Source: Acidimicrobiia bacterium | GTDB lineage: Bacteria > Actinomycetota > Acidimicrobiia > Spongiisociales > ZC4RG35 | DNA length: 64,000 nt | Direction: 5' to 3' | Assembly: GCA_963665765.1 (NCBI GenBank) | Contig: OY762464.1 | Span: 2,674,787-2,738,786 of the forward strand | Shown: positions 1 to 64,000 of the stretch, piece after piece | Numbering within the stretch: the stretch's first letter is position 1 | Layout: the number at the start of each line of letters is the position of its first letter | Translations under genes and position numbers: made by a program | Notes under the pieces: model-generated | The model's input: the letters and a program-made list of their open reading frames with translations, nothing else | What the model was told of the DNA's origin: nothing | Database searches by the model: none

Positions 1-311
1 ACCCCCAGATATGGCACTTTGGTGTCGAGGCGGAGAGCACGGGTCAGGAAAGTGGCCATCTCGGCCCTGGTCACGTCCTGATCAGGACAGTAACGAGGCC
101 CGGTAAGGTCACAACCCACCGTCAGCCCCCGTTCGACGATGTAGCGAATGTCCTCCTCGTGGATGTTTTCCACGATGTCCACGAACCCACTCCCGTCTTC
201 GGGAGTTTCCTGCGCCAACGCTCGCAAACCCACTACAGCCACCAGCCCCATCGCCAGCGCACCCAGCAACAGGTGCCGCCTCACGGTACGGAAGTTCACC
301 CTTGCATACAT
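1..311 (-). CDS. Secreted protein, N-terminal part (signal peptide plus SLH-like repeat); continues beyond window start
   Basis: Reverse-strand ATG at 311-309. It is followed by MYARVNFRTVRRHLLLGALAMGLVAVVGLRALAQ (signal-like) and FVDIVENIHEEDIRYIVERGLTVGCDLTGPRYCPDQDVTRAEMATFLTRAL, the F.D..I..l..G..G..F.P..vTRaeMA.FL pattern of S-layer-homology-type repeats. The frame stays open to position 1, so it is absent from the ORF track. Confidence 0.45.
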   Translation of the reverse strand, partial: MYARVNFRTVRRHLLLGALAMGLVAVVGLRALAQETPEDGSGFVDIVENIHEEDIRYIVERGLTVGCDLTGPRYCPDQDVTRAEMATFLTRALRLDTKVPYLG

Positions 312-492
312 TTGCCGGTAGCTAAGTCTCAATCCACCGATGGGGTTTGGCGGATCTGTTGGATGAGACGGTGAGGATGGGTGGTCGTGTCGGGGGATCC
401 CACCCGGGCCGGAAGATATTGTCCCTGATGGTTTCCATGCTGTTGGGCGGGTCTCATATTGGCAGGTTTGAGATAGGTAGCCTTTTGAGGGA

Positions 493-1614
493 ATGGCAGA
501 ACTTACGGTAACGGCGGCGCTTCAAGAACTTTCCTCCTCCATACCTTGGCATCAGGCGGCTGATTGGGATGTGAGCGGTTTGACCCTGGGTGATCCGCAA
601 CAGCCGGTGAGAACGGCGGCGGTTTGTCATGAGGTGACCCTCGAGGTGGCCGCGGCTTTGGCTGAGGAACCGGTTGATCTGCTGGTCACATATCATCCGC
701 TGCTGTTTCGACCCGTTCGTACTTTGCGGGCCGGTGGCGGCCCGGAGGGACTGGCTTTTCGCCTGATCAGGATGGGAACGGCTCTGGCTGTGGCCCACAC
801 TGCTTTCGACGCCTGCCCGGGCGGCGCCGCCGATGCGCTGGCCGACCGTTTGGGGCTTCGGGAAACCACCGGGTTTGGCCCGATGGAGACAGCACCCCAA
901 ATCAAAGTGGTCACCTTTGTCCCTGCGTCACACGCCGAGGAGGTGGCCGAGGCCCTGGCTTCGGCGGGCGCCGGGCGGATTGGGAATTATCGGGGGTGCA
1001 GCTATCGCAGTGAAGGTGTAGGGGCGTTTGTGGCGGCGGCCGGCGCCGCTCCGGTGGTGGGCGAGGCGGGAGAGGACAATCGGGTGCCCGAGGTGCGGTT
1101 GGAGATGGTTGCTCCCGTGTCCGCTCGGGACAAGTTGGTGGCAGCCCTGGCGAGAGCCCATCCTTACGAGGAACCGGCCTTCGATATATATCCCGTGTCG
1201 GCCAACCTTCCCAGGGTGGGGAGGGTGGGTTTCTTGGACATGAAGCTCTCACCGGAGCGGTCCGCCCGCCACGTGGCGGGGACGCTGGGGTTGGAGGCCG
1301 TACGATGTGGGGGTATGGACGTGTATTCCGAGTATGGGGCCCAAGTGGCCGTGGCGCCTGGTTCGGGAGGCGCCTGGTTGACGTCGGCGGCGGCCGCCGG
1401 CGCCAGGCTGGTGGTCACCGGGGACGTCTCCCATCATCAGATGGCGCAGGCCCGCCACTTGGGGATGGGAGTGATCGATCCGGGACACGCCGCCACCGAG
1501 GCGCCGGGCATGAAGAGGCTGTGGAAAGTGGTGAGCGAGGTGATACCGCACACCCTGGACCTGACCGGGCTGAGTCCCGGCCCCAGGATCAGGATCAGAG
1601 GATCATGGAGATGA
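493..1614 (+). CDS. Nif3-like dinuclear metal center protein (GTP cyclohydrolase 1 type 2 homolog)
   Basis: 373-aa ORF with WDVSGLTLGD, DLLVTYHPLLF, a PII-like insert and C-terminal TGDVSHH..IDPGHAATE metal-ligand motifs typical of NIF3/YqfO. Synteny with the Zn-ribbon and RNase H genes. Confidence 0.85.
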   Translation: MAELTVTAALQELSSSIPWHQAADWDVSGLTLGDPQQPVRTAAVCHEVTLEVAAALAEEPVDLLVTYHPLLFRPVRTLRAGGGPEGLAFRLIRMGTALAVAHTAFDACPGGAADALADRLGLRETTGFGPMETAPQIKVVTFVPASHAEEVAEALASAGAGRIGNYRGCSYRSEGVGAFVAAAGAAPVVGEAGEDNRVPEVRLEMVAPVSARDKLVAALARAHPYEEPAFDIYPVSANLPRVGRVGFLDMKLSPERSARHVAGTLGLEAVRCGGMDVYSEYGAQVAVAPGSGGAWLTSAAAAGARLVVTGDVSHHQMAQARHLGMGVIDPGHAATEAPGMKRLWKVVSEVIPHTLDLTGLSPGPRIRIRGSWR

Positions 1615-2312
1615 GCCTTCTGTATGACCTGGTCGGTTTGCAGGCCGTCGATCTGGAGATTGATCGGGTGCAACGACAGAAAGCCACCCTGCCGGAGTTG
1701 CAAGAGTTGCGGGGGTTGGTGGAGCAGAAAAAAACGGTCGAATCCGAGCATGGGGAAACATCGGATGAGCTCAGAACGATGGATCTGGAGTTCGACCGGG
1801 CCAACGGGGAGTTGCAAATCATGGAGCAGCGATTGGAGGTCTCCGAAAAGAAGTTGTTCGGAGGGGGCATGAGCTCCAAGGAGACCGAGAATCGCCGGTT
1901 GGAGGTGGAATCTCTGCGAATGCGGATCGAGCAGCAGGAGTCTGATGCCCTGGATCTGATGGAACGCCGGGAGGAGACAGACTCCCGGATGGAGGAACTG
2001 TCAACCCGTCTGGCCGAGATTCGCCGAGGGGAGAGCGATGTGGGTGGGGTGGTCCGCCAAGCCTGGGAAGTGATGGACGCCGAGTTGGCGAGACTGCAAG
2101 CAGAACGGGCCGTGCTGATTCGCCCGGTGCCTGCGGAGGTCATGACAATGTACGAGAACCTGCGAAAGGATAAGGGAGGAGTGGCGGCCGGTCGGCTGGA
2201 GGGAAGCATCTGCGGCGGTTGCCACTTGGCCCTTTCGGAATCAGAGCGCCGGGAGGCTGCCGAGAGCGATCCGGCCCGGTGCATCCACTGCCGGAGAATC
2301 TTGGTGTTCTGA
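1605..2312 (+). CDS. Coiled-coil zinc-ribbon protein (COG1579/DUF164 family)
   Basis: Internal ATG at 1605 (MEMSLLYDLVGLQAVDLEIDR...), long heptad-like region, C-terminal CGGCHL...CIHCRRIL double CxxC. The track ORF from 1305 is an upstream out-of-family extension overlapping nif3. 10-nt overlap with the nif3 stop. Confidence 0.8.
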   Translation: MEMSLLYDLVGLQAVDLEIDRVQRQKATLPELQELRGLVEQKKTVESEHGETSDELRTMDLEFDRANGELQIMEQRLEVSEKKLFGGGMSSKETENRRLEVESLRMRIEQQESDALDLMERREETDSRMEELSTRLAEIRRGESDVGGVVRQAWEVMDAELARLQAERAVLIRPVPAEVMTMYENLRKDKGGVAAGRLEGSICGGCHLALSESERREAAESDPARCIHCRRILVF

Positions 2313-2315
2313 CCC

Positions 2316-2729
2316 TTGCCGGACGACCTTTACCTGCTCTACACGGATGGGGCCGCCCGCGGCAATCCCGGCCCGGCGGCGGTCGGGGCGGTGCTGTACC
2401 GGGGATCACCCTCCCGGCCACAGGTGGTTGCCGAGTTGAGCCGCGCCATCGGTCGGACCACCAACAACGTGGCCGAGTATCGAGCGGTGATCGAAGGACT
2501 GCAAATGGCGGCTCAGCACCGCCCGCCCAGTTTGGTGCTCCGCTGCGATTCGCAATTGCTGGTGCGACAGCTGTTGGGCGAATACCGGGTGAGGGCGGTG
2601 GGATTGAAACCCCTGCACCGCAAGGCGCGGATGCTTTTGGAGGGTTTTCCGGAGGTGCGGATGGAGCACGTCCGCCGAGAAAGCAACCGGCATGCCGACC
2701 GGTTGGCCAATCAGGCGCTTGACCTGTGA
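2316..2729 (+). CDS. rnhA: Ribonuclease HI family protein
   Basis: YTDGAARGNPGPAA, NNVAEYRAVIEGL and NRHADRLAN match the RNase H DEDD core. Nif3/Zn-ribbon/RNase H order as at the mycobacterial Rv2230c-Rv2228c locus. TTG start is uncertain. Confidence 0.8.
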   Translation: MPDDLYLLYTDGAARGNPGPAAVGAVLYRGSPSRPQVVAELSRAIGRTTNNVAEYRAVIEGLQMAAQHRPPSLVLRCDSQLLVRQLLGEYRVRAVGLKPLHRKARMLLEGFPEVRMEHVRRESNRHADRLANQALDL

Positions 2730-3247
2730 TCCTGTGGCATTTCGCCACGGCCCTGTTCGGCTTTCGTTGGGTGTTCCGCGACCCGGAGGCTGATTTAAGG
2801 TGGCTGTTGGTCGGGGCGTTGGGCCCCGACCTGGTTGATATGCCGGTGGGGACCCTGATCTGGGCCGAGGTTTACTCCTCGGGAGAGATCTTCGGGCACA
2901 CATTGATCGTGACCATGGCCGCAGGAATCATGGCGCTGCTGATCACCCGGCGCCACAGTCGCGCCCGCCGGAACGCGATGGTGATGATGGTGGGTTGGTT
3001 GATCCATCTGCTGGCGGACGGGATTTGGTTGCAAGCGCGGGTTTTCTGGTGGCCTTTTTGGGGGTGGTCCTTTCCTTCCCAGGACCTCCCGTTCTGGGCG
3101 GGCGCCTGGGCGCGGGCTCAGGCAGATCCGTGGCGATGGATCGCCGAAGGAGTCGGGTTTTGGTATCTGTTGGTGGTGGTGCGCCGATCCGAACGGGGGT
3201 CGATGGATACCCTGCGCCGGTTCCTTCGCACGGGCAGGCCGGCTTGA
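2726..3247 (+). CDS. Membrane-bound metal-dependent hydrolase-like protein (DUF457/YdjM-like)
   Basis: 173-aa hydrophobic ORF with His-containing segments (GHTLIV, HLLADG). GTGA overlap with the rnhA stop. Family call is from general resemblance only. Confidence 0.45.
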   Translation: MILWHFATALFGFRWVFRDPEADLRWLLVGALGPDLVDMPVGTLIWAEVYSSGEIFGHTLIVTMAAGIMALLITRRHSRARRNAMVMMVGWLIHLLADGIWLQARVFWWPFWGWSFPSQDLPFWAGAWARAQADPWRWIAEGVGFWYLLVVVRRSERGSMDTLRRFLRTGRPA

Positions 3248-3981
3248 TGCGCCGCCGGTCCGGGAATGGTCCTGTCCGAGCGGTGATCATTGTCCTGGCC
3301 GCGGTCGTCCTGGGGGGATTGGCGCCGGCCGGTTGCGGGGACGACGGGGTTGGCGATCCGCCCACCACCACCGGCTCGGGGCCCCCGACTCCCACCGGGT
3401 ACCTCGATCCGGCCGAAACCGTCTCGGTTCTCTTGGAGATTCTGGCCGCCGATGGCTGGGATGAGGCGGCCGGAATCACGGTGGAGGGTCAGATGGCGCT
3501 GGTGGCTTTGGCCGAGGGCGCCGACATCGAGACCGTCTCCGACTATCTGCGGCTGGGAGAAAGCGGGGTGGGCGCCAACTTCTGGGCCGGGTTCACCCAG
3601 GTCGTCGAGGAGTATCTGGCCGGTTCCATAGAAGATCTCCGGGTGGTATCCCGGCGCGCCTATGAAGCAGGCGAAAAGTCCTTTGTGGACTTTGGGCTGG
3701 CCTCCTCCACCTCCCCGGAGGGGCGCACCTTCAAATTAACCGTTGTCCGTTCCGATGATCTGCTGTGGAGGGTGGATGTCATCGCCACCTTCGTGGATGT
3801 CCTGGCCTATCGCCTGTCCGAGACGGCCGAGATAGCCCGGGCCACCCGCACCGAGGACGCGGCGGCGGTGTCAGCCGAATTGGGCCGGCAGGTCGCCTCT
3901 CTGCAGGCGGCGCTCACCGATCCCGACCTGACCGAAGAGTTGAACCGGGGGATTCTCTCGATACTGGTCGCACTCCAATAG
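3247..3981 (+). CDS. Putative lipoprotein, unknown function
   Basis: ATG at 3247 overlaps the upstream TGA. MRRRSGNGPVRAVIIVLAAVVLGGLAPAGCGDDG is a signal peptide with lipobox L-A-P-A-G-C. The track ORF from 2995 is an upstream extension. Confidence 0.5.
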   Translation: MRRRSGNGPVRAVIIVLAAVVLGGLAPAGCGDDGVGDPPTTTGSGPPTPTGYLDPAETVSVLLEILAADGWDEAAGITVEGQMALVALAEGADIETVSDYLRLGESGVGANFWAGFTQVVEEYLAGSIEDLRVVSRRAYEAGEKSFVDFGLASSTSPEGRTFKLTVVRSDDLLWRVDVIATFVDVLAYRLSETAEIARATRTEDAAAVSAELGRQVASLQAALTDPDLTEELNRGILSILVALQ

Positions 3982-4017
3982 CCGGGGCGACGAACACCGG
4001 CCCTGGTGCGGTGGGTT

Positions 4018-4737
4018 CTACCAGAGGGGCCAGGGGAGGGCCGGCCGGTCGGCGGGAGGATGAGGATGGGTGGGGTCGTCCAGCACACGTCGGGTGCGGC
4101 ACAAAAGCGCCTCCGCCTCCGGGGGGTCGAGCAGTTCGCCCGCCCGTCTCCCCATGCCGTTGCTCAGCGCCTCCCGCAGGCGGTCCACTGCCTGCAGGCA
4201 ATGGTCGGGAATCCGCTCTCCGGCGAAGCCCCACAAGACGGTGCGGAGCTTGTCGTGGTGATGAAAAGTGAGACCGTGATCGATGGCGAAAATCTGTTCG
4301 CCGGGCGACTCCACCAACAGGTGGCCGAGTTTTCGATCGGCGTTGTTGGTGATCAGATCGAACACCGCCACCGGCCATAGTCGGGGATCGGTTCCGTCTC
4401 GGAACCAGACACGCTGGTCGAAATCGGGGTCGGGTTGAAGATAGCGTTGCGCGGCGCCGGCTCCCAGGGGGCCGAAGGCCCTCACTGTTTTTGGAACCAG
4501 GCCCAATTCCATGCAGGCGCTCACCTCATACGCCAGGATCTCTCGGTTGGCCAGAGATGCGGACGGAAAATCCCGGAGGGGGCGGACGCCGACCTCCGGT
4601 TTGTACACCCAGTGTTGGTCGTCCGGGTCCTTTCCCAGGAATGTGGCGTTGGAGGCGGAGGAGAACCTGCCCACCAGTTCGGCGATTACCAGCCCGTGGG
4701 TCAGATGCTCAGTTGCGGGCGGGACACTCGTGTCCAT
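4018..4737 (-). CDS. SCO1664 family protein (PI3/4-kinase-like fold)
   Basis: 239-aa ORF with FDLITNNADRKLGHLL and AIDHGLTFH (kinase-like catalytic/Mg loops), recalled as the actinobacterial SCO1664 family. Last gene of an overlapping triad. Confidence 0.7.
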   Translation of the reverse strand: MDTSVPPATEHLTHGLVIAELVGRFSSASNATFLGKDPDDQHWVYKPEVGVRPLRDFPSASLANREILAYEVSACMELGLVPKTVRAFGPLGAGAAQRYLQPDPDFDQRVWFRDGTDPRLWPVAVFDLITNNADRKLGHLLVESPGEQIFAIDHGLTFHHHDKLRTVLWGFAGERIPDHCLQAVDRLREALSNGMGRRAGELLDPPEAEALLCRTRRVLDDPTHPHPPADRPALPWPLW

Positions 4738-5191
4738 CGGGGTTTTTGGGGAGTCGACACCAGGGGCAGATCGGCCGCCCGGCTCGGACCAGCTTCCGGG
4801 CGATCACCACCATGGCTCGGAACTGTTCGGGAGACACCATGAACATCAGACCCTGATCATCACGATCCGATTCGAAAGAGAGGTTCATCAGGCCCGACGG
4901 CCGGATCCCGACGTTGATGGTTCCCACCCGGAACTCCTCCTCGCCGGCCGGGTCATCTATCTGGAGGTCGGTGGCGAGCAGGGCTTCCACCGCGCCGCTG
5001 TCCACCATCACCCCCGACCGTTGCAAACTGCGCCACCCCTGGGAAGCGAGTGCCTCCACCTGTTGCTTTTCGGCCAGCATCGAGCGGCGTTCGCCGTTGG
5101 CCACCACCTGGAAGTAAAAGCGCCGTTTGCCCGGCGGCCCGATGGCGCCCACCACGAATCGCTCGGCGGGCCCCAAGTTGTTCACTGCCAT
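4709..5191 (-). CDS. DUF3090 family protein
   Basis: ATG at 5191 gives MAVNNLGPAERFVVGAIGPPGKRRFYFQV... ending CPWCRLPKNPDGHECPARN, as recalled for DUF3090. The longer track ORF (to 5533) is antisense-like extension. Overlaps both neighbours. Confidence 0.7.
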   Translation of the reverse strand: MAVNNLGPAERFVVGAIGPPGKRRFYFQVVANGERRSMLAEKQQVEALASQGWRSLQRSGVMVDSGAVEALLATDLQIDDPAGEEEFRVGTINVGIRPSGLMNLSFESDRDDQGLMFMVSPEQFRAMVVIARKLVRAGRPICPWCRLPKNPDGHECPARN

Positions 5192-5793
5192 GTGTCCGGA
5201 TCTCCGTTGGTATTGATAGCCACCACGGTAACGGCGCCATTCTTGGAGATATCCAACACCGAGACAGAGGTGGGGGCAACGGTGAGTCTCGACCACAGAT
5301 CGAGTGGCTGCCCCAGATAGAAGCCCAGCGCCAGCCGGATGACATCGGCATGGGTGACCATGATCAACGTGCTGTCGGGATGACGGCCGGCCATCTTCTC
5401 GCAGGCGGCGGCGGCCCGCAGTTGGGACTCGGCCGGGGATTCTCCGCCGGGAAAACGCATCCGAGACGGCTGGTGCACCACCGTTTTCCACTCCGGCAGT
5501 TGGTAAAGCTCGGCCAGTTCTTTTCCGGTCCACTCCCCGTAGTCAACTTCAATCAGGTCTTGCTCCGTCACGGGGGAAAGCCCGTGAGGCGCCGCCAGCA
5601 ATTCAGCGGTTTCTCGGGTGCGTTCCAAGGGAGAGCAGTAAACCGCCGGGGGGTCGACCCGGGATAATCGCCGGGCGAGTTGGCGGGTGGCGGTCCTGGC
5701 CGGCTCGGTGAGGTGCTGTCCTTTCATCCGTCCATAGAGCACCTTGCCGGTGGTGGAAACCGGGGCATGGCGGACCAAGAGCAGACGGGTCAT
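5182..5793 (-). CDS. Histidine-phosphatase superfamily phosphomutase (MSMEG_4193-like)
   Basis: LLLVRHAPV (RHG-type motif), SPLERTRETA and VTHADVIR are histidine phosphatase signatures. First gene of the triad. Confidence 0.75.
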   Translation of the reverse strand: MTRLLLVRHAPVSTTGKVLYGRMKGQHLTEPARTATRQLARRLSRVDPPAVYCSPLERTRETAELLAAPHGLSPVTEQDLIEVDYGEWTGKELAELYQLPEWKTVVHQPSRMRFPGGESPAESQLRAAAACEKMAGRHPDSTLIMVTHADVIRLALGFYLGQPLDLWSRLTVAPTSVSVLDISKNGAVTVVAINTNGDPDTWQ

Positions 5794-5869
5794 AAGAGCA
5801 AGGCTACCGAGTCGTCACCGGTCGTTACACGCCCGGGGGGCAACGGGCCGGGCGGTATCGTTGCGAAAG

Positions 5870-6655
5870 GTGAAAGAGAACACAGAACTGCGAAGATGGG
5901 CGGAGATTCTCTTCGATTCCTATCGCACCGGGACCCCCATCGAACCTCTGAGCGAAACCGATCCCGGCCTGGGGGTGAGAGAGGCCCATCTGATCCAGAA
6001 GATGTTCGCCGACCGACTGCGCTCCTGGCTGGGCGGGGAGGTGATCGGCTACAAGCTGGGTTTGACTTCTCGACCCATGCAGGAGCTATTGGGGGTGAAC
6101 ACCCCCGACTACGCCCCGGTGCTCTCCACCATGTCGCACAATTCGGGTGAAAGGGTGGGGATCGGTTCGGCGATCGCTCCCAAAGCCGAAGCGGAGATCA
6201 CCTTGATGATGGAAAAGACCCTGCGGGGTCCGGGAGTCACCGCGCTGGCCGCCGCCCGAGCGGTGGAGGGGGCGGTGGCGTCCATCGAGGTGGTCGATTC
6301 GCGGGTGGCTGACTGGAGGATCAAGCTGGTGGACACGGTGGCTGATTTGGGCTCGTCCCGAGCCGCCGTGCTGGGTGAGCGGGTGGTGCCGGTGGATTTC
6401 GACCTGCGATGGTGCGGGATGGCGATCTATCACAACGGTGACCTGGCCGGGACCGGCGCCGGAGCCGCCTGCATGGGCAGTCCTTTCATCGCGGTGGCCT
6501 GGCTGGCCAACGAATTGGCGAACTATGGGGAAGTGCTGGAGGCGGGGACCTTCGTTTTGACCGGCGCACTGCACGCCGCCTTCCCGGTGGCGCCCGGAGA
6601 TACCGTGTGGGCGTCCTTCGACCGGCTGGGATCGGTGTCGGTAAGCTTTGGGTGA
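5870..6655 (+). CDS. 2-keto-4-pentenoate hydratase / 4-oxalocrotonate decarboxylase family (MhpD/HpcG-like)
   Basis: GYKLGLTS, EAEI..M, VADWRI and FVLTGAL motifs of the fumarylacetoacetate-hydrolase-related hydratases. Start taken at GTG 5870 (TTG 5861 also possible) because the track start 5744 overlaps the divergent phosphomutase gene. Confidence 0.7.
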   Translation: MKENTELRRWAEILFDSYRTGTPIEPLSETDPGLGVREAHLIQKMFADRLRSWLGGEVIGYKLGLTSRPMQELLGVNTPDYAPVLSTMSHNSGERVGIGSAIAPKAEAEITLMMEKTLRGPGVTALAAARAVEGAVASIEVVDSRVADWRIKLVDTVADLGSSRAAVLGERVVPVDFDLRWCGMAIYHNGDLAGTGAGAACMGSPFIAVAWLANELANYGEVLEAGTFVLTGALHAAFPVAPGDTVWASFDRLGSVSVSFG

Positions 6656-6676
6656 TTCGCCATACGGGAGACGACG

Positions 6677-6931
6677 ATGCAGGTAGAGATCACGATCACC
6701 AACCCGGCCGGGCTACATGCCCGCCCCGCCGCCGAGTTTGTCAAGCGCGCCAAGGCGTCTTCTTCGACTATCACCGTAACCGCCAACGACAAGAAAGTCA
6801 ACGCCAAAAGCATGCTGGGCATCCTCAAGCTGGGCGCCACTATGGGAACCACCATTTCCATTGAAGTGGACGGCGACGACGCCGATCAGGTTATTTCCGA
6901 TTTCACCGCTCTGCTGTCGGTGGAGGGCTGA
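6677..6931 (+). CDS. ptsH: Phosphocarrier protein HPr
   Basis: 84 aa with NPAGLHARPAA (His15 site) and NAKSMLGIL (Ser46 region). Confidence 0.9.
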   Translation: MQVEITITNPAGLHARPAAEFVKRAKASSSTITVTANDKKVNAKSMLGILKLGATMGTTISIEVDGDDADQVISDFTALLSVEG

Positions 6932-7023
6932 GGTCCGGTTTACGCCGGGGTGCCGATTCCTCCGGGTAGCCGTTCCATGCTCCTCGGCGCCCGGCCGACC
7001 CGCCGGCAGGACGAAGGCGCGGT

Positions 7024-8127
7024 GTGTCTCTGTGGGGCGGAATCTTTAGAAGACCGTATTCGCCGGTGAAGAGTGATCATCGCCGGGCATTGGTGATGAT
7101 GTCGGGGGCGGTGATGTTCTTTTCCACCAATGCCCTGTTTGTGGAGTTGACCCTGGGAGACAATCACCCCTTCTTGTACAACGCCGGGGTGTGGATGGGA
7201 ATGTCATTGGGCCTGGTGGGTGTCTTGTTGCTGTTTTACCGGCCGATTTTTGCTGATCCCGTTATCCGAAGGGTGCTTCTCCGACGGGTCGCCGGTTTGA
7301 AAACCGACGGTGTTCGCCGATGGGATCTGTTGGGAATGCTGTTTTTGATGGTGGTCGGGCGGTTCGCGTTCGCGTTTTTCCCGTGGGCCACGCAATATGT
7401 GGAGACCGCCACTGTGGCGGTGTTGCACTATACCTGGCCCGTTTTCTTTGTGCTGGTGCTCTCCAGATGGGACCGAACCAACCACAGAAGATACCGGAAA
7501 GTCACCACCGTTTCGTGGACCGGTTTGGGCCTGGCGTTTCTGGGAATGGCGGCGGTGGTGGTGGGAACCGTGGGTTTTCAAGACGTCGGGGCGACACTGT
7601 CTGCCAGGGTTCTGGGGATGATCCTGGCGGTCATATCCGCGGTTCTCCTGGTCTGCACCGTGGTGGCGGGCTATCCGTTCTGTGATGGTCTCGCCAATGA
7701 AATAACCCGGAAAACCGGCGCCCGCATCAACCGGCGCAGTTTGGAGATGGCGTGTCTGTTATTCGGGTATTCCGTTTCGGCGCTGATCTCCGTCATCCCC
7801 AACGTGCTGATCGGGCTGGCCGGTGGGGGGCGAATCACACCGGTGTCCGCCGTTTGGACGGTGGCGGTCGGATTCAGTTTCGTTCCCGGGGCGGTGCTAT
7901 CCCGCAAGGCCGTGCTGATAACCCCCGACCTGGGTATCAATGCTTTCATCTACGCGTCGCCCGTGGTGGGCCTCATATGGCTGGGTTGGTTCACCGACAT
8001 CGCGGTCGCTCGGCTCGATCTGCTGGTGGCAGGCGCTCTGACCGTGGCGGTGGCCAACCTGCTGCTGAACAGGACCGCCACCCCTCCCATGTCCAAACGC
8101 CTGAAACTCCCTGTAACACCGGGTTGA
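7024..8127 (+). CDS. Polytopic membrane protein, DMT/EamA-like transporter
   Basis: 367-aa ORF with about 10 hydrophobic segments in two halves. Same general architecture as the paralog pair at 30575-32705. Confidence 0.5.
   Translation: MSLWGGIFRRPYSPVKSDHRRALVMMSGAVMFFSTNALFVELTLGDNHPFLYNAGVWMGMSLGLVGVLLLFYRPIFADPVIRRVLLRRVAGLKTDGVRRWDLLGMLFLMVVGRFAFAFFPWATQYVETATVAVLHYTWPVFFVLVLSRWDRTNHRRYRKVTTVSWTGLGLAFLGMAAVVVGTVGFQDVGATLSARVLGMILAVISAVLLVCTVVAGYPFCDGLANEITRKTGARINRRSLEMACLLFGYSVSALISVIPNVLIGLAGGGRITPVSAVWTVAVGFSFVPGAVLSRKAVLITPDLGINAFIYASPVVGLIWLGWFTDIAVARLDLLVAGALTVAVANLLLNRTATPPMSKRLKLPVTPG
8040..8127 (+). repeat. Direct repeat copy 1 (true 3' end of the DMT gene incl. stop)
   Basis: gaccgtggcggtggccaacctgctgctgaacaggaccgccacccctcccatgtccaaacgcctgaaactccctgtAAcaccgggttga. 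Recurs at 8604-8691 with only the two capitalised bases changed. Confidence 0.9.
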
Positions 8128-8182
8128 GTCACCCCCACCCTGGTGTATTATTACAGGCACACCAGAGAAAAGGACAAGCACC

Positions 8183-8566
8183 TTGAGCGCAGATGATGCT
8201 ATGCCCACCACCAGAGCAGACCTGAACGCTCTCAGAGCAGATCTGAACACCGCCACGGCCGATCTCAGAGCAGATCTGAACACCGCCACGGCAGACCTCA
8301 GAGCAGACCTGAACACCGCCACGGTAGACCTCAGAGCAGACCTGAACACCGCCACGGCAGACCTGAGAGCAGATCTCAGAGCAGACCTGAGAGCAGATCT
8401 CAGAGCAGATCTGAACACCGCCATGGCAGACCTCAGAGATGATGTGGCCAAGATCGTAGAAGAGGGGTTTGCCGAGGCAGACCGCAAATGGTCGGAACGG
8501 CATGACTTTCTGCTCACAGAGATCAGAGAGATAGTCAAGTGGCTACCTCAGGCCAGAAGCGCATGA
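8183..8566 (+). CDS. Tandem-repeat (11-aa LRADLNTATAD periodic) protein, unknown function
   Basis: 127-aa ORF. AAGGA lies 8 nt upstream of TTG 8183 (ATG 8201 is an alternative start). The body consists of 11-aa and 4-aa (LRAD) repeats, then a non-repetitive tail DDVAKIVEEGFAEADRKWSERHDFLLTEIREIVKWL. Confidence 0.55.
   Translation: MSADDAMPTTRADLNALRADLNTATADLRADLNTATADLRADLNTATVDLRADLNTATADLRADLRADLRADLRADLNTAMADLRDDVAKIVEEGFAEADRKWSERHDFLLTEIREIVKWLPQARSA
8213..8438 (+). repeat. 33-nt tandem repeat array (about 5 units) interrupted by three 12-nt sub-units, in-frame
   Basis: Units agagcagaYctgaacaccgccaYggYMgaYctS read directly from 8213 to 8438. The middle section is agagcagatctc/agagcagacctg/agagcagatctc. 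Confidence 0.9.
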
Positions 8567-8603
8567 CCAGACGCAAGCGCAGAGGTCTGCCGCGGCGCGC
8601 TGT

Positions 8604-8691
8604 GACCGTGGCGGTGGCCAACCTGCTGCTGAACAGGACCGCCACCCCTCCCATGTCCAAACGCCTGAAACTCCCTGTCCCACCGGGTTGA
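8604..8691 (+). repeat. Direct repeat copy 2 (orphan duplicate of DMT gene 3' end)
   Basis: 88 nt identical to 8040-8127 except cc for aa at 8679-8680. Still ends in tga. Upstream match extends weakly to about 8597. Confidence 0.9.
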
Positions 8692-8745
8692 TTTTCCCCG
8701 GCCATGGTTGGGAAAACCACCACCGGGGTCGGCATCTCACCGGGC

Positions 8746-10728
8746 TCACATGTGATCTATGGCGAAGTCCTGAAATCGATCCTGGTGGGTCGACCATTGC
8801 AGTTCGACTCTGGTGACGACGGCGTGGCGCGGCCCTCGAGAGAGCCAATCGGATAGTTCTTCCAAACGACCGCGGCGGCCTTCGGCCAGCACCAGAACGG
8901 TCCCGTCCTCCTGATTGGATACTCTTCCGGCGATTCGCAGACGCCTTGCCCGGGTGACCACCGCCCATCGGAATCCTACGCCCTGTACCCGCCCCCGGAC
9001 CACTGCCTCCAAACGAGCCCGACGAGAGGTCGTCCAGATTCCACTCAGGATCTCTCGCACCTCCGCCGCGTCGGTGGCCACCAAGCATTGGGCGGCTACT
9101 TTCCGGCAACTTTCCATATCCAACGAGCGAACGCGCGCCTTGATGATGGGCACCGAGGGAATGGCTACCGATAGCTCATTTACCCCCAACCCGATCAGCA
9201 CGGGAACCGCCTGGGGATCGCCGGCCATCGCCCCGCACACTCCGACCCAGCGCTGGTGTTGCTCGGCCGCCGAAGTGGTCTCGGCGATGAGACGGAGAAC
9301 GGCCGGATCGAAGGGGTCGGCGAGATCAGCCACCTCCCGGTTGGTGCGGTCCACCGCCAGGGTGTACTGGGTGAGGTCATTGGTCCCGATCGAAAAGAAA
9401 TCGATGTCGGGCGCCAGCCGGTCGGCGATAAGCGCTGCCGAGGGGACTTCGATCATGATTCCCACTTGATAATCGGTGGAGTAGTCCAGTCCGTCGGCTG
9501 TCAGAGACCGTTCGGCTTCGGTCAGTGCTGCCCGAAACGCCAACAGTTCGGCCCTTCCCGCCACCATGGGGGCCATGATTCCCAGCCGACCGGCGCTTCC
9601 GGCGCGGAGCAGGGCTCGCAACTGGGCATGCATCATCTCGGGGCGGGCCAGGGTGAGCCGGATCCCTCGCAGACCCAGGAAGGGATTGAGTTCCTCTCCG
9701 ATCTCGATGCCGGGAACCTGCTTGTCTCCCCCCACATCCAGGGTACGCACCACCACCAGATGGTCTCCGAAGGTTGATAGCACCGCCCGGTAGGCCTCGT
9801 ATTGTTCCTCTTCGGAGATAGGACGGGTCCTGTCCAGGAACAGGAACTCGGTGCGGAACAATCCCACCCCTTCGGCGCCCAACTCCACCGCCCGGGGAGC
9901 GTCCTCGTCGGATCCGATGTTGGCGGCCACCTCGATTCGCGTCCCGTCGCGGGTGACCGCCGGTTTGTGAGCCTGCTCGGCCGCGCCCTCGCGGGCGCGT
10001 CGCAGTTCCTCTTGTTGACCGCGCAGTCGATCGACAACCTCCGGGGAGGGATCGATATAAACCTGCCCGGTGTCGCCGTCAAAGGCCATCAGGTCGCCGG
10101 GCTCGAGGGAGGGCAGATTGACCCCCACCACCGCCGGCAGTGCCATGCCGCGGGCGAAGACGGCGATGTGGGAAGTGGCGCTTCCTTCCTCGGTGCACAA
10201 TCCAAGGGCCATGCCAGGTGGAATGGTGGCCGTCTCGGAAGGGAAAAAGTCGGATGCCACCAACACCGAGGGCGTGGTCAGGTGGTCCCAGGTTTCGAGG
10301 GGAAGTCCCAGAATCGACTTCAGAAGCTGGGTGCCCACGTCGCGGACATCGGCGGCGCGGGCTGCCAGGTATTCGTCATCCAAGGACTCCAGCATGGCGG
10401 CGGACTCCTCGGTCACCTGCAATGTGGCCGCTTCGGCGCACAGGGAGTCATCTTCGATGAGCGTTCGGATTTCGCCGGTGAATTCAGGGTCTTCCAGCAG
10501 GAGAAGATGTGCTCCGATCACCTCGGCCTCTTCGGACTCCTCACCGTGGAGTTCTTGAAGCCCGATCAGCCTTTCCCGGACGGTTGCTTCGCCGACGGTC
10601 AGTTTCTCGATCTCGGCGGTCGGGTCGTCCACCCGGCGGGAGGTGACATCGGGGAGGGTGGATGAATGCAGGTAGACAGGCCCAATGGCGATTCCGGGCG
10701 AAGCCCCGATGCCGGTTCGTTCAATCAT
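8746..10728 (-). CDS. ptsI: Phosphoenolpyruvate-protein phosphotransferase (PTS Enzyme I) with C-terminal acylphosphatase domain
   Basis: 660 aa. N-terminal GIGASPGIAIGP, catalytic-His region GSATSHIAVFARGMALPAV, and PEP-utilising GTNDLTQYTLAVDR. The last ~90 aa, VRGRVQGVGFRW...GRVSNQEDGTVLVLAEG, carry both acylphosphatase signatures. Confidence 0.9.
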   Translation of the reverse strand: MIERTGIGASPGIAIGPVYLHSSTLPDVTSRRVDDPTAEIEKLTVGEATVRERLIGLQELHGEESEEAEVIGAHLLLLEDPEFTGEIRTLIEDDSLCAEAATLQVTEESAAMLESLDDEYLAARAADVRDVGTQLLKSILGLPLETWDHLTTPSVLVASDFFPSETATIPPGMALGLCTEEGSATSHIAVFARGMALPAVVGVNLPSLEPGDLMAFDGDTGQVYIDPSPEVVDRLRGQQEELRRAREGAAEQAHKPAVTRDGTRIEVAANIGSDEDAPRAVELGAEGVGLFRTEFLFLDRTRPISEEEQYEAYRAVLSTFGDHLVVVRTLDVGGDKQVPGIEIGEELNPFLGLRGIRLTLARPEMMHAQLRALLRAGSAGRLGIMAPMVAGRAELLAFRAALTEAERSLTADGLDYSTDYQVGIMIEVPSAALIADRLAPDIDFFSIGTNDLTQYTLAVDRTNREVADLADPFDPAVLRLIAETTSAAEQHQRWVGVCGAMAGDPQAVPVLIGLGVNELSVAIPSVPIIKARVRSLDMESCRKVAAQCLVATDAAEVREILSGIWTTSRRARLEAVVRGRVQGVGFRWAVVTRARRLRIAGRVSNQEDGTVLVLAEGRRGRLEELSDWLSRGPRHAVVTRVELQWSTHQDRFQDFAIDHM

Positions 10729-12014
10729 ATTTGGTCTCCGATAAGTGAATCCTGCCGGCGCCGCAACGACACTATATGTGAAGATTCGTCCAGGCTCACG
10801 TCACGGAAAGTGAGGGGCTCCCCGGCTTTCACCGGCGAAGTCACCACCGCGGCGGGCGCCAACCCAATAGGTAGGAATCGTTCTCTGGCCGCTGGCTCGG
10901 CCTTTTCGATCATGCCATATACACGGTACCCGCCCAGGTCGTCAATCGTCTCCCCTACGGTCAGGTTTCGTTTGGCGAAAGCCACGGTTTCGGCGGTGGG
11001 AGGATGATCGGTGGCCAGGGTGGTCTCTTCGGACAGAACCGCCCGGGCGATGGAGATCGGGGTCTCGAGGTTGGCCAGATGGTAGGGACGGTAGAGCGCA
11101 TAGCAGGGTCCGGGTCCCATGGACAGGTAGCCCAGGTCGCGGACCAGTTTGGGGTGATCGGTGGTGAACACCACGAAGACCCCGGGAGCTATTCCTCGTC
11201 CGTAGTCCACCCGGCCCGGCCCCGACAGCACGCCGCCTTGGGAGGAGGGGACATAGGTGGAGGCGATGGTGTCGACTGTGACCGAGGGGCCGTGCATACC
11301 CCGCACGTCCGGGGTGAACCCGATTCCGTTGGCCAGGGAAGTCATCTCCACCATGGTCTTGGTGCCGTCCACGAAAGATGCCAGCATCTTGGGGTTCATG
11401 CGGCGCTTGCGGGCGGTTTCGGCCACTGTCTCGGGGGTGGCGGTTCGATCCAGTCGATTGTTCTTGCCCTTTCCGGCGCTCACCACCGGAAAGCCCAGGG
11501 AAGCGACGAAGTCATAGATTTCCATGATCGCTCCCGGCTCGTCGCCGCCCGACAGGGTGTAGACCACCCCCGCTTCCTCTGCCATCCGACGCAGGACATA
11601 CCCCACGGTGGCGTCGGTCTCCACATTCATCTGCAGAACATGTTTTCCTGCGGCGATGGCCCCCCGGGCCACCCGGGCGCCCACTTCCGGCACGCCGGTG
11701 GCCTCCACCGAGATATCGATCGGCTCGCACCATGCCAGCGAGATGTTCGAGGTGGCCACCCGCCGCCCGTCGGAGAGAGCGGAGACCGCCCGGTCGGGGT
11801 CATCGGTCTCCACCACCGTCGCTGCGGGGACACCCGCCGATGCGAAAGCCCGGATCGCCCGTTGGGGAGCGGTGTCCACCACCACGCTCGGTTCCATGCC
11901 GGCCATCTGCTCCAGCACCACCGCCAGGCCCTCTCCCATCTGCCCGGCGCCCACCATCCCCACCCGGATTTTGCCTCCGCTTTGTTCCAGTTTCCGAAGG
12001 CGACGATGAAGCAT
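10725..12014 (-). CDS. NAD(P)-binding oxidoreductase with C-terminal SAF domain (homoserine-dehydrogenase-like, COG4091 type)
   Basis: IRVGMVGAGQMG Rossmann motif at the N-terminus. C-terminal AKRNLTVGETI..L is an SAF-like beta-clip. ATGA overlap with the ptsI start. Confidence 0.6.
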   Translation of the reverse strand: MLHRRLRKLEQSGGKIRVGMVGAGQMGEGLAVVLEQMAGMEPSVVVDTAPQRAIRAFASAGVPAATVVETDDPDRAVSALSDGRRVATSNISLAWCEPIDISVEATGVPEVGARVARGAIAAGKHVLQMNVETDATVGYVLRRMAEEAGVVYTLSGGDEPGAIMEIYDFVASLGFPVVSAGKGKNNRLDRTATPETVAETARKRRMNPKMLASFVDGTKTMVEMTSLANGIGFTPDVRGMHGPSVTVDTIASTYVPSSQGGVLSGPGRVDYGRGIAPGVFVVFTTDHPKLVRDLGYLSMGPGPCYALYRPYHLANLETPISIARAVLSEETTLATDHPPTAETVAFAKRNLTVGETIDDLGGYRVYGMIEKAEPAARERFLPIGLAPAAVVTSPVKAGEPLTFRDVSLDESSHIVSLRRRQDSLIGDQI

Positions 12015-12844
12015 TAGGAGTCTCCTGCCAGCGTTTGGAGAAAATGGTTATGGATCAGGCCATTGCTGGCCACCACGAAGGGAGTCCCGGTTCCAACCGG
12101 ATCACCAGCCTGATCGGTTACTTTGCCACCTGCTTCCAGAACCATCAGCACACCCGCTCCCATGTCCCACGGAGAGAGATCCTCCTCCCAATAGCCGTCC
12201 AGTCTCCCGGAGGCCACCATGCACAGATCCAAGGACGCCGCTCCCAAACGCCGGATACCCTGGGCCGTTTCCAACACCCTTCGAAAGCGGGTGTCGCAGA
12301 CAGCGGTGCGTTCCGCCCGGTTATACGGGAAGCCGGTGACCACCAGGGCACTGCCCAAGTCGTCGGTGCCGCTTACCTCCAGCCTCGACCCGTTGCGCCA
12401 AGCCCCCTCCCCGGCGACGACGGTGTATCGGTCTCCGGTGGTGATGTTCACCACCACCCCCACCGTTGGGACGTTATCGATCCACAGGGCCACCGACACC
12501 GCCATCCAGGGGAAACCGTGAACGTAATTGGTGGTTCCGTCCAGAGGATCGATCAGCCACACCCGGCCCTGGTCAGAAGGATCATCGACCATTTTCTCCT
12601 CGGTCACTATCGCATCCCCGGGGCAAAGTCGGGAGAGCGAGTCGATGATGGCCTGTTCCGACAGAAGATCGGCCTGGGTAACCGGATCAGCGTCAGCCTT
12701 GAAAGAAAGCCCCACGGATCGGTGGCCAGTCGCCCGCACCACCTCGGCGCCGGCTTGAGCGGAAGCCAACGCGATCGCCAGATCAGAACGCTCCGAATCC
12801 CAGGATCCGGCCTCTGTCACACCCCTCGCACTATCTTTGATCAC
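12014..12844 (-). CDS. Inositol monophosphatase family protein
   Basis: DPVTQADLLSE, WLIDPLDGTTNY and WDMGAGVLMVLEAGG are the IMPase/SuhB motifs. GTG start at 12844 is uncertain (GTG at 12820 possible). TAATG overlap with the downstream gene. Confidence 0.8.
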   Translation of the reverse strand: MIKDSARGVTEAGSWDSERSDLAIALASAQAGAEVVRATGHRSVGLSFKADADPVTQADLLSEQAIIDSLSRLCPGDAIVTEEKMVDDPSDQGRVWLIDPLDGTTNYVHGFPWMAVSVALWIDNVPTVGVVVNITTGDRYTVVAGEGAWRNGSRLEVSGTDDLGSALVVTGFPYNRAERTAVCDTRFRRVLETAQGIRRLGAASLDLCMVASGRLDGYWEEDLSPWDMGAGVLMVLEAGGKVTDQAGDPVGTGTPFVVASNGLIHNHFLQTLAGDS

Positions 12845-12846
12845 TG

Positions 12847-15075
12847 ATGGCTGATAGTAACTCCGAACTCGAACTGGACTTCCGCCGCCGCTGGTACGAG
12901 GCGCACCGCCGCCGATATGAGCAGAATGTGGCAGAAGTGGTGGAGCAGAAAGAAATACAGCGAGAATTGAACGCCGCGGCCGAAGAGGGTCTGGAAATAA
13001 TAGACGCTCTCCAGAAAAGCAATGATATCGAAGCCTTTATAGAGTCTCTCCGGTCTTGGTTGCAGCATAAGGCGAGACCTTTCAACAATTTCGGCCAGAT
13101 GTTTATGAATCAAGTAGTCAACTATTCCACCGAGCCAGCAGAGACGGCCCGGCTTCTTTCCGAAGTGCTAGAGGTTCCGTCCACTGAAGAGGAGGCCCTT
13201 TCGAAAATAGGACAGCTCCTGAAGTATGTAGAAACTGTGAAGAAAAAGGGCCATCCTGCGCCGAGAAGGGTGCCATTTTGCCTCTCATTTTTCTGGTCGC
13301 TGGCGAAGGATTCTCCCTGGCCAGTGCTGTGGGCAAGTGCCGCGCAATTTGCTGAATACCTGACAGGTCAACAACTTCCCGCCAATCCCTTGCACCTTTA
13401 TCCCACCTACATGGACCTAGTGGGAGAACTTGACCGAGATTACCGACAGTTTGAGAGGGTGGCTTCTTGGTGGAAAAGCAGAAAGCTGTTACTGGTAGAC
13501 GCCGTATTGATGGACAGGTGTCAGTTCGGGAGGGATTGGGACGCAAGTAAGTCCAGCCAAATCGAAGCCAACGCCGAAGTGTTGCTGAAGACGGTCCGTT
13601 ATTGGGGCGATGTTCTTAGACCCGAAGTGGAGGAGATTCTTGAAGGAAAGTGGCAAACCAAGGTTCCACCCCTTAACTGGTCGAAAGATCGACCTAGAGG
13701 CGATGGTTATGTGATATTCTGCTCTCAGGAGCAACCACTGGGGCCCGGGATTCTGGTAGGAGTGAACGAGAGGGGTCTGTATGTGGGAGCCGATAGCGGT
13801 TTGGGTGGGGCGGGATGGATATTCGAGGCTGAAAAGACTATGGAGTCTTGGACAATAGAAGGCTATGAATTGATCACTTCACATCGGTCCGTTCGGAAGA
13901 CTCCGCATCAGTTCGGATGGAGACCCGATCAGATCAAATACGGACGACATTGGGGGAAGAAAGACTTGCCTGTTGATCTCCGCGAGGCGGTTTTATCTGC
14001 GACTAAGGATCTCCGTTCCCAAGTAAAGGATTTGAGCGATCGATACAGAGAGTTCGAATCACAGGGAGCGGGTCTATCTAATGGAGGGGAGGACCCTCCT
14101 CCTCTACAAACACCGGATGGTCCTCCTCCCCCCTCACCTGAGGCTATAGCCGGACTGGCAGAGGAGCTCTTGGTTGATCCCGAGGATCTATGGATGGTCA
14201 TCGAGCTCTTGGATGACAAGAGCCAGGTTATTTTGTACGGCCCGCCGGGGACCGGCAAGACATTTCTGGCCAAACATTTGGCAGAGTGTTTGGCGCCTGA
14301 GGACTCTCAGCGGGCTTTCGTGCAGTTCCATCCGTCCATGTCTTACGAGGACTTCTTCGAGGGGTATCGGCCTGGAACCGGAGCTGATGGGACAATGGTC
14401 TACCAGCTGACCTCCGGCCCTTTACGTAACATCGCCCAACGCGCAACTGAAAACCCAGACCAGCGGCACATTTTGATCATCGACGAGATCAACCGGGCCA
14501 ATCTTCCCAAGGTGCTGGGGGAGTTGCTGTTTTTGCTGGAATACCGGGAGGAGACGGTGTTGCCCCTCTATCGGCCGTCGGAGCCATTCGGATTGCCTTC
14601 CAATCTGTGGTTAATCGGCACCATGAACACCGCTGACCGTTCGATCGCTCTGGTGGATGCCGCGTTGCGGCGGCGATTTCACTTTGTGCCATTCTTTCCT
14701 CATCAAGGTTTGATGAAGGGTCTGCTGGAGCGCTGGCTAGAAGAAAAAGGAGAGCATGCCTGGGTGGGGGAGTTGGTGGCAAAGGTTAATCAGGAGCTAT
14801 CCGAGGAGTTGGGCGGCCCGCATCTGCAGCTGGGACCCAGTCATTTCATGAAACCGGGGATCAGCAACCTCGAGACCGGAAAACTTAGAATGGTGTGGCG
14901 ATACACGATAGAGCCGTTCATGGAGGAGCAGTTTTTCGACGACCCTGATCGAATCCAACGCTTTCGTTTGGAAAACGTCCTCATGCGACATCGGTCCAGG
15001 GAGAGTGATCAACCCCAAGGAGAAGAGAGCCAGGGTGCAGGGAGGAGTGATGGAAAACCCGCTGAGGCTAGCTGA
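12847..15075 (+). CDS. mcrB: McrB-family AAA+ GTPase (type IV restriction) with ~460-aa uncharacterised N-terminal region
   Basis: C-terminal half: ILYGPPGTGKTF (14239-14262), FHPSMSYEDFFEGYRP, ILIIDEINRANLPKVLGELLFLLEYR, GTMNTADRS and DAALRRRFHF are canonical McrB motifs. The N-terminal half has no motif I recognise. Visibly lower G+C. Confidence 0.85.
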   Translation: MADSNSELELDFRRRWYEAHRRRYEQNVAEVVEQKEIQRELNAAAEEGLEIIDALQKSNDIEAFIESLRSWLQHKARPFNNFGQMFMNQVVNYSTEPAETARLLSEVLEVPSTEEEALSKIGQLLKYVETVKKKGHPAPRRVPFCLSFFWSLAKDSPWPVLWASAAQFAEYLTGQQLPANPLHLYPTYMDLVGELDRDYRQFERVASWWKSRKLLLVDAVLMDRCQFGRDWDASKSSQIEANAEVLLKTVRYWGDVLRPEVEEILEGKWQTKVPPLNWSKDRPRGDGYVIFCSQEQPLGPGILVGVNERGLYVGADSGLGGAGWIFEAEKTMESWTIEGYELITSHRSVRKTPHQFGWRPDQIKYGRHWGKKDLPVDLREAVLSATKDLRSQVKDLSDRYREFESQGAGLSNGGEDPPPLQTPDGPPPPSPEAIAGLAEELLVDPEDLWMVIELLDDKSQVILYGPPGTGKTFLAKHLAECLAPEDSQRAFVQFHPSMSYEDFFEGYRPGTGADGTMVYQLTSGPLRNIAQRATENPDQRHILIIDEINRANLPKVLGELLFLLEYREETVLPLYRPSEPFGLPSNLWLIGTMNTADRSIALVDAALRRRFHFVPFFPHQGLMKGLLERWLEEKGEHAWVGELVAKVNQELSEELGGPHLQLGPSHFMKPGISNLETGKLRMVWRYTIEPFMEEQFFDDPDRIQRFRLENVLMRHRSRESDQPQGEESQGAGRSDGKPAEAS

Positions 15076-16267
15076 ATACCAGACTGGTCCTCCTATCCGG
15101 CTGTCTCGATCTCAGGCTATGGGACTCAACGACACCGGTTACGTTGCCGTGGCGCCTGCCCCTGAGCCGGGATGGTGGAAGGTCACCGCCGGGCATCATG
15201 TCGGAACTCTGGTAATCGAGGATTTGCGGATCTACATCGAACCGAAAATCAGACTTGAGAACCTCTTTCTCTTGCTGGGAGTGGGGTTGAGAGAAACCGA
15301 CTGGGGGAAGGCCGCCGCCCAGTTTGCCCTGGACCGAGATCTGCTCCCGGCGGTGATTTCTTTCTTTACCCGGGCGGTTGATCTCACCCTCCGAAGGGGG
15401 GTTTACCGGTCCTATCGAGAAGAACGCGCTCGGGTTCAGACCATACGAGGACGAATCGATATCCCGGCACAGATGGCTCGATCCGGGATAGTGTATCCGG
15501 TTGACTGCCGGTTTGATGAGTACACCGCTGATGTGGCCGAGAACCGCTATCTGAAGACGGCCGTGCTGAGAGCCCTTCGAGTTCCCGGAGTGCTGCCCGA
15601 AGACCGTCGCCGGCTACACCGGATATTGCTCACTCTCGAGGAAGTGAGCAATCTGGCCGTGCGACCTGAGCTGTTGGATCGCATCGGCTTTAACCGGCTC
15701 AACACTCACTACGAACCCTCTCTTCGTCTGGCCAGACTGTTGTTGGAGAACCTGACGCTTCAGGACGACCCGGGGGATACGCAGGCGCTGTCGTTCATGG
15801 TTGATATGAATTTCCTCTTCGAGCGGTACATCACAGACCGACTCCAACGGGCTCTCCGGGGCGCTTTGGATGTGAAACCGCAGCCTGCGACTGCGTTGGA
15901 TCATGCTCGCAGCTTGGTCGTTTATCCCGATCTAGTGTTCAGTCGGGGCGGAAAACCGCGGTTTGTCTCCGATGTCAAATACAAACTGGCGGAGCGCCAG
16001 CGGGATCTTCCCACCTCCGACCACTACCAGCTTCTCGCCTACACCACAATCTTGAACCTCCCCGAAGGCGCTTTGATCTACTGCCGGGACTCAGATCAAC
16101 CGGGGTCAGGGCATGATTCGATCATCGTCCGTCACGCCCAAAAGACACTTCACGCCTGGGGGTTGGACATGTCCGGCCCACCAATCGAGGTCGAGGCTGA
16201 AATAAAGAAGCTGGCACAATGGATAGCCAACCGGGCGACCTCTGGGGCGGTGGCTGAAGCTGCCTAG
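15050..16267 (+). CDS. mcrC: McrC-like restriction endonuclease subunit
   Basis: ATG 15050 overlaps the mcrB 3' end by 26 nt. ~405 aa. C-terminal PDLVFSRGGKPRFVSDVKYK is a PD-(D/E)xK-like D...D/E-x-K motif. Position immediately after mcrB. Confidence 0.7.
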   Translation: MENPLRLAEYQTGPPIRLSRSQAMGLNDTGYVAVAPAPEPGWWKVTAGHHVGTLVIEDLRIYIEPKIRLENLFLLLGVGLRETDWGKAAAQFALDRDLLPAVISFFTRAVDLTLRRGVYRSYREERARVQTIRGRIDIPAQMARSGIVYPVDCRFDEYTADVAENRYLKTAVLRALRVPGVLPEDRRRLHRILLTLEEVSNLAVRPELLDRIGFNRLNTHYEPSLRLARLLLENLTLQDDPGDTQALSFMVDMNFLFERYITDRLQRALRGALDVKPQPATALDHARSLVVYPDLVFSRGGKPRFVSDVKYKLAERQRDLPTSDHYQLLAYTTILNLPEGALIYCRDSDQPGSGHDSIIVRHAQKTLHAWGLDMSGPPIEVEAEIKKLAQWIANRATSGAVAEAA

Positions 16268-16377
16268 TAATACCGGGCGAGTCTCGGCAGGTTAAAGAGG
16301 TCGGCTGGCTCGGTGCGGCACACCACTAGCCTCCCTACATCCTTGCATTTCCGGCGTCTTATGCCATAATTGCAAGG

Positions 16378-17544
16378 ATGATTCCGCGCCGATTGCATCC
16401 ACAGTTGCACGAACTGCTCTCGGAATATCCTGCTGTTGCCTTGATCGGGCCTCGGCAGGTGGGAAAGACGACGTTGGCCTGGCAGATCGCCGAGGCGCTG
16501 GACTCGGTCTATCTCGACTTGGAATCGCCGTCGAATCTCGCCAAGTTGTCCGAACCCGAGCTATATCTGGCCGACCATCGGCATAGGTTGGTCATCCTCG
16601 ACGAGGTACATAGGACACCAGGCCTGTTCCAAGCACTTCGCGGCCTCATAGATCAGGGAAGGCGCAGCGGGCGAGGAGTGGGGCGGTTCCTTCTGCTGGG
16701 GTCCGCCTCCATGGACCTGCTGCGGCAGTCGGGCGAGAGCCTGGCCGGACGCATCGCCTACCTCGAACTCGGTCCGCTGGATGTGTCGGAGGTGGGGGCG
16801 AGCGACTGGGCGTCCCTTTGGGTGCGAGGTGGATTCCCCGATAGCTTTTTGGCCGCCGACGACCGCAGAAGCTTCCGATGGCGACAGAACTTCATCCGAA
16901 CCTATCTCGAGCGTGACATTCCCCAGTTCGGCCGGCGTATCCCCGCCGAGACGCTCAGACGATTCTGGGTAATGCTGGCCCACACCCAGGGAGGACTGCG
17001 CAACGCGGCGGCCCTCGCCCGCGGCCTCGGAGTGAACGGCAAGACCGTCTCCCGCTATCTGGACCTCATGGCCGACCTGCTGCTGGTACGGCGACTGCCA
17101 CCGTGGCGCAGAAACGTCGGGAAGCGTCTGGTCAAGTTCCCGAAGGTTTATGTCCGCGACAGCGGGATCGTGCATGCTCTGCTGGGTCTGATCTCCAAGG
17201 AGGACCTCCTGGGTCATCCCGTGGTCGGGGCAAGCTGGGAGGGGTTTGTTATCGAAACCCTCGTGTCACTGTTACCGGATGGAAGCGAGGCGAGCTATTA
17301 TCGGTCGTCGGGCGGAGCGGAGATCGATCTGATCGTGACATTGCCCGGGCGTCGCCCGTGGGCGATCGAGGTGAAGCGGAGCCTCAACCCCCGGCCTCGC
17401 AGGGGTTTCCACAGCGGCTGCCGCGACGTGCGCCCGGAAGCACAATTCGTCGTCTACCCGGGAGTGGAGCGCTACAAGATCACTCCGGATACCGAAGCCA
17501 TCTCCCTGCCCGACCTGGCGCGAGAGGTGAGCCTGCCAACATAA
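16378..17544 (+). CDS. AAA+ ATPase with C-terminal DUF4143-type domain (COG1373)
   Basis: Walker A GPRQVGKTT, Walker B LVILDEV, then YLERDI...LLVRRLPPW...KVYVRDSG layout typical of the COG1373 ATPases. Confidence 0.8.
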   Translation: MIPRRLHPQLHELLSEYPAVALIGPRQVGKTTLAWQIAEALDSVYLDLESPSNLAKLSEPELYLADHRHRLVILDEVHRTPGLFQALRGLIDQGRRSGRGVGRFLLLGSASMDLLRQSGESLAGRIAYLELGPLDVSEVGASDWASLWVRGGFPDSFLAADDRRSFRWRQNFIRTYLERDIPQFGRRIPAETLRRFWVMLAHTQGGLRNAAALARGLGVNGKTVSRYLDLMADLLLVRRLPPWRRNVGKRLVKFPKVYVRDSGIVHALLGLISKEDLLGHPVVGASWEGFVIETLVSLLPDGSEASYYRSSGGAEIDLIVTLPGRRPWAIEVKRSLNPRPRRGFHSGCRDVRPEAQFVVYPGVERYKITPDTEAISLPDLAREVSLPT

Positions 17545-17768
17545 TCCCTCAGGCTTCGATCCGGGTTTACTTGGCCTGGATCCCTGGATCACCGGTGGGT
17601 GCCATTTGTGACAGAACCCGATGACCCGGTTAGAGCGAGAGGCATCAGACGGTCACGCCTATTAAACCCGATGCGTCTCAACCAGCGCTCGCCACGACCC
17701 CACGCCTGCGTAGGCGGGATATTTCTTACTTCTAAGTTGTGTTCCCACAGGTAGGCTCTGTGGTTAGG

Positions 17769-18518
17769 ATGCAAATGAGGATCAGTCCGACTCCTCAACC
17801 TGGGGAGGAGCGCTTGAATCGGGAGAGCCGCGAGTTTCTCGCCTATCTGCGGAGTGTCCCACCTGTTCCGAGGAAAGACGACCCGAACGACTGGCTATGG
17901 CAGATCCGCGACCATTTGCGTCGCTCTCCCGCAAAACGGTTGGAGCGGTGGGCCTCGTTCGCTGACGGTGCGTTGCGGATCAACAGTCACAGGCTCGGGT
18001 TACCGCATGTGTCGTTTGATCCACTGCAGGTGCTCCGCACCCTCACAGCTCAGGGGGTTGCTTTTGTGATGGTGGGGATGGGAGCCGGCTACTTGCAGGG
18101 CGCTCCCTATCCCAGTTACAACACCGATATCACGCCCAGGACAGACCCGGCCAACATCGCCAGGATAGAACAGGCGTTGGTCGGGTTGCATGCCCGGCCG
18201 TTGGACAGGGACGAGTGGGGGCCGGTGGCAGAACCCACCCTGCCAGGGTTCAGAAGGCTACTGACCGTAGCGGGGATGGTCAACGTGGTCAATGCTCTTC
18301 CCGGGGTTGGCGGCTACGACCAAGTAATGGAAAACGCCGATCTCTTAGATGTGAGCGACGACCTGTCAGTGTGGGTAGCGGCGCTGGAGGACGTGGTCCG
18401 CAACAAAGAAGCCATGAGCAACATGACCGAAAGGCCCCGTCACAGCCACACGATGGACAGCCTGCACGTGCTCATGGGCAAAGAAACCCTGGCTGCCAAG
18501 AAGAAGCAGGCCAATTAG
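17769..18518 (+). CDS. Nucleotidyltransferase-fold protein (MNT-like) with ~85-aa N-terminal extension
   Basis: Start taken at ATG 17769 (MQMRISP...). Core FVMVGMGAGYLQGAPYPSYNTDITP resembles G-x-x-A..G..R.T.D.D of minimal NTases. Paralogous to the next gene along its C-terminal 170 aa. Confidence 0.45.
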   Translation: MQMRISPTPQPGEERLNRESREFLAYLRSVPPVPRKDDPNDWLWQIRDHLRRSPAKRLERWASFADGALRINSHRLGLPHVSFDPLQVLRTLTAQGVAFVMVGMGAGYLQGAPYPSYNTDITPRTDPANIARIEQALVGLHARPLDRDEWGPVAEPTLPGFRRLLTVAGMVNVVNALPGVGGYDQVMENADLLDVSDDLSVWVAALEDVVRNKEAMSNMTERPRHSHTMDSLHVLMGKETLAAKKKQAN

Positions 18519-19043
18519 TTGCAGCGTCTTGACCTCATCGCAAAAACGCTGATTGATCACAAAGTCGAATTTGTCCTGCTGGGAAACTACGGTGCTCAGA
18601 TACAGGGCGCGCAGGTGCTCACCGAAGATGCGGACATGGCCTACCACCGAGGACAAGAGAACCTTGTGCGACTGATGGCAGCCTTGGAGGAAATGGGCGC
18701 TCGTATCCGGTTCGGCGACGAGACGGTGTGGCTTCCTTACAGCGACCCTCTGCTGCTGTCCAGCGGCGACATTTGGAACCTACGCACCACCCACGGGGAT
18801 TTGGACCTCCTATACGCGCCTGCTGGGGGTGGCTACGATCACCTAATCCAGGACGCGGTGGAAGTGGAAATAGGCGATGGTGTCGTGGTATTGGCCGCCT
18901 CATTGGACGACATCATCCATTCCAAACAACTGGCCAACAGAGAAAAAGACCACATAGCCCTACCCGAATTGCGTCGCTTGCGCGACGAACAGCAACACCA
19001 ACGTGAAGACCCCGGTTGTCCCTCAAGCTATAACCCAGCCTAG
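18519..19043 (+). CDS. Nucleotidyltransferase-fold protein (paralog of 17769-18518)
   Basis: TTG start directly after the upstream TAG. FVLLGNYGAQIQGAQVLTEDADMAY aligns with the upstream gene's core. LAASLDDIIHSKQLANREKD aligns with VAALEDVVRNKEAM. Confidence 0.45.
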   Translation: MQRLDLIAKTLIDHKVEFVLLGNYGAQIQGAQVLTEDADMAYHRGQENLVRLMAALEEMGARIRFGDETVWLPYSDPLLLSSGDIWNLRTTHGDLDLLYAPAGGGYDHLIQDAVEVEIGDGVVVLAASLDDIIHSKQLANREKDHIALPELRRLRDEQQHQREDPGCPSSYNPA

Positions 19044-19235
19044 TTCGGATATCAGTGTTCTCCACCCCAAGCGAATGACCCGACCCACAGATCCCAACCA
19101 GGCGTTCAACCGTTCATAACCGGCGGTGTCGGCTGTGATCGGTGCCGTACCCAAGACCCGCCCACATGATATTGACTGGCTACGGGTAAGTGTCACACCG
19201 TAGGAGTTAGAGTGAGTGATGGAATAAACGCCCAA
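19023..19235 (-). pseudogene. Relic of IS110-family transposase N-terminus
   Basis: 70-aa ORF containing RVLGTAPITADTAGYERLNAWLGSVGRVIRLG. This resembles the recalled actinobacterial IS110 N-terminal segment (...FAATAAGYRQLLAWxRxxGxVxRxGVEGTG...). The catalytic remainder is absent. Confidence 0.4.
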
Positions 19236-19237
19236 AG

Positions 19238-19462
19238 GTGTTCGAGAAATGGCCGGAGTGTCTCAACAGGGGCATGAAAATTGCGGCCGCTTGCCAGTGC
19301 CGGTCAGGCTGTCAGAACTGCATTGAGCCGGCCAAGTCCTATAACTCCAGTGGTGGCGATCTCGATAAGCGTTTGGGAATTGAGTTGGGGTATCAGTTGC
19401 TATCGGCTTATCAGCAGGGTCCGAGCCATCGGTTCCGCCGGGGGCGGATGGTGGCTGTCTAG
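19238..19462 (+). pseudogene. Relic of the C-terminal Zn-binding DUF1998 (MrfA-type) domain of a DEAD/DEAH helicase
   Basis: 74-aa ORF with AAACQCRSGCQNCIEPAKSYNSSGGDLDKRLGIELGYQLL, the C.C..GC..C......N...LDK pattern that ends DUF1998 helicases. No helicase body lies upstream. Confidence 0.45.
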
Positions 19463-19758
19463 CGTTGGCGGGGGAGGTCGGCGGCTTTCAGGAGTGATCC
19501 GTTGGCGTCGAGGATGCCGATTTTGGTGCCGATGGTGGCGGGACTGGCCGCGAACAGATCACCTCGATTGATAACCAGGAATCGGTAGGTCATCAGGGGT
19601 CGCAGGCGCTTCACGGTCTTTTTGATCTGCTTGTGATCGGCTGCTATCCCCAAGGTGCCTTTGGAACAGATCAGATCGGCCTTGCCGGTGGGGTCGGGCT
19701 CAGCGGAGAGCTTTTCGATCATTGCCTGTCGGAGTTGGTCTTCGGTCATTCGGGCCAT
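19459..19758 (-). CDS. Hypothetical protein
   Basis: 99-aa ORF with ATG start and ordinary composition. No recognisable motif. Convergent with the DUF1998 relic (stops overlap). Confidence 0.3.
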   Translation of the reverse strand: MARMTEDQLRQAMIEKLSAEPDPTGKADLICSKGTLGIAADHKQIKKTVKRLRPLMTYRFLVINRGDLFAASPATIGTKIGILDANGSLLKAADLPRQR

Positions 19759-19809
19759 GGTCCACCTGGAGGGTCGGTTGTTCTTGCCCCGATCATATAC
19801 GACGAATAA

Positions 19810-20931
19810 TCAAGATGAAGTGTTAGCCATGCGGTTTTCCAGCATTTCAGCCAATGCTTGGTCTGATTCCTCCAGGTTTACCACCGATTGCCACCCTCCC
19901 GACGCCAGTGCCTGTCGCAGTTCGCCCATTCCTTCCACTCGGTTGTCGTCCAATGAGAGCCCGGCCACGATGGCGTCGCAGAGGGCCCCCGAGGGGAGGC
20001 CTTGCCGGACCGCTTCTCGGGCAGGGCCGACCAGCCGCTCGGACGGTCCCAGCTTCCGCAAAGGGTTGCGAGCCACCCGACGGATGGGATCCACCAAGGT
20101 GGAGGTCTCGAACCGTTGGAGGTTGAATCGTCCGTAATCGGCCAGTTCTTCTTCGGTCCAATCTTCCATCTGCGCGGAGAGCACGGCTGCCATGGCGCCC
20201 GCAATCTCTTGGAGTCGCTTCCGGATGGAAGGGTCGGAGACCGCTCGGGCCACGGTCCGGTGCCCGGCGTGCCATCCCAGGAAGGCCCCGGCGGCGTGCA
20301 GCCCGTTGACCAGCCACAGTTTCCTCTTCCGATAGAGATCCAGGCCGGCAACCAACTCCACTCCCGCCACGTCCGGGTCCGGGCCCACCCAGTCTTGTTT
20401 GGCCACTTTGAAGTCGAAACGCGCCTCCACTTCCACTTCCAATCCGTCACTCGTCGAGCCGGGCACCATCCTGTCGACCAGTGTCTCGGGAAACCCCACT
20501 CCCGTCGGATGGGCGCCCATCACACCGGCAACATGTTTGAGGAGCAGAGCGCTGTTCGGGTCGGCGTTCTCGCAGGCCAGCACGTTGCGAATGCGACTGT
20601 CGCGGCGGGAAAGGGCAGCTGCGATGGTGGGCGCCACGCGGTGAAGTATTCCGGGACCCACCGCGGTGCACACCACTTCCGCTTTGGCGGCGGCGGAGAT
20701 GGCTTCGCCCGCCACACCGTTCACCGCCCTGACATTTCCGATCAACCGGGTGGATCGGCGGTCGGTGCTCACTTCGATCACCCGGTATTGGCCCTCCCGG
20801 TTGATCAGATTCACCAACTCGGGAAAGACATCAACGAAGATCACCTCCCATCCGGCGCGCCCGAACAGCCAACCCAGCAATCCCCTTCCTATGTTCCCGG
20901 CGCCGAATACGGCCACCCGTCGTCGGGTCAT
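19810..20931 (-). CDS. mtlD: Mannitol-1-phosphate 5-dehydrogenase
   Basis: ATG 20931 gives MTRRRVAVFGAGNIGRGLLGW (Rossmann motif), VDRMVP, KLWLVNGLHA as in MtlD. ATGA overlap with the EIIA stop. Confidence 0.85.
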   Translation of the reverse strand: MTRRRVAVFGAGNIGRGLLGWLFGRAGWEVIFVDVFPELVNLINREGQYRVIEVSTDRRSTRLIGNVRAVNGVAGEAISAAAKAEVVCTAVGPGILHRVAPTIAAALSRRDSRIRNVLACENADPNSALLLKHVAGVMGAHPTGVGFPETLVDRMVPGSTSDGLEVEVEARFDFKVAKQDWVGPDPDVAGVELVAGLDLYRKRKLWLVNGLHAAGAFLGWHAGHRTVARAVSDPSIRKRLQEIAGAMAAVLSAQMEDWTEEELADYGRFNLQRFETSTLVDPIRRVARNPLRKLGPSERLVGPAREAVRQGLPSGALCDAIVAGLSLDDNRVEGMGELRQALASGGWQSVVNLEESDQALAEMLENRMANTSS

Positions 20932-21374
20932 TCGGGAGGTGCTGCCAGGGTCTCCCGGACGTAGTTTTCGTCGGTGGCCGCCGCCAGCCGATCGCACAGG
21001 TCCTCGTCGTCCAAGACTTCCGCCAGATGGGACATCACCGCCAGATGTTCTTCGCCCACCGCCGCCAGTCCGAACACCAGATAGGCCAGGTCGTCCTCAT
21101 CACCCCAGGGGACGCCGCCGGGATATTGGGCCAGCACCAGGGCGGTGCGTTTGATGAGGCCTTTGTCTTCGTAGGTGCAGTGGGGAAGGGCGATCCCGTT
21201 GCCGAGATAGGTGGAGATCACCTCTTCCCGGGCCAGCATGGAGGCGCCGTACCCTGCTTCCACCGCTCCCAGGTCTAACAGCATGCCCGAAACCCGATCG
21301 ATGGCGTCTTTCATGGTCTGGCCCTGCTCACCCAGGGTGATGGCCTCGACTGAGGTAACCGATGTATTCGCCAT
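20928..21374 (-). CDS. mtlF: PTS mannitol-type EIIA component
   Basis: REEVISTYLGNGIALPH (phospho-His loop) and LVFGLAA. ATG 21374 preferred; TTG 21386 overlapping the EIIB stop is an alternative. Confidence 0.85.
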   Translation of the reverse strand: MANTSVTSVEAITLGEQGQTMKDAIDRVSGMLLDLGAVEAGYGASMLAREEVISTYLGNGIALPHCTYEDKGLIKRTALVLAQYPGGVPWGDEDDLAYLVFGLAAVGEEHLAVMSHLAEVLDDEDLCDRLAAATDENYVRETLAAPPE

Positions 21375-21382
21375 GATCTCGG

Positions 21383-21706
21383 TCAACTCCCTACCACGTT
21401 GTTGCCGGCGGAAAGGTCCTTTACCAACCGGGTCAGTGCGGGGTCGTTCAAAAAGGTCTTGAAGGGGATAACTGCGGCGTGAGGCGCCACCTGCTTGACT
21501 CGGGCGGCCAAACCGGCGTGAGTGACCACCACGTCGGCCTGGGCGGGAATGTCGTGCACCGGGGTATGGCTGACTTTGATGGGCAGCTTGGCTTTTTTGA
21601 TCTTCTTTTTGAGAGCGTTGGTGACCATCAGGCTGGATCCCATGCCGGCTTCACAGGCCAGGACTATCCACTGGACATCCGCCGCCGCTTTTGTAACTGA
21701 ACTCAT
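21383..21706 (-). CDS. PTS mannitol/fructose-type EIIB component
   Basis: 107 aa with IVLACEAGMGSSLM (active-site Cys loop). Confidence 0.8.
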   Translation of the reverse strand: MSSVTKAAADVQWIVLACEAGMGSSLMVTNALKKKIKKAKLPIKVSHTPVHDIPAQADVVVTHAGLAARVKQVAPHAAVIPFKTFLNDPALTRLVKDLSAGNNVVGS

Positions 21707-21785
21707 GTTGTCAATCCTTTGGTTAAGGGAGTGGGGAGAGCCTCCTTTTGGAAGCTCTCCCCACTTTAGGCGAAGTTAGGTTTGT

Positions 21786-22880
21786 TTAGCCGGTAGGAAC
21801 GCCGGGCATGGCGCCGATCATTTCCTCTGTTCCCTCTGATTCCTTGACAGGTGAAATCCGCAACAGCAGGCTGCCGACCACGAAGGCGGCGGCCGCGGCG
21901 GCTGCCACCCCCAATAGGACTCCGAAGTGCTGCCCCTTGGGCATCACCGCCAGATAGGCGAAGATGGAGCCTGGTGAAGGCGTTGCTGTCAATCCCGCAT
22001 CGAAAATCACGAAGATGATGTCGGCGAGGATGCCGCCGGCCCACACCGAGAGAATCATGATGGGGTGCATGAGAATGTAGGGGAAATAGATTTCATGGAT
22101 CCCACCGAAGAAGTGAATCACGATGGCGCCGGGGGCGGACAGCTTGGCCAGACCCTTGCCGGCGAACCAATAGGCCAAAAGCAGACCGAGGCCCGGCCCG
22201 GGGTTGGTTTCCAGCAGGAAGTAGATCGAGCGGCCCGTCTCGGCAGCTTCGTCCACGCCCAGTGGCCCCAGAATCCCGTGGTTGATGGCGTTGTTCAAGA
22301 ACAACACCTTTCCGACCTCAATGGGTATGTCAGCCAGCGGCAGAATTCCGGCGTCGGTGATCCAGTCCACCAGGTTGCCGAAGAAGTTGGCGATGGCGGC
22401 CATGATCGGCCCCATGATCCATTGGCCGACAATGGCCAAAAGGGCGCCGAGGATCCCGGCCGAGAAGTTGTTGTAAAGCATCTCGAAGCCGACGGGGACC
22501 CGGTGGCCCATGGCCTCGTCGACCTTCATGATCAACCAGGCGGCCGCGGGACCGACAATCATCGCGCCCAAGAACTGGGGCGGGTCTCCGGTAGCGCCAC
22601 TTTCCAGAACAAAGTCGGCGCCGATGATGATTCCCATGGTTGCGAGGGAGCCCATTACGCCACCTCGGTGGCCATATACCATCTTGCCGCCGGTGTAACC
22701 GATCAAAATCGGCAACAGGAAAACAATAATGGGGCCTACCAGTTCCAGAAGGGTGTCGTTGGGTGTCCATCCGGTGGGAATGAAAAAAGCAGTGATCAAT
22801 CCCCAGGCGATAAACGCTCCGATGTTAGGGATGACCATACCCGCCATAAACCCGCCAAATTTCTGCAGACGTGTTAGCAT
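21786..22880 (-). CDS. mtlA: PTS mannitol-specific EIIC permease
   Basis: LQKFGGFMAGMVIPNIGAFIAWGL, GYTGGKMVYG and GGIHEIYFPY are conserved EIIC-Mtl segments. Polytopic. Confidence 0.85.
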   Translation of the reverse strand: MLTRLQKFGGFMAGMVIPNIGAFIAWGLITAFFIPTGWTPNDTLLELVGPIIVFLLPILIGYTGGKMVYGHRGGVMGSLATMGIIIGADFVLESGATGDPPQFLGAMIVGPAAAWLIMKVDEAMGHRVPVGFEMLYNNFSAGILGALLAIVGQWIMGPIMAAIANFFGNLVDWITDAGILPLADIPIEVGKVLFLNNAINHGILGPLGVDEAAETGRSIYFLLETNPGPGLGLLLAYWFAGKGLAKLSAPGAIVIHFFGGIHEIYFPYILMHPIMILSVWAGGILADIIFVIFDAGLTATPSPGSIFAYLAVMPKGQHFGVLLGVAAAAAAAFVVGSLLLRISPVKESEGTEEMIGAMPGVPTG

Positions 22881-22992
22881 TTCCGCTCCTTTGGTTAGGG
22901 GACCGATACGTATCGTTACTAATAACCATAGGCAATGAGATACCTCCCGGCGGGGGAATTCGCGGGAATTTTTCGTTATTTCAGGGCAAGTT

Positions 22993-23634
22993 TTAGCTTG
23001 AACCGACCGTTCGGTACGCGAATGCCACGGTCACGGCGCCCACCGACAGGGCGGGAGCGCTCAGCAGCCAAAAAGCGACTATTCCGATCGGACCCGGACC
23101 CCAGAGATAGAAGAGTGCCCCGGCGGGAGCGAAAAACACCAGGAGCATCAGCACCAGTGCCAGCAGTCGCGTGCGCTTTCCCCTGGTCAGTTCCGAACTT
23201 GCTGCCAGCGCAGCGAACCCCTTGGCTTTTCTGTCCAGAATCAGGAAGGGATAGAAGGTGTAGATCATCAGCACCATCACACCGGGGATCACCAGGAACA
23301 CCATGCCCACCGCCACCGTGAATGAGAAGGCGGCGGTGGTCCGGACGAAACCGTCCCGCACCCACCAGTCGTCCCTCTGCGTGTATCGCTCCGGCTGGGC
23401 CGCGGTGGCCGCCATGGCGGCGCGGGCCAGGGGCCACCCCACATATCCGGCCACCGCGAAGCTCCCCAGCCAGATGAGCAAATAGACCCAAAAGAAAAGA
23501 GGATTGTCCGCGCGGGTGTTGGCGCTGGCCTGCCACACCAAAAGAACTGTGGACGGGACCACCATTAAGGAAGCCGATCTGATTAGCAAACTTCCCTGGG
23601 ACCGAGAATAGGCCCTGATGCCTTCCCCCAGCAC
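22993..23634 (-). CDS. Integral membrane protein, unknown function
   Basis: Hydrophobic ORF. Start placed at GTG 23634 because the track start (23901) would overlap the divergent + strand ORF by ~280 nt and adds a low-complexity N-terminus. Start is uncertain. Confidence 0.4.
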   Translation of the reverse strand: MLGEGIRAYSRSQGSLLIRSASLMVVPSTVLLVWQASANTRADNPLFFWVYLLIWLGSFAVAGYVGWPLARAAMAATAAQPERYTQRDDWWVRDGFVRTTAAFSFTVAVGMVFLVIPGVMVLMIYTFYPFLILDRKAKGFAALAASSELTRGKRTRLLALVLMLLVFFAPAGALFYLWGPGPIGIVAFWLLSAPALSVGAVTVAFAYRTVGSS

Positions 23635-23641
23635 CCGGAAA

Positions 23642-23977
23642 ATGCGCAGGGGGGCTGTTGCTTCGGGCAAGTTATCGACCTTTGACGGGGTTTCTCCCCA
23701 GGCTACTCTACGGACTGTGAGTGGAGAACCGCGGCCTGACGTGGAGGCGGTGGTTGCCGCGTTGGCGCCGTTCTCCTCGGGATTGGCCGCCGATGGGTAT
23801 GCGTTGGAGGTGAGCAGGTCGGGTTCCGGCGGGTTGCGGGTGAAAATAGTGGCCGGATCCGATGCCTGCGAGGACTGTCTGATTCCCAGAGAAATGTTCA
23901 CCGGGATGCTCTCTTCCCGTTTGGCTTCCCAGGGCGTGGAGTTCTCAGAACTTTGCCTGGTCTATCCCGCCGACTGA
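23642..23977 (+). CDS. Small NifU-C-terminal-domain-like protein
   Basis: VEAVVAALAPFSSGLAADGYALEV...VKIVAGSDACEDCLIP resembles the NifU-like C-terminal pattern (l.p.l..dGG..elv...v.l.G.C..C). Start is uncertain. Confidence 0.4.
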   Translation: MRRGAVASGKLSTFDGVSPQATLRTVSGEPRPDVEAVVAALAPFSSGLAADGYALEVSRSGSGGLRVKIVAGSDACEDCLIPREMFTGMLSSRLASQGVEFSELCLVYPAD

Positions 23978-23987
23978 TTCTCGGCCT

Positions 23988-25130
23988 ATGACCACGCCGT
24001 TTTCGGGCTTGAAGATGCCCGCCAGAGACCTTTTCGATCTCGGGGAGGAGGTTGTTTGGCTGAACAGCGCCTACTTGGGTGCTCGGGCCAAGCCGGTGGC
24101 CGAGGCGGTGGCGGCGGCGGTGAACCGCCCCTTGCCGGAGGTGACCGTCTCGGATTTCTTCGAGGTCGGAAATCGAATGAGGGTGCTGCTGGCTTCGCTG
24201 GTGGGGGGAGATCCCGAAGGCGTCGCGTTGGTGCCCTCCGCCAGCTATGGCGTGGCTACCGCGGCGGCGGCGTTGCGGGTGGGAGACGGCCACCGGGTGT
24301 TGATGCTGGAAGAACAGTTTCCCGCCATGGTGTATCCCTGGACCGAGCGGGGCGCCGAGCCGGTCTTTGTCAAGCGTCCGTCCGACGACGATTGGACCAG
24401 CGCGGTTCTGGGCTGTCTCGATGAAACCATCTCGGTGGTGTCGGCGCCGGCTTGCCATTGGACGGATGGGACCCGGGTGGACCTGGAGACGGTGGGGGAG
24501 GCGGCCCGATCGGTGGGCGCTCGATTGGTGGTGGACATTTCCCAGAGTCTGGGAATGGCGCCCTTCGATGTGGGGACTGTCCGGCCCGACTTTGTGGTGG
24601 CGGTGGGGTACAAATGGCTCCTGGGGCCCCCGGGAATGTCATATCTGTGGGCTTCTCCGGAGAATCGGGAAGGTCGGCCGTTGGATGCCAACTGGATGAC
24701 CCGGGCAGGAATCGATGACTTCACCCGGGTCAACCAGTATCGCTGGGAGTTGGCTTCGGGCGCCAGGCGCTATGACGCCGGACAAACCTGGAACCTGTGG
24801 CTCACCGAGGCGGCCTGCGCCGGCTTGGAGATCCTGTCGGGAGTGGGCGCCCATTGCCTGTCGGCGCACAGTCGGCAGCTGACCGACCGACTGGCCGAAG
24901 AGTCGATGGCTCTGGGGCTGTCGGCCCCCGACCCCCGGTTCCGAAGCGCCCATCTGATGGGACTTCGTCTGCCGGAAGGCGCCGATCCCCGGTCGTTGGT
25001 CACCGAACTCGCCGCCCGTTCGGTCTACGTCTCGGTCCGGGGCAAATCGGTGCGGGTGTCGGCTCACATGTGGAACACCGAATCCGACATCGACCGCCTG
25101 CTGGAGGGCCTGTCCTCCTGGGTGAACTGA
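23988..25130 (+). CDS. Aminotransferase class V-fold PLP-dependent enzyme
   Basis: 380 aa with LNSAYLG, SASYG, DISQSLG and VAVGYKWLLGPPG (PLP-Lys region), typical of cysteine desulfurase/SufS-like fold type I. Confidence 0.75.
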   Translation: MTTPFSGLKMPARDLFDLGEEVVWLNSAYLGARAKPVAEAVAAAVNRPLPEVTVSDFFEVGNRMRVLLASLVGGDPEGVALVPSASYGVATAAAALRVGDGHRVLMLEEQFPAMVYPWTERGAEPVFVKRPSDDDWTSAVLGCLDETISVVSAPACHWTDGTRVDLETVGEAARSVGARLVVDISQSLGMAPFDVGTVRPDFVVAVGYKWLLGPPGMSYLWASPENREGRPLDANWMTRAGIDDFTRVNQYRWELASGARRYDAGQTWNLWLTEAACAGLEILSGVGAHCLSAHSRQLTDRLAEESMALGLSAPDPRFRSAHLMGLRLPEGADPRSLVTELAARSVYVSVRGKSVRVSAHMWNTESDIDRLLEGLSSWVN

Positions 25131-25163
25131 CCCGCAGATTCCGATGACAACCCCGAATCCCCG

Positions 25164-25619
25164 GTGGCCTGCATTCAAGATATGAGTGCGTCCGTCTCCT
25201 ACAATGCCACTATGGCCGTCTCTGGTTCGGGGTGGACTTCTCGCCCAATGAATGCTGCTGAATTGGCGCCTTTGCTAACTCATGAATATGACAAACGGGG
25301 TGGTTGGGTGGCTCTTGCTCAGTTTGCTCGGGACTGGAACCGCTTTCCCGATCGACGCCTTTCCATGATCAGTGATCCCTTGCCGGCACAGACTGATCTA
25401 AGAAGGGGGGCGGCGATTTCCGCAGTTGTCCACTCTCTTTGCATACGCGATGGTATGCCGGTCCCTGGTTGGGTATTGGACTGGCGACACGACACTCCTG
25501 TCACTCTGGCGTCGGGAAGCACCACGGATTCTGCCTTTCCGAGAGGGGTCCGGATACGCTCCCCTGCTGTTTGCGATTATCACCGGGTCTTTTTCGAGAG
25601 CAGTTTTTTGGGTGGCTGA
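25164..25619 (+). CDS. Hypothetical protein (upstream partner of decayed nucleotidyltransferase)
   Basis: 151-aa ORF in lower-GC DNA. Its stop overlaps the ATG of the next gene (cTGATG). No recognised motif. Confidence 0.4.
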   Translation: MACIQDMSASVSYNATMAVSGSGWTSRPMNAAELAPLLTHEYDKRGGWVALAQFARDWNRFPDRRLSMISDPLPAQTDLRRGAAISAVVHSLCIRDGMPVPGWVLDWRHDTPVTLASGSTTDSAFPRGVRIRSPAVCDYHRVFFESSFLGG

Positions 25620-26155
25620 TGACACCGGGGCTTGATCGGGACTTTCTTGAGCAGTTATTCAGAGAGATAGACGACGAGCTTGAACAACCGCTTGGGATTC
25701 ATCTGGTAGTCGTGGGAGGGGCCGCCCTTATCTTTGCAGGTCTGGAAAGAGCCACGGAGAATGTCGATTCGGTGTTGCAACGATTGCCTGATCAGTTGCA
25801 GACAGCTATCCAAGCTGTAGGACCCGCCATGCCCTACCTAACGACTGGTTCAACACTAGACCTTCACATCTGACTCCGAGGGTGTTTTGGCGCTTCGAGT
25901 TCTCCCCCGATCTTCGAAGGAAAAAACTATGTCATATAGCGGCCGGATCTCCTTTATCTTCTGGTAATGAAACTTTACGCGGCTCGTGACAAAGACATCG
26001 AGGATGCGTTGTGGTTGATGCGTCAAACAGGAAGAGATACCAGTGGCACGCTCTCATATTTGGTGGAGCAGGCCTACGGTGAAGAGGCGCTGGATGACCA
26101 GGTCCGCAATTTTATCCGTCGAGTTTCAGAAATATGGGAAAATGAATCGGGTTGA
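25619..26155 (+). pseudogene. Decayed nucleotidyltransferase-fold gene (DUF6036-like)
   Basis: Frame 2: MTPGLDRDFLEQLFREIDDEL..LVVVGGAALIFAG..ATENVDSV, stopping at TGA 25871. Frame 1 then reads LPNDWFNTRPSHL. Frame 2 resumes after TAG 25937 with RPDLLYLLVMKLYAARDKDIEDALWL. That makes two frameshifts plus one nonsense codon. Confidence 0.45.
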
Positions 26156-27796
26156 CAACTTTATATGGCGAGAAGCCTGCCGACGGGTGGACGACGCGGC
26201 CTCCTTTTTTGAGCAGACCCGCCTGGGAGTTGAGAACGCCGTCTGGGAAGCTCGCGAGAGGTGGCGTCGATCGGCTTGTCTTTGGCTGGATGGCGAGGAA
26301 AGCCTGGAAGGGGTGCGGAAGGCGGCAGAGGGTTTTGTGTCGGCTGTGGAAGCCGTGGCCCCTCCCCACGCCTTGAAACCGGTATATCCGTTCAATAGTC
26401 CGGGTGAACCAGTGCTTTTGTATGCCGGACCCATGTCCGTGGTATTGGAAGGTCAGTCTGCGAACGGCGTGGAGGATGTGGAAGCCACCGGCGAAGGTCG
26501 AATAAGTATTGATTTTCTTCCCTCTCCACAGGTGTTTTGGCGGGCCACAGTGGAGGGCGTCTGTCCCGATCTCCTGGCAGCGTTCTTTCGTAGAACAGCG
26601 GTGAAGCCGGTTCTTCCACAGTTCGGCGATGCTTCTTTCCAGATTCCGCCCCGCTCCGGCAAAGTGTCCGCTCTGCCAAATATCACAGAGAGAGGAGGGC
26701 TGAAATTTGCTGAGGCTCTGTCCTCGGAGCCCTTCGGTTTGCCTGACCGTCTTTTCGAAGTACGGTTCAATCTTATCAACTGTTCGTTGAAACGTGGAAC
26801 GGATCTTGTTCTACAACTCTTTGGCGGATCATCATTGGAGGACAATTCACGATTTCCTAAACATTGGCCAACCCGACACAGAATGGCGGCTCCAAACCGA
26901 TGGATGGTTGATAGATATTGACGCTCGTTGTGACTTACCTGAAGTCTGGAAACAAACTCAAGAGACCGGATCCTTTGTATTCACCCATACCGGTCGAATG
27001 AGCCGGGTCGGTAGTTCTACCTTCTCGTTTGAGCAAGCCAAAGATCTCTTGAGTGCATTACAGGTTCTTATCGTTCGTGACGGGTAGGCGAGTGGGTATA
27101 GCTTTGCCGGTGGGATTCGACCGGTCGGAAAACCCGGTCTGCGTTGAATGGTCGTCGACCAAGGCCGATCCTTCGGTGTCATATATCGGCTGGCGTCACG
27201 ATTTGGTTTCGCCTGACTTGCCCCCTCTCTTCGAGGCATTCAAACGTTGCTGGAATGATGACTACTGGAAGACGATAATTTTGCAAGCCATTAGGGCATA
27301 CACCTTCGCCATGGAATGGAATCATCGAGGGAAACTAATCATTACGCAGGCTGCGTTGGAGACTGTTTCCGGGGCAGTGCTTGTGCAGAGAGAGCGGCAG
27401 CTTCCGGAGAAGGAGTTCGAAGATATGACGGCCGCCGCTCGGATCCGAGGATTGTTGGAGTGGGCGGACATCCCGGCCGAGGTTCCCGGCAGCCTGAGCC
27501 GCCTTGCCGAGAAGGCGCAATCTTTGCATGAGCACCGAGATGGTCCGCAGGTGGTCGGTTGGGTCCGCAATAGGATCGTACACCTGCGGCCTTCACGTGA
27601 TGGAGGGCAACAACTGGGCTACCTTGCATTGGAAGCTCACCGATTGGCGCTCTGGTATTTGGAAAAAGTTCTGCTTAGGTTGCTGAACTACCAAGGCAAT
27701 CATATCAATTGGCTCAAAGCAATGGGCGGAGGCCCTCCGTTGAACGAGTGCCTAGAGCCGGTACCCTGGGCAACCGCGGATCGTTCAGAACAATGA
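26142..27796 (+). pseudogene. HEPN-domain (RNxxxH, Apea-like) gene split over three frames
   Basis: Track ORFs 26043-26921, 26794-27087 and 27053-27796 abut in frames 0, 1 and 2. The junction reads ...DLLSALQVL / LSFVTGRRVG. The C-terminal part contains WVRNRIVH (27566-27583), an Rx4H HEPN motif, followed by helical LGYLALEAHRLALWYLEKVLLRLL. Confidence 0.5.
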
Positions 27797-27850
27797 GACC
27801 GGCATGCTTTGCGAGGCGCCGTTATATTCAGCGGCGGGCTCTGATCTTCT

Positions 27851-28954
27851 TCAGCGGCGGGCTCTGATCTTCCATTCGTCGAGGTTTCCGTCGGCGTTCA
27901 CCACCATTGCCCGGCTCCACATGTTCACGGTGGCGCAGGCGTGGTTGGGGACGATGCGGACCAGATTGCCCACTTCCATGATTTCCACGCCCGGTCCTTT
28001 CAGAAACCCGTGTTCCTCGTTGGCTCGGTAGAAGCTGATGGCCGCGTAGGTTCCGTCCTCGGTGAGCACCCTTCCGTATCCGGTTCCCGAGGTGGGGCCG
28101 TCGGAGCTCATGGCCTTGCTGCCCGCGTCGATGATGGCTTGGCCCGCCCGGGGTGTGCTAACCACCCGGGCCGCCACGGTCAGGGCGCACTCCGATAGGG
28201 AAGCGCTTCCCAGGATCACCTGATTGGCGTCACCGAACACATAGGTGCCGGGTCGGGCTTCGGTGACGCCCCGTACGCCGGGTGTGGAGGTTGAACCGGG
28301 GGTCGATCCCACCGATACCGTATTCGCTTCGAATCCGGCCCCTCGCAGGCTTTGGGCCACCCTCACCATGGTCTCGCCCACCGATCGACCTTCCTTCTCG
28401 AGACCGGAGCGATCCTGGCCGAAGCCGCTCAGATGCCCGGCGTGGGTGAGTATTCCTTGCAGACGCAGGCTATCCAGATGGGCAAGTTTCCCGGCCAGGC
28501 CCACCACCTGATCGGGGGCGACTCCCGCTCGTCCCAAACCGGTGTCCACTTCGATCAGATAGGGGATCGTCACGCCCGCCGCCCGTCCCGCCTCGGCCAG
28601 GGGCGCCGCCGCCTGTCGGGAGTCGAGCGCCACTCGTACCGTTCCTCGTCGGTTGGCTTCCACTGCGAAGCTCACCTTCGGGGGCCCCACCGGCTGATGA
28701 GCCCAGGTGAGGTCGGTGTAGCCATGGTCGAGGAGACATTCCACCTCGGCGGGGGTGGCGCAAGTGAATCCGACACAGCCCGCTTGCTTTTGGCGCCGGG
28801 CGACTTCGATCATCTTGGAGGTCTTCCAATGGGGCCGAAGCTCCACCCCCAGCTCTTTCATGCGGGCCGCCATCTTGGCGATGTTGCGTTCCGTCACGGC
28901 TCGGTCCACCACCAGAGCGGGGGTCGGCAGGTCGTCTGGGAAAGTCACATTCAT
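27851..28954 (-). CDS. Alanine-racemase-fold PLP enzyme (D-threonine aldolase / D-serine deaminase DSD1-like)
   Basis: ATG 28954 gives MNVTFPDDLPTPALVVD, LRPHWKTSK (PLP-Lys), THAGH and C-terminal IVPNHAC. ATGA overlap with the upstream ligase stop. Confidence 0.75.
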   Translation of the reverse strand: MNVTFPDDLPTPALVVDRAVTERNIAKMAARMKELGVELRPHWKTSKMIEVARRQKQAGCVGFTCATPAEVECLLDHGYTDLTWAHQPVGPPKVSFAVEANRRGTVRVALDSRQAAAPLAEAGRAAGVTIPYLIEVDTGLGRAGVAPDQVVGLAGKLAHLDSLRLQGILTHAGHLSGFGQDRSGLEKEGRSVGETMVRVAQSLRGAGFEANTVSVGSTPGSTSTPGVRGVTEARPGTYVFGDANQVILGSASLSECALTVAARVVSTPRAGQAIIDAGSKAMSSDGPTSGTGYGRVLTEDGTYAAISFYRANEEHGFLKGPGVEIMEVGNLVRIVPNHACATVNMWSRAMVVNADGNLDEWKIRARR

Positions 28955-30507
28955 GAATCGGTTGGTTGCTCGCTGTGCATATCGATCAGCAGGTGCTTTC
29001 GGACCTTGCCGGTGGCTCCTCGGGGCAGGTGATCGGTCAATATCAGTCGCTTGGGCTTCATGTGGGAGGCGAGTCGAGCGCCCACCCATTCGGCCAGTTC
29101 CGCCAGCGTGGGAGAATATCCCGGACGGGGCGCCACCACCGCGGTCACCGCTTCTCCCCACTCCTGATCGGGGAGGCCGATCACCGCCACCTCCGCCACT
29201 GCCGGGTGATGGGAGAGGGCGTTTTCGATCCGGGGCGGGTGGATGTTCACTCCGCCCGAGATGATCAGTTCCTTGATACGTCCCGACAGGTACAGATAGC
29301 CTTGCGGGTCACGGTATCCGAGATCACCGGTGTGCAACCACCCGTTGCGAATCGCCGCCGCGGTGGCTTCCGGCTGTCGCCAGTAGCCGGACATCATTTT
29401 GGGGGTGCGCACCAGCAATTCTCCCACCTCTTGGGGTCCGGCCTCCCGCCCGTCGGGGGTCTTTACCCCGATGTCCACTCCCACGATGGGACGGCCACAG
29501 GACAACGCGGGGGAATCCCGGTTCGCCAGGCGGTGATGGTCCTCGGGTCCCAACGCCGAGCAAACCGCGGTGGCCTCGGTAAGCCCGTATCCGTGATACA
29601 GGTCGCAGGGCAGGGACGACATCATCTTCTGCACCAGGCCGGACCGGGTGGGAGAGGCGCCGTAGAGCAAAAGCCGCATGGAACGCCAGAGGCGAGGATC
29701 AAAGCGGGGGGAATCCAGGATTCTCCGCAGTTGGGTGGACACCATGATGGTGGTGGTGACGCCGAAGTCGGTGATAACCGACATGGCGGTTTCGGGATCG
29801 AAGGAGGGCAGCACCACGTGAGTCTGTCCGTCCACCAGCATGGTGGCCACCCGCAGACCGGCCGAGGCGTGATAGAGGGGAGTGGCCGAGAGATAGACAT
29901 CGGAGGGGCGAAGTTCCTGGGAGATAGCCGTCACGAAGGCGTTGAAAGTGAGGGCTCGATGGGAGAGGCACACCCCTTTGGGATCGCCGGTGGTGCCGCT
30001 GGTATAGATGATGAGCGCCGTGTCCTCGGGTCGGGCAGTGATGGGAACCGGATCGGACGAGGAGAGCAGTCGTCGGTATTCGGGGGTGTCGGGTTGGAGC
30101 AGGGTGGTCTTGCCGAGGGATGCCCTCGCCAGCTTTTCGCCGTATTCCTGCCCGACAATGGCGACCCGGGGCTCGGCGTCGACCAGTTGCCGGGCTATCT
30201 CGGCCGGCGCCAGTCGGGTGGAGAATGGGACGGCGGCGGCGCCGAGCCAGGCCGCGCCCAGATAGGCGTCGAAAAACGCCGGTCCGGCGGGGGCCATCAC
30301 CGCCACCCGGTCGCCCCTTCCCACCCCGGTCCGCGCCAGCGCACCGGCAACTCGCTCCACCCGTTGGCGTAACTCGGCGTAGGTGAGAGACGGCCCGCCC
30401 ACGATCCGCACGGCATGGTGGTGGGGATAGAGCCGAACGGATCGGTCCAAAAGGTCGGTGATCAGCGCAGCCATCGCCTCCGAACGATACAAACCGGTGT
30501 CGGGCAA
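28951..30507 (-). CDS. AMP-dependent acyl-CoA synthetase/ligase
   Basis: IIYTSGTTGDPKG, YGLTE, TGDLGYRD and GKVRK are adenylate-forming enzyme motifs. Start could be the internal ATG at 30474. Confidence 0.85.
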   Translation of the reverse strand: MPDTGLYRSEAMAALITDLLDRSVRLYPHHHAVRIVGGPSLTYAELRQRVERVAGALARTGVGRGDRVAVMAPAGPAFFDAYLGAAWLGAAAVPFSTRLAPAEIARQLVDAEPRVAIVGQEYGEKLARASLGKTTLLQPDTPEYRRLLSSSDPVPITARPEDTALIIYTSGTTGDPKGVCLSHRALTFNAFVTAISQELRPSDVYLSATPLYHASAGLRVATMLVDGQTHVVLPSFDPETAMSVITDFGVTTTIMVSTQLRRILDSPRFDPRLWRSMRLLLYGASPTRSGLVQKMMSSLPCDLYHGYGLTEATAVCSALGPEDHHRLANRDSPALSCGRPIVGVDIGVKTPDGREAGPQEVGELLVRTPKMMSGYWRQPEATAAAIRNGWLHTGDLGYRDPQGYLYLSGRIKELIISGGVNIHPPRIENALSHHPAVAEVAVIGLPDQEWGEAVTAVVAPRPGYSPTLAELAEWVGARLASHMKPKRLILTDHLPRGATGKVRKHLLIDMHSEQPTDS

Positions 30508-30574
30508 AAATCCTGGTCGGGGGGGGCACGCCGAAGATGGGAAAGAGGGTTATCCACTCGGTGGAGGGTGTGGG

Positions 30575-31594
30575 TCAGAGGGATTTGCTCTGCCATCCCA
30601 GATTGGAGAGGAGGACGATCCCGGCGCCGATCATCAGGACGCCGGGATTGGCAATGGAGACATCGGCGAACAGCCATATCCAGAGCATCTGGAGCACGGG
30701 GGTGAAGAACATGATGCGCTGCACCGCCAGAGCGGAGGTCACATACATGGAGTATCGGTAGCTGAGCGACCCCGCCATGTTGAACACCCCGATCAGGGCC
30801 AGAAAACCCAGGGTTGCCCAGTCCAAATCGAAGCCCCGTTCGGTGGGTGGGAAGAACAGGGCGCTTCCCGCCAGGGTCAGGGGGAGGGCGAGAAACCGGG
30901 CGGCCACCGCCGCGAAAGTGGAGTTCCATACCAGGTCGTTGGGGTCATTGCCGGGCCATCCCATGATGCGTCCGAGGGAGATGGTCCCCCAAAGACTCGC
31001 CACGCCGGTGGCGGTCCCGGCGAACGCCACCACTATTCCCAGCCAGTTCAGTCTGACGACTTGGCCGGTCTCCGACCAGATCACCAGCGCCGCCCCCAGG
31101 AAGGAAAAGACCATAAGCATCCAGTGCTTTCGGCTCATGACATGCGGAGAAGTGCGGTGGCCGGCGGAAATCTTTCTGCCCAGTCGGGCCGCCATCCACA
31201 CAATCCCGATGAAAGCCAACTGGAAGATGATGGTCACCACCAGGGGGTCGATCAGAGTCGCCGCCCACACCCAGAAAGCCAGATCGAGTGCGAAGCCGAA
31301 CGCCATCCACAACGCCGGGGTGCGCGCCGCCTCCCGGAGAGTTCGGGCCCGCACCGGTTCTCCCCGGTCGCTCCAATAGTATGCCAGCTTTTGGACCTTG
31401 GCTCTCCAGTCTTTGTTCTTGGTCGGAACTGCGAAGAGAACCGGCGCCAGCCCGGCCGCCTGAAAGACAAACACCCAGGACCGCCATACGAAGGGGTCGT
31501 CGCTCACATGGGTGTAGAGATAGAACAGGGGAAGCCAGGAGAGGCCGACCACCGCACAGGCGGCCCACAATATCCCCTTGGTGGTTGAGTTCAC
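30575..31594 (-). CDS. DMT/EamA-like membrane protein (tandem paralog 1)
   Basis: 339-aa polytopic ORF. About 70% identical by eye to the next gene, same length. Confidence 0.55.
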   Translation of the reverse strand: MNSTTKGILWAACAVVGLSWLPLFYLYTHVSDDPFVWRSWVFVFQAAGLAPVLFAVPTKNKDWRAKVQKLAYYWSDRGEPVRARTLREAARTPALWMAFGFALDLAFWVWAATLIDPLVVTIIFQLAFIGIVWMAARLGRKISAGHRTSPHVMSRKHWMLMVFSFLGAALVIWSETGQVVRLNWLGIVVAFAGTATGVASLWGTISLGRIMGWPGNDPNDLVWNSTFAAVAARFLALPLTLAGSALFFPPTERGFDLDWATLGFLALIGVFNMAGSLSYRYSMYVTSALAVQRIMFFTPVLQMLWIWLFADVSIANPGVLMIGAGIVLLSNLGWQSKSL

Positions 31595-31685
31595 CGCTCG
31601 AACGGTACTGATTTCCTGCCGGGTCGGAGTGAAAAACCGCCTGCGGGGCCAACGTCGGGCAGCCGAAGTATCCGGTGCGCCGGGG

Positions 31686-32705
31686 TTATCCGGCTTTGCT
31701 CTGCCATCCCAGATTGGAGAGGAGGACGATCCCGGCGCCGATCATCAGGGTGGGGGGATTGGCGATGGAGACGTCGGCGAACAGCCATATCCAGAGCATC
31801 TGAAGAACCGGCGAAAAGAACATGATGCGCTGGACCGCCAGTGTGGAGGTCACATACAGCGAGTACCGGTGACTGAGCGCTCCGGCGGCGTTCAACGCTC
31901 CCATCAGGCTGAGCAATCCCACGGTTGTCCAGTTGATCTCGAAACTGTTTTGGGTCGGCGGGAAAAACAGGATGCTTCCCGCCAGGGTCAGAGGGAGAGC
32001 GAGAAAGCGCCCGGCCACCGCCGCGAAAGTGGCGTTCCACACCAGGTCGTGCGGGTTTCCACTTGGCCAACCCATGAGGCGTCCGGTGGAGACCGTTCCC
32101 CAAAGACTTCCGGCAGCCGTGGCCGCCCCGGCCACCGCCACGGCCACGCCCAGCCAGTTAAGGGTTTTGACCTCCCCGGTTTCCGACCAGATGACCAGGG
32201 CGGCGCCCAGGAAGGAGAGGATCATCAGGGTCCAATACTTGGCGGTGATGAAATGCGGGGTGGGTCGCTTCCCGGCGGAGAGTTTCCTGCCCAGCCGGGC
32301 CGCCAACCAGACCATGGCAATCAGCAAAAGCTGGAAGATGATGGTCACCACCAGGGGGTCGATCAGAGTCGCCGCCCACACCCAGAGAGTCAGGTCGAGG
32401 GCATAGGAGATGACCATCCACCAGACCGGGGATCGCAGCGATTCGGCCACAGTCCGCACGCGCACCGGTTCTCCATGCTCTCCCCAGTAGAACAGGAGTT
32501 TGCGGGCCTTGTCCCTCCAGTGTTTGTTGGCGCTCGGCACCAGGAGGAACACCGGCGAGAGGGCCGCCACCTGGAAGACGAACGACCAGGATCGCCACAC
32601 GAAGGGGTCGTCGCCCATATGGGTGAAAAGGTACAACAAAGGTAGCCAGGAGCCGGTGAGCACCGCGCTCACGGCCCATAACGACCCCTTGGTGATCGGG
32701 TTCAC
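31686..32705 (-). CDS. DMT/EamA-like membrane protein (tandem paralog 2)
   Basis: 339-aa polytopic ORF. Shares a 55-nt identical stretch with paralog 1 near the 3' end (30584-30638 vs 31695-31749). Confidence 0.55.
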   Translation of the reverse strand: MNPITKGSLWAVSAVLTGSWLPLLYLFTHMGDDPFVWRSWSFVFQVAALSPVFLLVPSANKHWRDKARKLLFYWGEHGEPVRVRTVAESLRSPVWWMVISYALDLTLWVWAATLIDPLVVTIIFQLLLIAMVWLAARLGRKLSAGKRPTPHFITAKYWTLMILSFLGAALVIWSETGEVKTLNWLGVAVAVAGAATAAGSLWGTVSTGRLMGWPSGNPHDLVWNATFAAVAGRFLALPLTLAGSILFFPPTQNSFEINWTTVGLLSLMGALNAAGALSHRYSLYVTSTLAVQRIMFFSPVLQMLWIWLFADVSIANPPTLMIGAGIVLLSNLGWQSKAG

Positions 32706-32905
32706 CGAATCGAACGATTCCGTTTCTGATTGGAGGGAGGGATTAGTGATAACCCTCTTTGGTGCGCAGCCTCAGCTTGGTTTCCGAGGTTAGCCGTCAA
32801 CCCGACGCACAACCATGGCAAATGCCTGACGATCCCGTCGATAGGGTCCGGTATGTCGGATCGCCGAGGAACCGACGGGTTCGGCCGGCCCCGGTTAGGG
32901 TGTGT

Positions 32906-34132
32906 TCAAGCCGGGATCAGATTGACTGTGATATGGGTGGGGGAGCGGAGAGAATACCCGACCATGGGGGGTGGGCCGCCAACCCACTCCGCCCGGCGAA
33001 CGCGGTCCATCAGCCGGTTGATCACCACTTCCATCTCCATGTGCGCCAGCAGCGATCCGGTGCAGTGGTGCTTCCCGGCGCCGAAGGGAAGTATGTCCGA
33101 ACGCGGTGTGAACTGGCGAAAAGCGCGGTCGGCGAAACGGTGCAACCGAAAGTCATCGGGATTCTCGAAGTGGGCCTCATCACGGTTGGCCGATCCCAAC
33201 AGCACCATGATCCTGTGTCCGGCGTTCACTTTCACTCCGGCCAGTTCCGTGTCCACTCGGGCGGCTCTCACCAGGGCATGGGCAGGAGGGAGATGCCGAA
33301 GGATCTCGGCGCAAGCTCCCATCACCAGTTCCCGGTCGGCCCGGATCTCTTCCCAAAGGTCCCGGTGGGAAAACAGCACCCACATCAGATTGGACAAAGC
33401 CCGGGAGGTGGTTTCCACCCCGGCGGCCAACAGCAATGAGCAGGTGGAGGCGATCAGTTCGGCGGAGAGGGGTTCTCCGTCGATCTCCGCCCGGCACAAT
33501 TCCGACAACAGGTCATTGGTGGGCTCTCGTCTTTTCCGGGCGATGACCGGGGCCAGGTATTCCCCCAGGGCGCCGCGGGCCTCGACTCCCCGGCGGGTGA
33601 TCTCCGGATCGTTCCTGATGTTGGTTACGCTGGCCTTGCCGATGGCGTCGTACCAGGGCCGAAAGCGAGCCACGTCGGGGATGCCCATCATGGAGGCGGT
33701 TACCTCCATGGGAAGCTTGGTGTTGAGACCCTGGTGGAGTTCCGCCGGCCGATCCCAGGGCAGGGCGTCGAGCAGTCGGGCGGCAATCTGTTCGGTCAGG
33801 TCCCGTAACTCCCCGGCTAGTTTGGCCCGGTGACGGATCCAGCGGCTCAGCAGAGCGGAATGACGGCGATGCTCCCGCCCCTCCATGTGAAGGATCACTC
33901 TTCCGTGGATAGCCGAGGAGCCGGGACCTCCCATCAAAGGGGCGAAACGGCTCTCATCTTCCAACACCTCCGCCACCTCAGAACGCCGGGAAGCCACCCA
34001 TCCTCCGATGCGCGGGCTCCAGAACAACGGGGCGAGGCGGCGGGCGCGGGCATAAAAAGGGAAGGGATCGGCTTCATCCACCAGCACCTTCGCAAATTCG
34101 GATAGCAGGTCCGGTGGGGTGGGATTATTCAT
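32906..34132 (-). CDS. Cytochrome P450
   Basis: ATG 34132 (MNNPTPPDLL...). I-helix LLLAAGVETTS, ExxR (EILRH), heme loop FGAGKHHCTGSLLA. Confidence 0.9.
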   Translation of the reverse strand: MNNPTPPDLLSEFAKVLVDEADPFPFYARARRLAPLFWSPRIGGWVASRRSEVAEVLEDESRFAPLMGGPGSSAIHGRVILHMEGREHRRHSALLSRWIRHRAKLAGELRDLTEQIAARLLDALPWDRPAELHQGLNTKLPMEVTASMMGIPDVARFRPWYDAIGKASVTNIRNDPEITRRGVEARGALGEYLAPVIARKRREPTNDLLSELCRAEIDGEPLSAELIASTCSLLLAAGVETTSRALSNLMWVLFSHRDLWEEIRADRELVMGACAEILRHLPPAHALVRAARVDTELAGVKVNAGHRIMVLLGSANRDEAHFENPDDFRLHRFADRAFRQFTPRSDILPFGAGKHHCTGSLLAHMEMEVVINRLMDRVRRAEWVGGPPPMVGYSLRSPTHITVNLIPA

Positions 34133-34271
34133 GGCTTGGGCACTGATCCCGGTTGGTGGGAAAGGGGTTCGGAGCGGTATTGTATGATGGTATACATAGC
34201 GTTTTCCCCAAAGTGTCGCACGCTCGGGGAAAGCTGATCCCAACCAAATATCTTGCCTATGGAGGTGTCCA

Positions 34272-36299
34272 GTGAGAAGATTTGTAGCAATTCTGGGAGT
34301 TCTGGCTCTCTTGACAGCCGCCTGCGGGGATGGAGACGAAGAAGCCACTCCCACCACCGCGGCGCCCGGGACCACGGCGGCGCCGGAGGAGACTCCGTCC
34401 GAGGAACCCCAAGCTCCGTCCGAGGAGCCCGAGGGGCCGGCCGAGGATCCCGAGCCCGACTATCCCGAGATCACCATCAACATCGGGCATTCGGGTGCTC
34501 CCGACGGCTATGCCGACGTGGCAGCCGTCAAGTTCAAGGAACTGGTGGAAGAAGGTTCCGGCGGTGCGATGACTGTGGAGGTTTTCCCGTCGTCGCAGAT
34601 CGGTTCGGAGCGCGAGCTGGTGGAGGGGGCCCAGTTGGGTTCCATCAACGCCGGGGTGGTGTTCGCCGGGATCCTGGAGAGTTTCGTGCCCGAGATGGGC
34701 GTGGTGAACCTGCCGTTTTTGTTCGACGGCCAGGATCACGTCGACGCGGTGTTCGACGGTCCGGTGGGCCGGGAACTGCTTGGCTTGACCGAGGAAGTGG
34801 GAATCAAGGCTTTGGCGATCGGGCAGTTCGGGTTGCGTTCGATGATGAACAGCCGGCGTCCCATCTATACCCCCTCCGATGCGGCGGGTCTGAAGTTCCG
34901 GGTTCCCGAGTCTGACATCTATATCCGTACCTACGAGTTGGTGGGGGCCAATCCGGTGCCGTTGCCCGGCCCGGAGATATTCACTTCGTTGCAGAACGGG
35001 GTGGTGGACGGAACCGGCGCGCCGATCTTTGCGGCGGTCACCCAGAAGTACTACGAGACGCCGGTCAAGTATCTGTCGCTCACCGAGCACATCTACGCGG
35101 CGTTGCTGATGTTCATGTCGGGCGATCTGTGGGACAGCCTGCCCACCAAGGCCCAGGATCTGATTGAGCAGTCGGCCTCCGCCGCGGCCGCCCATCAGCG
35201 GGCCGAGGCGGCCAAGTTGGACGCCGGTTATCTCGAGGAACTGCAGAACCAGGGCTGGGCAGTCAATGATGTTGACAAGGGCCTGTTCCGCACCGCGGTG
35301 GCGGGCGTCTATGACGAGCGTCCCGAGTTGGCCGAGTGGGCCGACCGGATCCGGGCGGTGAGCCCGAGCGGCGCCGTGGACGTCTCCCTGCTGCCCGAGA
35401 TCACCATCAACATCGGGCACTCGGGGGCTCCAGACGGTTATGCCGACGTGGCGGCCGTCAAGTTCAAGGAGTTGGTCGAGGAGCGCTCCGGCGGCCGCAT
35501 GACCGTGGAGGTCTTCCCGTCGTCGCAGATCGGTTCGGAGCGCGAGCTGGTGGAGGGGGCCCAGTTGGGTTCCATCGACGCCGGCGTGGTGTTCGCCGGA
35601 CTCCTGGAGAGCTTCGTCCCGGAGATGGGCGTGGTGAACCTGCCGTTCTTGTTCGACGGACAGGACCACGTCGACGCGGTGTTCGACGGTCCGGTGGGAC
35701 GTGATCTTCTCGGCTTGGCTGAGGAAGTGGACATCAAGGCTTTGGCGATCGGGCAGTTCGGCCTGCGCTCGATGATGAACAGCCAGCGGCCGATCGTCAC
35801 TCCCGACGATGCCGCGGGTCTGAAGTTCCGGGTTCCCGAGTCTGACATCTATATCCGTACCTACGAGTTGGTGGGGGCCAATCCGGTGCCGTTGCCGGGT
35901 CCGGAGATCTTCACTTCGTTGCAGAACGGGGTGGTTGACGGGACCGGCGCGCCGATTTTCGCGGCGGTCACCCAGAAGTACTACGAGACGCCGGTCAAAT
36001 ATCTGTCGCTCACCGAGCACATCTACGCGGCGCTTCTCATGTTCATGGGTGGCGAACTGTTCGACAGCCTGGGTCCGGCGGCTCAGCAGTTGGTGCAGCA
36101 GGCGGCCATCGAAGCCGCCGCCCATCAGCGGGCCGAGGCGGCCAAGCTGGACGCCGGCTATCTCGAAGAGCTGAACAATCAGGGCTGGGAAGTCAACCAG
36201 GTTGACAAGGATGCCTTCCGCTCGGCGGTGGCGCCCATCTATGACGAGCGGCCCGAACTGGCCGAGTGGGCGGACCGCATTCGTGCGGCTGCTCCGTGA
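34272..36299 (+). CDS. dctP: TRAP transporter substrate-binding protein, duplicated (two DctP modules in one polypeptide), lipoprotein signal
   Basis: GGAGG then GTG 34272. Signal LALLTAACGDG and a Pro/Glu-rich linker. Two ~300-aa DctP-type modules follow, each starting PEITINIGHSGAPDGYADVAAVKFKELVEE and containing SSQIGSERELVEGAQLGS. Confidence 0.85.
   Translation: MRRFVAILGVLALLTAACGDGDEEATPTTAAPGTTAAPEETPSEEPQAPSEEPEGPAEDPEPDYPEITINIGHSGAPDGYADVAAVKFKELVEEGSGGAMTVEVFPSSQIGSERELVEGAQLGSINAGVVFAGILESFVPEMGVVNLPFLFDGQDHVDAVFDGPVGRELLGLTEEVGIKALAIGQFGLRSMMNSRRPIYTPSDAAGLKFRVPESDIYIRTYELVGANPVPLPGPEIFTSLQNGVVDGTGAPIFAAVTQKYYETPVKYLSLTEHIYAALLMFMSGDLWDSLPTKAQDLIEQSASAAAAHQRAEAAKLDAGYLEELQNQGWAVNDVDKGLFRTAVAGVYDERPELAEWADRIRAVSPSGAVDVSLLPEITINIGHSGAPDGYADVAAVKFKELVEERSGGRMTVEVFPSSQIGSERELVEGAQLGSIDAGVVFAGLLESFVPEMGVVNLPFLFDGQDHVDAVFDGPVGRDLLGLAEEVDIKALAIGQFGLRSMMNSQRPIVTPDDAAGLKFRVPESDIYIRTYELVGANPVPLPGPEIFTSLQNGVVDGTGAPIFAAVTQKYYETPVKYLSLTEHIYAALLMFMGGELFDSLGPAAQQLVQQAAIEAAAHQRAEAAKLDAGYLEELNNQGWEVNQVDKDAFRSAVAPIYDERPELAEWADRIRAAAP
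34464..36296 (+). repeat. In-frame tandem duplication, period 930 nt (34464-35393 and 35394-36296)
   Basis: cccgagatcaccatcaacatcgggca recurs exactly 930 nt apart. The two encoded modules are about nine-tenths identical by eye, with differences clustered rather than uniform. Confidence 0.9.
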
Positions 36300-36802
36300 G
36301 CTTGGTAGCCGACCTTATACAGAAAGGCAGTCGGAGCATCATTGCGGTGCTCCGACTGCTCCTCGCCGTATTGCTGGCCGGTCTTTCGCTGCTCATGTTC
36401 ATCCAGGTGGTGATGCGGTACGTTTTCAACTCCTCGATCGTGTGGTCCGAAGAAGTTCCCCGGATCATGCTCATCTGGCTGGTGTTCGTGGGGCTGGCCA
36501 CCACCATGAAGGGCAAGCACCTGATCATCGACATCGTGCGGGAGCGTCGATGGATAGCGGTGGTTTCCATCGCCGTCAAATGGGCCCTGCTGATCTTTTT
36601 CGTCTGGTACGGGACGGTTCTGGCCACCAAGGTGTCCGGACAAACCATGCCCATCACCAAGATTTCCCGCTCCTGGCAGTACGCCGCCGCGCCGGTGGGC
36701 GCCGCTTTGGCTCTGCTATTGGGAGTGGATGAGATAATCGATCTGTTCCGCTCCTCCCGCAACCGCTTCAAGCCGCTCGAACCGATGGCCGCCGAGGCGT
36801 AG
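36296..36802 (+). CDS. dctQ: TRAP transporter small permease
   Basis: GTG 36296 overlaps the dctP TGA. 4 TM segments with MRYVFNSSIVWSEEV..IWLVF typical of DctQ. Confidence 0.75.
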   Translation: MSLVADLIQKGSRSIIAVLRLLLAVLLAGLSLLMFIQVVMRYVFNSSIVWSEEVPRIMLIWLVFVGLATTMKGKHLIIDIVRERRWIAVVSIAVKWALLIFFVWYGTVLATKVSGQTMPITKISRSWQYAAAPVGAALALLLGVDEIIDLFRSSRNRFKPLEPMAAEA

Positions 36803-36805
36803 ATC

Positions 36806-38095
36806 GTGTTGCTGGCCGCGGTGTTCGGCACGCTCTTTTTGCTGTTGGCGTTGCGGGTGCCGATTTTCGTGGCCCTGGGGGGCGCCACCATCGTGGGGGT
36901 GATCTTGCATCCGGCCGCGTCGCTGATCGACGTGGTGCGCAACTCCATCAATGGGATCGACTCGTTGGTGCTGTTCGCCGCCCCGCTGTTCGTTTTGGCC
37001 GGCAATCTGATTTTGGCGGGCGGGGTTTCCCGACGCCTGATCGGCTGGGTGGATCTGCTGTTCGGGTTCAGCCGTCTGCGTCTGGCCTATGTGAACGTGT
37101 TCGGATCGATGTTCTTCGGAGGGATCTCCGGTTCGGCCACGGCCGACTCCGCCGCCATCGGATCGGTGCTGGTGCCGGAGATGAAAAAAGGCGGTTACCC
37201 CACCCCCTACGCGGCGGGGGTCACCGCCGCTTCCAGTTCCATCGGGATCATCGTTCCGCCCAGCGTCCCCATGATCCTGGCGGGCGCCGCCACCAGCGTA
37301 TCGGTGACCAAACTGTTTGTGGGAGGATACGGCCCCGGCATCCTGATCGCGGTTTCCCTGGCGTTGGTGGCCTGGATCAAACGTCCTCGCTCGGGAATAA
37401 AGGCCGATCCCGAGCGGCTCAGCCTCAAGCGGCTGGGGATCACCACCTACAAGGCATTGCCCGCCCTGGTGTTCCCGGTGGTGATCATGGGAGGGATCCT
37501 GACCGGGGTGTTCACGGCCACCGAAGCCGCGGCGGTGGCGGTGGTTTATTCGTTGCTGGTGTCGGTGTTCATCTACCGGGAGATGGGGTGGAAAGCCTTT
37601 TTCAACATCCTCAAAGAGTCGGCCGAATTCGCGGCGGTGGTGTTTTCCATCGTCGCCACCGCCCAGGCCTTCGGGAGGTTCCTGACCCTGGCCAAGGTTC
37701 CCCAGCAGCTCACCGAATTCATGCTGGGTTTTTCCAGCACCCCGGCGGTGGTGATCCTGCTGATGATCCTCCTGCTGCTGATCATCGGCACCTTCATGGA
37801 GACGGTCCCCATTGTGCTGGTGCTCTATCCGATCTTGGAGCCGATCGCCACCTCCCCCGAGGTGGGGATGGACCCCATCCACTACGGGGTCACTTTCATG
37901 GGGGCCATCGCGGTGGGACTGCTCACTCCTCCCTATGGAGTGCTGCTGTTCGTCAATTCCAAAATCGCGGGAATTCCCTCGGCCGATCTGATCCGCGCCG
38001 TTCTGCCTTTTATCGCCGCCCTGATCATCGATGTGCTGATTATCGCCTTTTTCCCACCTCTCAGCCTGGCGCCGGTCAATTTCTTCTTCGGTTAG
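36806..38095 (+). CDS. dctM: TRAP transporter large permease
   Basis: 429-aa polytopic ORF with FGGISGSATADSAAIGSVLVPEM and SSSIGIIVPPS motifs of DctM. Confidence 0.9.
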   Translation: MLLAAVFGTLFLLLALRVPIFVALGGATIVGVILHPAASLIDVVRNSINGIDSLVLFAAPLFVLAGNLILAGGVSRRLIGWVDLLFGFSRLRLAYVNVFGSMFFGGISGSATADSAAIGSVLVPEMKKGGYPTPYAAGVTAASSSIGIIVPPSVPMILAGAATSVSVTKLFVGGYGPGILIAVSLALVAWIKRPRSGIKADPERLSLKRLGITTYKALPALVFPVVIMGGILTGVFTATEAAAVAVVYSLLVSVFIYREMGWKAFFNILKESAEFAAVVFSIVATAQAFGRFLTLAKVPQQLTEFMLGFSSTPAVVILLMILLLLIIGTFMETVPIVLVLYPILEPIATSPEVGMDPIHYGVTFMGAIAVGLLTPPYGVLLFVNSKIAGIPSADLIRAVLPFIAALIIDVLIIAFFPPLSLAPVNFFFG

Positions 38096-38099
38096 CTCC

Positions 38100-39509
38100 A
38101 TGAAAGGTTCTGCCATGCCCAGAGACGATTTTCGCATCCTGTCCTTTGTGAATCACATACCCGTGCACCCCCGGGTGGAGGAGTTCTTGGCCGAGACTGC
38201 CCGCCGGGGAGTGGACGCGGTGTGCTCGCAGGGCACCGGGATGGATTTCGGCCCCTACATGCTGGGAAGCGGCACCCAATTCACCAGCGAGAACTTCCGG
38301 GAAAACGTTCGTCCCTACCTGCGTTTCGCCCAGCAGCAAGGGGTTCCCTTTGTGTTCTCGGTGGGGATCGCCGGGGGCCGGGACCAACTGGACGAATGCC
38401 TGGAACGAGTGGACGAGATCGCCTCGGAGGATGATCTGCCGCTCCGAATCGCGGTGATCGACGGTGAACTGGACCGGGAGATGTTGTCCACTCGGATCCG
38501 GGCCGGCGCCCAGGCCCGCCGAGCCGTGGAGTCGCCCCATCTGCCGGAGATGCTCACCCCCGAGGACGTGGAGTCGGCCGAGCACATTGTGGCGCAGATG
38601 GGTCCCGAACCGATCATGGCCGCCTTGGCCGCCGGAGTGGATGGGGTGATTACCGGCCGGGCGCTTGATGTGGGGATCTACATGGCCCCGCCGCTGCACG
38701 CCGGATTTCCCCGGGGTTCCACCACCCATATGGCCAAGGTGCTGGAATGCGCCGGCTTGGCTCTCCACCCCGGTGACCCGTCCGAACCGATCTACGGGGT
38801 GCTGGAGCGGGACGCCATCTCGGTCTATCCGGTCTCCGACACTCAGGCGGCCACCGCCCGATCCATCGCCAGCCACTCCATGTATGAGCGGGACAACCCC
38901 TTCATGGAGAAGAACCCCGGCGGGTATCTCGACCTGACCGACGCCACCTACACGGAGGTCCCCGGATCGGGAGTGCGTTCGCAGGGAGCGATCTGGGTGG
39001 ATCAGCCCTACACCATCAAGTTGGAAGGCGCTCGCCGCGAGGGATATCGCACCATTGCCGTGTTCGGGGTGCGGGAGCCGGCCTTCATCGAGTGTCTCGA
39101 CTGGTTCTTGGACAACATTCGCTCCACCATTGCCGGGTCTCCCCGTTTTGGGCATCTTGACGAGGGGAAGCACTACCGGATCACCTTCGATCAATACGGG
39201 CGCAACGGAGTGCTCGGTCCCAACGAGCCGCTCGGGGGCCGGATGCCCCATGAGATCGGCCTGTTGGTGGACGTCATCGCCGAAACCCAGCAACTGGCCG
39301 AGAACCTTGCCTACTTTATCTGCATGGAGCTTTGGATCAAGCCCTACCCGAACCGCCAAACCTCGGCCGGCAACCTGGCCACCCGGTTCGCTCCTCCCAC
39401 CATCAACGTGGGACCGGCCTTCTCCTTCAACGTCTGGCATCTTCTGGAAGTGGAAGATCCCCTCGAGCTCTTCCCTTTCGAGGTGGTCGATTTTCCGAGG
39501 GGTCGCTGA
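38100..39509 (+). CDS. AtuA-like (acyclic terpene utilisation, DUF1446) family protein
   Basis: 469 aa. Overall resemblance to AtuA, and it is followed by the small DUF4387 partner that normally accompanies it. Family is recalled, not searched. Confidence 0.7.
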   Translation: MKGSAMPRDDFRILSFVNHIPVHPRVEEFLAETARRGVDAVCSQGTGMDFGPYMLGSGTQFTSENFRENVRPYLRFAQQQGVPFVFSVGIAGGRDQLDECLERVDEIASEDDLPLRIAVIDGELDREMLSTRIRAGAQARRAVESPHLPEMLTPEDVESAEHIVAQMGPEPIMAALAAGVDGVITGRALDVGIYMAPPLHAGFPRGSTTHMAKVLECAGLALHPGDPSEPIYGVLERDAISVYPVSDTQAATARSIASHSMYERDNPFMEKNPGGYLDLTDATYTEVPGSGVRSQGAIWVDQPYTIKLEGARREGYRTIAVFGVREPAFIECLDWFLDNIRSTIAGSPRFGHLDEGKHYRITFDQYGRNGVLGPNEPLGGRMPHEIGLLVDVIAETQQLAENLAYFICMELWIKPYPNRQTSAGNLATRFAPPTINVGPAFSFNVWHLLEVEDPLELFPFEVVDFPRGR

Positions 39510-39832
39510 TGGCCCGGTTGCGTGACCTCGCCAAAACCCTCCGTTCCAAGAACTGCGATCCCTTCAACACCACTTTCGACGTGTTCTTCGACACCGAGGA
39601 CGCCTACCGGCGGGTGAGGGACTCGGGACGGATCACCCCCGAGGTGCTGGCGCCGCTCTACGGGCTCACCACCGACCAGGTGCTGGGCATCTACTTTCTG
39701 GACAACGCTCTGGCTTTCAAGGTGACCATGGTGAAAGACATCGCCTCCTCCGACCCGGCCTGCAAGGATGTGTTCGGGGCCCACCAACACCTGATGCTGG
39801 CCGACCTGGAGATACCGGAGCATTGGACATGA
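39509..39832 (+). CDS. DUF4387 family protein (AtuA partner)
   Basis: ATG 39509 overlaps the AtuA TGA. ~107 aa with LAKTLRSKNCDPFNTTFDVFF...IYFLDNALAFKV as recalled for DUF4387. Confidence 0.6.
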   Translation: MARLRDLAKTLRSKNCDPFNTTFDVFFDTEDAYRRVRDSGRITPEVLAPLYGLTTDQVLGIYFLDNALAFKVTMVKDIASSDPACKDVFGAHQHLMLADLEIPEHWT

Positions 39833-40374
39833 CCAGACTGTTGGACCCCCGAGCCGAGGAATACCGCCGGCTGGACGGCGCCGATCCCCTGAAGCCGGTG
39901 GAATCGGTGGAGCTGAACGTGGGCATCCTCAACTCCCGCTGGGAGTCGATGACCCGCATCGCCGCACTGGTGGAGGAACGTCTCCGGCGGCTTTCTTTCA
40001 TCGGGGACGTTCGGCACTGGAAGATCAAACACTCCGAGCCCACGCCCCAGGAGGTGATTGATCAGGTGGTGGGTTACAGCCACTTCGCAGTGCTGGGGCT
40101 CGGCAACTGAGGGGCTTGCACAGCGTGGAGTTGCCACGATGGAACCGAGTTGAGAAAGCAGGGGTTGGGAACGGTGGTGCTGATCACTGAGGCCTTCGAG
40201 GAGTTGGCTCAGGCCACCCTTGCCAGCAGGGGAGTGCCCGACTTGCCCATGGTGATCTTCCCGCACCGGACCGAGGTGATGACCACCGAAGAGTTGCGGC
40301 CGGTTGTGGAATGGGCGGTGGACCATGAGATCGTTCCCCTCATCGAGGCGGTTCGAGATCCGCTTTTGATCTGA
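39829..40374 (+). CDS. Candidate selenoprotein, UGSC-family-like (UxxC motif); in-frame TGA at 40108-40110
   Basis: Track ORFs 39823-40110 and 40150-40374 are in the same frame with no other stop between them. Read-through gives ...FAVLGLGN-U-GACTAWSCHDGTELRKQGLGTVVLITEAFEEL..., 181 aa. ATG 39829 forms an ATGA overlap with the DUF4387 stop, and the downstream gene starts 1 nt after its stop. Confidence 0.5.
40121..40141 (+). other. SECIS-like hairpin 10 nt downstream of the in-frame UGA
   Basis: cagcgtgg / agttg / ccacgatg: an 8-bp stem with one G-A mismatch and a 5-nt apical loop containing GU. The stem starts at +11 after the UGA. Geometry is compatible with bacterial SECIS but is not diagnostic. 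Confidence 0.35.
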
Positions 40375-41430
40375 GTGACCGAAAAAGCGCCGACCGAAAT
40401 GGAATTACAGTCCCGGGAACTGGATTGCCCCACCGATCGGGGGCTCGACGCCATTCAGGACTGGTTCCACGCCCAGGACCTGTCCGACGGGTTGCCGGTT
40501 ATTCCCCCCACCCCCGACCGGGTGGCCCGGATGGTGGCCGGAAGCAGGCGGGAACCCACCGAAGAGATCGGGATAATCGATCCCAAGCGGGGGGTGGCCA
40601 CGGTTGAGAAACTGGCCATCAATGCGGTGATGGCCGGGTGCCTTCCCGACTATATGCCCGTGATCATCGCCGCGATGGCCGCCATGTGCGAGCCGATCTT
40701 CAACCTGCACGCCATCCAGTCCACCACCAATCCCGCCACGCCCCTGGTGGTGGTCAACGGACCCATTCGCCGGGAACTCGCCATGAACACCGACCGCAAC
40801 CTGCTCGGTCCCGGCAACCGGGCCAACGCCACGATCGGCCGGGCGCTGCGGCTCGCGATGCGCAACTTGGGCGGGGCCTACCTCGGGGTGGATCAGGCCA
40901 CCCACGGGAGCCCCGCCAAATACACTCTGGTGGTTCCCGAGGACGAGGAGTCAAGTCCCTGGGAACCGCTGTCGGTGCAATTGGGGTTCGGGCCGGAGGA
41001 CTCGACCGTCTCGGTGGCGGGCATCGAGTCGGTGATCAACTCCACCGCGGTGTGGTGGACCCCCGATTCTTTGGCCAAGATGCTGGCCAAGACCCTGCGC
41101 TCCACCGCCACCAGCCAGTTCTTTTCCCGGGGGACGCTCACCTTGTTGATGAGCCCTGCCCACGCCGGGGTGTTTGCCCGGAACGGGTGGAGCAAGAAGA
41201 GACTGGCGGAGCACCTGTGGGAGATGGGGAAGGTCCCGCTGTCCGACTACCCGCCCGAGGGCAACATCCCGCAGGGAGATTGGACGGTGGAGGGAGACCG
41301 GGTGTTGATTTGTGAGACGCCCGACGATCTGCGGATCGTGGTGGGCGGAGGCACCGAGGGCAACGCCTCCCATTCGGTGTTCTTCTCGGGATTTTGCCTT
41401 TCCAAGGGCGTGACCAGGAGGATCGAGTGA
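40375..41430 (+). CDS. Conserved-looking protein of unknown function
   Basis: 351-aa ORF with ordinary composition. Tightly coupled on both sides: GTG one nt after the upstream stop, and GTGA overlap with the downstream ACAD. No motif recognised. Confidence 0.55.
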   Translation: MTEKAPTEMELQSRELDCPTDRGLDAIQDWFHAQDLSDGLPVIPPTPDRVARMVAGSRREPTEEIGIIDPKRGVATVEKLAINAVMAGCLPDYMPVIIAAMAAMCEPIFNLHAIQSTTNPATPLVVVNGPIRRELAMNTDRNLLGPGNRANATIGRALRLAMRNLGGAYLGVDQATHGSPAKYTLVVPEDEESSPWEPLSVQLGFGPEDSTVSVAGIESVINSTAVWWTPDSLAKMLAKTLRSTATSQFFSRGTLTLLMSPAHAGVFARNGWSKKRLAEHLWEMGKVPLSDYPPEGNIPQGDWTVEGDRVLICETPDDLRIVVGGGTEGNASHSVFFSGFCLSKGVTRRIE

Positions 41431-42533
41431 CCAGGGATCTGCTGGATCATCTTCGCTCCGAGGTGGCGCCTCGCGTGGACGGCTGGGAGGAGGCCGGCCA
41501 TGTTCCGCCCGAAGCGCTCTGGGAGGTGGGGCGCCGCTTCGGGTTGCTCGGGATGATGACTCCCGCCGAGCGGGATGGGAGTCCCCGGCCGTGGACGGAG
41601 GTCGTGGCGGTGGCGGGCGCCCTGAGCCGTGTGTATCGGCCCTTCGGATTCCTGCTCACCAACGGTCTTATCGCCGGGTACCTGGCGGCAGTCACCAACG
41701 ACCTGCAGTGGGCCAGGCGCGGGCTTCCCATCGTGGAGGGTCGGGCCGCTTCGGTTCTGGCTTTGAACGAACCGGACACCGGTAACGACCTGGCGGCCCT
41801 GGCCACCATTGCCAAGAAGTGTGATGGTGGTTACCGGCTGACCGGGACCAAGACCTACATTCCCAACGCCGATCAGGTCGACTTTCTGCTGGTGGCCGCC
41901 CGGGAAACACCCGATGCGGTTCCGTCGATCTACGCGCTCGATCCCGGCACACGGGGATGCGAGGTGCGCCGCCTGGGCCCGACCATGGCTCTGCGAGGAG
42001 TCCACCTGTGCGAGGTCGAGTTTGACGGGTGCCTGGTGGCGCCGGAGGACCGGATAGGGGAGATGAGAGATCTGTGGCCCCATCTGGGAAGGAGTCGTTT
42101 GCTCACCGCCGGGCTGGCATTGGGATGCGCCACCGAGGCCTTGGAGTTGGCGATCGACTACACCTCCCGGACCCGCAGGTTCGGCATGCCGCTCAACCGG
42201 CAGGGAGCGGTGCAGCAGAGCCTGGCCGAGATGGGGGTGGCGGTGGAGACCGGCCGGGTCTACCTGGATCACGCGGCCAGACGGGTGGACGCGGGTGAAC
42301 GGGCTTCGCTTCAGGTCTCCGCGGCCAAGGTGTATGTCACCGATCTGGCAATGAGTGTGACGACCTCGGCCACTCAACTCATGGGGGGACAGGGATACCT
42401 TATCTCCGGCAAGGTGGAGAGGCTGATGAGAGAGGCGAAACTCAACCAGATCGTGGACGGGGCAAATGAGATCCACCGCGCCCTGATCGCCAGAGAGTTG
42501 TCCGATCGATACGAGGAAAAGGGAGAGATATGA
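41427..42533 (+). CDS. Acyl-CoA dehydrogenase family protein
   Basis: GTG 41427. ALNEPDTGNDLA, YRLTGTKTYIPNA, RFGMPLNRQGAVQQSLAEM and GGQGY fit the ACAD fold. Confidence 0.8.
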   Translation: MTRDLLDHLRSEVAPRVDGWEEAGHVPPEALWEVGRRFGLLGMMTPAERDGSPRPWTEVVAVAGALSRVYRPFGFLLTNGLIAGYLAAVTNDLQWARRGLPIVEGRAASVLALNEPDTGNDLAALATIAKKCDGGYRLTGTKTYIPNADQVDFLLVAARETPDAVPSIYALDPGTRGCEVRRLGPTMALRGVHLCEVEFDGCLVAPEDRIGEMRDLWPHLGRSRLLTAGLALGCATEALELAIDYTSRTRRFGMPLNRQGAVQQSLAEMGVAVETGRVYLDHAARRVDAGERASLQVSAAKVYVTDLAMSVTTSATQLMGGQGYLISGKVERLMREAKLNQIVDGANEIHRALIARELSDRYEEKGEI

Positions 42534-43294
42534 AGGATCAAGTCTCATCGGTGGCCGTGATAACCGGAGGAGCCAGCGGCATCGGCTGGAAGACCGCCCA
42601 ATTGCTGCTGGAACGCCGTCCGGATGTGGCCTGTGCTCTGGTTGACCTCCACGAAGCACGGTCTGCGGATTTGATCGAACGCTTCGGTGAGGACCGGGTC
42701 CGTTTCGTGCAGTGCGACGTAACCGATCCGGCGGCAGTGAACGCCGCCGCGGCGGAGATCGAGAGGTGGAAGGGCCCGATCAAGATGCTGGTCACCTGCG
42801 CGGCGATCCAGATCGTGGGGGACAGCTTCGAGTTGCCCACCGAGCATTGGCAGAAGGTAACGGCGGTGCACCTGAACGGGACTTTCTACTGGTGTCAGGC
42901 GGCGGGGAGGGCCATGAGGGATGGGGGAGGGGGATCGATCGTCACCGTGGGTTCGATAGCACAGGACTTCGGGTTTCCCGGTCGGGCGGCCTACACCACC
43001 TCCAAAGCCGGGATCGGGGGGCTCACCAGGGTGCTGGCGGTGGAGTGGGCGTCGGCAGGGATAAGGGTCAACCAGGTGATCCCCGGGATGGTGGAGACGC
43101 CGCTCTTCCAGCGGGCGGCCGCCCAGGGAATCGTGGACGCCGAGGCGGCCGCCGGGGAGCATGCCCTGGGACGCTTGGGGACCACCGGGGAGTTGGCCGA
43201 GGCCATCGTGTTTTTGCTGTCCGAACAGTCAAGTTTCATCACCGGGGAACTGGTGCATGTGGACGGGGGCTTTCGGGCCCAGCGTCTCGAGTAG
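42530..43294 (+). CDS. SDR family oxidoreductase
   Basis: VITGGASGIGW, NGTF (NNAG-like position), YTTSKAG (YxxxK) and PGMVETP. Confidence 0.9.
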   Translation: MKDQVSSVAVITGGASGIGWKTAQLLLERRPDVACALVDLHEARSADLIERFGEDRVRFVQCDVTDPAAVNAAAAEIERWKGPIKMLVTCAAIQIVGDSFELPTEHWQKVTAVHLNGTFYWCQAAGRAMRDGGGGSIVTVGSIAQDFGFPGRAAYTTSKAGIGGLTRVLAVEWASAGIRVNQVIPGMVETPLFQRAAAQGIVDAEAAAGEHALGRLGTTGELAEAIVFLLSEQSSFITGELVHVDGGFRAQRLE

Positions 43295-43312
43295 AAGGAG
43301 CGCATACAAAAC

Positions 43313-44317
43313 ATGACTAACGACAAAATCAATTGGGACCGCGTCAACGCCTACCTGGAGCGGAGCAAGACCCGGGCAGTACTCAAACCCTACGGATATC
43401 CCGACATCACCAACCCCTTCACCAGTGCCTACGCCGATGTGGATGTGGCGCCGCGCTGGCCGATTTCCGAAGAGGTGGCCATCTCGGTGGCGCTCACCGG
43501 CGGGTTTTTTATGACCCGCCACAACCCGGCCCAGCCCATCACTGAGCAGGAAATCATGGAGGCGGGCAGGGCCTGCATGCGAGCCGGCGCCTCGGCGCTT
43601 CACATCCATGTGCGCAACGAGATGGAGTTGTCCATCCTGGATCTGGCCCGTTTTGTCACCATCATCGAACCACTCCGTGACGAGTTCGATGACCTGTATG
43701 TGTCGGCGGGAGAAGTGGCGATCGGTCCCGACGACTGGAACGAGATGATCAAGATCACCAACTCGGGCCTGATCACCGGGTCACCGGTCAACACCACCGC
43801 CACCTTCTGCGGCGACACCCTGTTCGCCAAGCCTCCGGCAGTGGTGATCGAGAAGACCCGCATCCTGATGGAGGCGGGAGTAAAGCCCGAGATCGCGGTC
43901 TACACCGATGCCGATGTGGACAACGCCCGCCGCTACCTGATCGAATCGGGCCTGCTGGAAGAACCCCTCTACTGGGTGGTGCTACCGGCCCTTCCCGGTG
44001 GTAGCCCCATGCACAACCCCCGCCAGATGATCTCGGGCCTCACCCGGATAGTCGACTCCATCTTCGACATCAACCCCAACTCCATCATCTCGGTGTGCGC
44101 GTCCGGCCGTCCCTCGGTCTACCTGGTCACCCTGGCCATGCTCATGGGCCTCCACGTCCGCCTGGGAATGGAGGACACCGTCTGGCGCTACCCGCATCGC
44201 GACGAGTTGATCGCCTCCAACCTGCAGCAACTACAAGCCGTGACAGCAATAGCCGAAAACCTCGGCCGCCACCCCATGTCCGGCGCCCGCTACCGGGAGC
44301 TACTAGGGGTGGTGTGA
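43313..44317 (+). CDS. 3-keto-5-aminohexanoate cleavage enzyme family (BKACE/DUF849)
   Basis: GASALHIHVRN, HVRLGMEDTVWRY and NLQQLQAVTAIAENLGRHPMSGARYRELLG are typical BKACE segments. Confidence 0.8.
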   Translation: MTNDKINWDRVNAYLERSKTRAVLKPYGYPDITNPFTSAYADVDVAPRWPISEEVAISVALTGGFFMTRHNPAQPITEQEIMEAGRACMRAGASALHIHVRNEMELSILDLARFVTIIEPLRDEFDDLYVSAGEVAIGPDDWNEMIKITNSGLITGSPVNTTATFCGDTLFAKPPAVVIEKTRILMEAGVKPEIAVYTDADVDNARRYLIESGLLEEPLYWVVLPALPGGSPMHNPRQMISGLTRIVDSIFDINPNSIISVCASGRPSVYLVTLAMLMGLHVRLGMEDTVWRYPHRDELIASNLQQLQAVTAIAENLGRHPMSGARYRELLGVV

Positions 44318-44405
44318 CATTTCAAACACAAGAACCCCGGGGCGCATAGCGATCATTCAGCGGGTCACGCCGGTGGGAGGCGAGTTGTCGTAACCTAGGA
44401 TCGAT

Positions 44406-45113
44406 ATGGTGCGGACCAAAGAGGTGGCCGGCAATGTGTGGTCGGCCGAGGAGTTGACTGCTCGCCGGCCGCGTTGCGACCGGCCCTATCGAAATGGGGA
44501 CGATTGTGGGTGTCCGCCCTTGGTGGAAGCCGTTCCTCCGCGGGGTTACGAGTTTCCCGACGATGGGCCATTCGCAGACCGGAAGTTCTGTGTCGGCGTG
44601 GCGTTGGGTACGGTGCGAGCCTACGCCCAGGGGGTGGAAGTCGAATTCATAGCCCGGATGTCCGGGTTGAACCCGGGCCATGTGGGATGGGCTTTGCAGT
44701 GCCTGGAGCGGGAGGGGCTGGTGTCGGTGGAATCCCGCACGATTCCCTGGTATTACGACAGCAGGCCGGCCCACCGATGGCGGGAAAACCCTGTTCCGCA
44801 ACTGTTGGGACAGCCGTTGCCCAGCTTCACCAGTCTGCCGAATCCCTCTCTTCCGACGCGGATTCCCCCACAGTTTTGGTGGATGTTCTGGTCGGGGACT
44901 GACCCCATGTTTCTTAGTCTGCCTGAACACGCCTGGTATGTGGCGTCTCGGATGTTGGTGCCCAACGGGTCGATGCGTTATCCCCCGGCCGAGACCTGGG
45001 CATTGAATCACCTGCCCCCTTGGGCGCTTCGCAAACTGTTGGATTCCCGAGGGTACGGCGACTCTCCGGTTGCCTCTCGCATCAGATGGAAGCTCTGCCA
45101 TTCGGAGATATGA
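44406..45113 (+). CDS. Winged-helix protein, putative AbiEi-like antitoxin
   Basis: FIARMSGLNPGHVGWALQCLEREGLVSVES is a wHTH. Its stop overlaps the ATG of the nucleotidyltransferase gene (ATGA). Confidence 0.45.
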   Translation: MVRTKEVAGNVWSAEELTARRPRCDRPYRNGDDCGCPPLVEAVPPRGYEFPDDGPFADRKFCVGVALGTVRAYAQGVEVEFIARMSGLNPGHVGWALQCLEREGLVSVESRTIPWYYDSRPAHRWRENPVPQLLGQPLPSFTSLPNPSLPTRIPPQFWWMFWSGTDPMFLSLPEHAWYVASRMLVPNGSMRYPPAETWALNHLPPWALRKLLDSRGYGDSPVASRIRWKLCHSEI

Positions 45114-45814
45114 CGTTGTTTGACGCATCCAAGTGGGAAGAGGCCCGCTATGTGGTCGAAGAGGTCTTGCCGAAAGTAGCGGTGGCGGTGGCCGACATCG
45201 AAGGAGTGTTGGTGGGAGGAACGGCTTTGGCTTGGCATCTTCGCCACCGACCGTCTTTCGACCTCGACATTCTGGTTTCTTCCGAATTTGACGAAGGGGA
45301 GGTGTCTGATTGTCTTACGACTGGGGCCGACACTTTCGAGGGACTGTTCAGAGCTCCGAGCCGGATCGCGGCGAGGATTGACGGGGTGACGGTGCAAATA
45401 TGGAAGAGTTCCACCCCCCAGGTTCCTGTGAAAACCGGACCCCTGGTTTCGGGTATGAGACTTGCTTCTCTACCCGACCTCTTCGCCTTGAAATTGCGAG
45501 CTGTTCGGGGCCGCGCCGCGCTCCGTGACTACATTGACATCGCAACACTGATCCAAGAAGTGATGAGCCTTGAGGATGGCTTACGCGCCTATGCGATGCG
45601 GTACGGGCTTTTTCTGATCTATGACGACCTGAGCGATGTCCTCTCCACTCTTACACCTCCGCCCCGGGACCTCCCCCCCGATCCATTGTTTGACGATCTG
45701 GCCCCGCCGGTGCTGGAAACAGTTCACCAGGCCGCCTCCCGGGCCTTGCGTTGGATTACCGGTCACGACTGTGCGGACGGCTTTTCGGGCGAGGAACCCA
45801 AGTCGCCCCGGTAG
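45110..45814 (+). CDS. Nucleotidyltransferase AbiEii/AbiGii-type toxin family protein
   Basis: ATG 45110. LVGGTALAWHLRHRPSFDLDIL (G..A......R.S.DlD) and LFALKLRAVRGRAALRDYIDIATL (K..A...R....D..D) match the AbiEii core. Confidence 0.65.
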   Translation: MTLFDASKWEEARYVVEEVLPKVAVAVADIEGVLVGGTALAWHLRHRPSFDLDILVSSEFDEGEVSDCLTTGADTFEGLFRAPSRIAARIDGVTVQIWKSSTPQVPVKTGPLVSGMRLASLPDLFALKLRAVRGRAALRDYIDIATLIQEVMSLEDGLRAYAMRYGLFLIYDDLSDVLSTLTPPPRDLPPDPLFDDLAPPVLETVHQAASRALRWITGHDCADGFSGEEPKSPR

Positions 45815-45927
45815 CCGAACCTCGATGACGGCTTGTTGCCGGGCCTAGATGCACTGTCCAAGGCGGCCAGGCAATCGGAACTGCGTGAGAAGGGTCGCCC
45901 GGTTGAGCTTTGGCTTGGAGCGGTGGT

Positions 45928-46050
45928 TCACAGCGTGAGTAGCCTCCCCATTGCCAGATCTTCCTCGGCTTCGGCCAAGGCTTTCCTGGTATCGGGATTA
46001 GCAAGGATGTTGAGAGTCTCGACAAGCGACTCGTAATCCTCGTAGGTCAT
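45928..46050 (-). pseudogene. Possible C-terminal fragment of a Phd/YefM-type antitoxin
   Basis: 40-codon ORF (below the track cutoff): MTYEDYESLVETLNILANPDTRKALAEAEEDLAMGRLLTL. It resembles the C-terminal half of Phd/YefM antitoxins. No toxin ORF is recognisable downstream. Confidence 0.25.
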
Positions 46051-46059
46051 AGCCAGCGC

Positions 46060-47238
46060 TTAGGGGCGTTCGAAGATGGCCGCCATGCCCTGGCCGCCTC
46101 CGATGCACATGGTCACGATGCCCCGGCGCCCGCCGGTGCGCTCCAGAGATCGCATCAGCTTGATGGCCAGAATCGCCCCGGTGGCGCCCACCGGGTGTCC
46201 CAGTGCGATGGCGCCGCCGTCGATGTTGGTTTTCTCGGGGTCGAGGTCGGCGTCTCGGATCACGGCCGCGGCTTGGGCGGCGAACGCCTCGTTGAGCTCG
46301 ATCAGGTCGATGTCGTCCAGGGTCAGTCCGGCCTTTTCGAGCACCTTGGGAACGGCAAGTGCGGGAGCGTATCCCATCACCTCGGGGTCGATTCCGCTGA
46401 CCGCCCAGGCCACCAGGCGCAGGAGGGGTTCCGCTCCCCGGGCTTCGGCGGTCTTTTGGCTCATGAGTACCACCGAAGCGGCGCCGTCGTTGATACCCGA
46501 GGAGTTTCCGGCGGTAACCGAGCCGCCCTTGGCGAATACGGGGCGCAGCCGGGCCAGGGTTTCCACGGTGGTGTTGGGCCGGGGATGTTCGTCAGCGAGG
46601 AACGGGGGATTGTTCTTGGGAAGGTCCACTCCCACGATGTCGTCGGCGAAGTGGCCGTTCTTGATGGCGAGGGCGGCGCGGCGCTGGCTTTCGGCGGCCA
46701 GGCGGTCCTGCTCCGAGCGGCTGACATCGTAGCGTTCGGCCACCTTCTCGGCCGTGGCGCCCATCGGGTATCCGCCGAAGGGATCGGACACCAGGGACAG
46801 GGTGCCGTCGATGATCTTGCGAGGGCCCAGCTTCCAACCGTCGCGGGCCTGGTAGTCCAAGAATGGCTGGCTGCTCATGTTCTCATCACCCCCGGCCACC
46901 ACGATGTCCGCCGATCCCAGCATGACTTGCTGGGCGCCGGTGATGATGGCCTGCAGACCCGATGAGCACAGCCGGTTGACGTTCATGGCGGTGGTGGAGG
47001 TGGGAAGTCCCGCCTCCAGGGCGCAACGCCGGGCGTTGTAGGCGTCGGGTCCCACTTGGCCGATCTGGCCCATGACCACCTCGTCCACCTCTTGGGGCGC
47101 CACTCCGGCCCGTCGCAAGGACTCTTTGATGGTGATGGCGCCGAGTTTGTAGGCATCGATCCCGCTCAGTGATCCACCGTAGCTCCCGATGGCGGTCCGA
47201 GCCGCTCCGACCACCACCACCGATTCCGTATTTGCCAT
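46060..47238 (-). CDS. Acetyl-CoA C-acetyltransferase (thiolase)
   Basis: ATG 47238 preceded by AGGA. VNRLCSSGLQAI (active Cys), NEAFAAQ, GHPVGATG and CIGGGQG. Confidence 0.9.
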   Translation of the reverse strand: MANTESVVVVGAARTAIGSYGGSLSGIDAYKLGAITIKESLRRAGVAPQEVDEVVMGQIGQVGPDAYNARRCALEAGLPTSTTAMNVNRLCSSGLQAIITGAQQVMLGSADIVVAGGDENMSSQPFLDYQARDGWKLGPRKIIDGTLSLVSDPFGGYPMGATAEKVAERYDVSRSEQDRLAAESQRRAALAIKNGHFADDIVGVDLPKNNPPFLADEHPRPNTTVETLARLRPVFAKGGSVTAGNSSGINDGAASVVLMSQKTAEARGAEPLLRLVAWAVSGIDPEVMGYAPALAVPKVLEKAGLTLDDIDLIELNEAFAAQAAAVIRDADLDPEKTNIDGGAIALGHPVGATGAILAIKLMRSLERTGGRRGIVTMCIGGGQGMAAIFERP

Positions 47239-47470
47239 GTCCGTTCCTCTCACACCGCGTGTTCTCGATTCTGAAATCGGATCTCCGGCGTACCCCGAAT
47301 CTCAGACCGAATCAGCGCTGATAATACTTGCCATCCCTCAGGACGGGTCGAAATGATTTGGGATTCCCCCGGCCTGTGGAGGATAATCTTCCTCTGATTC
47401 GTGGGCGTTGCGGGCAAACGGGCACAGGTGGTCGAAAGTGACGCTGAATTCCATCCTGTTCCCTCCTCCA

Positions 47471-48709
47471 TCAATCCCAAACGTACGGGTCGGGCACGAA
47501 TCCGGGGTCAAAGCGCCCTATCTCGGCTCGGGCAACCGCCCGCCGATGCACCTCGTCGGGCCCGTCCGCCATCTGCAGCCAGCGCCCCATGGCGTAGAAG
47601 GAGGCCAGGGGGAGGTCGTCGGTGAACCCGGCGCCTCCGAATATCTGAATGGCGCGATCCGCCACGTAGCAGAGCACTTCGGGCACCACCACCTTGATGG
47701 CCGAGATCTCCACCCGCGCTCCTTTGACTCCCATTTTGTCGATCAGCCAGGCGGTTTTCAGCACCAGCAACCTGGCCTGTTCGATCTTCATGCGGGACTC
47801 GGCGATCCACTCGCGGACCACGCCTTGTTGAGCCACCGTCTTGCGGAAAGCGGTCCGCGCCTTGGCGCGGCTCACCATCATGGAAAAACACCGTTCGGCC
47901 GCCCCGATGGCCCGCATGCAGTGATGAATCCGTCCTGGTCCCAGTCGAGCCTGGGCGATGGCGAAACCGGATCCCTCGGTGCCCAAGAGATTTTCCGCCG
48001 GCACCCGCACCCGGTCGTAATGGATGGTGACGTGCCCGCCCCGGTGCTGGTATCCAAAGACGGTGGGGGTGTCTTCGATGATCACGCCCGGGCTGTCCAA
48101 GGGGACCAGAATCATGCTCTGCCGGCGATAGGGATCAGCGTCGGGATTGGTGACTCCCATCACGATGGCCACCCTCGCCCGCTCGGCGGCCCCGCCGGAG
48201 GAGAACCATTTGCGTCCCCTGATCACATAGTGATCTGCATCCCGTTCGATCCTGGTGCGGATATTCCGGGCGTCGCTGGAGGCCACGTCGGGTTCGGTCA
48301 TCGAAAAAATCGAGCGGATCTTCCCATCCAGCAGCGGATGCAGCCAACGCTCCTGCTGGTAGGGCGTGCCGAACATGTGGAGTATCTCCATGTTGCCGGT
48401 GTCCGGGGCCGAACAGTTGATGGCTTCCGGCGCCAGCTCGGGGCTGTGTCCGGTTATCTCGGCCAGGGGAGCGTATTCGGAGACCGACAGGCCGCCCCCA
48501 TGTTCGGAGTCGGGCAGGAACAGGTTCCACAGTCCCCGGGCGCGGGCTTCCGATTTGAGGTCCTCGATGACCTGGGGGTGGTGATGGGGGTTTCCGGAGT
48601 CTTCGATTTGTTGTTCATAGACGGGCTCGGCCGGGATCACCCGACTCTCAACGAAATCCCGGAGTTCTTTTCGGAGAGCCTCGACCCGGGGCGTGTAAGA
48701 AAAATCCAT
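47471..48709 (-). CDS. Acyl-CoA dehydrogenase (FadE, ACAD10/11-like)
   Basis: 412 aa with SMTEPDVASSDA, GRKWFSSG, IAQARLGPGRIHHCMR and IQIFGGAGF. Confidence 0.9.
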   Translation of the reverse strand: MDFSYTPRVEALRKELRDFVESRVIPAEPVYEQQIEDSGNPHHHPQVIEDLKSEARARGLWNLFLPDSEHGGGLSVSEYAPLAEITGHSPELAPEAINCSAPDTGNMEILHMFGTPYQQERWLHPLLDGKIRSIFSMTEPDVASSDARNIRTRIERDADHYVIRGRKWFSSGGAAERARVAIVMGVTNPDADPYRRQSMILVPLDSPGVIIEDTPTVFGYQHRGGHVTIHYDRVRVPAENLLGTEGSGFAIAQARLGPGRIHHCMRAIGAAERCFSMMVSRAKARTAFRKTVAQQGVVREWIAESRMKIEQARLLVLKTAWLIDKMGVKGARVEISAIKVVVPEVLCYVADRAIQIFGGAGFTDDLPLASFYAMGRWLQMADGPDEVHRRAVARAEIGRFDPGFVPDPYVWD

Positions 48710-48821
48710 TACCTCAATACATTATCCGCATTGGTCGGCATCATGGTCCGACTCGCTCCCCGAGGAAAAAGTCTTGGAGCGTGAATGTCCGTGAGGTGCC
48801 GAAGAGATTCGTTGGGCTCCC

Positions 48822-49481
48822 TTACTCTCGGTCGAGGAGGATGCGGCGCCACCACTCTCGGGCGGCGGGGATGCCCCCCACGCCGAAGGCGATGGCGAGA
48901 GTGACCCCCACAGTGCTCACCACGCCGATGAACAGGGTGTTCACTATCTCCTCGGCGATGTTCAGGGTATTGAGGGCCGCAAGGGCGCCGAAGCCGATCA
49001 CCATCCAGCGCGCCGTCTCCGGCAACCAGCCTATGCTGTGATCCTGGGACCAAGGGGTGGAGACCTCGGCCAGGAAAGCGCCGATAGCCGCTGAGACGAT
49101 CACGATGATGATGGCCACCACCACCAGGGGCAGATATGAAATCAGCGCGCTCAACAGATCGCTGAGATGATCCACCTCCAACGTTTGAGCCGCCAGCAGC
49201 AGGACCACCAACAGGGCGGCCCAGTACACCGCCCGGGCAACCAGGTCGGCGGCAGTGATACCCGCCTCCTTGAGCCGTTTGGCGAGCCCCGCCCTTTCCA
49301 GAATCCGATCAAGGCCAACCCCCTGCAACAGGCGGGATGCGCCCCGATGGATGAGGCGGGACAACAGCCACCCGACAAAAAGAATCACCATCGCGCCGAA
49401 GAACCTGGGCAGGAAGGTGATCACATCCTGCCATGCCTGTTGAAGACCGCTCGACACGCCATCAATAAAATCTTGCATCAT
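48822..49481 (-). CDS. Membrane protein with conserved TM-helix repeats (mechanosensitive-channel-associated type)
   Basis: Start taken at the ATG pair 49481/49478 (MMQDFIDG...). Repeated pattern of a TM helix followed by a charged loop (LPRFFGAMVILFVGWLLSRL...). Family recalled only loosely. Confidence 0.4.
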   Translation of the reverse strand: MMQDFIDGVSSGLQQAWQDVITFLPRFFGAMVILFVGWLLSRLIHRGASRLLQGVGLDRILERAGLAKRLKEAGITAADLVARAVYWAALLVVLLLAAQTLEVDHLSDLLSALISYLPLVVVAIIIVIVSAAIGAFLAEVSTPWSQDHSIGWLPETARWMVIGFGALAALNTLNIAEEIVNTLFIGVVSTVGVTLAIAFGVGGIPAAREWWRRILLDRE

Positions 49482-49653
49482 AAACCTCGTTTCGGTCATA
49501 ATCTGCCCCATCGCAATCCAGGTTGGTGGGCATTGACACGGCCCCGGATAGAGGGAATTGTATGCCAAACCCTCCTGACATTGTGGTTTTGTTACGGTCC
49601 GGGGACCATCGTGAACCATGATCCGCCGCTTGGGAATAATGGGACACGGTCGT

Positions 49654-50400
49654 TCACTTGTCCTCCAAGCCCTTTTGGTGGGAAGGGGGAGCGGTGTCGA
49701 GCAGGAAATGCTCCGGTGGGGGCGGCGTCACCGGTGGGCGGGGTTTTCGATTGAGGTTGGAAAGACTGCGGATTTCCATTATCAACATGACGACTGCGAA
49801 CAGGGAGATAATGGGAAAGTCGATCCGGAATGCCACCAGAGCCACGCCGGCCGAGGTGCACAGAAAGAACAGTCCGGCGACCCTTTCCGATCTGGTCGGC
49901 CAGAGCATGTCGATGACGGCCCGAAAAATATGGCCGCCGTCCAGCAGGCGAATGGGCAGCCAGTTGATCAGTCCCCAGCCCAGGTTCACCCACACCACCC
50001 AACCCAGGCCCAGCTGGAGCGGCCCGCGGCCCTGCCCGGCGAGGATCCACAGGGGGTAGGCCGCCGCTCCCACCACCAGTCCCAGCGCCGATCCGGCCGC
50101 GGCGATGGCGGCCCGTCGGGCCGGGGTGATGATCCGAGCGCCGGGCTGCCAGGAGGTGAGTCCGCCCAGAGCCCACAATTCCATGGTCACCGTGGCGCCG
50201 AATCGCCGCGCCAGCAGAGCGTGTCCCAGTTCATGAACGATCACGGACGCCACCACCACCACCACCCAGATACCCAGCCGTCCCAGCATCTGGAGAGGGT
50301 GATGGGAAATGCTTCGAATCAGCGGCATCCCCAGCAAGGTGATCACGATCAAAAAGGAGAACTTGACTCTGAGCGGGATGCCAAGCAGTCGGAAGGTCAC
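49654..50400 (-). CDS. Site-2 protease family (M50) zinc metalloprotease
   Basis: VHELGHALLARRFG (HExxH) and NLLPIRLLDGGH (LDG motif). Start set at GTG 50400 (VTFRLLGIPLRV, the usual family N-terminus). The track start is 50505. Confidence 0.75.
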   Translation of the reverse strand: MTFRLLGIPLRVKFSFLIVITLLGMPLIRSISHHPLQMLGRLGIWVVVVVASVIVHELGHALLARRFGATVTMELWALGGLTSWQPGARIITPARRAAIAAAGSALGLVVGAAAYPLWILAGQGRGPLQLGLGWVVWVNLGWGLINWLPIRLLDGGHIFRAVIDMLWPTRSERVAGLFFLCTSAGVALVAFRIDFPIISLFAVVMLIMEIRSLSNLNRKPRPPVTPPPPEHFLLDTAPPSHQKGLEDK

Positions 50401-50493
50401 AGTTCCCCCAATGATGGCGGGCGCTTCGGGGTATCGCCAACCCGGGTTCGGGAGGGAAGTACCCTTGCGACATCCGGCTAATCCGAGCGGAAC

Positions 50494-50667
50494 ATGGACG
50501 AGCACCCCACTTTGAATCAGGATCCGAGAGACGCCGTTTCGTCCTGCTTTGATCAGGTGGCTGACCTGTCCGGGCTGGTGGCCATTCCCTCGATCAGTGC
50601 GGCCGGAGTCGATCCGGGGCAGGCGGCGGCGCGGCGGGTCATGGGGAGGGGACCCGTGGGGGCATGA
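50494..50667 (+). pseudogene. Possible N-terminal relic of an M20-family peptidase
   Basis: 57-codon ORF: [49 protein letters not shown]... The L..LV.IPS.S motif is the usual start of M20 dipeptidases. It terminates in ATGA with the nucS start. Confidence 0.3.
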
Positions 50668-51335
50668 GGCTGGTGATCGCGGAATGCACGGTTGATTATC
50701 ACGGCCGATTGGACGCTCACCTTCCCCGCTCCCGCCGGCTGATAATGGTCAAAGCGGACGGATGCGTGGCGATCCACGCTGATGGAGGCGCTTACAAACC
50801 GCTCAATTGGATGTCGGCGCCCAACACCCTGGATTGCGAGGACGGCCGGTGGCTGGTCACCAACCCCAAAGGGGAGCGATTGGAGATAAACCTTCACCAG
50901 GTGTTCTCGGACATCTCGCATGAGTTGGGAATCGACCCCGGCCTCGAAAAGGACGGGGTGGAGATCCACCTGCAGGAACTCTTGGCCGGCAATTTGGCAG
51001 TGATCGAGCCGGGGTTGAAACTCATCCGCCGGGAGTATCCCACCGCCATCGGTCCGATCGACCTGCTTTGCACCGATCCGGCGGGTGGGACGGTGGCCCT
51101 GGAGGTCAAACGTCGGGGGGAGATATCGGGGGTGGAACAGCTGACCCGTTATGTGACGCAGTTGAAACTCGACCCGCGGCTCACCCCGGTGCGCGGGATG
51201 CTGGTGGCCACCGCGGTGACTCCCCAGGCGCGGGTGCTGGCCGAGTCACGCTCATTGAGCGTTAGAGAGGTGGACTATCAGTTGCTTCGCGACCCCGAAT
51301 CGGGACCGCCCCGGCTTTTCGACCATTATCATTGA
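50664..51335 (+). CDS. nucS: Endonuclease NucS (EndoMS mismatch endonuclease)
   Basis: [25 protein letters not shown] and [10 protein letters not shown] (RecB-like D..E.K) are typical NucS segments. Confidence 0.9.
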
Positions 51336-51339
51336 GCGG

Positions 51340-51440
51340 GCAAACGCGGGAGCTCGGTGAAACCGGGCTGAGAGGGAGGATGGATCCTCCGACCGTCGGC
51401 ACCTGATCCGGGTAATACCGGCGAAGGAAGCTTTCGTTGG
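51340..51440 (+). ncRNA. TPP (THI-box) riboswitch
   Basis: cgcgggagctcggtgaaaccgggCTGAGAgggagg...cACCTGATCCGGGTAATACCGGCGaaggaagc contains the conserved CUGAGA and ACCUGAUCYGGnUAAUnCCGGCG elements. It sits ~50 nt upstream of a thiamine-type binding protein gene. Confidence 0.85.
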
Positions 51441-51489
51441 ACAAATCCCCACCGTTTCCCGGCTCCCCCGAATCAAAGGAGAGCCTGTC

Positions 51490-52518
51490 ATGCGTGGAAA
51501 ACCGGCGGTTTGGATAACCGGCATTGTCCTGGTCCTGGTGGCCTGCGGGGAGTCGAACCCCAACACCCTGACCATCATCAGTCACGATTCTTTTGCAGCG
51601 GGCGTCAGCGAACGGACCTTCGCTCCCTTCACGGCGGAAACCGGCGTCACGGTGAGGATCGTGCCGGCGGGAGACGCCGGGTCGCTGGTCAACCAGGCGA
51701 TTCTGACCAGGGACAATCCGTTGGCTGATGTGCTGTTCGGGGTGGACGACACTTTCCTGTCAAGGGCCTTGGACGCCGATATCTTTCGTCCCCATCGCTC
51801 CGAACTGCTGGACCGCACACCCGAGGACCTTCGTCCGGATGCCGAGAACCGGGTGACCCCCATCGACTTTGGGGACGTGTGTCTCAACTACGACCGGGAA
51901 GTCATCGCCGACGCGTCGGCGCCCCGCGGCCTGGCCGATCTGATCACCGAACCCTATCGTGGTCAGCTGGTGGTGGAGAGTCCCGCCACCTCCTCGCCGG
52001 GTCTGGCGTTCCTGCTAACCACCATCGCGGTGTTCGGGGAAGACGGCTGGCAGGACTACTGGCGGGCGTTGGTGGAAAACGACGTGGAGGTGGTGGCGGA
52101 CTGGGACACCGCCTATTACTCCTCCTTCACCCGGTACGGGGGCGACCGGCCCCTGGTGGTCTCCTATGCCTCCTCTCCGCCCGCCGAGGTTATCTTTTCC
52201 GATCCTCCCACCAACGTGGCGCCCACCGGGGTGGTGGGGCAGGACTGCTACCGGCAGATCGAATTCGCCGGGGTTTTGAGGGGGACCGAGTTCCCCGAGG
52301 CGGCCGGCGAGCTGATCGACTTTATGCTCTCGGTGGAATTTCAAGAGCAGATTCCTCTCACCTGGTTCGTGTTTCCGGCCAATGCCCAGACCCCTCTACC
52401 CCCCGAATTTGTCGAGCACACCGTCCTGCCCGACCAGCCCGTCTCGGTTGATCCGGCTCTGATAGACGCCCATCGTGAACGGTGGATCAAAGAGTGGACC
52501 GCTCTGGTGTTGGGGTAA
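51490..52518 (+). CDS. thiB: Thiamine ABC transporter substrate-binding lipoprotein
   Basis: AAGGAG then ATG. Signal VLVLVACGES (lipobox). Periplasmic binding protein of the iron/thiamine family. Riboswitch context. Confidence 0.8.
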   Translation: MRGKPAVWITGIVLVLVACGESNPNTLTIISHDSFAAGVSERTFAPFTAETGVTVRIVPAGDAGSLVNQAILTRDNPLADVLFGVDDTFLSRALDADIFRPHRSELLDRTPEDLRPDAENRVTPIDFGDVCLNYDREVIADASAPRGLADLITEPYRGQLVVESPATSSPGLAFLLTTIAVFGEDGWQDYWRALVENDVEVVADWDTAYYSSFTRYGGDRPLVVSYASSPPAEVIFSDPPTNVAPTGVVGQDCYRQIEFAGVLRGTEFPEAAGELIDFMLSVEFQEQIPLTWFVFPANAQTPLPPEFVEHTVLPDQPVSVDPALIDAHRERWIKEWTALVLG

Positions 52519-52557
52519 GGCACCTCATGCCGTGGTGGTTGACGGGAGGGGAGTCGG

Positions 52558-54132
52558 GTGCCTAGGAAGCGGATGACCTACCGTTGGCCGGCGGCGGGGG
52601 TGGCCGTGGTCTTTCTGGGCTATCTGTTCCTCTATCCCCTGGCCCGGATCCTGGGCCTGTCCCTGGGAGAGGCGGGAGCGTGGGGGGCGTTCGGCGAGGT
52701 GTTGGCCGACCCCGGAATGAGGGGCGCGCTGTGGTTCTCGGTGTGGCAGTCCGCCTGTTCGGTTGCTCTCACCCTGGTGGCGGCAACTCCCATCACGTGG
52801 GCGCTCTCCCGATTCTCATTTCCGGGTCGGTCCCTGGCCAGAGCCCTGGTCACCGCTCCCTTCGTGTTGCCGACCGTGGTGGTGGGATCGGCCTTTCTGG
52901 CGCTGGGTATGCAGGGAATCCGGGCGATTCTGGCGGCCCACGTCTTCTACAACCTGGCGGTGGTGGTGCGGACGGTGGGAGGAGTGTGGTCACGGATCGA
53001 CCCTGGTTTGCTCGAGGCGGCGCGCACCTTGGGGGCCGCCCCCCGGCAGGTCTTTTGGCGAGTGGTTCTTCCCCTGTTGCGTCCCGCGGTGGCCGCTTCG
53101 TCCGCCATAGTGTTCCTGTTCACCTTCACATCCTTTGGGGTGGTGCTCATTCTGGGGGGTCTTCGTTACCGCACCCTGGAGGTGGAGATCTGGCAGCAGA
53201 CAGTGGTGTTTTTGGATTTACCGGCCGCCGCCGCTCTGGCCGTCTTGCAGTTGGTGGGGGTAACGGGGGTGTTGGCCTGGTACTCCCGATACCAGGAACG
53301 CCGGTCGGTGGGAGTGGACTTGTCGCCGGAAAGCCGGAACCTGCTCCCTCTCTCCACCCCGGGCCGGAGATGGGGAGCAGGGGCGGCGGTGGGGGGAACT
53401 CTGGTCGCTCTCTCCGTTCCCCTGCTGATGCTGGTGGCCCGGTCGCTACGCGGCGGCGGGGTTGGCTGGCGTTTCCTGGTGGATCCCGGACTGTTGGCGG
53501 TTACCCCGGTTCGAGCAATGGCCAATTCCTTGTGGTACGCCTTGGCGACCGTCCTGATCGCGGTGACGGTGGGGCTGTGTGCTTCCACGGTGATCGTCTC
53601 CGGGAAAGGGCGAGCGTCCCGCTGGTTCGATGTCTTGTTGATGCTGCCCCTGGGCGCTTCGGCGGTGACGGTGGGGTTCGGCATGTTGGTGGCCCTGGAT
53701 TGGCCGGTGGATCTGCGGGCTACGGTGGTGTTGGTGCCCCTGGCCCATGCCCTGGTCGCCACCCCCTTTGTGGTTCGGGCCGTGACCCCCATGTTGCGCT
53801 CGGTGGACACCGGATTGCGGGAATCCGCTTCGGTTTTGGGCGCCTCTCCCTGGCGAGTTTTCCGGGAGGTCGATCTTCCCATCGCGGCCCGGGCCACCGC
53901 GGTGGGGGCAGGGTTTGCCGCCGCCATCTCTTTGGGCGAGTTCGGGGCCACCGCCTTCATAGCCCGTCCCGACACCATCACGGTTCCCGCCTTGATCTTT
54001 CGGCTGTTGGGACGTCCGGGAGCGGTCAGCTACGCCGGGGCCATGGCCATGGCGGTACTGCTGGCCGCCCTGGTGACGGGGTTGATCATGGTGGTGGATC
54101 GGGTCCGGCTGGGGGAGTTGGGGAGCTTTTGA
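52558..54132 (+). CDS. thiP: Thiamine/iron-type ABC transporter permease (two fused permease domains)
   Basis: 524-aa polytopic ORF with two EAA-like loops (LEAARTLGAAPRQVFWRVVLP and ESASVLGASPWRVFREVDLP). Confidence 0.8.
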   Translation: MPRKRMTYRWPAAGVAVVFLGYLFLYPLARILGLSLGEAGAWGAFGEVLADPGMRGALWFSVWQSACSVALTLVAATPITWALSRFSFPGRSLARALVTAPFVLPTVVVGSAFLALGMQGIRAILAAHVFYNLAVVVRTVGGVWSRIDPGLLEAARTLGAAPRQVFWRVVLPLLRPAVAASSAIVFLFTFTSFGVVLILGGLRYRTLEVEIWQQTVVFLDLPAAAALAVLQLVGVTGVLAWYSRYQERRSVGVDLSPESRNLLPLSTPGRRWGAGAAVGGTLVALSVPLLMLVARSLRGGGVGWRFLVDPGLLAVTPVRAMANSLWYALATVLIAVTVGLCASTVIVSGKGRASRWFDVLLMLPLGASAVTVGFGMLVALDWPVDLRATVVLVPLAHALVATPFVVRAVTPMLRSVDTGLRESASVLGASPWRVFREVDLPIAARATAVGAGFAAAISLGEFGATAFIARPDTITVPALIFRLLGRPGAVSYAGAMAMAVLLAALVTGLIMVVDRVRLGELGSF

Positions 54133-54278
54133 ACCCCCTGGGCATGTTCGAGGGCGGGTGGCGCCGCCCCGCCCCCAGCAGGTTGGTTCTCATCCAATCT
54201 TCAGGTGCCTCTCAGGTAAGGCTCAGGTCGGTTCCCAAGGGTTAATGGTGCATGACCGAGTAGCGAAAGGAGAAGGAC

Positions 54279-54752
54279 ATGCGCAAAGCAATTTTTGCCG
54301 GTGCGGTGGTGCTGGTGCTCAGCATTGGAGCGGTGGTGTTGGCGGACCATGGGGGAGGCCGGTTCGAGCGGGGAGACTCCACCGATGGGGAGCTCTTCGC
54401 CCATAAAGGCAGCATCTTGGAGGAAGTTCTGGCGGAACTGGTGTCCGACGGCGCTCTTGCCCAGGTCCAGGTCGACGCCATCATGACTGCCCTGGGGGAG
54501 AAGCAAGCAGAGCTGGTGGAGGCTCGTGAGCAAGCCAAGGAGCAACTCCAGTCCTTCTGGGAGGACGACGTTCTAACCGAAGATGAGATCAATCGGCTTC
54601 CGTCGGCGGATCACATTCTGCAAATGGAGGGGGTTGCCCAAGCTCTGGAGGATGGGCAGATCACCCGTCAGGAATTGGCGCAGCTGCGTTCAGATGGCGA
54701 TAGCGGTCACGGGCGCAAGGGATCACGAGACCATGGAGGTGAACGCCACTGA
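54279..54752 (+). CDS. Secreted/anchored helical protein, unknown function
   Basis: AAGGAGAAGG then ATG. N-terminal hydrophobic MRKAIFAGAVVLVLSIGAVVLA, then acidic helical repeats. Followed by a strong terminator. Confidence 0.45.
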   Translation: MRKAIFAGAVVLVLSIGAVVLADHGGGRFERGDSTDGELFAHKGSILEEVLAELVSDGALAQVQVDAIMTALGEKQAELVEAREQAKEQLQSFWEDDVLTEDEINRLPSADHILQMEGVAQALEDGQITRQELAQLRSDGDSGHGRKGSRDHGGERH

Positions 54753-54788
54753 GCACCGCCATTCCATTTGGCCCCGCCTAATCCGCAG

Positions 54789-54826
54789 ACGGGTCCCGGG
54801 GGCATTGATCCCGGGACCCGTTTTGC
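54789..54826 (+). terminator. Rho-independent terminator
   Basis: Perfect 12-bp stem acgggtcccggg / cccgggacccgt, 9-nt loop, then ttttgctgtt. Confidence 0.75.
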
Positions 54827-54964
54827 TGTTCGGGGTCTGTCGGCTGCGGCTGTCCAACCAACGGACACCACGCCGCCACCCCGACGCCATCCCAACGCCG
54901 ACCAGGCGGGGTTTACTTGGGCGCCAATGATCGGGTATACTCTTGCGAGGCTGATAACCCCCCG

Positions 54965-55039
54965 AGGGGTGTAGCTCCAATTTGGCAGAGCGCCGGTCTC
55001 CAAAACCGGAGGTTGCGGGTTCGAGTCCCGCCACCCCTG
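54965..55039 (+). tRNA. tRNA-Trp: tRNA-Trp (anticodon CCA)
   Basis: Hand-folded cloverleaf. Acceptor AGGGGTG/CACCCCT, D stem GCTC/GAGC, anticodon stem CCGGT/ACCGG with loop CTCCAAA, T stem GCGGG/CCCGC with loop TTCGAGT. Canonical position upstream of secE-nusG. Confidence 0.95.
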
Positions 55040-55080
55040 CTTAACCGTCCCCATCGTCCCAACCCAAAGCACCGAATAAT

Positions 55081-55419
55081 ATGAACCGACAGATGCGTCG
55101 ACTCGTGGAGCGCGAGGAGCGACGACAGAAAAAACAAGGTAAAGGCGGCCGTCAGCGGCGGGCTGATCAGGCCTTGTCGGCCCGCGGCAAGAGGAACGCC
55201 GGGTTGCCGCGTCCGCCATGGTATGTCCGCCTCGGTGGATTCCTTCGGGAAGTGCGCACCGAATTGTCCAGGGTTTCCTGGCCGACCAGGCGGCAACTTT
55301 TGAACTTCACGGTGGTGACGGTGGTGACTTCCGCGGTGCTCACGCTGGTCATTTTCGGGTTGGACGTGGCCCTCAAGCAAATCGTTCTGTACCTGTTGGG
55401 AGGTATCCAAGGTGGTTGA
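55081..55419 (+). CDS. secE: Preprotein translocase subunit SecE
   Basis: Basic N-terminus, FLREVRTELSRVSWPTRRQL, then a single TM segment. Synteny. Confidence 0.85.
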   Translation: MNRQMRRLVEREERRQKKQGKGGRQRRADQALSARGKRNAGLPRPPWYVRLGGFLREVRTELSRVSWPTRRQLLNFTVVTVVTSAVLTLVIFGLDVALKQIVLYLLGGIQGG

Positions 55420-56023
55420 AGCTGCGACGGCCGTGATGGCGGTGGAGGAGGAGGAACCCCAGGTCAGCCCCTATGACCTGCCCGGAGATTGGTATGTCAT
55501 CCATGCTTACTCGGGCCATGAGGAAAAGGTGAAGGCCAATCTGGAGAGGCGAGTGGATCATATGCGCTTCACCGACCGCATCTTCGACGTTCACATTCCT
55601 CGAGAGGATGTGGTGGAGATCCGGAACCGCAAGAAAGTCACGGTTCCCAAGAAGGTTTTCCCCGGGTATCTGTTGGTAAGGATGTATCTGGACGAAGACT
55701 CTTGGACGACAGTTCGGGATACCCCGGGAGTAACCGGGTTTGTTGCCTCCAACATGGGAAAACAGAATCGTCCTCCGCCCCTTTCCCGCCGCGAGGTCGA
55801 GCGGATGTTGGGCTTTCGGGAGACCAAGGCCAAGAGCAAGCCGCGTTTCAAGCCCTCCTGGGAAGTGGGGGAAACGGTGCGGGTGGTTTCGGGTCCCTTC
55901 AACGATTTCAGCGGGATTATCGAGGAGATCAATCTCGATCAGTCCAAAGTGGTGGTGTTGGTGGAGATCTTCGGCCGGGATACCCCGGTGGAGCTGGGGT
56001 TTGCCGACATCCAGAAAAACTAG
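55412..56023 (+). CDS. nusG: Transcription termination/antitermination factor NusG
   Basis: WYVIHAYSGHE, FPGYLLVRM, GVTGFV and KOW segment GETVRVVSGPFNDFSGIIEEI. The start (GTG 55412 or ATG 55436) is uncertain. Confidence 0.95.
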   Translation: MVEAATAVMAVEEEEPQVSPYDLPGDWYVIHAYSGHEEKVKANLERRVDHMRFTDRIFDVHIPREDVVEIRNRKKVTVPKKVFPGYLLVRMYLDEDSWTTVRDTPGVTGFVASNMGKQNRPPPLSRREVERMLGFRETKAKSKPRFKPSWEVGETVRVVSGPFNDFSGIIEEINLDQSKVVVLVEIFGRDTPVELGFADIQKN

Positions 56024-56050
56024 GAAGCTTTTTACAGGAGTTCGAGCAAG

Positions 56051-56479
56051 ATGGCTACCAAAGACATATCCGCCCGGGTGAAAATGCAGCTGGCGGCAGG
56101 GGAGGCTTCTCCGGCCGCTCCGGTGGGGACCTCCCTCGGGCCCCATGGGGTCAATCTCATGGATTTCGTGCGGGCCTACAACGCGGCCACCCAGGACAAG
56201 AAGGGCTCGATCATCCCGGTGGAGATCACGATCTACAAGGATCGGACCTTTTCTTTCATCACCAAGACTCCTCCCGCGGCTTCGCTGCTTCGCCAGGCCG
56301 CCCGGGTGGAGAAGGGGTCGAGCGAGCCGCACCTTACGAAGGTCGGAACCGTCACTTCCGAGCAGGTGCGGGAGATAGCCAGAATCAAGATGCCGGACCT
56401 CAACGCCAACGACGTCGAAGTCGCCATGCGAATTGTGGCAGGCACCGCCCGCTCGATGGGAATCGAGGTCTCCGGGTAG
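56051..56479 (+). CDS. rplK: 50S ribosomal protein L11
   Basis: [16 protein letters not shown]-type N-terminus and [11 protein letters not shown]. Confidence 0.95.
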
Positions 56480-56561
56480 GGGATTCCGGCCGGACGACAA
56501 AGCAAACACCAGTGGGAGGTTCCCGACAGCCTGGGAGCCGCCTGGACCACGGAGGTACGAC

Positions 56562-57269
56562 ATGGTAAAAAAGGGCAAGCGCTATCAAGACTCCTTGCGC
56601 CGTTACGACCGCCAATCCGCCTATTCGCCGACCGAGGCTTTGGATCTCGTCAAATTCATGGCTTCGGCCCGGTTCGACGAAACGGTAGAGGCCGCTTTTC
56701 TGCTGGGTGTTGATCCGCGCCGTGCCGATCAGATGCTGAGAGGTACCGTTTCTTATCCTCACGGCACCGGCAAGACGGTCCGGGTGGCGGTGTTTGCTCC
56801 GCCGGATCGACATGCCGAGGCTCTTGATGCGGGGGCTGATCGGGTGGGAGCGGATGATCTGGTGGCGGAGATCGCCGAGGGCGGCGCCCTCGACTTCGAT
56901 GTGGCGATCGCGGTTCCGGCCATGATGCCCAAGGTCGGAAGACTGGGACGGATTCTCGGCCCGCGCGGTCTGATGCCCAACCCCAAGTCGGGGACTGTCA
57001 GCAATGATCTGACCACCACCGTCTCGGCATTCAAAGCCGGCCAGATCGAGTATCGGACCGATCGCTACGGAAATGTCCATGCCGTGGTGGGAAAAGTCAG
57101 TTTCAGCACCGCGAAACTAGCCGAGAACCTGGCCGTGCTTACCGCCGAGTTGAACCGGGCCCGACCGGCCGCCGCCAAAGGCAGATACATCAGGTCTTTG
57201 ACGATCTCCTCCACGATGGGCGCCGGGGTGAAAATCGATGCCAATCTCCTGGAGGATCTTCCCCGCTAA
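56562..57269 (+). CDS. rplA: 50S ribosomal protein L1
   Basis: ATG 56562 gives MVKKGKRYQ..., FDETVEAAF, LGPRGLMPNPKSGTV. Confidence 0.95.
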   Translation: MVKKGKRYQDSLRRYDRQSAYSPTEALDLVKFMASARFDETVEAAFLLGVDPRRADQMLRGTVSYPHGTGKTVRVAVFAPPDRHAEALDAGADRVGADDLVAEIAEGGALDFDVAIAVPAMMPKVGRLGRILGPRGLMPNPKSGTVSNDLTTTVSAFKAGQIEYRTDRYGNVHAVVGKVSFSTAKLAENLAVLTAELNRARPAAAKGRYIRSLTISSTMGAGVKIDANLLEDLPR

Positions 57270-57661
57270 CAGGCGGCCGACCAACCCGGCGCGGTTTTGA
57301 ATCCACCCCGCGCCGCGTCCCCTCAATCGGCGTGGGATCCCCAGACGGTCAACCGGAACATCTCAACTGATGATCAACCGGGCCTCGGCGTTCCTGGATC
57401 AGAGCCACATTCTGGTTTGGTGTCCCGGAGGAGGCCCTTATCCGAAAAGGCTGGTGGTCTTGGTGAGACACATGGCCGGTTTTGCTGTGATACGCCGTTT
57501 TTTCTAGAATGCGACGGTACAAATCGATCTCTCGCCCCTCGGCCCGAGACCGCCGGCAGCCCGTTAGGGCTCAAAAGGAAGAATTTCCGCCGGCGCAGGT
57601 CGGCGTTTTCGCCCCTGGTACCTCGGTTGAGGATGCCGGGGTTTTTTATTGGAGGACCAAA

Positions 57662-58198
57662 ATGCCGATGAGCCGAGCCCAAAAGGCGGAGCGGGTAGCT
57701 GTCATACGGGAACAGATATCAGCCGTGGAAGCCGTCTACCTGACCGAATTCCGGGGCCTCACCGTGCAGGAGTTGCAAGAAGTCCGGCGGTCGCTCAGAG
57801 AAGGCGGTGCCCGGATGCGAGTGTCCAAGATGTCCTTGACCCGACTGGCCACGTCCGATCTGGGCTATGGGGACCTGTCGGAGTACTTATCCGGCCCCAC
57901 CGCCCTGGTGTTCGCCGAGGGCGACCCGTTGACGGCTGCCAGAACCGTGCGGGAACAGAGCAGACAAAATCGCCAGTTGGTGTTGAAGGGGGGAATGATG
58001 GAGGGTAGGTTCTTGAATCTCGACCAGGTGACCGAGTTGGCTTTGCTTGGTTCACGCTCCCAACTTATGGGCAAAATAGCCGGAGGATTGTCGGCGCCCA
58101 TCAACAAGGCGGCGGGCGTGTTTGCCTCTTTCACCCGCTCCGCGGTGGGCGCGTTCACCCAGCTTCTGGAGCGCAAGCAGGCTGCCGAGTCGAGTTGA
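57662..58198 (+). CDS. rplJ: 50S ribosomal protein L10
   Basis: ATG 57662 preceded by GGAGGA. MPMSRAQKAERVAVIRE...YLTEFRGLTVQEL. The track ORF from 57509 is an upstream extension through the leader. Confidence 0.9.
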   Translation: MPMSRAQKAERVAVIREQISAVEAVYLTEFRGLTVQELQEVRRSLREGGARMRVSKMSLTRLATSDLGYGDLSEYLSGPTALVFAEGDPLTAARTVREQSRQNRQLVLKGGMMEGRFLNLDQVTELALLGSRSQLMGKIAGGLSAPINKAAGVFASFTRSAVGAFTQLLERKQAAESS

Positions 58199-58226
58199 GT
58201 TTTAGATACACGGAAAGGAAAAGAAA

Positions 58227-58610
58227 ATGGCCAAGATGAGCACCCAGGAACTCTTGAGTGTCTTCGAAAAGATGACGGTGTTGGAGCTAAAGGATTTTCT
58301 CGACGCCTTCGAGAGTCATTTCGATGTGACCGCCGCCGCGCCCATGGCCATGGCGGCCATGCCGACGGCAGGAGACGAAGCGGAAGAGGAAGCCGAGCAG
58401 ACCGAATTCGATGTGGTCCTGACCGCCATCGGCCCTGCCAAGATCGCGGTGATCAAGGAAGTCCGGGCGCTCACCAAGTTGGGCCTCCGGGAATCCAAGG
58501 AGTTGGTGGACGCTTTTCCCAAGGCGATCCTGGAAGCAGTCGATGCCGACGCCGCCGACACCGCCAAAAAGCAGTTGGAGGGCGCCGGCGCCAGCGCCGA
58601 GGTTCGCTAG
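58227..58610 (+). CDS. rplL: 50S ribosomal protein L7/L12
   Basis: MAKMSTQELLSVFEKMTVLELKDF, Ala/Glu hinge, KIAVIKEVRALTKLGLRESKELVD. Confidence 0.95.
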   Translation: MAKMSTQELLSVFEKMTVLELKDFLDAFESHFDVTAAAPMAMAAMPTAGDEAEEEAEQTEFDVVLTAIGPAKIAVIKEVRALTKLGLRESKELVDAFPKAILEAVDADAADTAKKQLEGAGASAEVR

Positions 58611-58753
58611 AGACGAAAACCACCCTACGGGTTGGGCAGGAGGTTGCCGATTATCAGCCACTTAGCACCAATAAACGCCGGACCCAAGGGGGCGATGCCG
58701 GTCACCCCGGCCGCCGGTCTGGTGATCGCCTCCGGGGGAGGGGACAACCGAAT

Positions 58754-61306
58754 TCAGGCTCTCAGGTAGGAGGCCAGGGCCGGGGTTTGGCTCTCTCGGA
58801 GCAGGACATAGGCTGAGAGGCGTTCCCGCGCCTGGGCGGCGGCTTTCTCAGCCTCGGGCAAATGGAGTTCGGACAGGAAGGTGATGACCCGATCGGCGAC
58901 CTGGGGATGGGAGAGCAGGTGAACGCTGTCCACCAGATAGCGGGCGGTCATGGGGGGAAGGGAGGACACCAGTTCGGTCCACACTTGGCGCGCTCTGTCC
59001 CAGGCGTAGGGGCCGGTTCGTTTGCGGCGGAACAGCCATCCCACCACCCAGGCGGCGTCCTGGCTGCGGATGGTTCGGTCCAGCACCGCTCCGAGAGTGG
59101 CGTCCACCGCGGCTTCGGTTTCCACAAAGGTGAGAGAGCGCAGGAGTCGCAGCTTTTCCTGGGGCGAGTCCTGGTTCCCGTAGAGAGAAAACAGCCGTTC
59201 GTAGGTGTGGTCATCGCCGTGGGCGGCGACCGTGAACAGGCACGCCTCCGCCACTTCCGGGTCGACTCGGCGGGGATCGGACAGCCACTTGTGGAACCAT
59301 TCCTCCGAGCGGGCCACATAATCGGGGTGGCGAGCCAGCCTTCCCGCGCTGCCCAACACCAGCCCGCGCAGTTGGCGGGTGAGATCACTGTCGTCGGGTC
59401 CCGGCGCCCAACCCAGGCGAGTCAGGGTCGGGGCCAGCAGTTCCATGGCCAGAGTCGAGAATCGGGCTTGATCATCCTCGGTCACCAAATGGTGGTGCAT
59501 GGCGCCCAAGCCTCCCAACATGGCCGACCAGATGACGAACTCGGTCTCTTCCCGATAGGCGGTGGCCATTCCCAGATACGAGGACGCCGGCATTTCGCCG
59601 CTTTCCACCAGCGCCCAGGCGTCGTCGATCAGGCAGAAGCGTTCCAGATCGTCGAGTTGGTCCAAGCGGGTCAGCAGCGCTTCCTGGAGTCGAGCCGAAT
59701 AGGCCACCCGGTAGAAACCGTGTCCGCCGGCGTTGGCGGTGATCCAGGCCGGTGGAGTGTCCATTGGCACGGCGGACTGCCGGTCGGTCACCAATGTCCT
59801 GATATGAAAGGCGCCTCCCTCGGCCTCGCCCCGCACTTGGGCGGGGATACGCCACCGGGTGTGGTCGGCGGCGGGGATTTTCAGATGACGGCGCTGGGTT
59901 AGGTCGATGCCTCGGTCTCCGTCCTCGACCTCCAGCAGGGGGTATCCTCCCTGCTGGATCCAGGTGTCCATGATCTCTCCCACCGGTTGGCCCGAGGCCC
60001 GGTCGAGATTTCCCCAGAGATCGGCGGTGTCGGTGTTTCCATAGGCATGGGCGCGCAGGTAGTCTCCCACCCCGGCTCGAAAAGTCTCCTCACCCAGGTA
60101 CTGCTCCAACATCCGCAGCGCCGCCGAGCCCTTCCCATAGGTGAGGGCGTCGAACATCTCGTTGGCCTCCGCCGGCGAATGGACTTCGAATTCCACCGGC
60201 CGGGTGGTGGCCAGACAGTCCACTCCGTAGGCCCAGGGTCGTTCCAGCCCGGCAAAAGAAAGCCATCGCTTCCACTCGGGCCGCATGGCATGGGCGGCCT
60301 TCATCTCCATGAAAGAAGCGAAAGCCTCGTTGAGCCAGATGCCGTTCCACCATTTCATGGTGACCAGGTCCCCGAACCACATATGCGCCAACTCGTGGGC
60401 CACCACATCCAGGATCCGACTGAGCTCGGCCGTGGTGGCAACGTCGGGATCGGTGAGCAGGGCAGTCTCGCGATAGATGATGCAGCCGAGGTTCTCCATG
60501 GCCCCGAAGGCGAAGTCCGGCACCGCCAGGTGATCGATCTTGTCGCCCGGATAGGGAATGCCGTAGTAGGAGCGGAAATACCGGAGACAGAATACCGCCG
60601 CTTCCAGGGCATATCCGGTCAGGTGGAGTTTTCCCCGCGGGGCGACGATCCGCACATCCACTCCCTCCACATCCACCGCCGCGGTGGCCTGCAAGTCTCC
60701 GATCACGAACGCCAGTAGGTAGGTGGACATCGAGATGGTGTCGGCAAAGGTGACGGCGACCGTTCCCGGTCCGGCGGGGATGCGGCTGACCTGGGGACCG
60801 TTGGAAAAGGCGGCGAGGTGGTCGGGCACCACCAGAGTTACCCCGAACACCGCTTTTCGGTCGGGTTCGTCCCAGCATGGAAAGGCGCGCCGGGCGTCGG
60901 TGGCCTCGAACTGGGTGGTGGCGATCACCTGCCGGGCGCCGTCCACATCGGTGAAAAAGGACCGATAGAAGCCGTGCAGTTGATCGTTGAGTGTTCCGGT
61001 GAACGTCATGGTCAGCGTGGCGGCGCCGGACGGGCAAGGGTGGTCGAGGACGATGACCGCCCGTTGCAGGTCGGTCTGATAATGGACCGCTCCCGTCAGG
61101 CGGGTTCCGTCCGGGCGCATCACGGTCGCCTCGGCGATTTCCAAATCCACCGCGTTGAGAACCATTTCGGTAACCGGATTACCGACTTCCAACTGTATCT
61201 CGACGCTTCCCCCGAAAGTGAACTGCTCCAGGTCGGGCTCTATCCGCAGGTCATAGCGGCGGGGGATCACCGATCGGGGGAGCCGATAGGGGTCGGGGGT
61301 GGTCAC
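58754..61306 (-). CDS. pepN: Aminopeptidase N (M1 family)
   Basis: GTG 61306 forms a GTGA overlap with the gnd stop. GAMEN and HELAHMWFGDLVTMKWWNGIWLNEAFA (HExxH-18-E). The track ORF to 61660 overlaps gnd. Confidence 0.9.
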   Translation of the reverse strand: MTTPDPYRLPRSVIPRRYDLRIEPDLEQFTFGGSVEIQLEVGNPVTEMVLNAVDLEIAEATVMRPDGTRLTGAVHYQTDLQRAVIVLDHPCPSGAATLTMTFTGTLNDQLHGFYRSFFTDVDGARQVIATTQFEATDARRAFPCWDEPDRKAVFGVTLVVPDHLAAFSNGPQVSRIPAGPGTVAVTFADTISMSTYLLAFVIGDLQATAAVDVEGVDVRIVAPRGKLHLTGYALEAAVFCLRYFRSYYGIPYPGDKIDHLAVPDFAFGAMENLGCIIYRETALLTDPDVATTAELSRILDVVAHELAHMWFGDLVTMKWWNGIWLNEAFASFMEMKAAHAMRPEWKRWLSFAGLERPWAYGVDCLATTRPVEFEVHSPAEANEMFDALTYGKGSAALRMLEQYLGEETFRAGVGDYLRAHAYGNTDTADLWGNLDRASGQPVGEIMDTWIQQGGYPLLEVEDGDRGIDLTQRRHLKIPAADHTRWRIPAQVRGEAEGGAFHIRTLVTDRQSAVPMDTPPAWITANAGGHGFYRVAYSARLQEALLTRLDQLDDLERFCLIDDAWALVESGEMPASSYLGMATAYREETEFVIWSAMLGGLGAMHHHLVTEDDQARFSTLAMELLAPTLTRLGWAPGPDDSDLTRQLRGLVLGSAGRLARHPDYVARSEEWFHKWLSDPRRVDPEVAEACLFTVAAHGDDHTYERLFSLYGNQDSPQEKLRLLRSLTFVETEAAVDATLGAVLDRTIRSQDAAWVVGWLFRRKRTGPYAWDRARQVWTELVSSLPPMTARYLVDSVHLLSHPQVADRVITFLSELHLPEAEKAAAQARERLSAYVLLRESQTPALASYLRA

Positions 61307-62742
61307 CGAGGCGTATCCGGATTGGGGGATGACCAGTCGGTGTGGAAGAACTCGGTGGGAGACCGATCGATTCTCTGGTAGGTGTGAGCGCCGAAATAGT
61401 CCCGTTGGGCGGCCACCAGGTTGGCGGGAAGCCGGGCGGAGCGGAAGCCGTCGTAGAACGCCAGGGCCGCCGAGTAACCGGGGGCGGGAATGCCGGCCAG
61501 GGCCGCCTTGGCCACTATCAATCGCCACCCTTCGGAAGCCCCGGCCAAGGCCTGGGAAAAGTGGTTGTGCATCAGCAGGTTGGGGGGCGGCGGATCGGAT
61601 CGGAAAGCCGCCATCACCTGTTCCAAGAGCCGGGCCCGGATGATGCATCCGTTCCTCCATACTTCGGCGATGCGGGCCGGATCAAGCTTCCATCCGAACT
61701 CCTGGGAGGCGGCGGCCAGCACCATGAAGCCCTGGGCGTAGGACACGATTTTGGAGGCATAGAGCGCATCATGGACCCACCCGGCCAGCCGCATCCGGTC
61801 TCCGCTCAGGGAAGGTTTGCCCGGAGGGCCGCCCGGACCGTCCAGCACCCGGGAGGCGGCGGTCCTGTCCGCTTTGAGGGCTGAAACTCCCCGGGCCATA
61901 ACCGCCTCGGCCACCAGGGTCATGGGCTGGCCGAGGTCGAGGGCCACTTTGACGGTGTCCCGACCGGTCCCTTTCTGGGAGGCCAGGTCCAGCACTTTTT
62001 CCAACAGCGGCTCACCGTCCTCGTCCCGTCTGGCCAGGATCTCGGCGGTGATGTCCACCAGGTAGGAATCGAGAGGCCCACTCCGCCACCGGTGGAACAA
62101 CCCGCTCATCTCCTGATAGGTCATGTCGGCGGCTGCCAGCAGGTGATAGGCCTCTGCCAGCAGCTGCATGTCTCCGTATTCGATCCCGTTGTGGACCATC
62201 TTCACGAAGTGCCCCGCCCCTCGGGGACCGAGCAGGTCGCAACACGGGGTTCCATCATCCAGCTTGGCGGAGATAGCGGTGAGCGGATCCCGGAGAAGTT
62301 GCCATGCCTCGTGAGGGCCTCCCACCATTATCGAAGGGCCATGCCGGGCGCCTTCCGCGCCACCCGACACACCCACTCCCAGGTAGTGGACGCCCTGGGC
62401 GCTGGTTTCAGACAGACGTCGCTCGGTGTCGCGGAAAAAAGAGTTGCCAAGATCGGCGATCACGTCTCCGGGGGACAACCGGGGGAGGAGACGGCTTACC
62501 AGGGAGTCCACCGGCGCTCCCGCCTTCACCAACAGCAGGATCTTGCGAGGGGGCGCCAGCATGGCCACCAGGTCCTCCAAAGTGTCGGCGCCCCGCACGG
62601 GCAGACCGCGGGCCGGCTCGGCCAGGAAACGACGGGTGGTGGAGGCGGTGCGGTTGTGGACGGCCACCCGGTAACCGTGGTCCACCAGGTTCAGGACGAG
62701 ATTCTGTCCCATGACCGCCAAACCGATCAGCCCGATGTCCAT
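61303..62742 (-). CDS. gnd: 6-phosphogluconate dehydrogenase, decarboxylating
   Basis: ATG 62742 gives MDIGLIGLAVMGQNLVLN, GVSGGAEGARHGPSIM, VKMVHNGIEYGDMQ, RDYFGAHTY. Confidence 0.9.
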   Translation of the reverse strand: MDIGLIGLAVMGQNLVLNLVDHGYRVAVHNRTASTTRRFLAEPARGLPVRGADTLEDLVAMLAPPRKILLLVKAGAPVDSLVSRLLPRLSPGDVIADLGNSFFRDTERRLSETSAQGVHYLGVGVSGGAEGARHGPSIMVGGPHEAWQLLRDPLTAISAKLDDGTPCCDLLGPRGAGHFVKMVHNGIEYGDMQLLAEAYHLLAAADMTYQEMSGLFHRWRSGPLDSYLVDITAEILARRDEDGEPLLEKVLDLASQKGTGRDTVKVALDLGQPMTLVAEAVMARGVSALKADRTAASRVLDGPGGPPGKPSLSGDRMRLAGWVHDALYASKIVSYAQGFMVLAAASQEFGWKLDPARIAEVWRNGCIIRARLLEQVMAAFRSDPPPPNLLMHNHFSQALAGASEGWRLIVAKAALAGIPAPGYSAALAFYDGFRSARLPANLVAAQRDYFGAHTYQRIDRSPTEFFHTDWSSPNPDTPR

Positions 62743-62851
62743 TCTTTTGATTTCGGTCACTCGCCGAAAGGGTAATAGATCGGACCACCGTCGTGCCCCG
62801 GCAGGTGGGAAGAGGACCCGGGCGCCTTTTCGGCGGGCTATCTTTGCGGAG

Positions 62852-64000
62852 ATGCGCTGGTCCAGTCTTTTCATACCGACCTTGCGGGAGGATCCCGCCG
62901 GCGCCGAGGCGGCCAGCCATCGCCTGCTGCTTCGGGGTGGATTCGTCAGGCAATTGGCCGCCGGCCACTATTCCATCCTGCCGCTCGGCCAACGGGTCAG
63001 AGACAAGGTGGATCGGATTATCCGCCAGGAGATGGACGGGATCGGAGGTCAGCATCTTCACCTGCCCGCCCTCCACCCGGCCGAGGTGTGGAAGAAATCC
63101 GGACGGTGGGAGGCGATGGGGGACGAGATGTTTCGGCTTTCCGATCGCAAAGGGATGGACCATTGCCTGGGGATGACCCATGAAGAGGTGATTGCCCTCT
63201 TGGCGGGGGAGGTGTTCTCCTACCGCGACCTACCCCAGATCTGGTATCAGATCCAAACCAAATTCCGTGATGAGCCGCGCCCCAAGGCGGGGGTGCTGCG
63301 GGTCAGGGAGTTCACCATGAAGGACGCCTACTCGCTGGATGTGGACCAGGCCGGGCTGGATGTCGCCTTCGATCTTCATCATCAGGCCTACGTGACCATA
63401 TTCCGGCGATGTGGTCTCAAAGCCCTGGATGTGGTGGCTTCCTCCGGAGCGATGGGGGGCTCCGAGTCGATCGAGTTCATGGTCCCCAGTCCGGCGGGGG
63501 AGGACTGGATCGTCACCTGTGACGGTTGTGACTACCGGGCCAACCTGGAACGGGCGGTGTCGGTGATTCCCACCATCGACGACGGACCCTCCCAGGGCGA
63601 AACCGAGCTTCTGTCCACTCCGGGGTTGCGTACCATCCGCGCCCTGGCCGAGGCTCATCCGGTCCGGGCCACTCCCCAAAAGCAGATCAAGACGCTGGTC
63701 TATTCGGTCGATTCCCAGCTCACCCTGGTGCTTGTTCGGGGAGACCACGAGTTGCTGGAGCAGAAACTGGTGGACACTTTGGGCTCTTCCAATCTGCGGC
63801 CCGCCACTCAGCCTGAGATCAGGGCGGCTCTGGGCGCCGATCCGGGCAGTTTGGGAGCGGTGGGGGTGACCGGCCTTCCGATCATCGCCGACCGCAATCT
63901 GGCGGGCCGGACCAACCTGGTGACCGGCGCCAACCGGGACGACTGGCACTTCGTGTCGGTGGATATGGAGCGGGACATAGCTGTCGGGCAATGGGCCGAC
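62852..64000 (+). CDS. proS: Prolyl-tRNA synthetase, 5' part (runs off window end)
   Basis: ATG 62852 gives MRWSSLFIPTLREDPAGAEAASHRLLLRGGFVRQL, HEEV, and FRDEPRPKAGVLRVREFTMKDAYS (class II motif 2). The frame stays open to 64000, so it is absent from the ORF track. The antisense track ORF 63230-63991 is rejected. Confidence 0.9.
   Translation, partial: MRWSSLFIPTLREDPAGAEAASHRLLLRGGFVRQLAAGHYSILPLGQRVRDKVDRIIRQEMDGIGGQHLHLPALHPAEVWKKSGRWEAMGDEMFRLSDRKGMDHCLGMTHEEVIALLAGEVFSYRDLPQIWYQIQTKFRDEPRPKAGVLRVREFTMKDAYSLDVDQAGLDVAFDLHHQAYVTIFRRCGLKALDVVASSGAMGGSESIEFMVPSPAGEDWIVTCDGCDYRANLERAVSVIPTIDDGPSQGETELLSTPGLRTIRALAEAHPVRATPQKQIKTLVYSVDSQLTLVLVRGDHELLEQKLVDTLGSSNLRPATQPEIRAALGADPGSLGAVGVTGLPIIADRNLAGRTNLVTGANRDDWHFVSVDMERDIAVGQWAD

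Follow-up and report, generated by a model that had tools for sequence, protein, structure and literature searches.

A probable selenocysteine codon in a UGSC-family gene from a catabolic operon of an Acidimicrobiia bacterium

UGSC-containing proteins, which carry a UxxC motif, are a recognised family of prokaryotic selenoproteins (PMC2398784; reviews PMC9312934 and PMC13188914), for which 255 selenocysteine (Sec) forms and 21 Cys forms were counted in the GOS survey (Zhang & Gladyshev, PMC2398784). Its members (PF24696/NF041046) are about 180 aa long, carry Sec or Cys followed by G-x-C, match the Pfam model from end to end, and in marine and aquatic metagenomes have mostly Sec rather than Cys; fusion to an unknown domain has also been described ("UGSC/Unknown_1", PMC2398784), possibly the same domain as in the fusions reported below. 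The gene presented in this study and its relatives are like the known family in these respects, whereas the motif itself is U-G-A-C after G-N, instead of U-G-S-C. In the window, i.e., the whole 64-kb stretch of DNA that was analysed, TGA 40108–40110 is very probably a selenocysteine codon within a UGSC-family protein of 181 residues. The preliminary description of this DNA had put the same codon forward as a candidate, which is now supported by the family match, the Sec/Cys column of the homologues, the SECIS element, and purifying selection. The UGSC family is already known, and the gene with the G-N-U-G-A-C motif is a new member that would not surprise a specialist.

The complete gene, as defined by its sequence, its translation, and the PF24696 match, lies at positions 39829–40374 of the forward strand and encodes 181 aa with Sec as residue 94. 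Translation joins two ORFs of the same frame at TGA 40108–40110 (forward strand), which is the sole in-frame stop between the start codon ATG 39829 and the stop codon TGA 40372–40374. The start codon overlaps the stop codon of the upstream gene (ATGA, 39829–39832), and the stop codon abuts the GTG start (40375) of the next gene. The UGA read as selenocysteine is residue 1 of U-G-A-C and stands at the head of the family signature [U/C]-G-x-C-T-x-W. The surrounding peptide is LGLGN-U-GACTAWSC; upstream and downstream of the codon the sequence runs ...SHFAVLGLGN-TGA-GACTAWSCHDGTE..., and the UGA-spanning peptide of the 181-aa product would be ...AVLGLGN-U-GACTAWSCHDGTELR. If the second half were a gene of its own, TTG 40150 would be the only start available to it, and this start would leave out GACTAWSCHDGTEL, where conservation in the family is highest. 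The shared frame with no other stop, the coupling at both ends when the gene is read as one 181-aa protein, the UxxC context, and the lone TTG start for a separate second half had all been pointed out in the preliminary description, and each of them was borne out. A scan of the window for same-frame TGA junctions flagged positions 2310 and 6653, among others; as candidates for further selenoprotein genes these two were discarded, being ordinary boundaries between unrelated genes.

With Cys placed at the TGA, the 181-aa protein scores 102.4 bits against PF24696 (UGSC family; gathering cutoff 25), and the match extends over residues 4–165 (profile positions 2–164 of 172) and spans the TGA. The same profile also matches all 28 aligned relatives. 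The sole NCBIfam match is NF041046, at 70 bits, which is below the equivalog cutoff of 125; the window clade and several others score 50–90 bits against this model, and the cutoff is passed by the [S/G]D-U/C-G-x-C clade (L033, L040, L045, and L078, at 127–144 bits). Within [U/C]-G-x-C, the U/C, the G, and the Cys at +3 are invariant, and x is A, S, or G. The invariant positions of the 28-sequence family alignment are U/C94, G95, C97, T98, W100, H103, D104, P7, and F123; H103 varies in the wider set of Cys forms. The UGSC (seleno)protein family had been named in the preliminary description, and the name proved correct at the level of the Pfam family, with the NCBIfam score below the equivalog cutoff. 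Judged by these scores, the protein is a member of the wider UGSC family outside the NF041046 equivalog, and the G-N-U-G-A-C proteins from Acidimicrobiia, Spongiisociaceae, and SAR324 genomes and from AT-rich TARA contigs form a separate UGSC subfamily.

The homologue set comprises 89 gene copies from metagenomes and species-representative genomes. At the column of the TGA, 41 copies have TGA, 48 have a Cys codon (TGC/TGT), and none has a codon for any other residue. In the alignment of full-length database homologues, 22 of 22 have Cys in the single column between the two halves encoded in the window; whether Cys or Sec occupies this column among homologues was the check that the preliminary description had proposed, and both do. 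When the exact N-terminal half served as the query of an exhaustive HMMER search, 15 matches were obtained, 11 of which are gene calls of 92–98 aa that end exactly at ...GL[G/A]N; P0039 and P0041, for example, are 95-aa "hypothetical proteins" in NCBI. In the fetched loci, the DNA behind these matches invariably has TGA at that column; the frame then continues with G-[A/S/G]-C-T-[A/S]-W-S-[C/V]-H-D until a second stop, which gives products of 171–189 aa (L006 ends at the contig edge). One full-length gene call on a TARA contig (P0005) reads W at the TGA column, probably as a result of translating TGA under code 4, i.e., the translation table used for the AT-rich contig. A scan with one genome per species yielded 80 more loci, and a word-indexed protein search with the full-length protein gave zero matches. 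Among the species representatives, Acidimicrobiia MAGs come closest, with 85–96% protein identity and 81–87% DNA identity over the operon. The gene thus presents an in-frame UGA that is aligned with Cys in homologues and has conserved coding sequence on both sides. For annotation, the two half-ORFs are to be merged into one selenoprotein gene; the family is under-counted in Acidimicrobiia and sponge-symbiont genomes because public gene calls for this subfamily routinely end at the UGA.

Neither a frameshift nor an extra stop occurs in the window or its 23 orthologues. Summed over all pairs, the substitutions at codon positions 1, 2, and 3 number 3514, 1452, and 7506 in the 75 codons after the TGA, and 3539, 2313, and 9154 in the 80 codons before it. 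Compared with L008, the window has 24 synonymous and 5 non-synonymous codon differences, and synonymous differences likewise exceed non-synonymous ones in comparisons with single relatives. From the codon-position pattern and the synonymous excess, it follows that the downstream half evolves as coding sequence in the same frame, and both halves are under purifying selection in the 24 orthologues.

In the SECIS element of E. coli fdhF, G23 and U24 contact SelB and are important for its binding. When the U of UGA is counted as position 1, fdhF in the K-12 genome has the loop G22-G23-U24-C25 and a hairpin that ends at position 31. The putative element in the window is like that of fdhF in its position within the coding sequence directly 3' of the UGA, in the G/U at positions 23/24, and in the end of the hairpin at position 31: its loop is A22-G23-U24-U25-G26, in which position 23 is G 40130 and position 24 is U 40131. 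On the other hand, the stem in the window is 5 bp long, has no equivalent of the bulged U17 and no conserved lower stem, and closes a loop of 5 nt (AGUUG) rather than 4 nt (GGUC). As a minimal bacterial SECIS, the element occupies 40124–40138 of the forward strand, with the stem CGUGG 40124–40128/CCACG 40134–40138 and the loop AGUUG 40129–40133. The RNAalifold consensus of 35 distinct Sec-form sequences is exactly this 5-bp hairpin (40124–40128/40134–40138), and all five stem pairs are formed in every one of the 35; the second pair is G-C in 33 sequences and, owing to two synonymous changes at third codon positions, A-U in 2 (L002 and L019). A longer hairpin at 40121–40141 (forward strand), which starts 10 nt after the TGA and has seven Watson-Crick pairs and one G.A mismatch, includes an outer C-G, A-U, and G.A mismatch that are not conserved; the three outer pairs are kept in 77%, 54%, and 34% of the sequences, and the outer A-U pair is broken by GAT/GAC variation in close relatives. 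The hairpin had originally been described as a SECIS-like stem of 8 bp with a GU-containing loop. The hairpin itself, its distance of 10 nt, and the GU of the loop stand, as does its SECIS-like character, given the conserved 5-bp stem, the G/U at positions 23–24 as in fdhF, and a loop U that covaries with the TGA; the 8-bp stem was rejected, as it consists of seven pairs and a mismatch, of which only the inner 5 bp are conserved. What is found directly 3' of the UGA is thus a conserved 5-bp stem with the loop G/U in the fdhF register. The hairpin is no more stable than its dinucleotide shuffles (z = -0.76 and -0.29); therefore, folding energy alone proves nothing, and it is the comparison of homologues that shows a feature beyond chance. 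No Rfam family matches the hairpin, either at the gathering threshold over the whole window or at E <= 10 on 39900–40400; according to a 2026 Actinomarina preprint, Rfam covers bacterial SECIS elements poorly.

The Ser codon of the loop (positions 22–24) is AGT in 38 of 38 Sec forms and AGC in 13 of 14 Cys forms (AGT:AGC 1:13), and the AGT:AGC ratio elsewhere in the same genes is 18:88; the association of the Ser codon with Sec or Cys has a Fisher p of 2e-11, which is not corrected for phylogeny. In the Streptosporangiales MAG Dino_bin12, the Sec paralogue (L078) has CGUGG-AGUUG-CCACG and the Cys paralogue (L045) has CGUGG-AGCUG-CCACG; similarly, the Myxococcales contig L042 has AGU in the Sec copy and AGC in the Cys copy. 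Sec and Cys paralogues with the same peptide and a hairpin that differs only at loop position 24 are a concise example from nature of the minimum that a bacterial SECIS requires. The Cys form L031 retains CGUGG-AGUUU-CCACG and may have switched from Sec to Cys recently. Cys forms with the same peptide also have most of the stem. The stem is largely a by-product of the S/A-W-S-C-H peptide written in GC-rich codons, with the loop U as the nucleotide that tracks the TGA; since the Cys forms share the stem, the evidence for selection at the RNA level comes to about one nucleotide and one covarying pair, among phylogenetically related sequences. Residue 8 after Sec is Cys in 36 of 38 Sec forms versus 5 of 48 Cys forms. 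Because this Cys is common in the Sec forms and rare in the Cys forms, it is probably the RNA element (U25-G26-C27), rather than the function or chemistry of the protein, that keeps the second Cys of "WSC" in place. A candidate alternative helix (40102–40135, forward strand) pairs GGCAACU 40102–40108, which includes the U of the UGA, with AGUUGCC 40129–40135. This helix is part of the MFE fold of 40100–40165, has 95.5% of its cells paired versus <=54% when it is slid, and is mutually exclusive with the mini-hairpin; the pairing is not independent evidence, because the Gly-Asn/Asp codons dictate its 5' arm.

No selA, selB, or selD was found in the 64-kb window by tblastn with E. coli SelA, SelB, and SelD, and ARAGORN detected tRNA-Trp as the only tRNA in the window, i.e., no tRNA-Sec. 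The 20-kb flanks of the Acidimicrobiia relatives likewise contain no selA, selB, or selD (tblastn) and no tRNA-Sec (ARAGORN). The ARAGORN search covered the window and 34 loci, the tblastn search covered the window and all loci, and the sole positive was L042, in which a tRNA-Sec (anticodon UCA) and a SelB homologue (35% identity, E = 2e-54) are located directly upstream of the Sec-form UGSC gene. The same operon is found, with 84% nucleotide identity, in L009, which is one of the closest Acidimicrobiia MAGs mentioned above and corresponds to contig MPNA01000001 of bin76; the GC content is 61.6% for bin76 and 62.0% for the window. This bin, from the OM1 clade of Acidimicrobiia, represents a symbiont of the sponge Aplysina aerophoba; the COG table published for it includes 2 SelA and 1 SelB. 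In Actinomarina, another Acidimicrobiia lineage, selA, selB, selC, and selD were reported in 84 of 84 complete genomes (2026 preprint). By analogy with relatives that are 81–87% identical at the DNA level, the genome of the window would be expected to encode the Sec machinery.

A different account of the locus takes TGA 40108–40110 as a genuine stop in a split gene or pseudogene, which would leave an N-terminal fragment of 93 aa and possibly a C-terminal one that is initiated on its own. Such a stop is very improbable in our view: gene callers do give separate N- and C-terminal calls, with P0039 and P0041 recorded as short hypothetical proteins, and no Sec machinery was seen in the 64-kb window, yet the 41 independent copies, from several phyla, retain the TGA at the exact column together with an open downstream frame. 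Moreover, no start precedes TTG 40150, although the stretch after the TGA evolves under purifying selection and no peptide of the family is more conserved, the Cys homologues are single polypeptides, and the loop U tracks the TGA. Low-level read-through of UGA occurs in bacteria, and the codon might also be read without selenium, for example by a near-cognate tRNA for Trp or Cys or through reassignment of the code, to produce a full-length protein that is not a selenoprotein; the W in the metagenomic call P0005 could be cited in favour of this. In the same organism, however, TGA serves as the stop of the neighbouring gene and of the UGSC gene itself, and the homologues have Cys at the column, never Trp or Gly. 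Selenium-free read-through, a highly improbable explanation, would also have no need of a SelB-type hairpin in the fdhF register whose loop U is linked to the TGA. As TGA differs from TGC or TGT by a single base, an assembly or sequencing error that conceals a true Cys codon can be imagined as well, but its likelihood is practically negligible when the same TGA is present in 40 other independently assembled copies, including 22 Acidimicrobiia-type orthologues, and always comes with the AGU loop codon, which is absent from the Cys forms (AGC in 13 of 14).

If the UGA is a selenocysteine codon, as we consider very probable, the ribosome would reach UGA 40108–40110, SelB would bring Sec-tRNA(Sec) to it, and translation would run on to the stop at 40372; both the binding of SelB and the actual incorporation of selenium are predicted for the organism of the window. 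Sec would be located in a loop between a β-strand and the N-terminus of a helix, with the invariant Cys three residues further on (U-G-A-C), and the UxxC motif would most likely cycle between selenol/thiol and selenenylsulfide. The gene pair formed with the downstream gene would act within the TRAP, AtuA, acyl-CoA dehydrogenase, SDR, and BKACE cluster of a sponge-associated-type Acidimicrobiia bacterium.

The AlphaFold2 model was made of P0036, a C-G-A-C Cys homologue with ~33% identity, and not of the window protein. The model (pLDDT 88, pTM 0.83) takes the shape of a five-unit β-α domain of the flavodoxin/Rossmann-like type, in which the Cys equivalent to Sec lies between strand 96–102 and helix 105–120. 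The matches listed by Foldseek against the PDB are the GH3 C-terminal domain (TM-score up to 0.60), RecJ DHH, and WrbA/flavodoxin, i.e., generic three-layer α/β structures, with no thioredoxin-fold protein among the matches listed; a search of the PDB by sequence with the family profile gave nothing meaningful. On the basis of the model of the Cys homologue, the product of the gene is predicted to be a flavodoxin-like α/β domain. A thioredoxin-like fold was suggested for UGSC in the GOS paper (PMC2398784); we did not adopt it, since the P0036 model is flavodoxin-like and has no thioredoxin-fold PDB match listed.

Selenoprotein B (GrdB, GrdF, GrdH, and PrdB) is like UGSC in its Sec-x-x-Cys motif and in having a second, separately encoded subunit, whereas the GrdB motif is UxxCxxC and that of the window is UxxCxxxxC in a protein of only ~180 aa. 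UGSC carriers include the genomes of cultured aerobic actinomycetes, which are not amino-acid-fermenting anaerobes, unlike the hosts of selenoprotein B. Pseudonocardia thermophila and Amycolatopsis pigmentata, for instance, are cultured and carry the Cys form in a fusion gene. Against the NCBIfam selenoprotein B models, TIGR01917 matched 6 of the 28 UGSC-domain sequences (best E = 2e-5) and GrdF matched 6, with further weak matches to TIGR01918 (5), GrdH (4), and PrdB (1); by the coordinates of the matches, the Sec of UGSC falls near profile position 347–348. The best relative reached 23.7 bits versus the cutoff of 602 for TIGR01917 and 18.9 bits versus that of 65.45 for TIGR01918, both below the cutoffs, and the window protein itself had no selenoprotein B match (TIGR01917/TIGR01918/TIGR04483) in NCBIfam. 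Among the cluster genes there are no Grd or Prd families and no GrdA, GrdE, or PrdA homologue. These profile matches make homology of UGSC to selenoprotein B (glycine, sarcosine, betaine, and proline reductases) a possible lead.

The cluster is co-directional, in the order DctP-DctQ-DctM, AtuA, DUF4387, UGSC, 351-aa protein, acyl-CoA dehydrogenase, SDR, and BKACE, all on the forward strand. The genes of the TRAP transporter, i.e., DctP (two DctP stretches, 675 aa), DctQ, and DctM, occupy 34272–38095 and are conserved together with the cluster in L007–L029. They are followed by an AtuA-family protein (38100–39509; PF07287) and a DUF4387/AtuA-ferredoxin-like protein (39509–39832; PF14330), and this AtuA-DUF4387 order upstream of UGSC is the same in L004/L005 and, by similarity, in L007–L029. 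Downstream of the UGSC gene are the gene of the 351-aa partner (40375–41430) and those of an acyl-CoA dehydrogenase, a short-chain dehydrogenase (SDR), and a beta-keto acid cleavage enzyme (BKACE), which occupy 41394–44317 and are also conserved in L007–L029. The same cluster is kept in loci of Acidimicrobiia, Ca. Spongiisociaceae, and SAR324. A catabolic operon conserved in sponge-associated Acidimicrobiia would in this way gain a selenoprotein, which fits the enrichment of SelA and SelB reported in sponge symbionts (PMC5649159).

The 351-aa partner matches no Pfam or NCBIfam family. It belongs to a very large uncharacterised family with >7500 database homologues, and the source names given for the matches listed are all "hypothetical." Its model has a pLDDT of 90 and a pTM of 0.92, and a search of the PDB by fold found no relative of it (best TM-score, 0.28). 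Cys89 of the partner is invariant, and the protein also has a Thr117-Thr118/Arg149-Arg159 cluster. It is conceivable, although we think it unlikely, that UGSC and this partner constitute an unrecognised two-component Se-/thiol-dependent enzyme. In that case UGSC would be remotely related, as a protein of its own, to the part of GrdB/PrdB that bears Sec, and in marine heterotrophs, sponge symbionts among them, the pair would act reductively on an organic acid imported by the TRAP transporter, perhaps a beta-hydroxy or amino acid similar to carnitine. That the UGSC protein works with the downstream 351-aa protein is in itself most likely, given their near-universal adjacency and their natural fusions. 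The partner adjoins the UGSC gene in nearly all of the 80 loci, across phyla, and partner-UGSC fusions of 524–567 aa, some with Sec and others with Cys, occur in Amycolatopsis, Microbispora, Pseudonocardia, Acrocarpospora, and several MAGs.

The gene for the UGSC-family selenoprotein (39829-40374, + strand; Sec codon UGA at 40108-40110) is followed directly by a gene for a 351-aa protein (40375-41430, + strand), referred to here as the partner. The UGSC domain and the partner are neighbours or are fused at almost all of the loci. At 40372-40377 in the window, the TGA stop codon of the selenoprotein gene is followed immediately by the GTG start codon of the partner gene, with both in one frame, and natural UGSC-partner fusions are known among the relatives of this split, same-frame gene pair. 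These fusions occur at the homologous loci L031, L034, L035, L036, L037, L042, L043, L055, L079, and L080. A single metagenomic contig (L004) carries two tandem Sec-form UGSC and partner pairs (7165-8749 and 10038-11629), with the motif U-G-S-C in one and U-G-A-C in the other and a periplasmic binding protein gene between them.

The partner belongs to a family with more than 7500 matches at E ≤ 1e-10, for which no model was found in Pfam or NCBIfam. Invariant residues include D38-G-L-P41, A87-G-C89, T117-T118, N128-G-P130, and R149/R156/R159. The structure model of the partner is confident (pLDDT = 90, pTM = 0.92), and its comparison with PDB structures revealed no structural relative, the top TM-score being 0.28.

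In public gene calls, Sec-form UGSC genes are systematically cut at the UGA codon and appear as "hypothetical proteins" of 92 to 98 aa, while the C-terminal half is either called as a separate gene or not called at all. The gene calls that end at the UGA are those of the database homologs P0039 and P0041 (NCBI records), P0001, P0003, P0004, P0006, and P0008 to P0014. In a Myxococcales MAG (L042), a selB homolog and a tRNA-Sec gene (6935-8226, - strand) lie immediately upstream of a Sec-form UGSC-partner fusion gene, which runs divergently from 8423 onwards (+ strand); the contig additionally contains a Cys-form paralog with its Cys codon at 3269.

At the Sec codon of the window, a possible alternative helix (40102-40108/40129-40135) has the U of the UGA codon in its 5' arm and could not form together with the SECIS mini-hairpin. 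This helix is 95.5% paired among 35 Sec forms, a value that is confounded with the Gly-Asn/Asp codons. The Cys-form (TGC) homolog at L031 retains the hairpin CGUGG-AGUUU-CCACG (10160-10200) with G23-U24 intact, which may be a relic SECIS left by a recent Sec-to-Cys replacement.

Positions 2310 and 6653 of the window (+ strand) are same-frame TGA junctions with coding-like ORFs on either side. Neither is a selenoprotein candidate. Each marks an ordinary boundary between two genes: at 2310, a CT398-like coiled-coil protein is followed by an RNase H-like protein, and at 6653, an unknown 303-aa protein is followed by HPr.

The product of the TRAP solute-binding gene at 34272-36299 (+ strand) is 675 aa long and contains two DctP-family stretches. 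It resembles a DctP that has been duplicated or fused, and it shares 92 to 97% identity with its counterparts in the closest Acidimicrobiia relatives. A TPP riboswitch (51336-51446, + strand; Rfam RF00059, 63.2 bits versus a gathering score of 54.3) is located directly 5' of the genes for an ABC-transporter solute-binding protein (51490-52518) and permease (52558-54132), which presumably form a thiamine-related uptake system.
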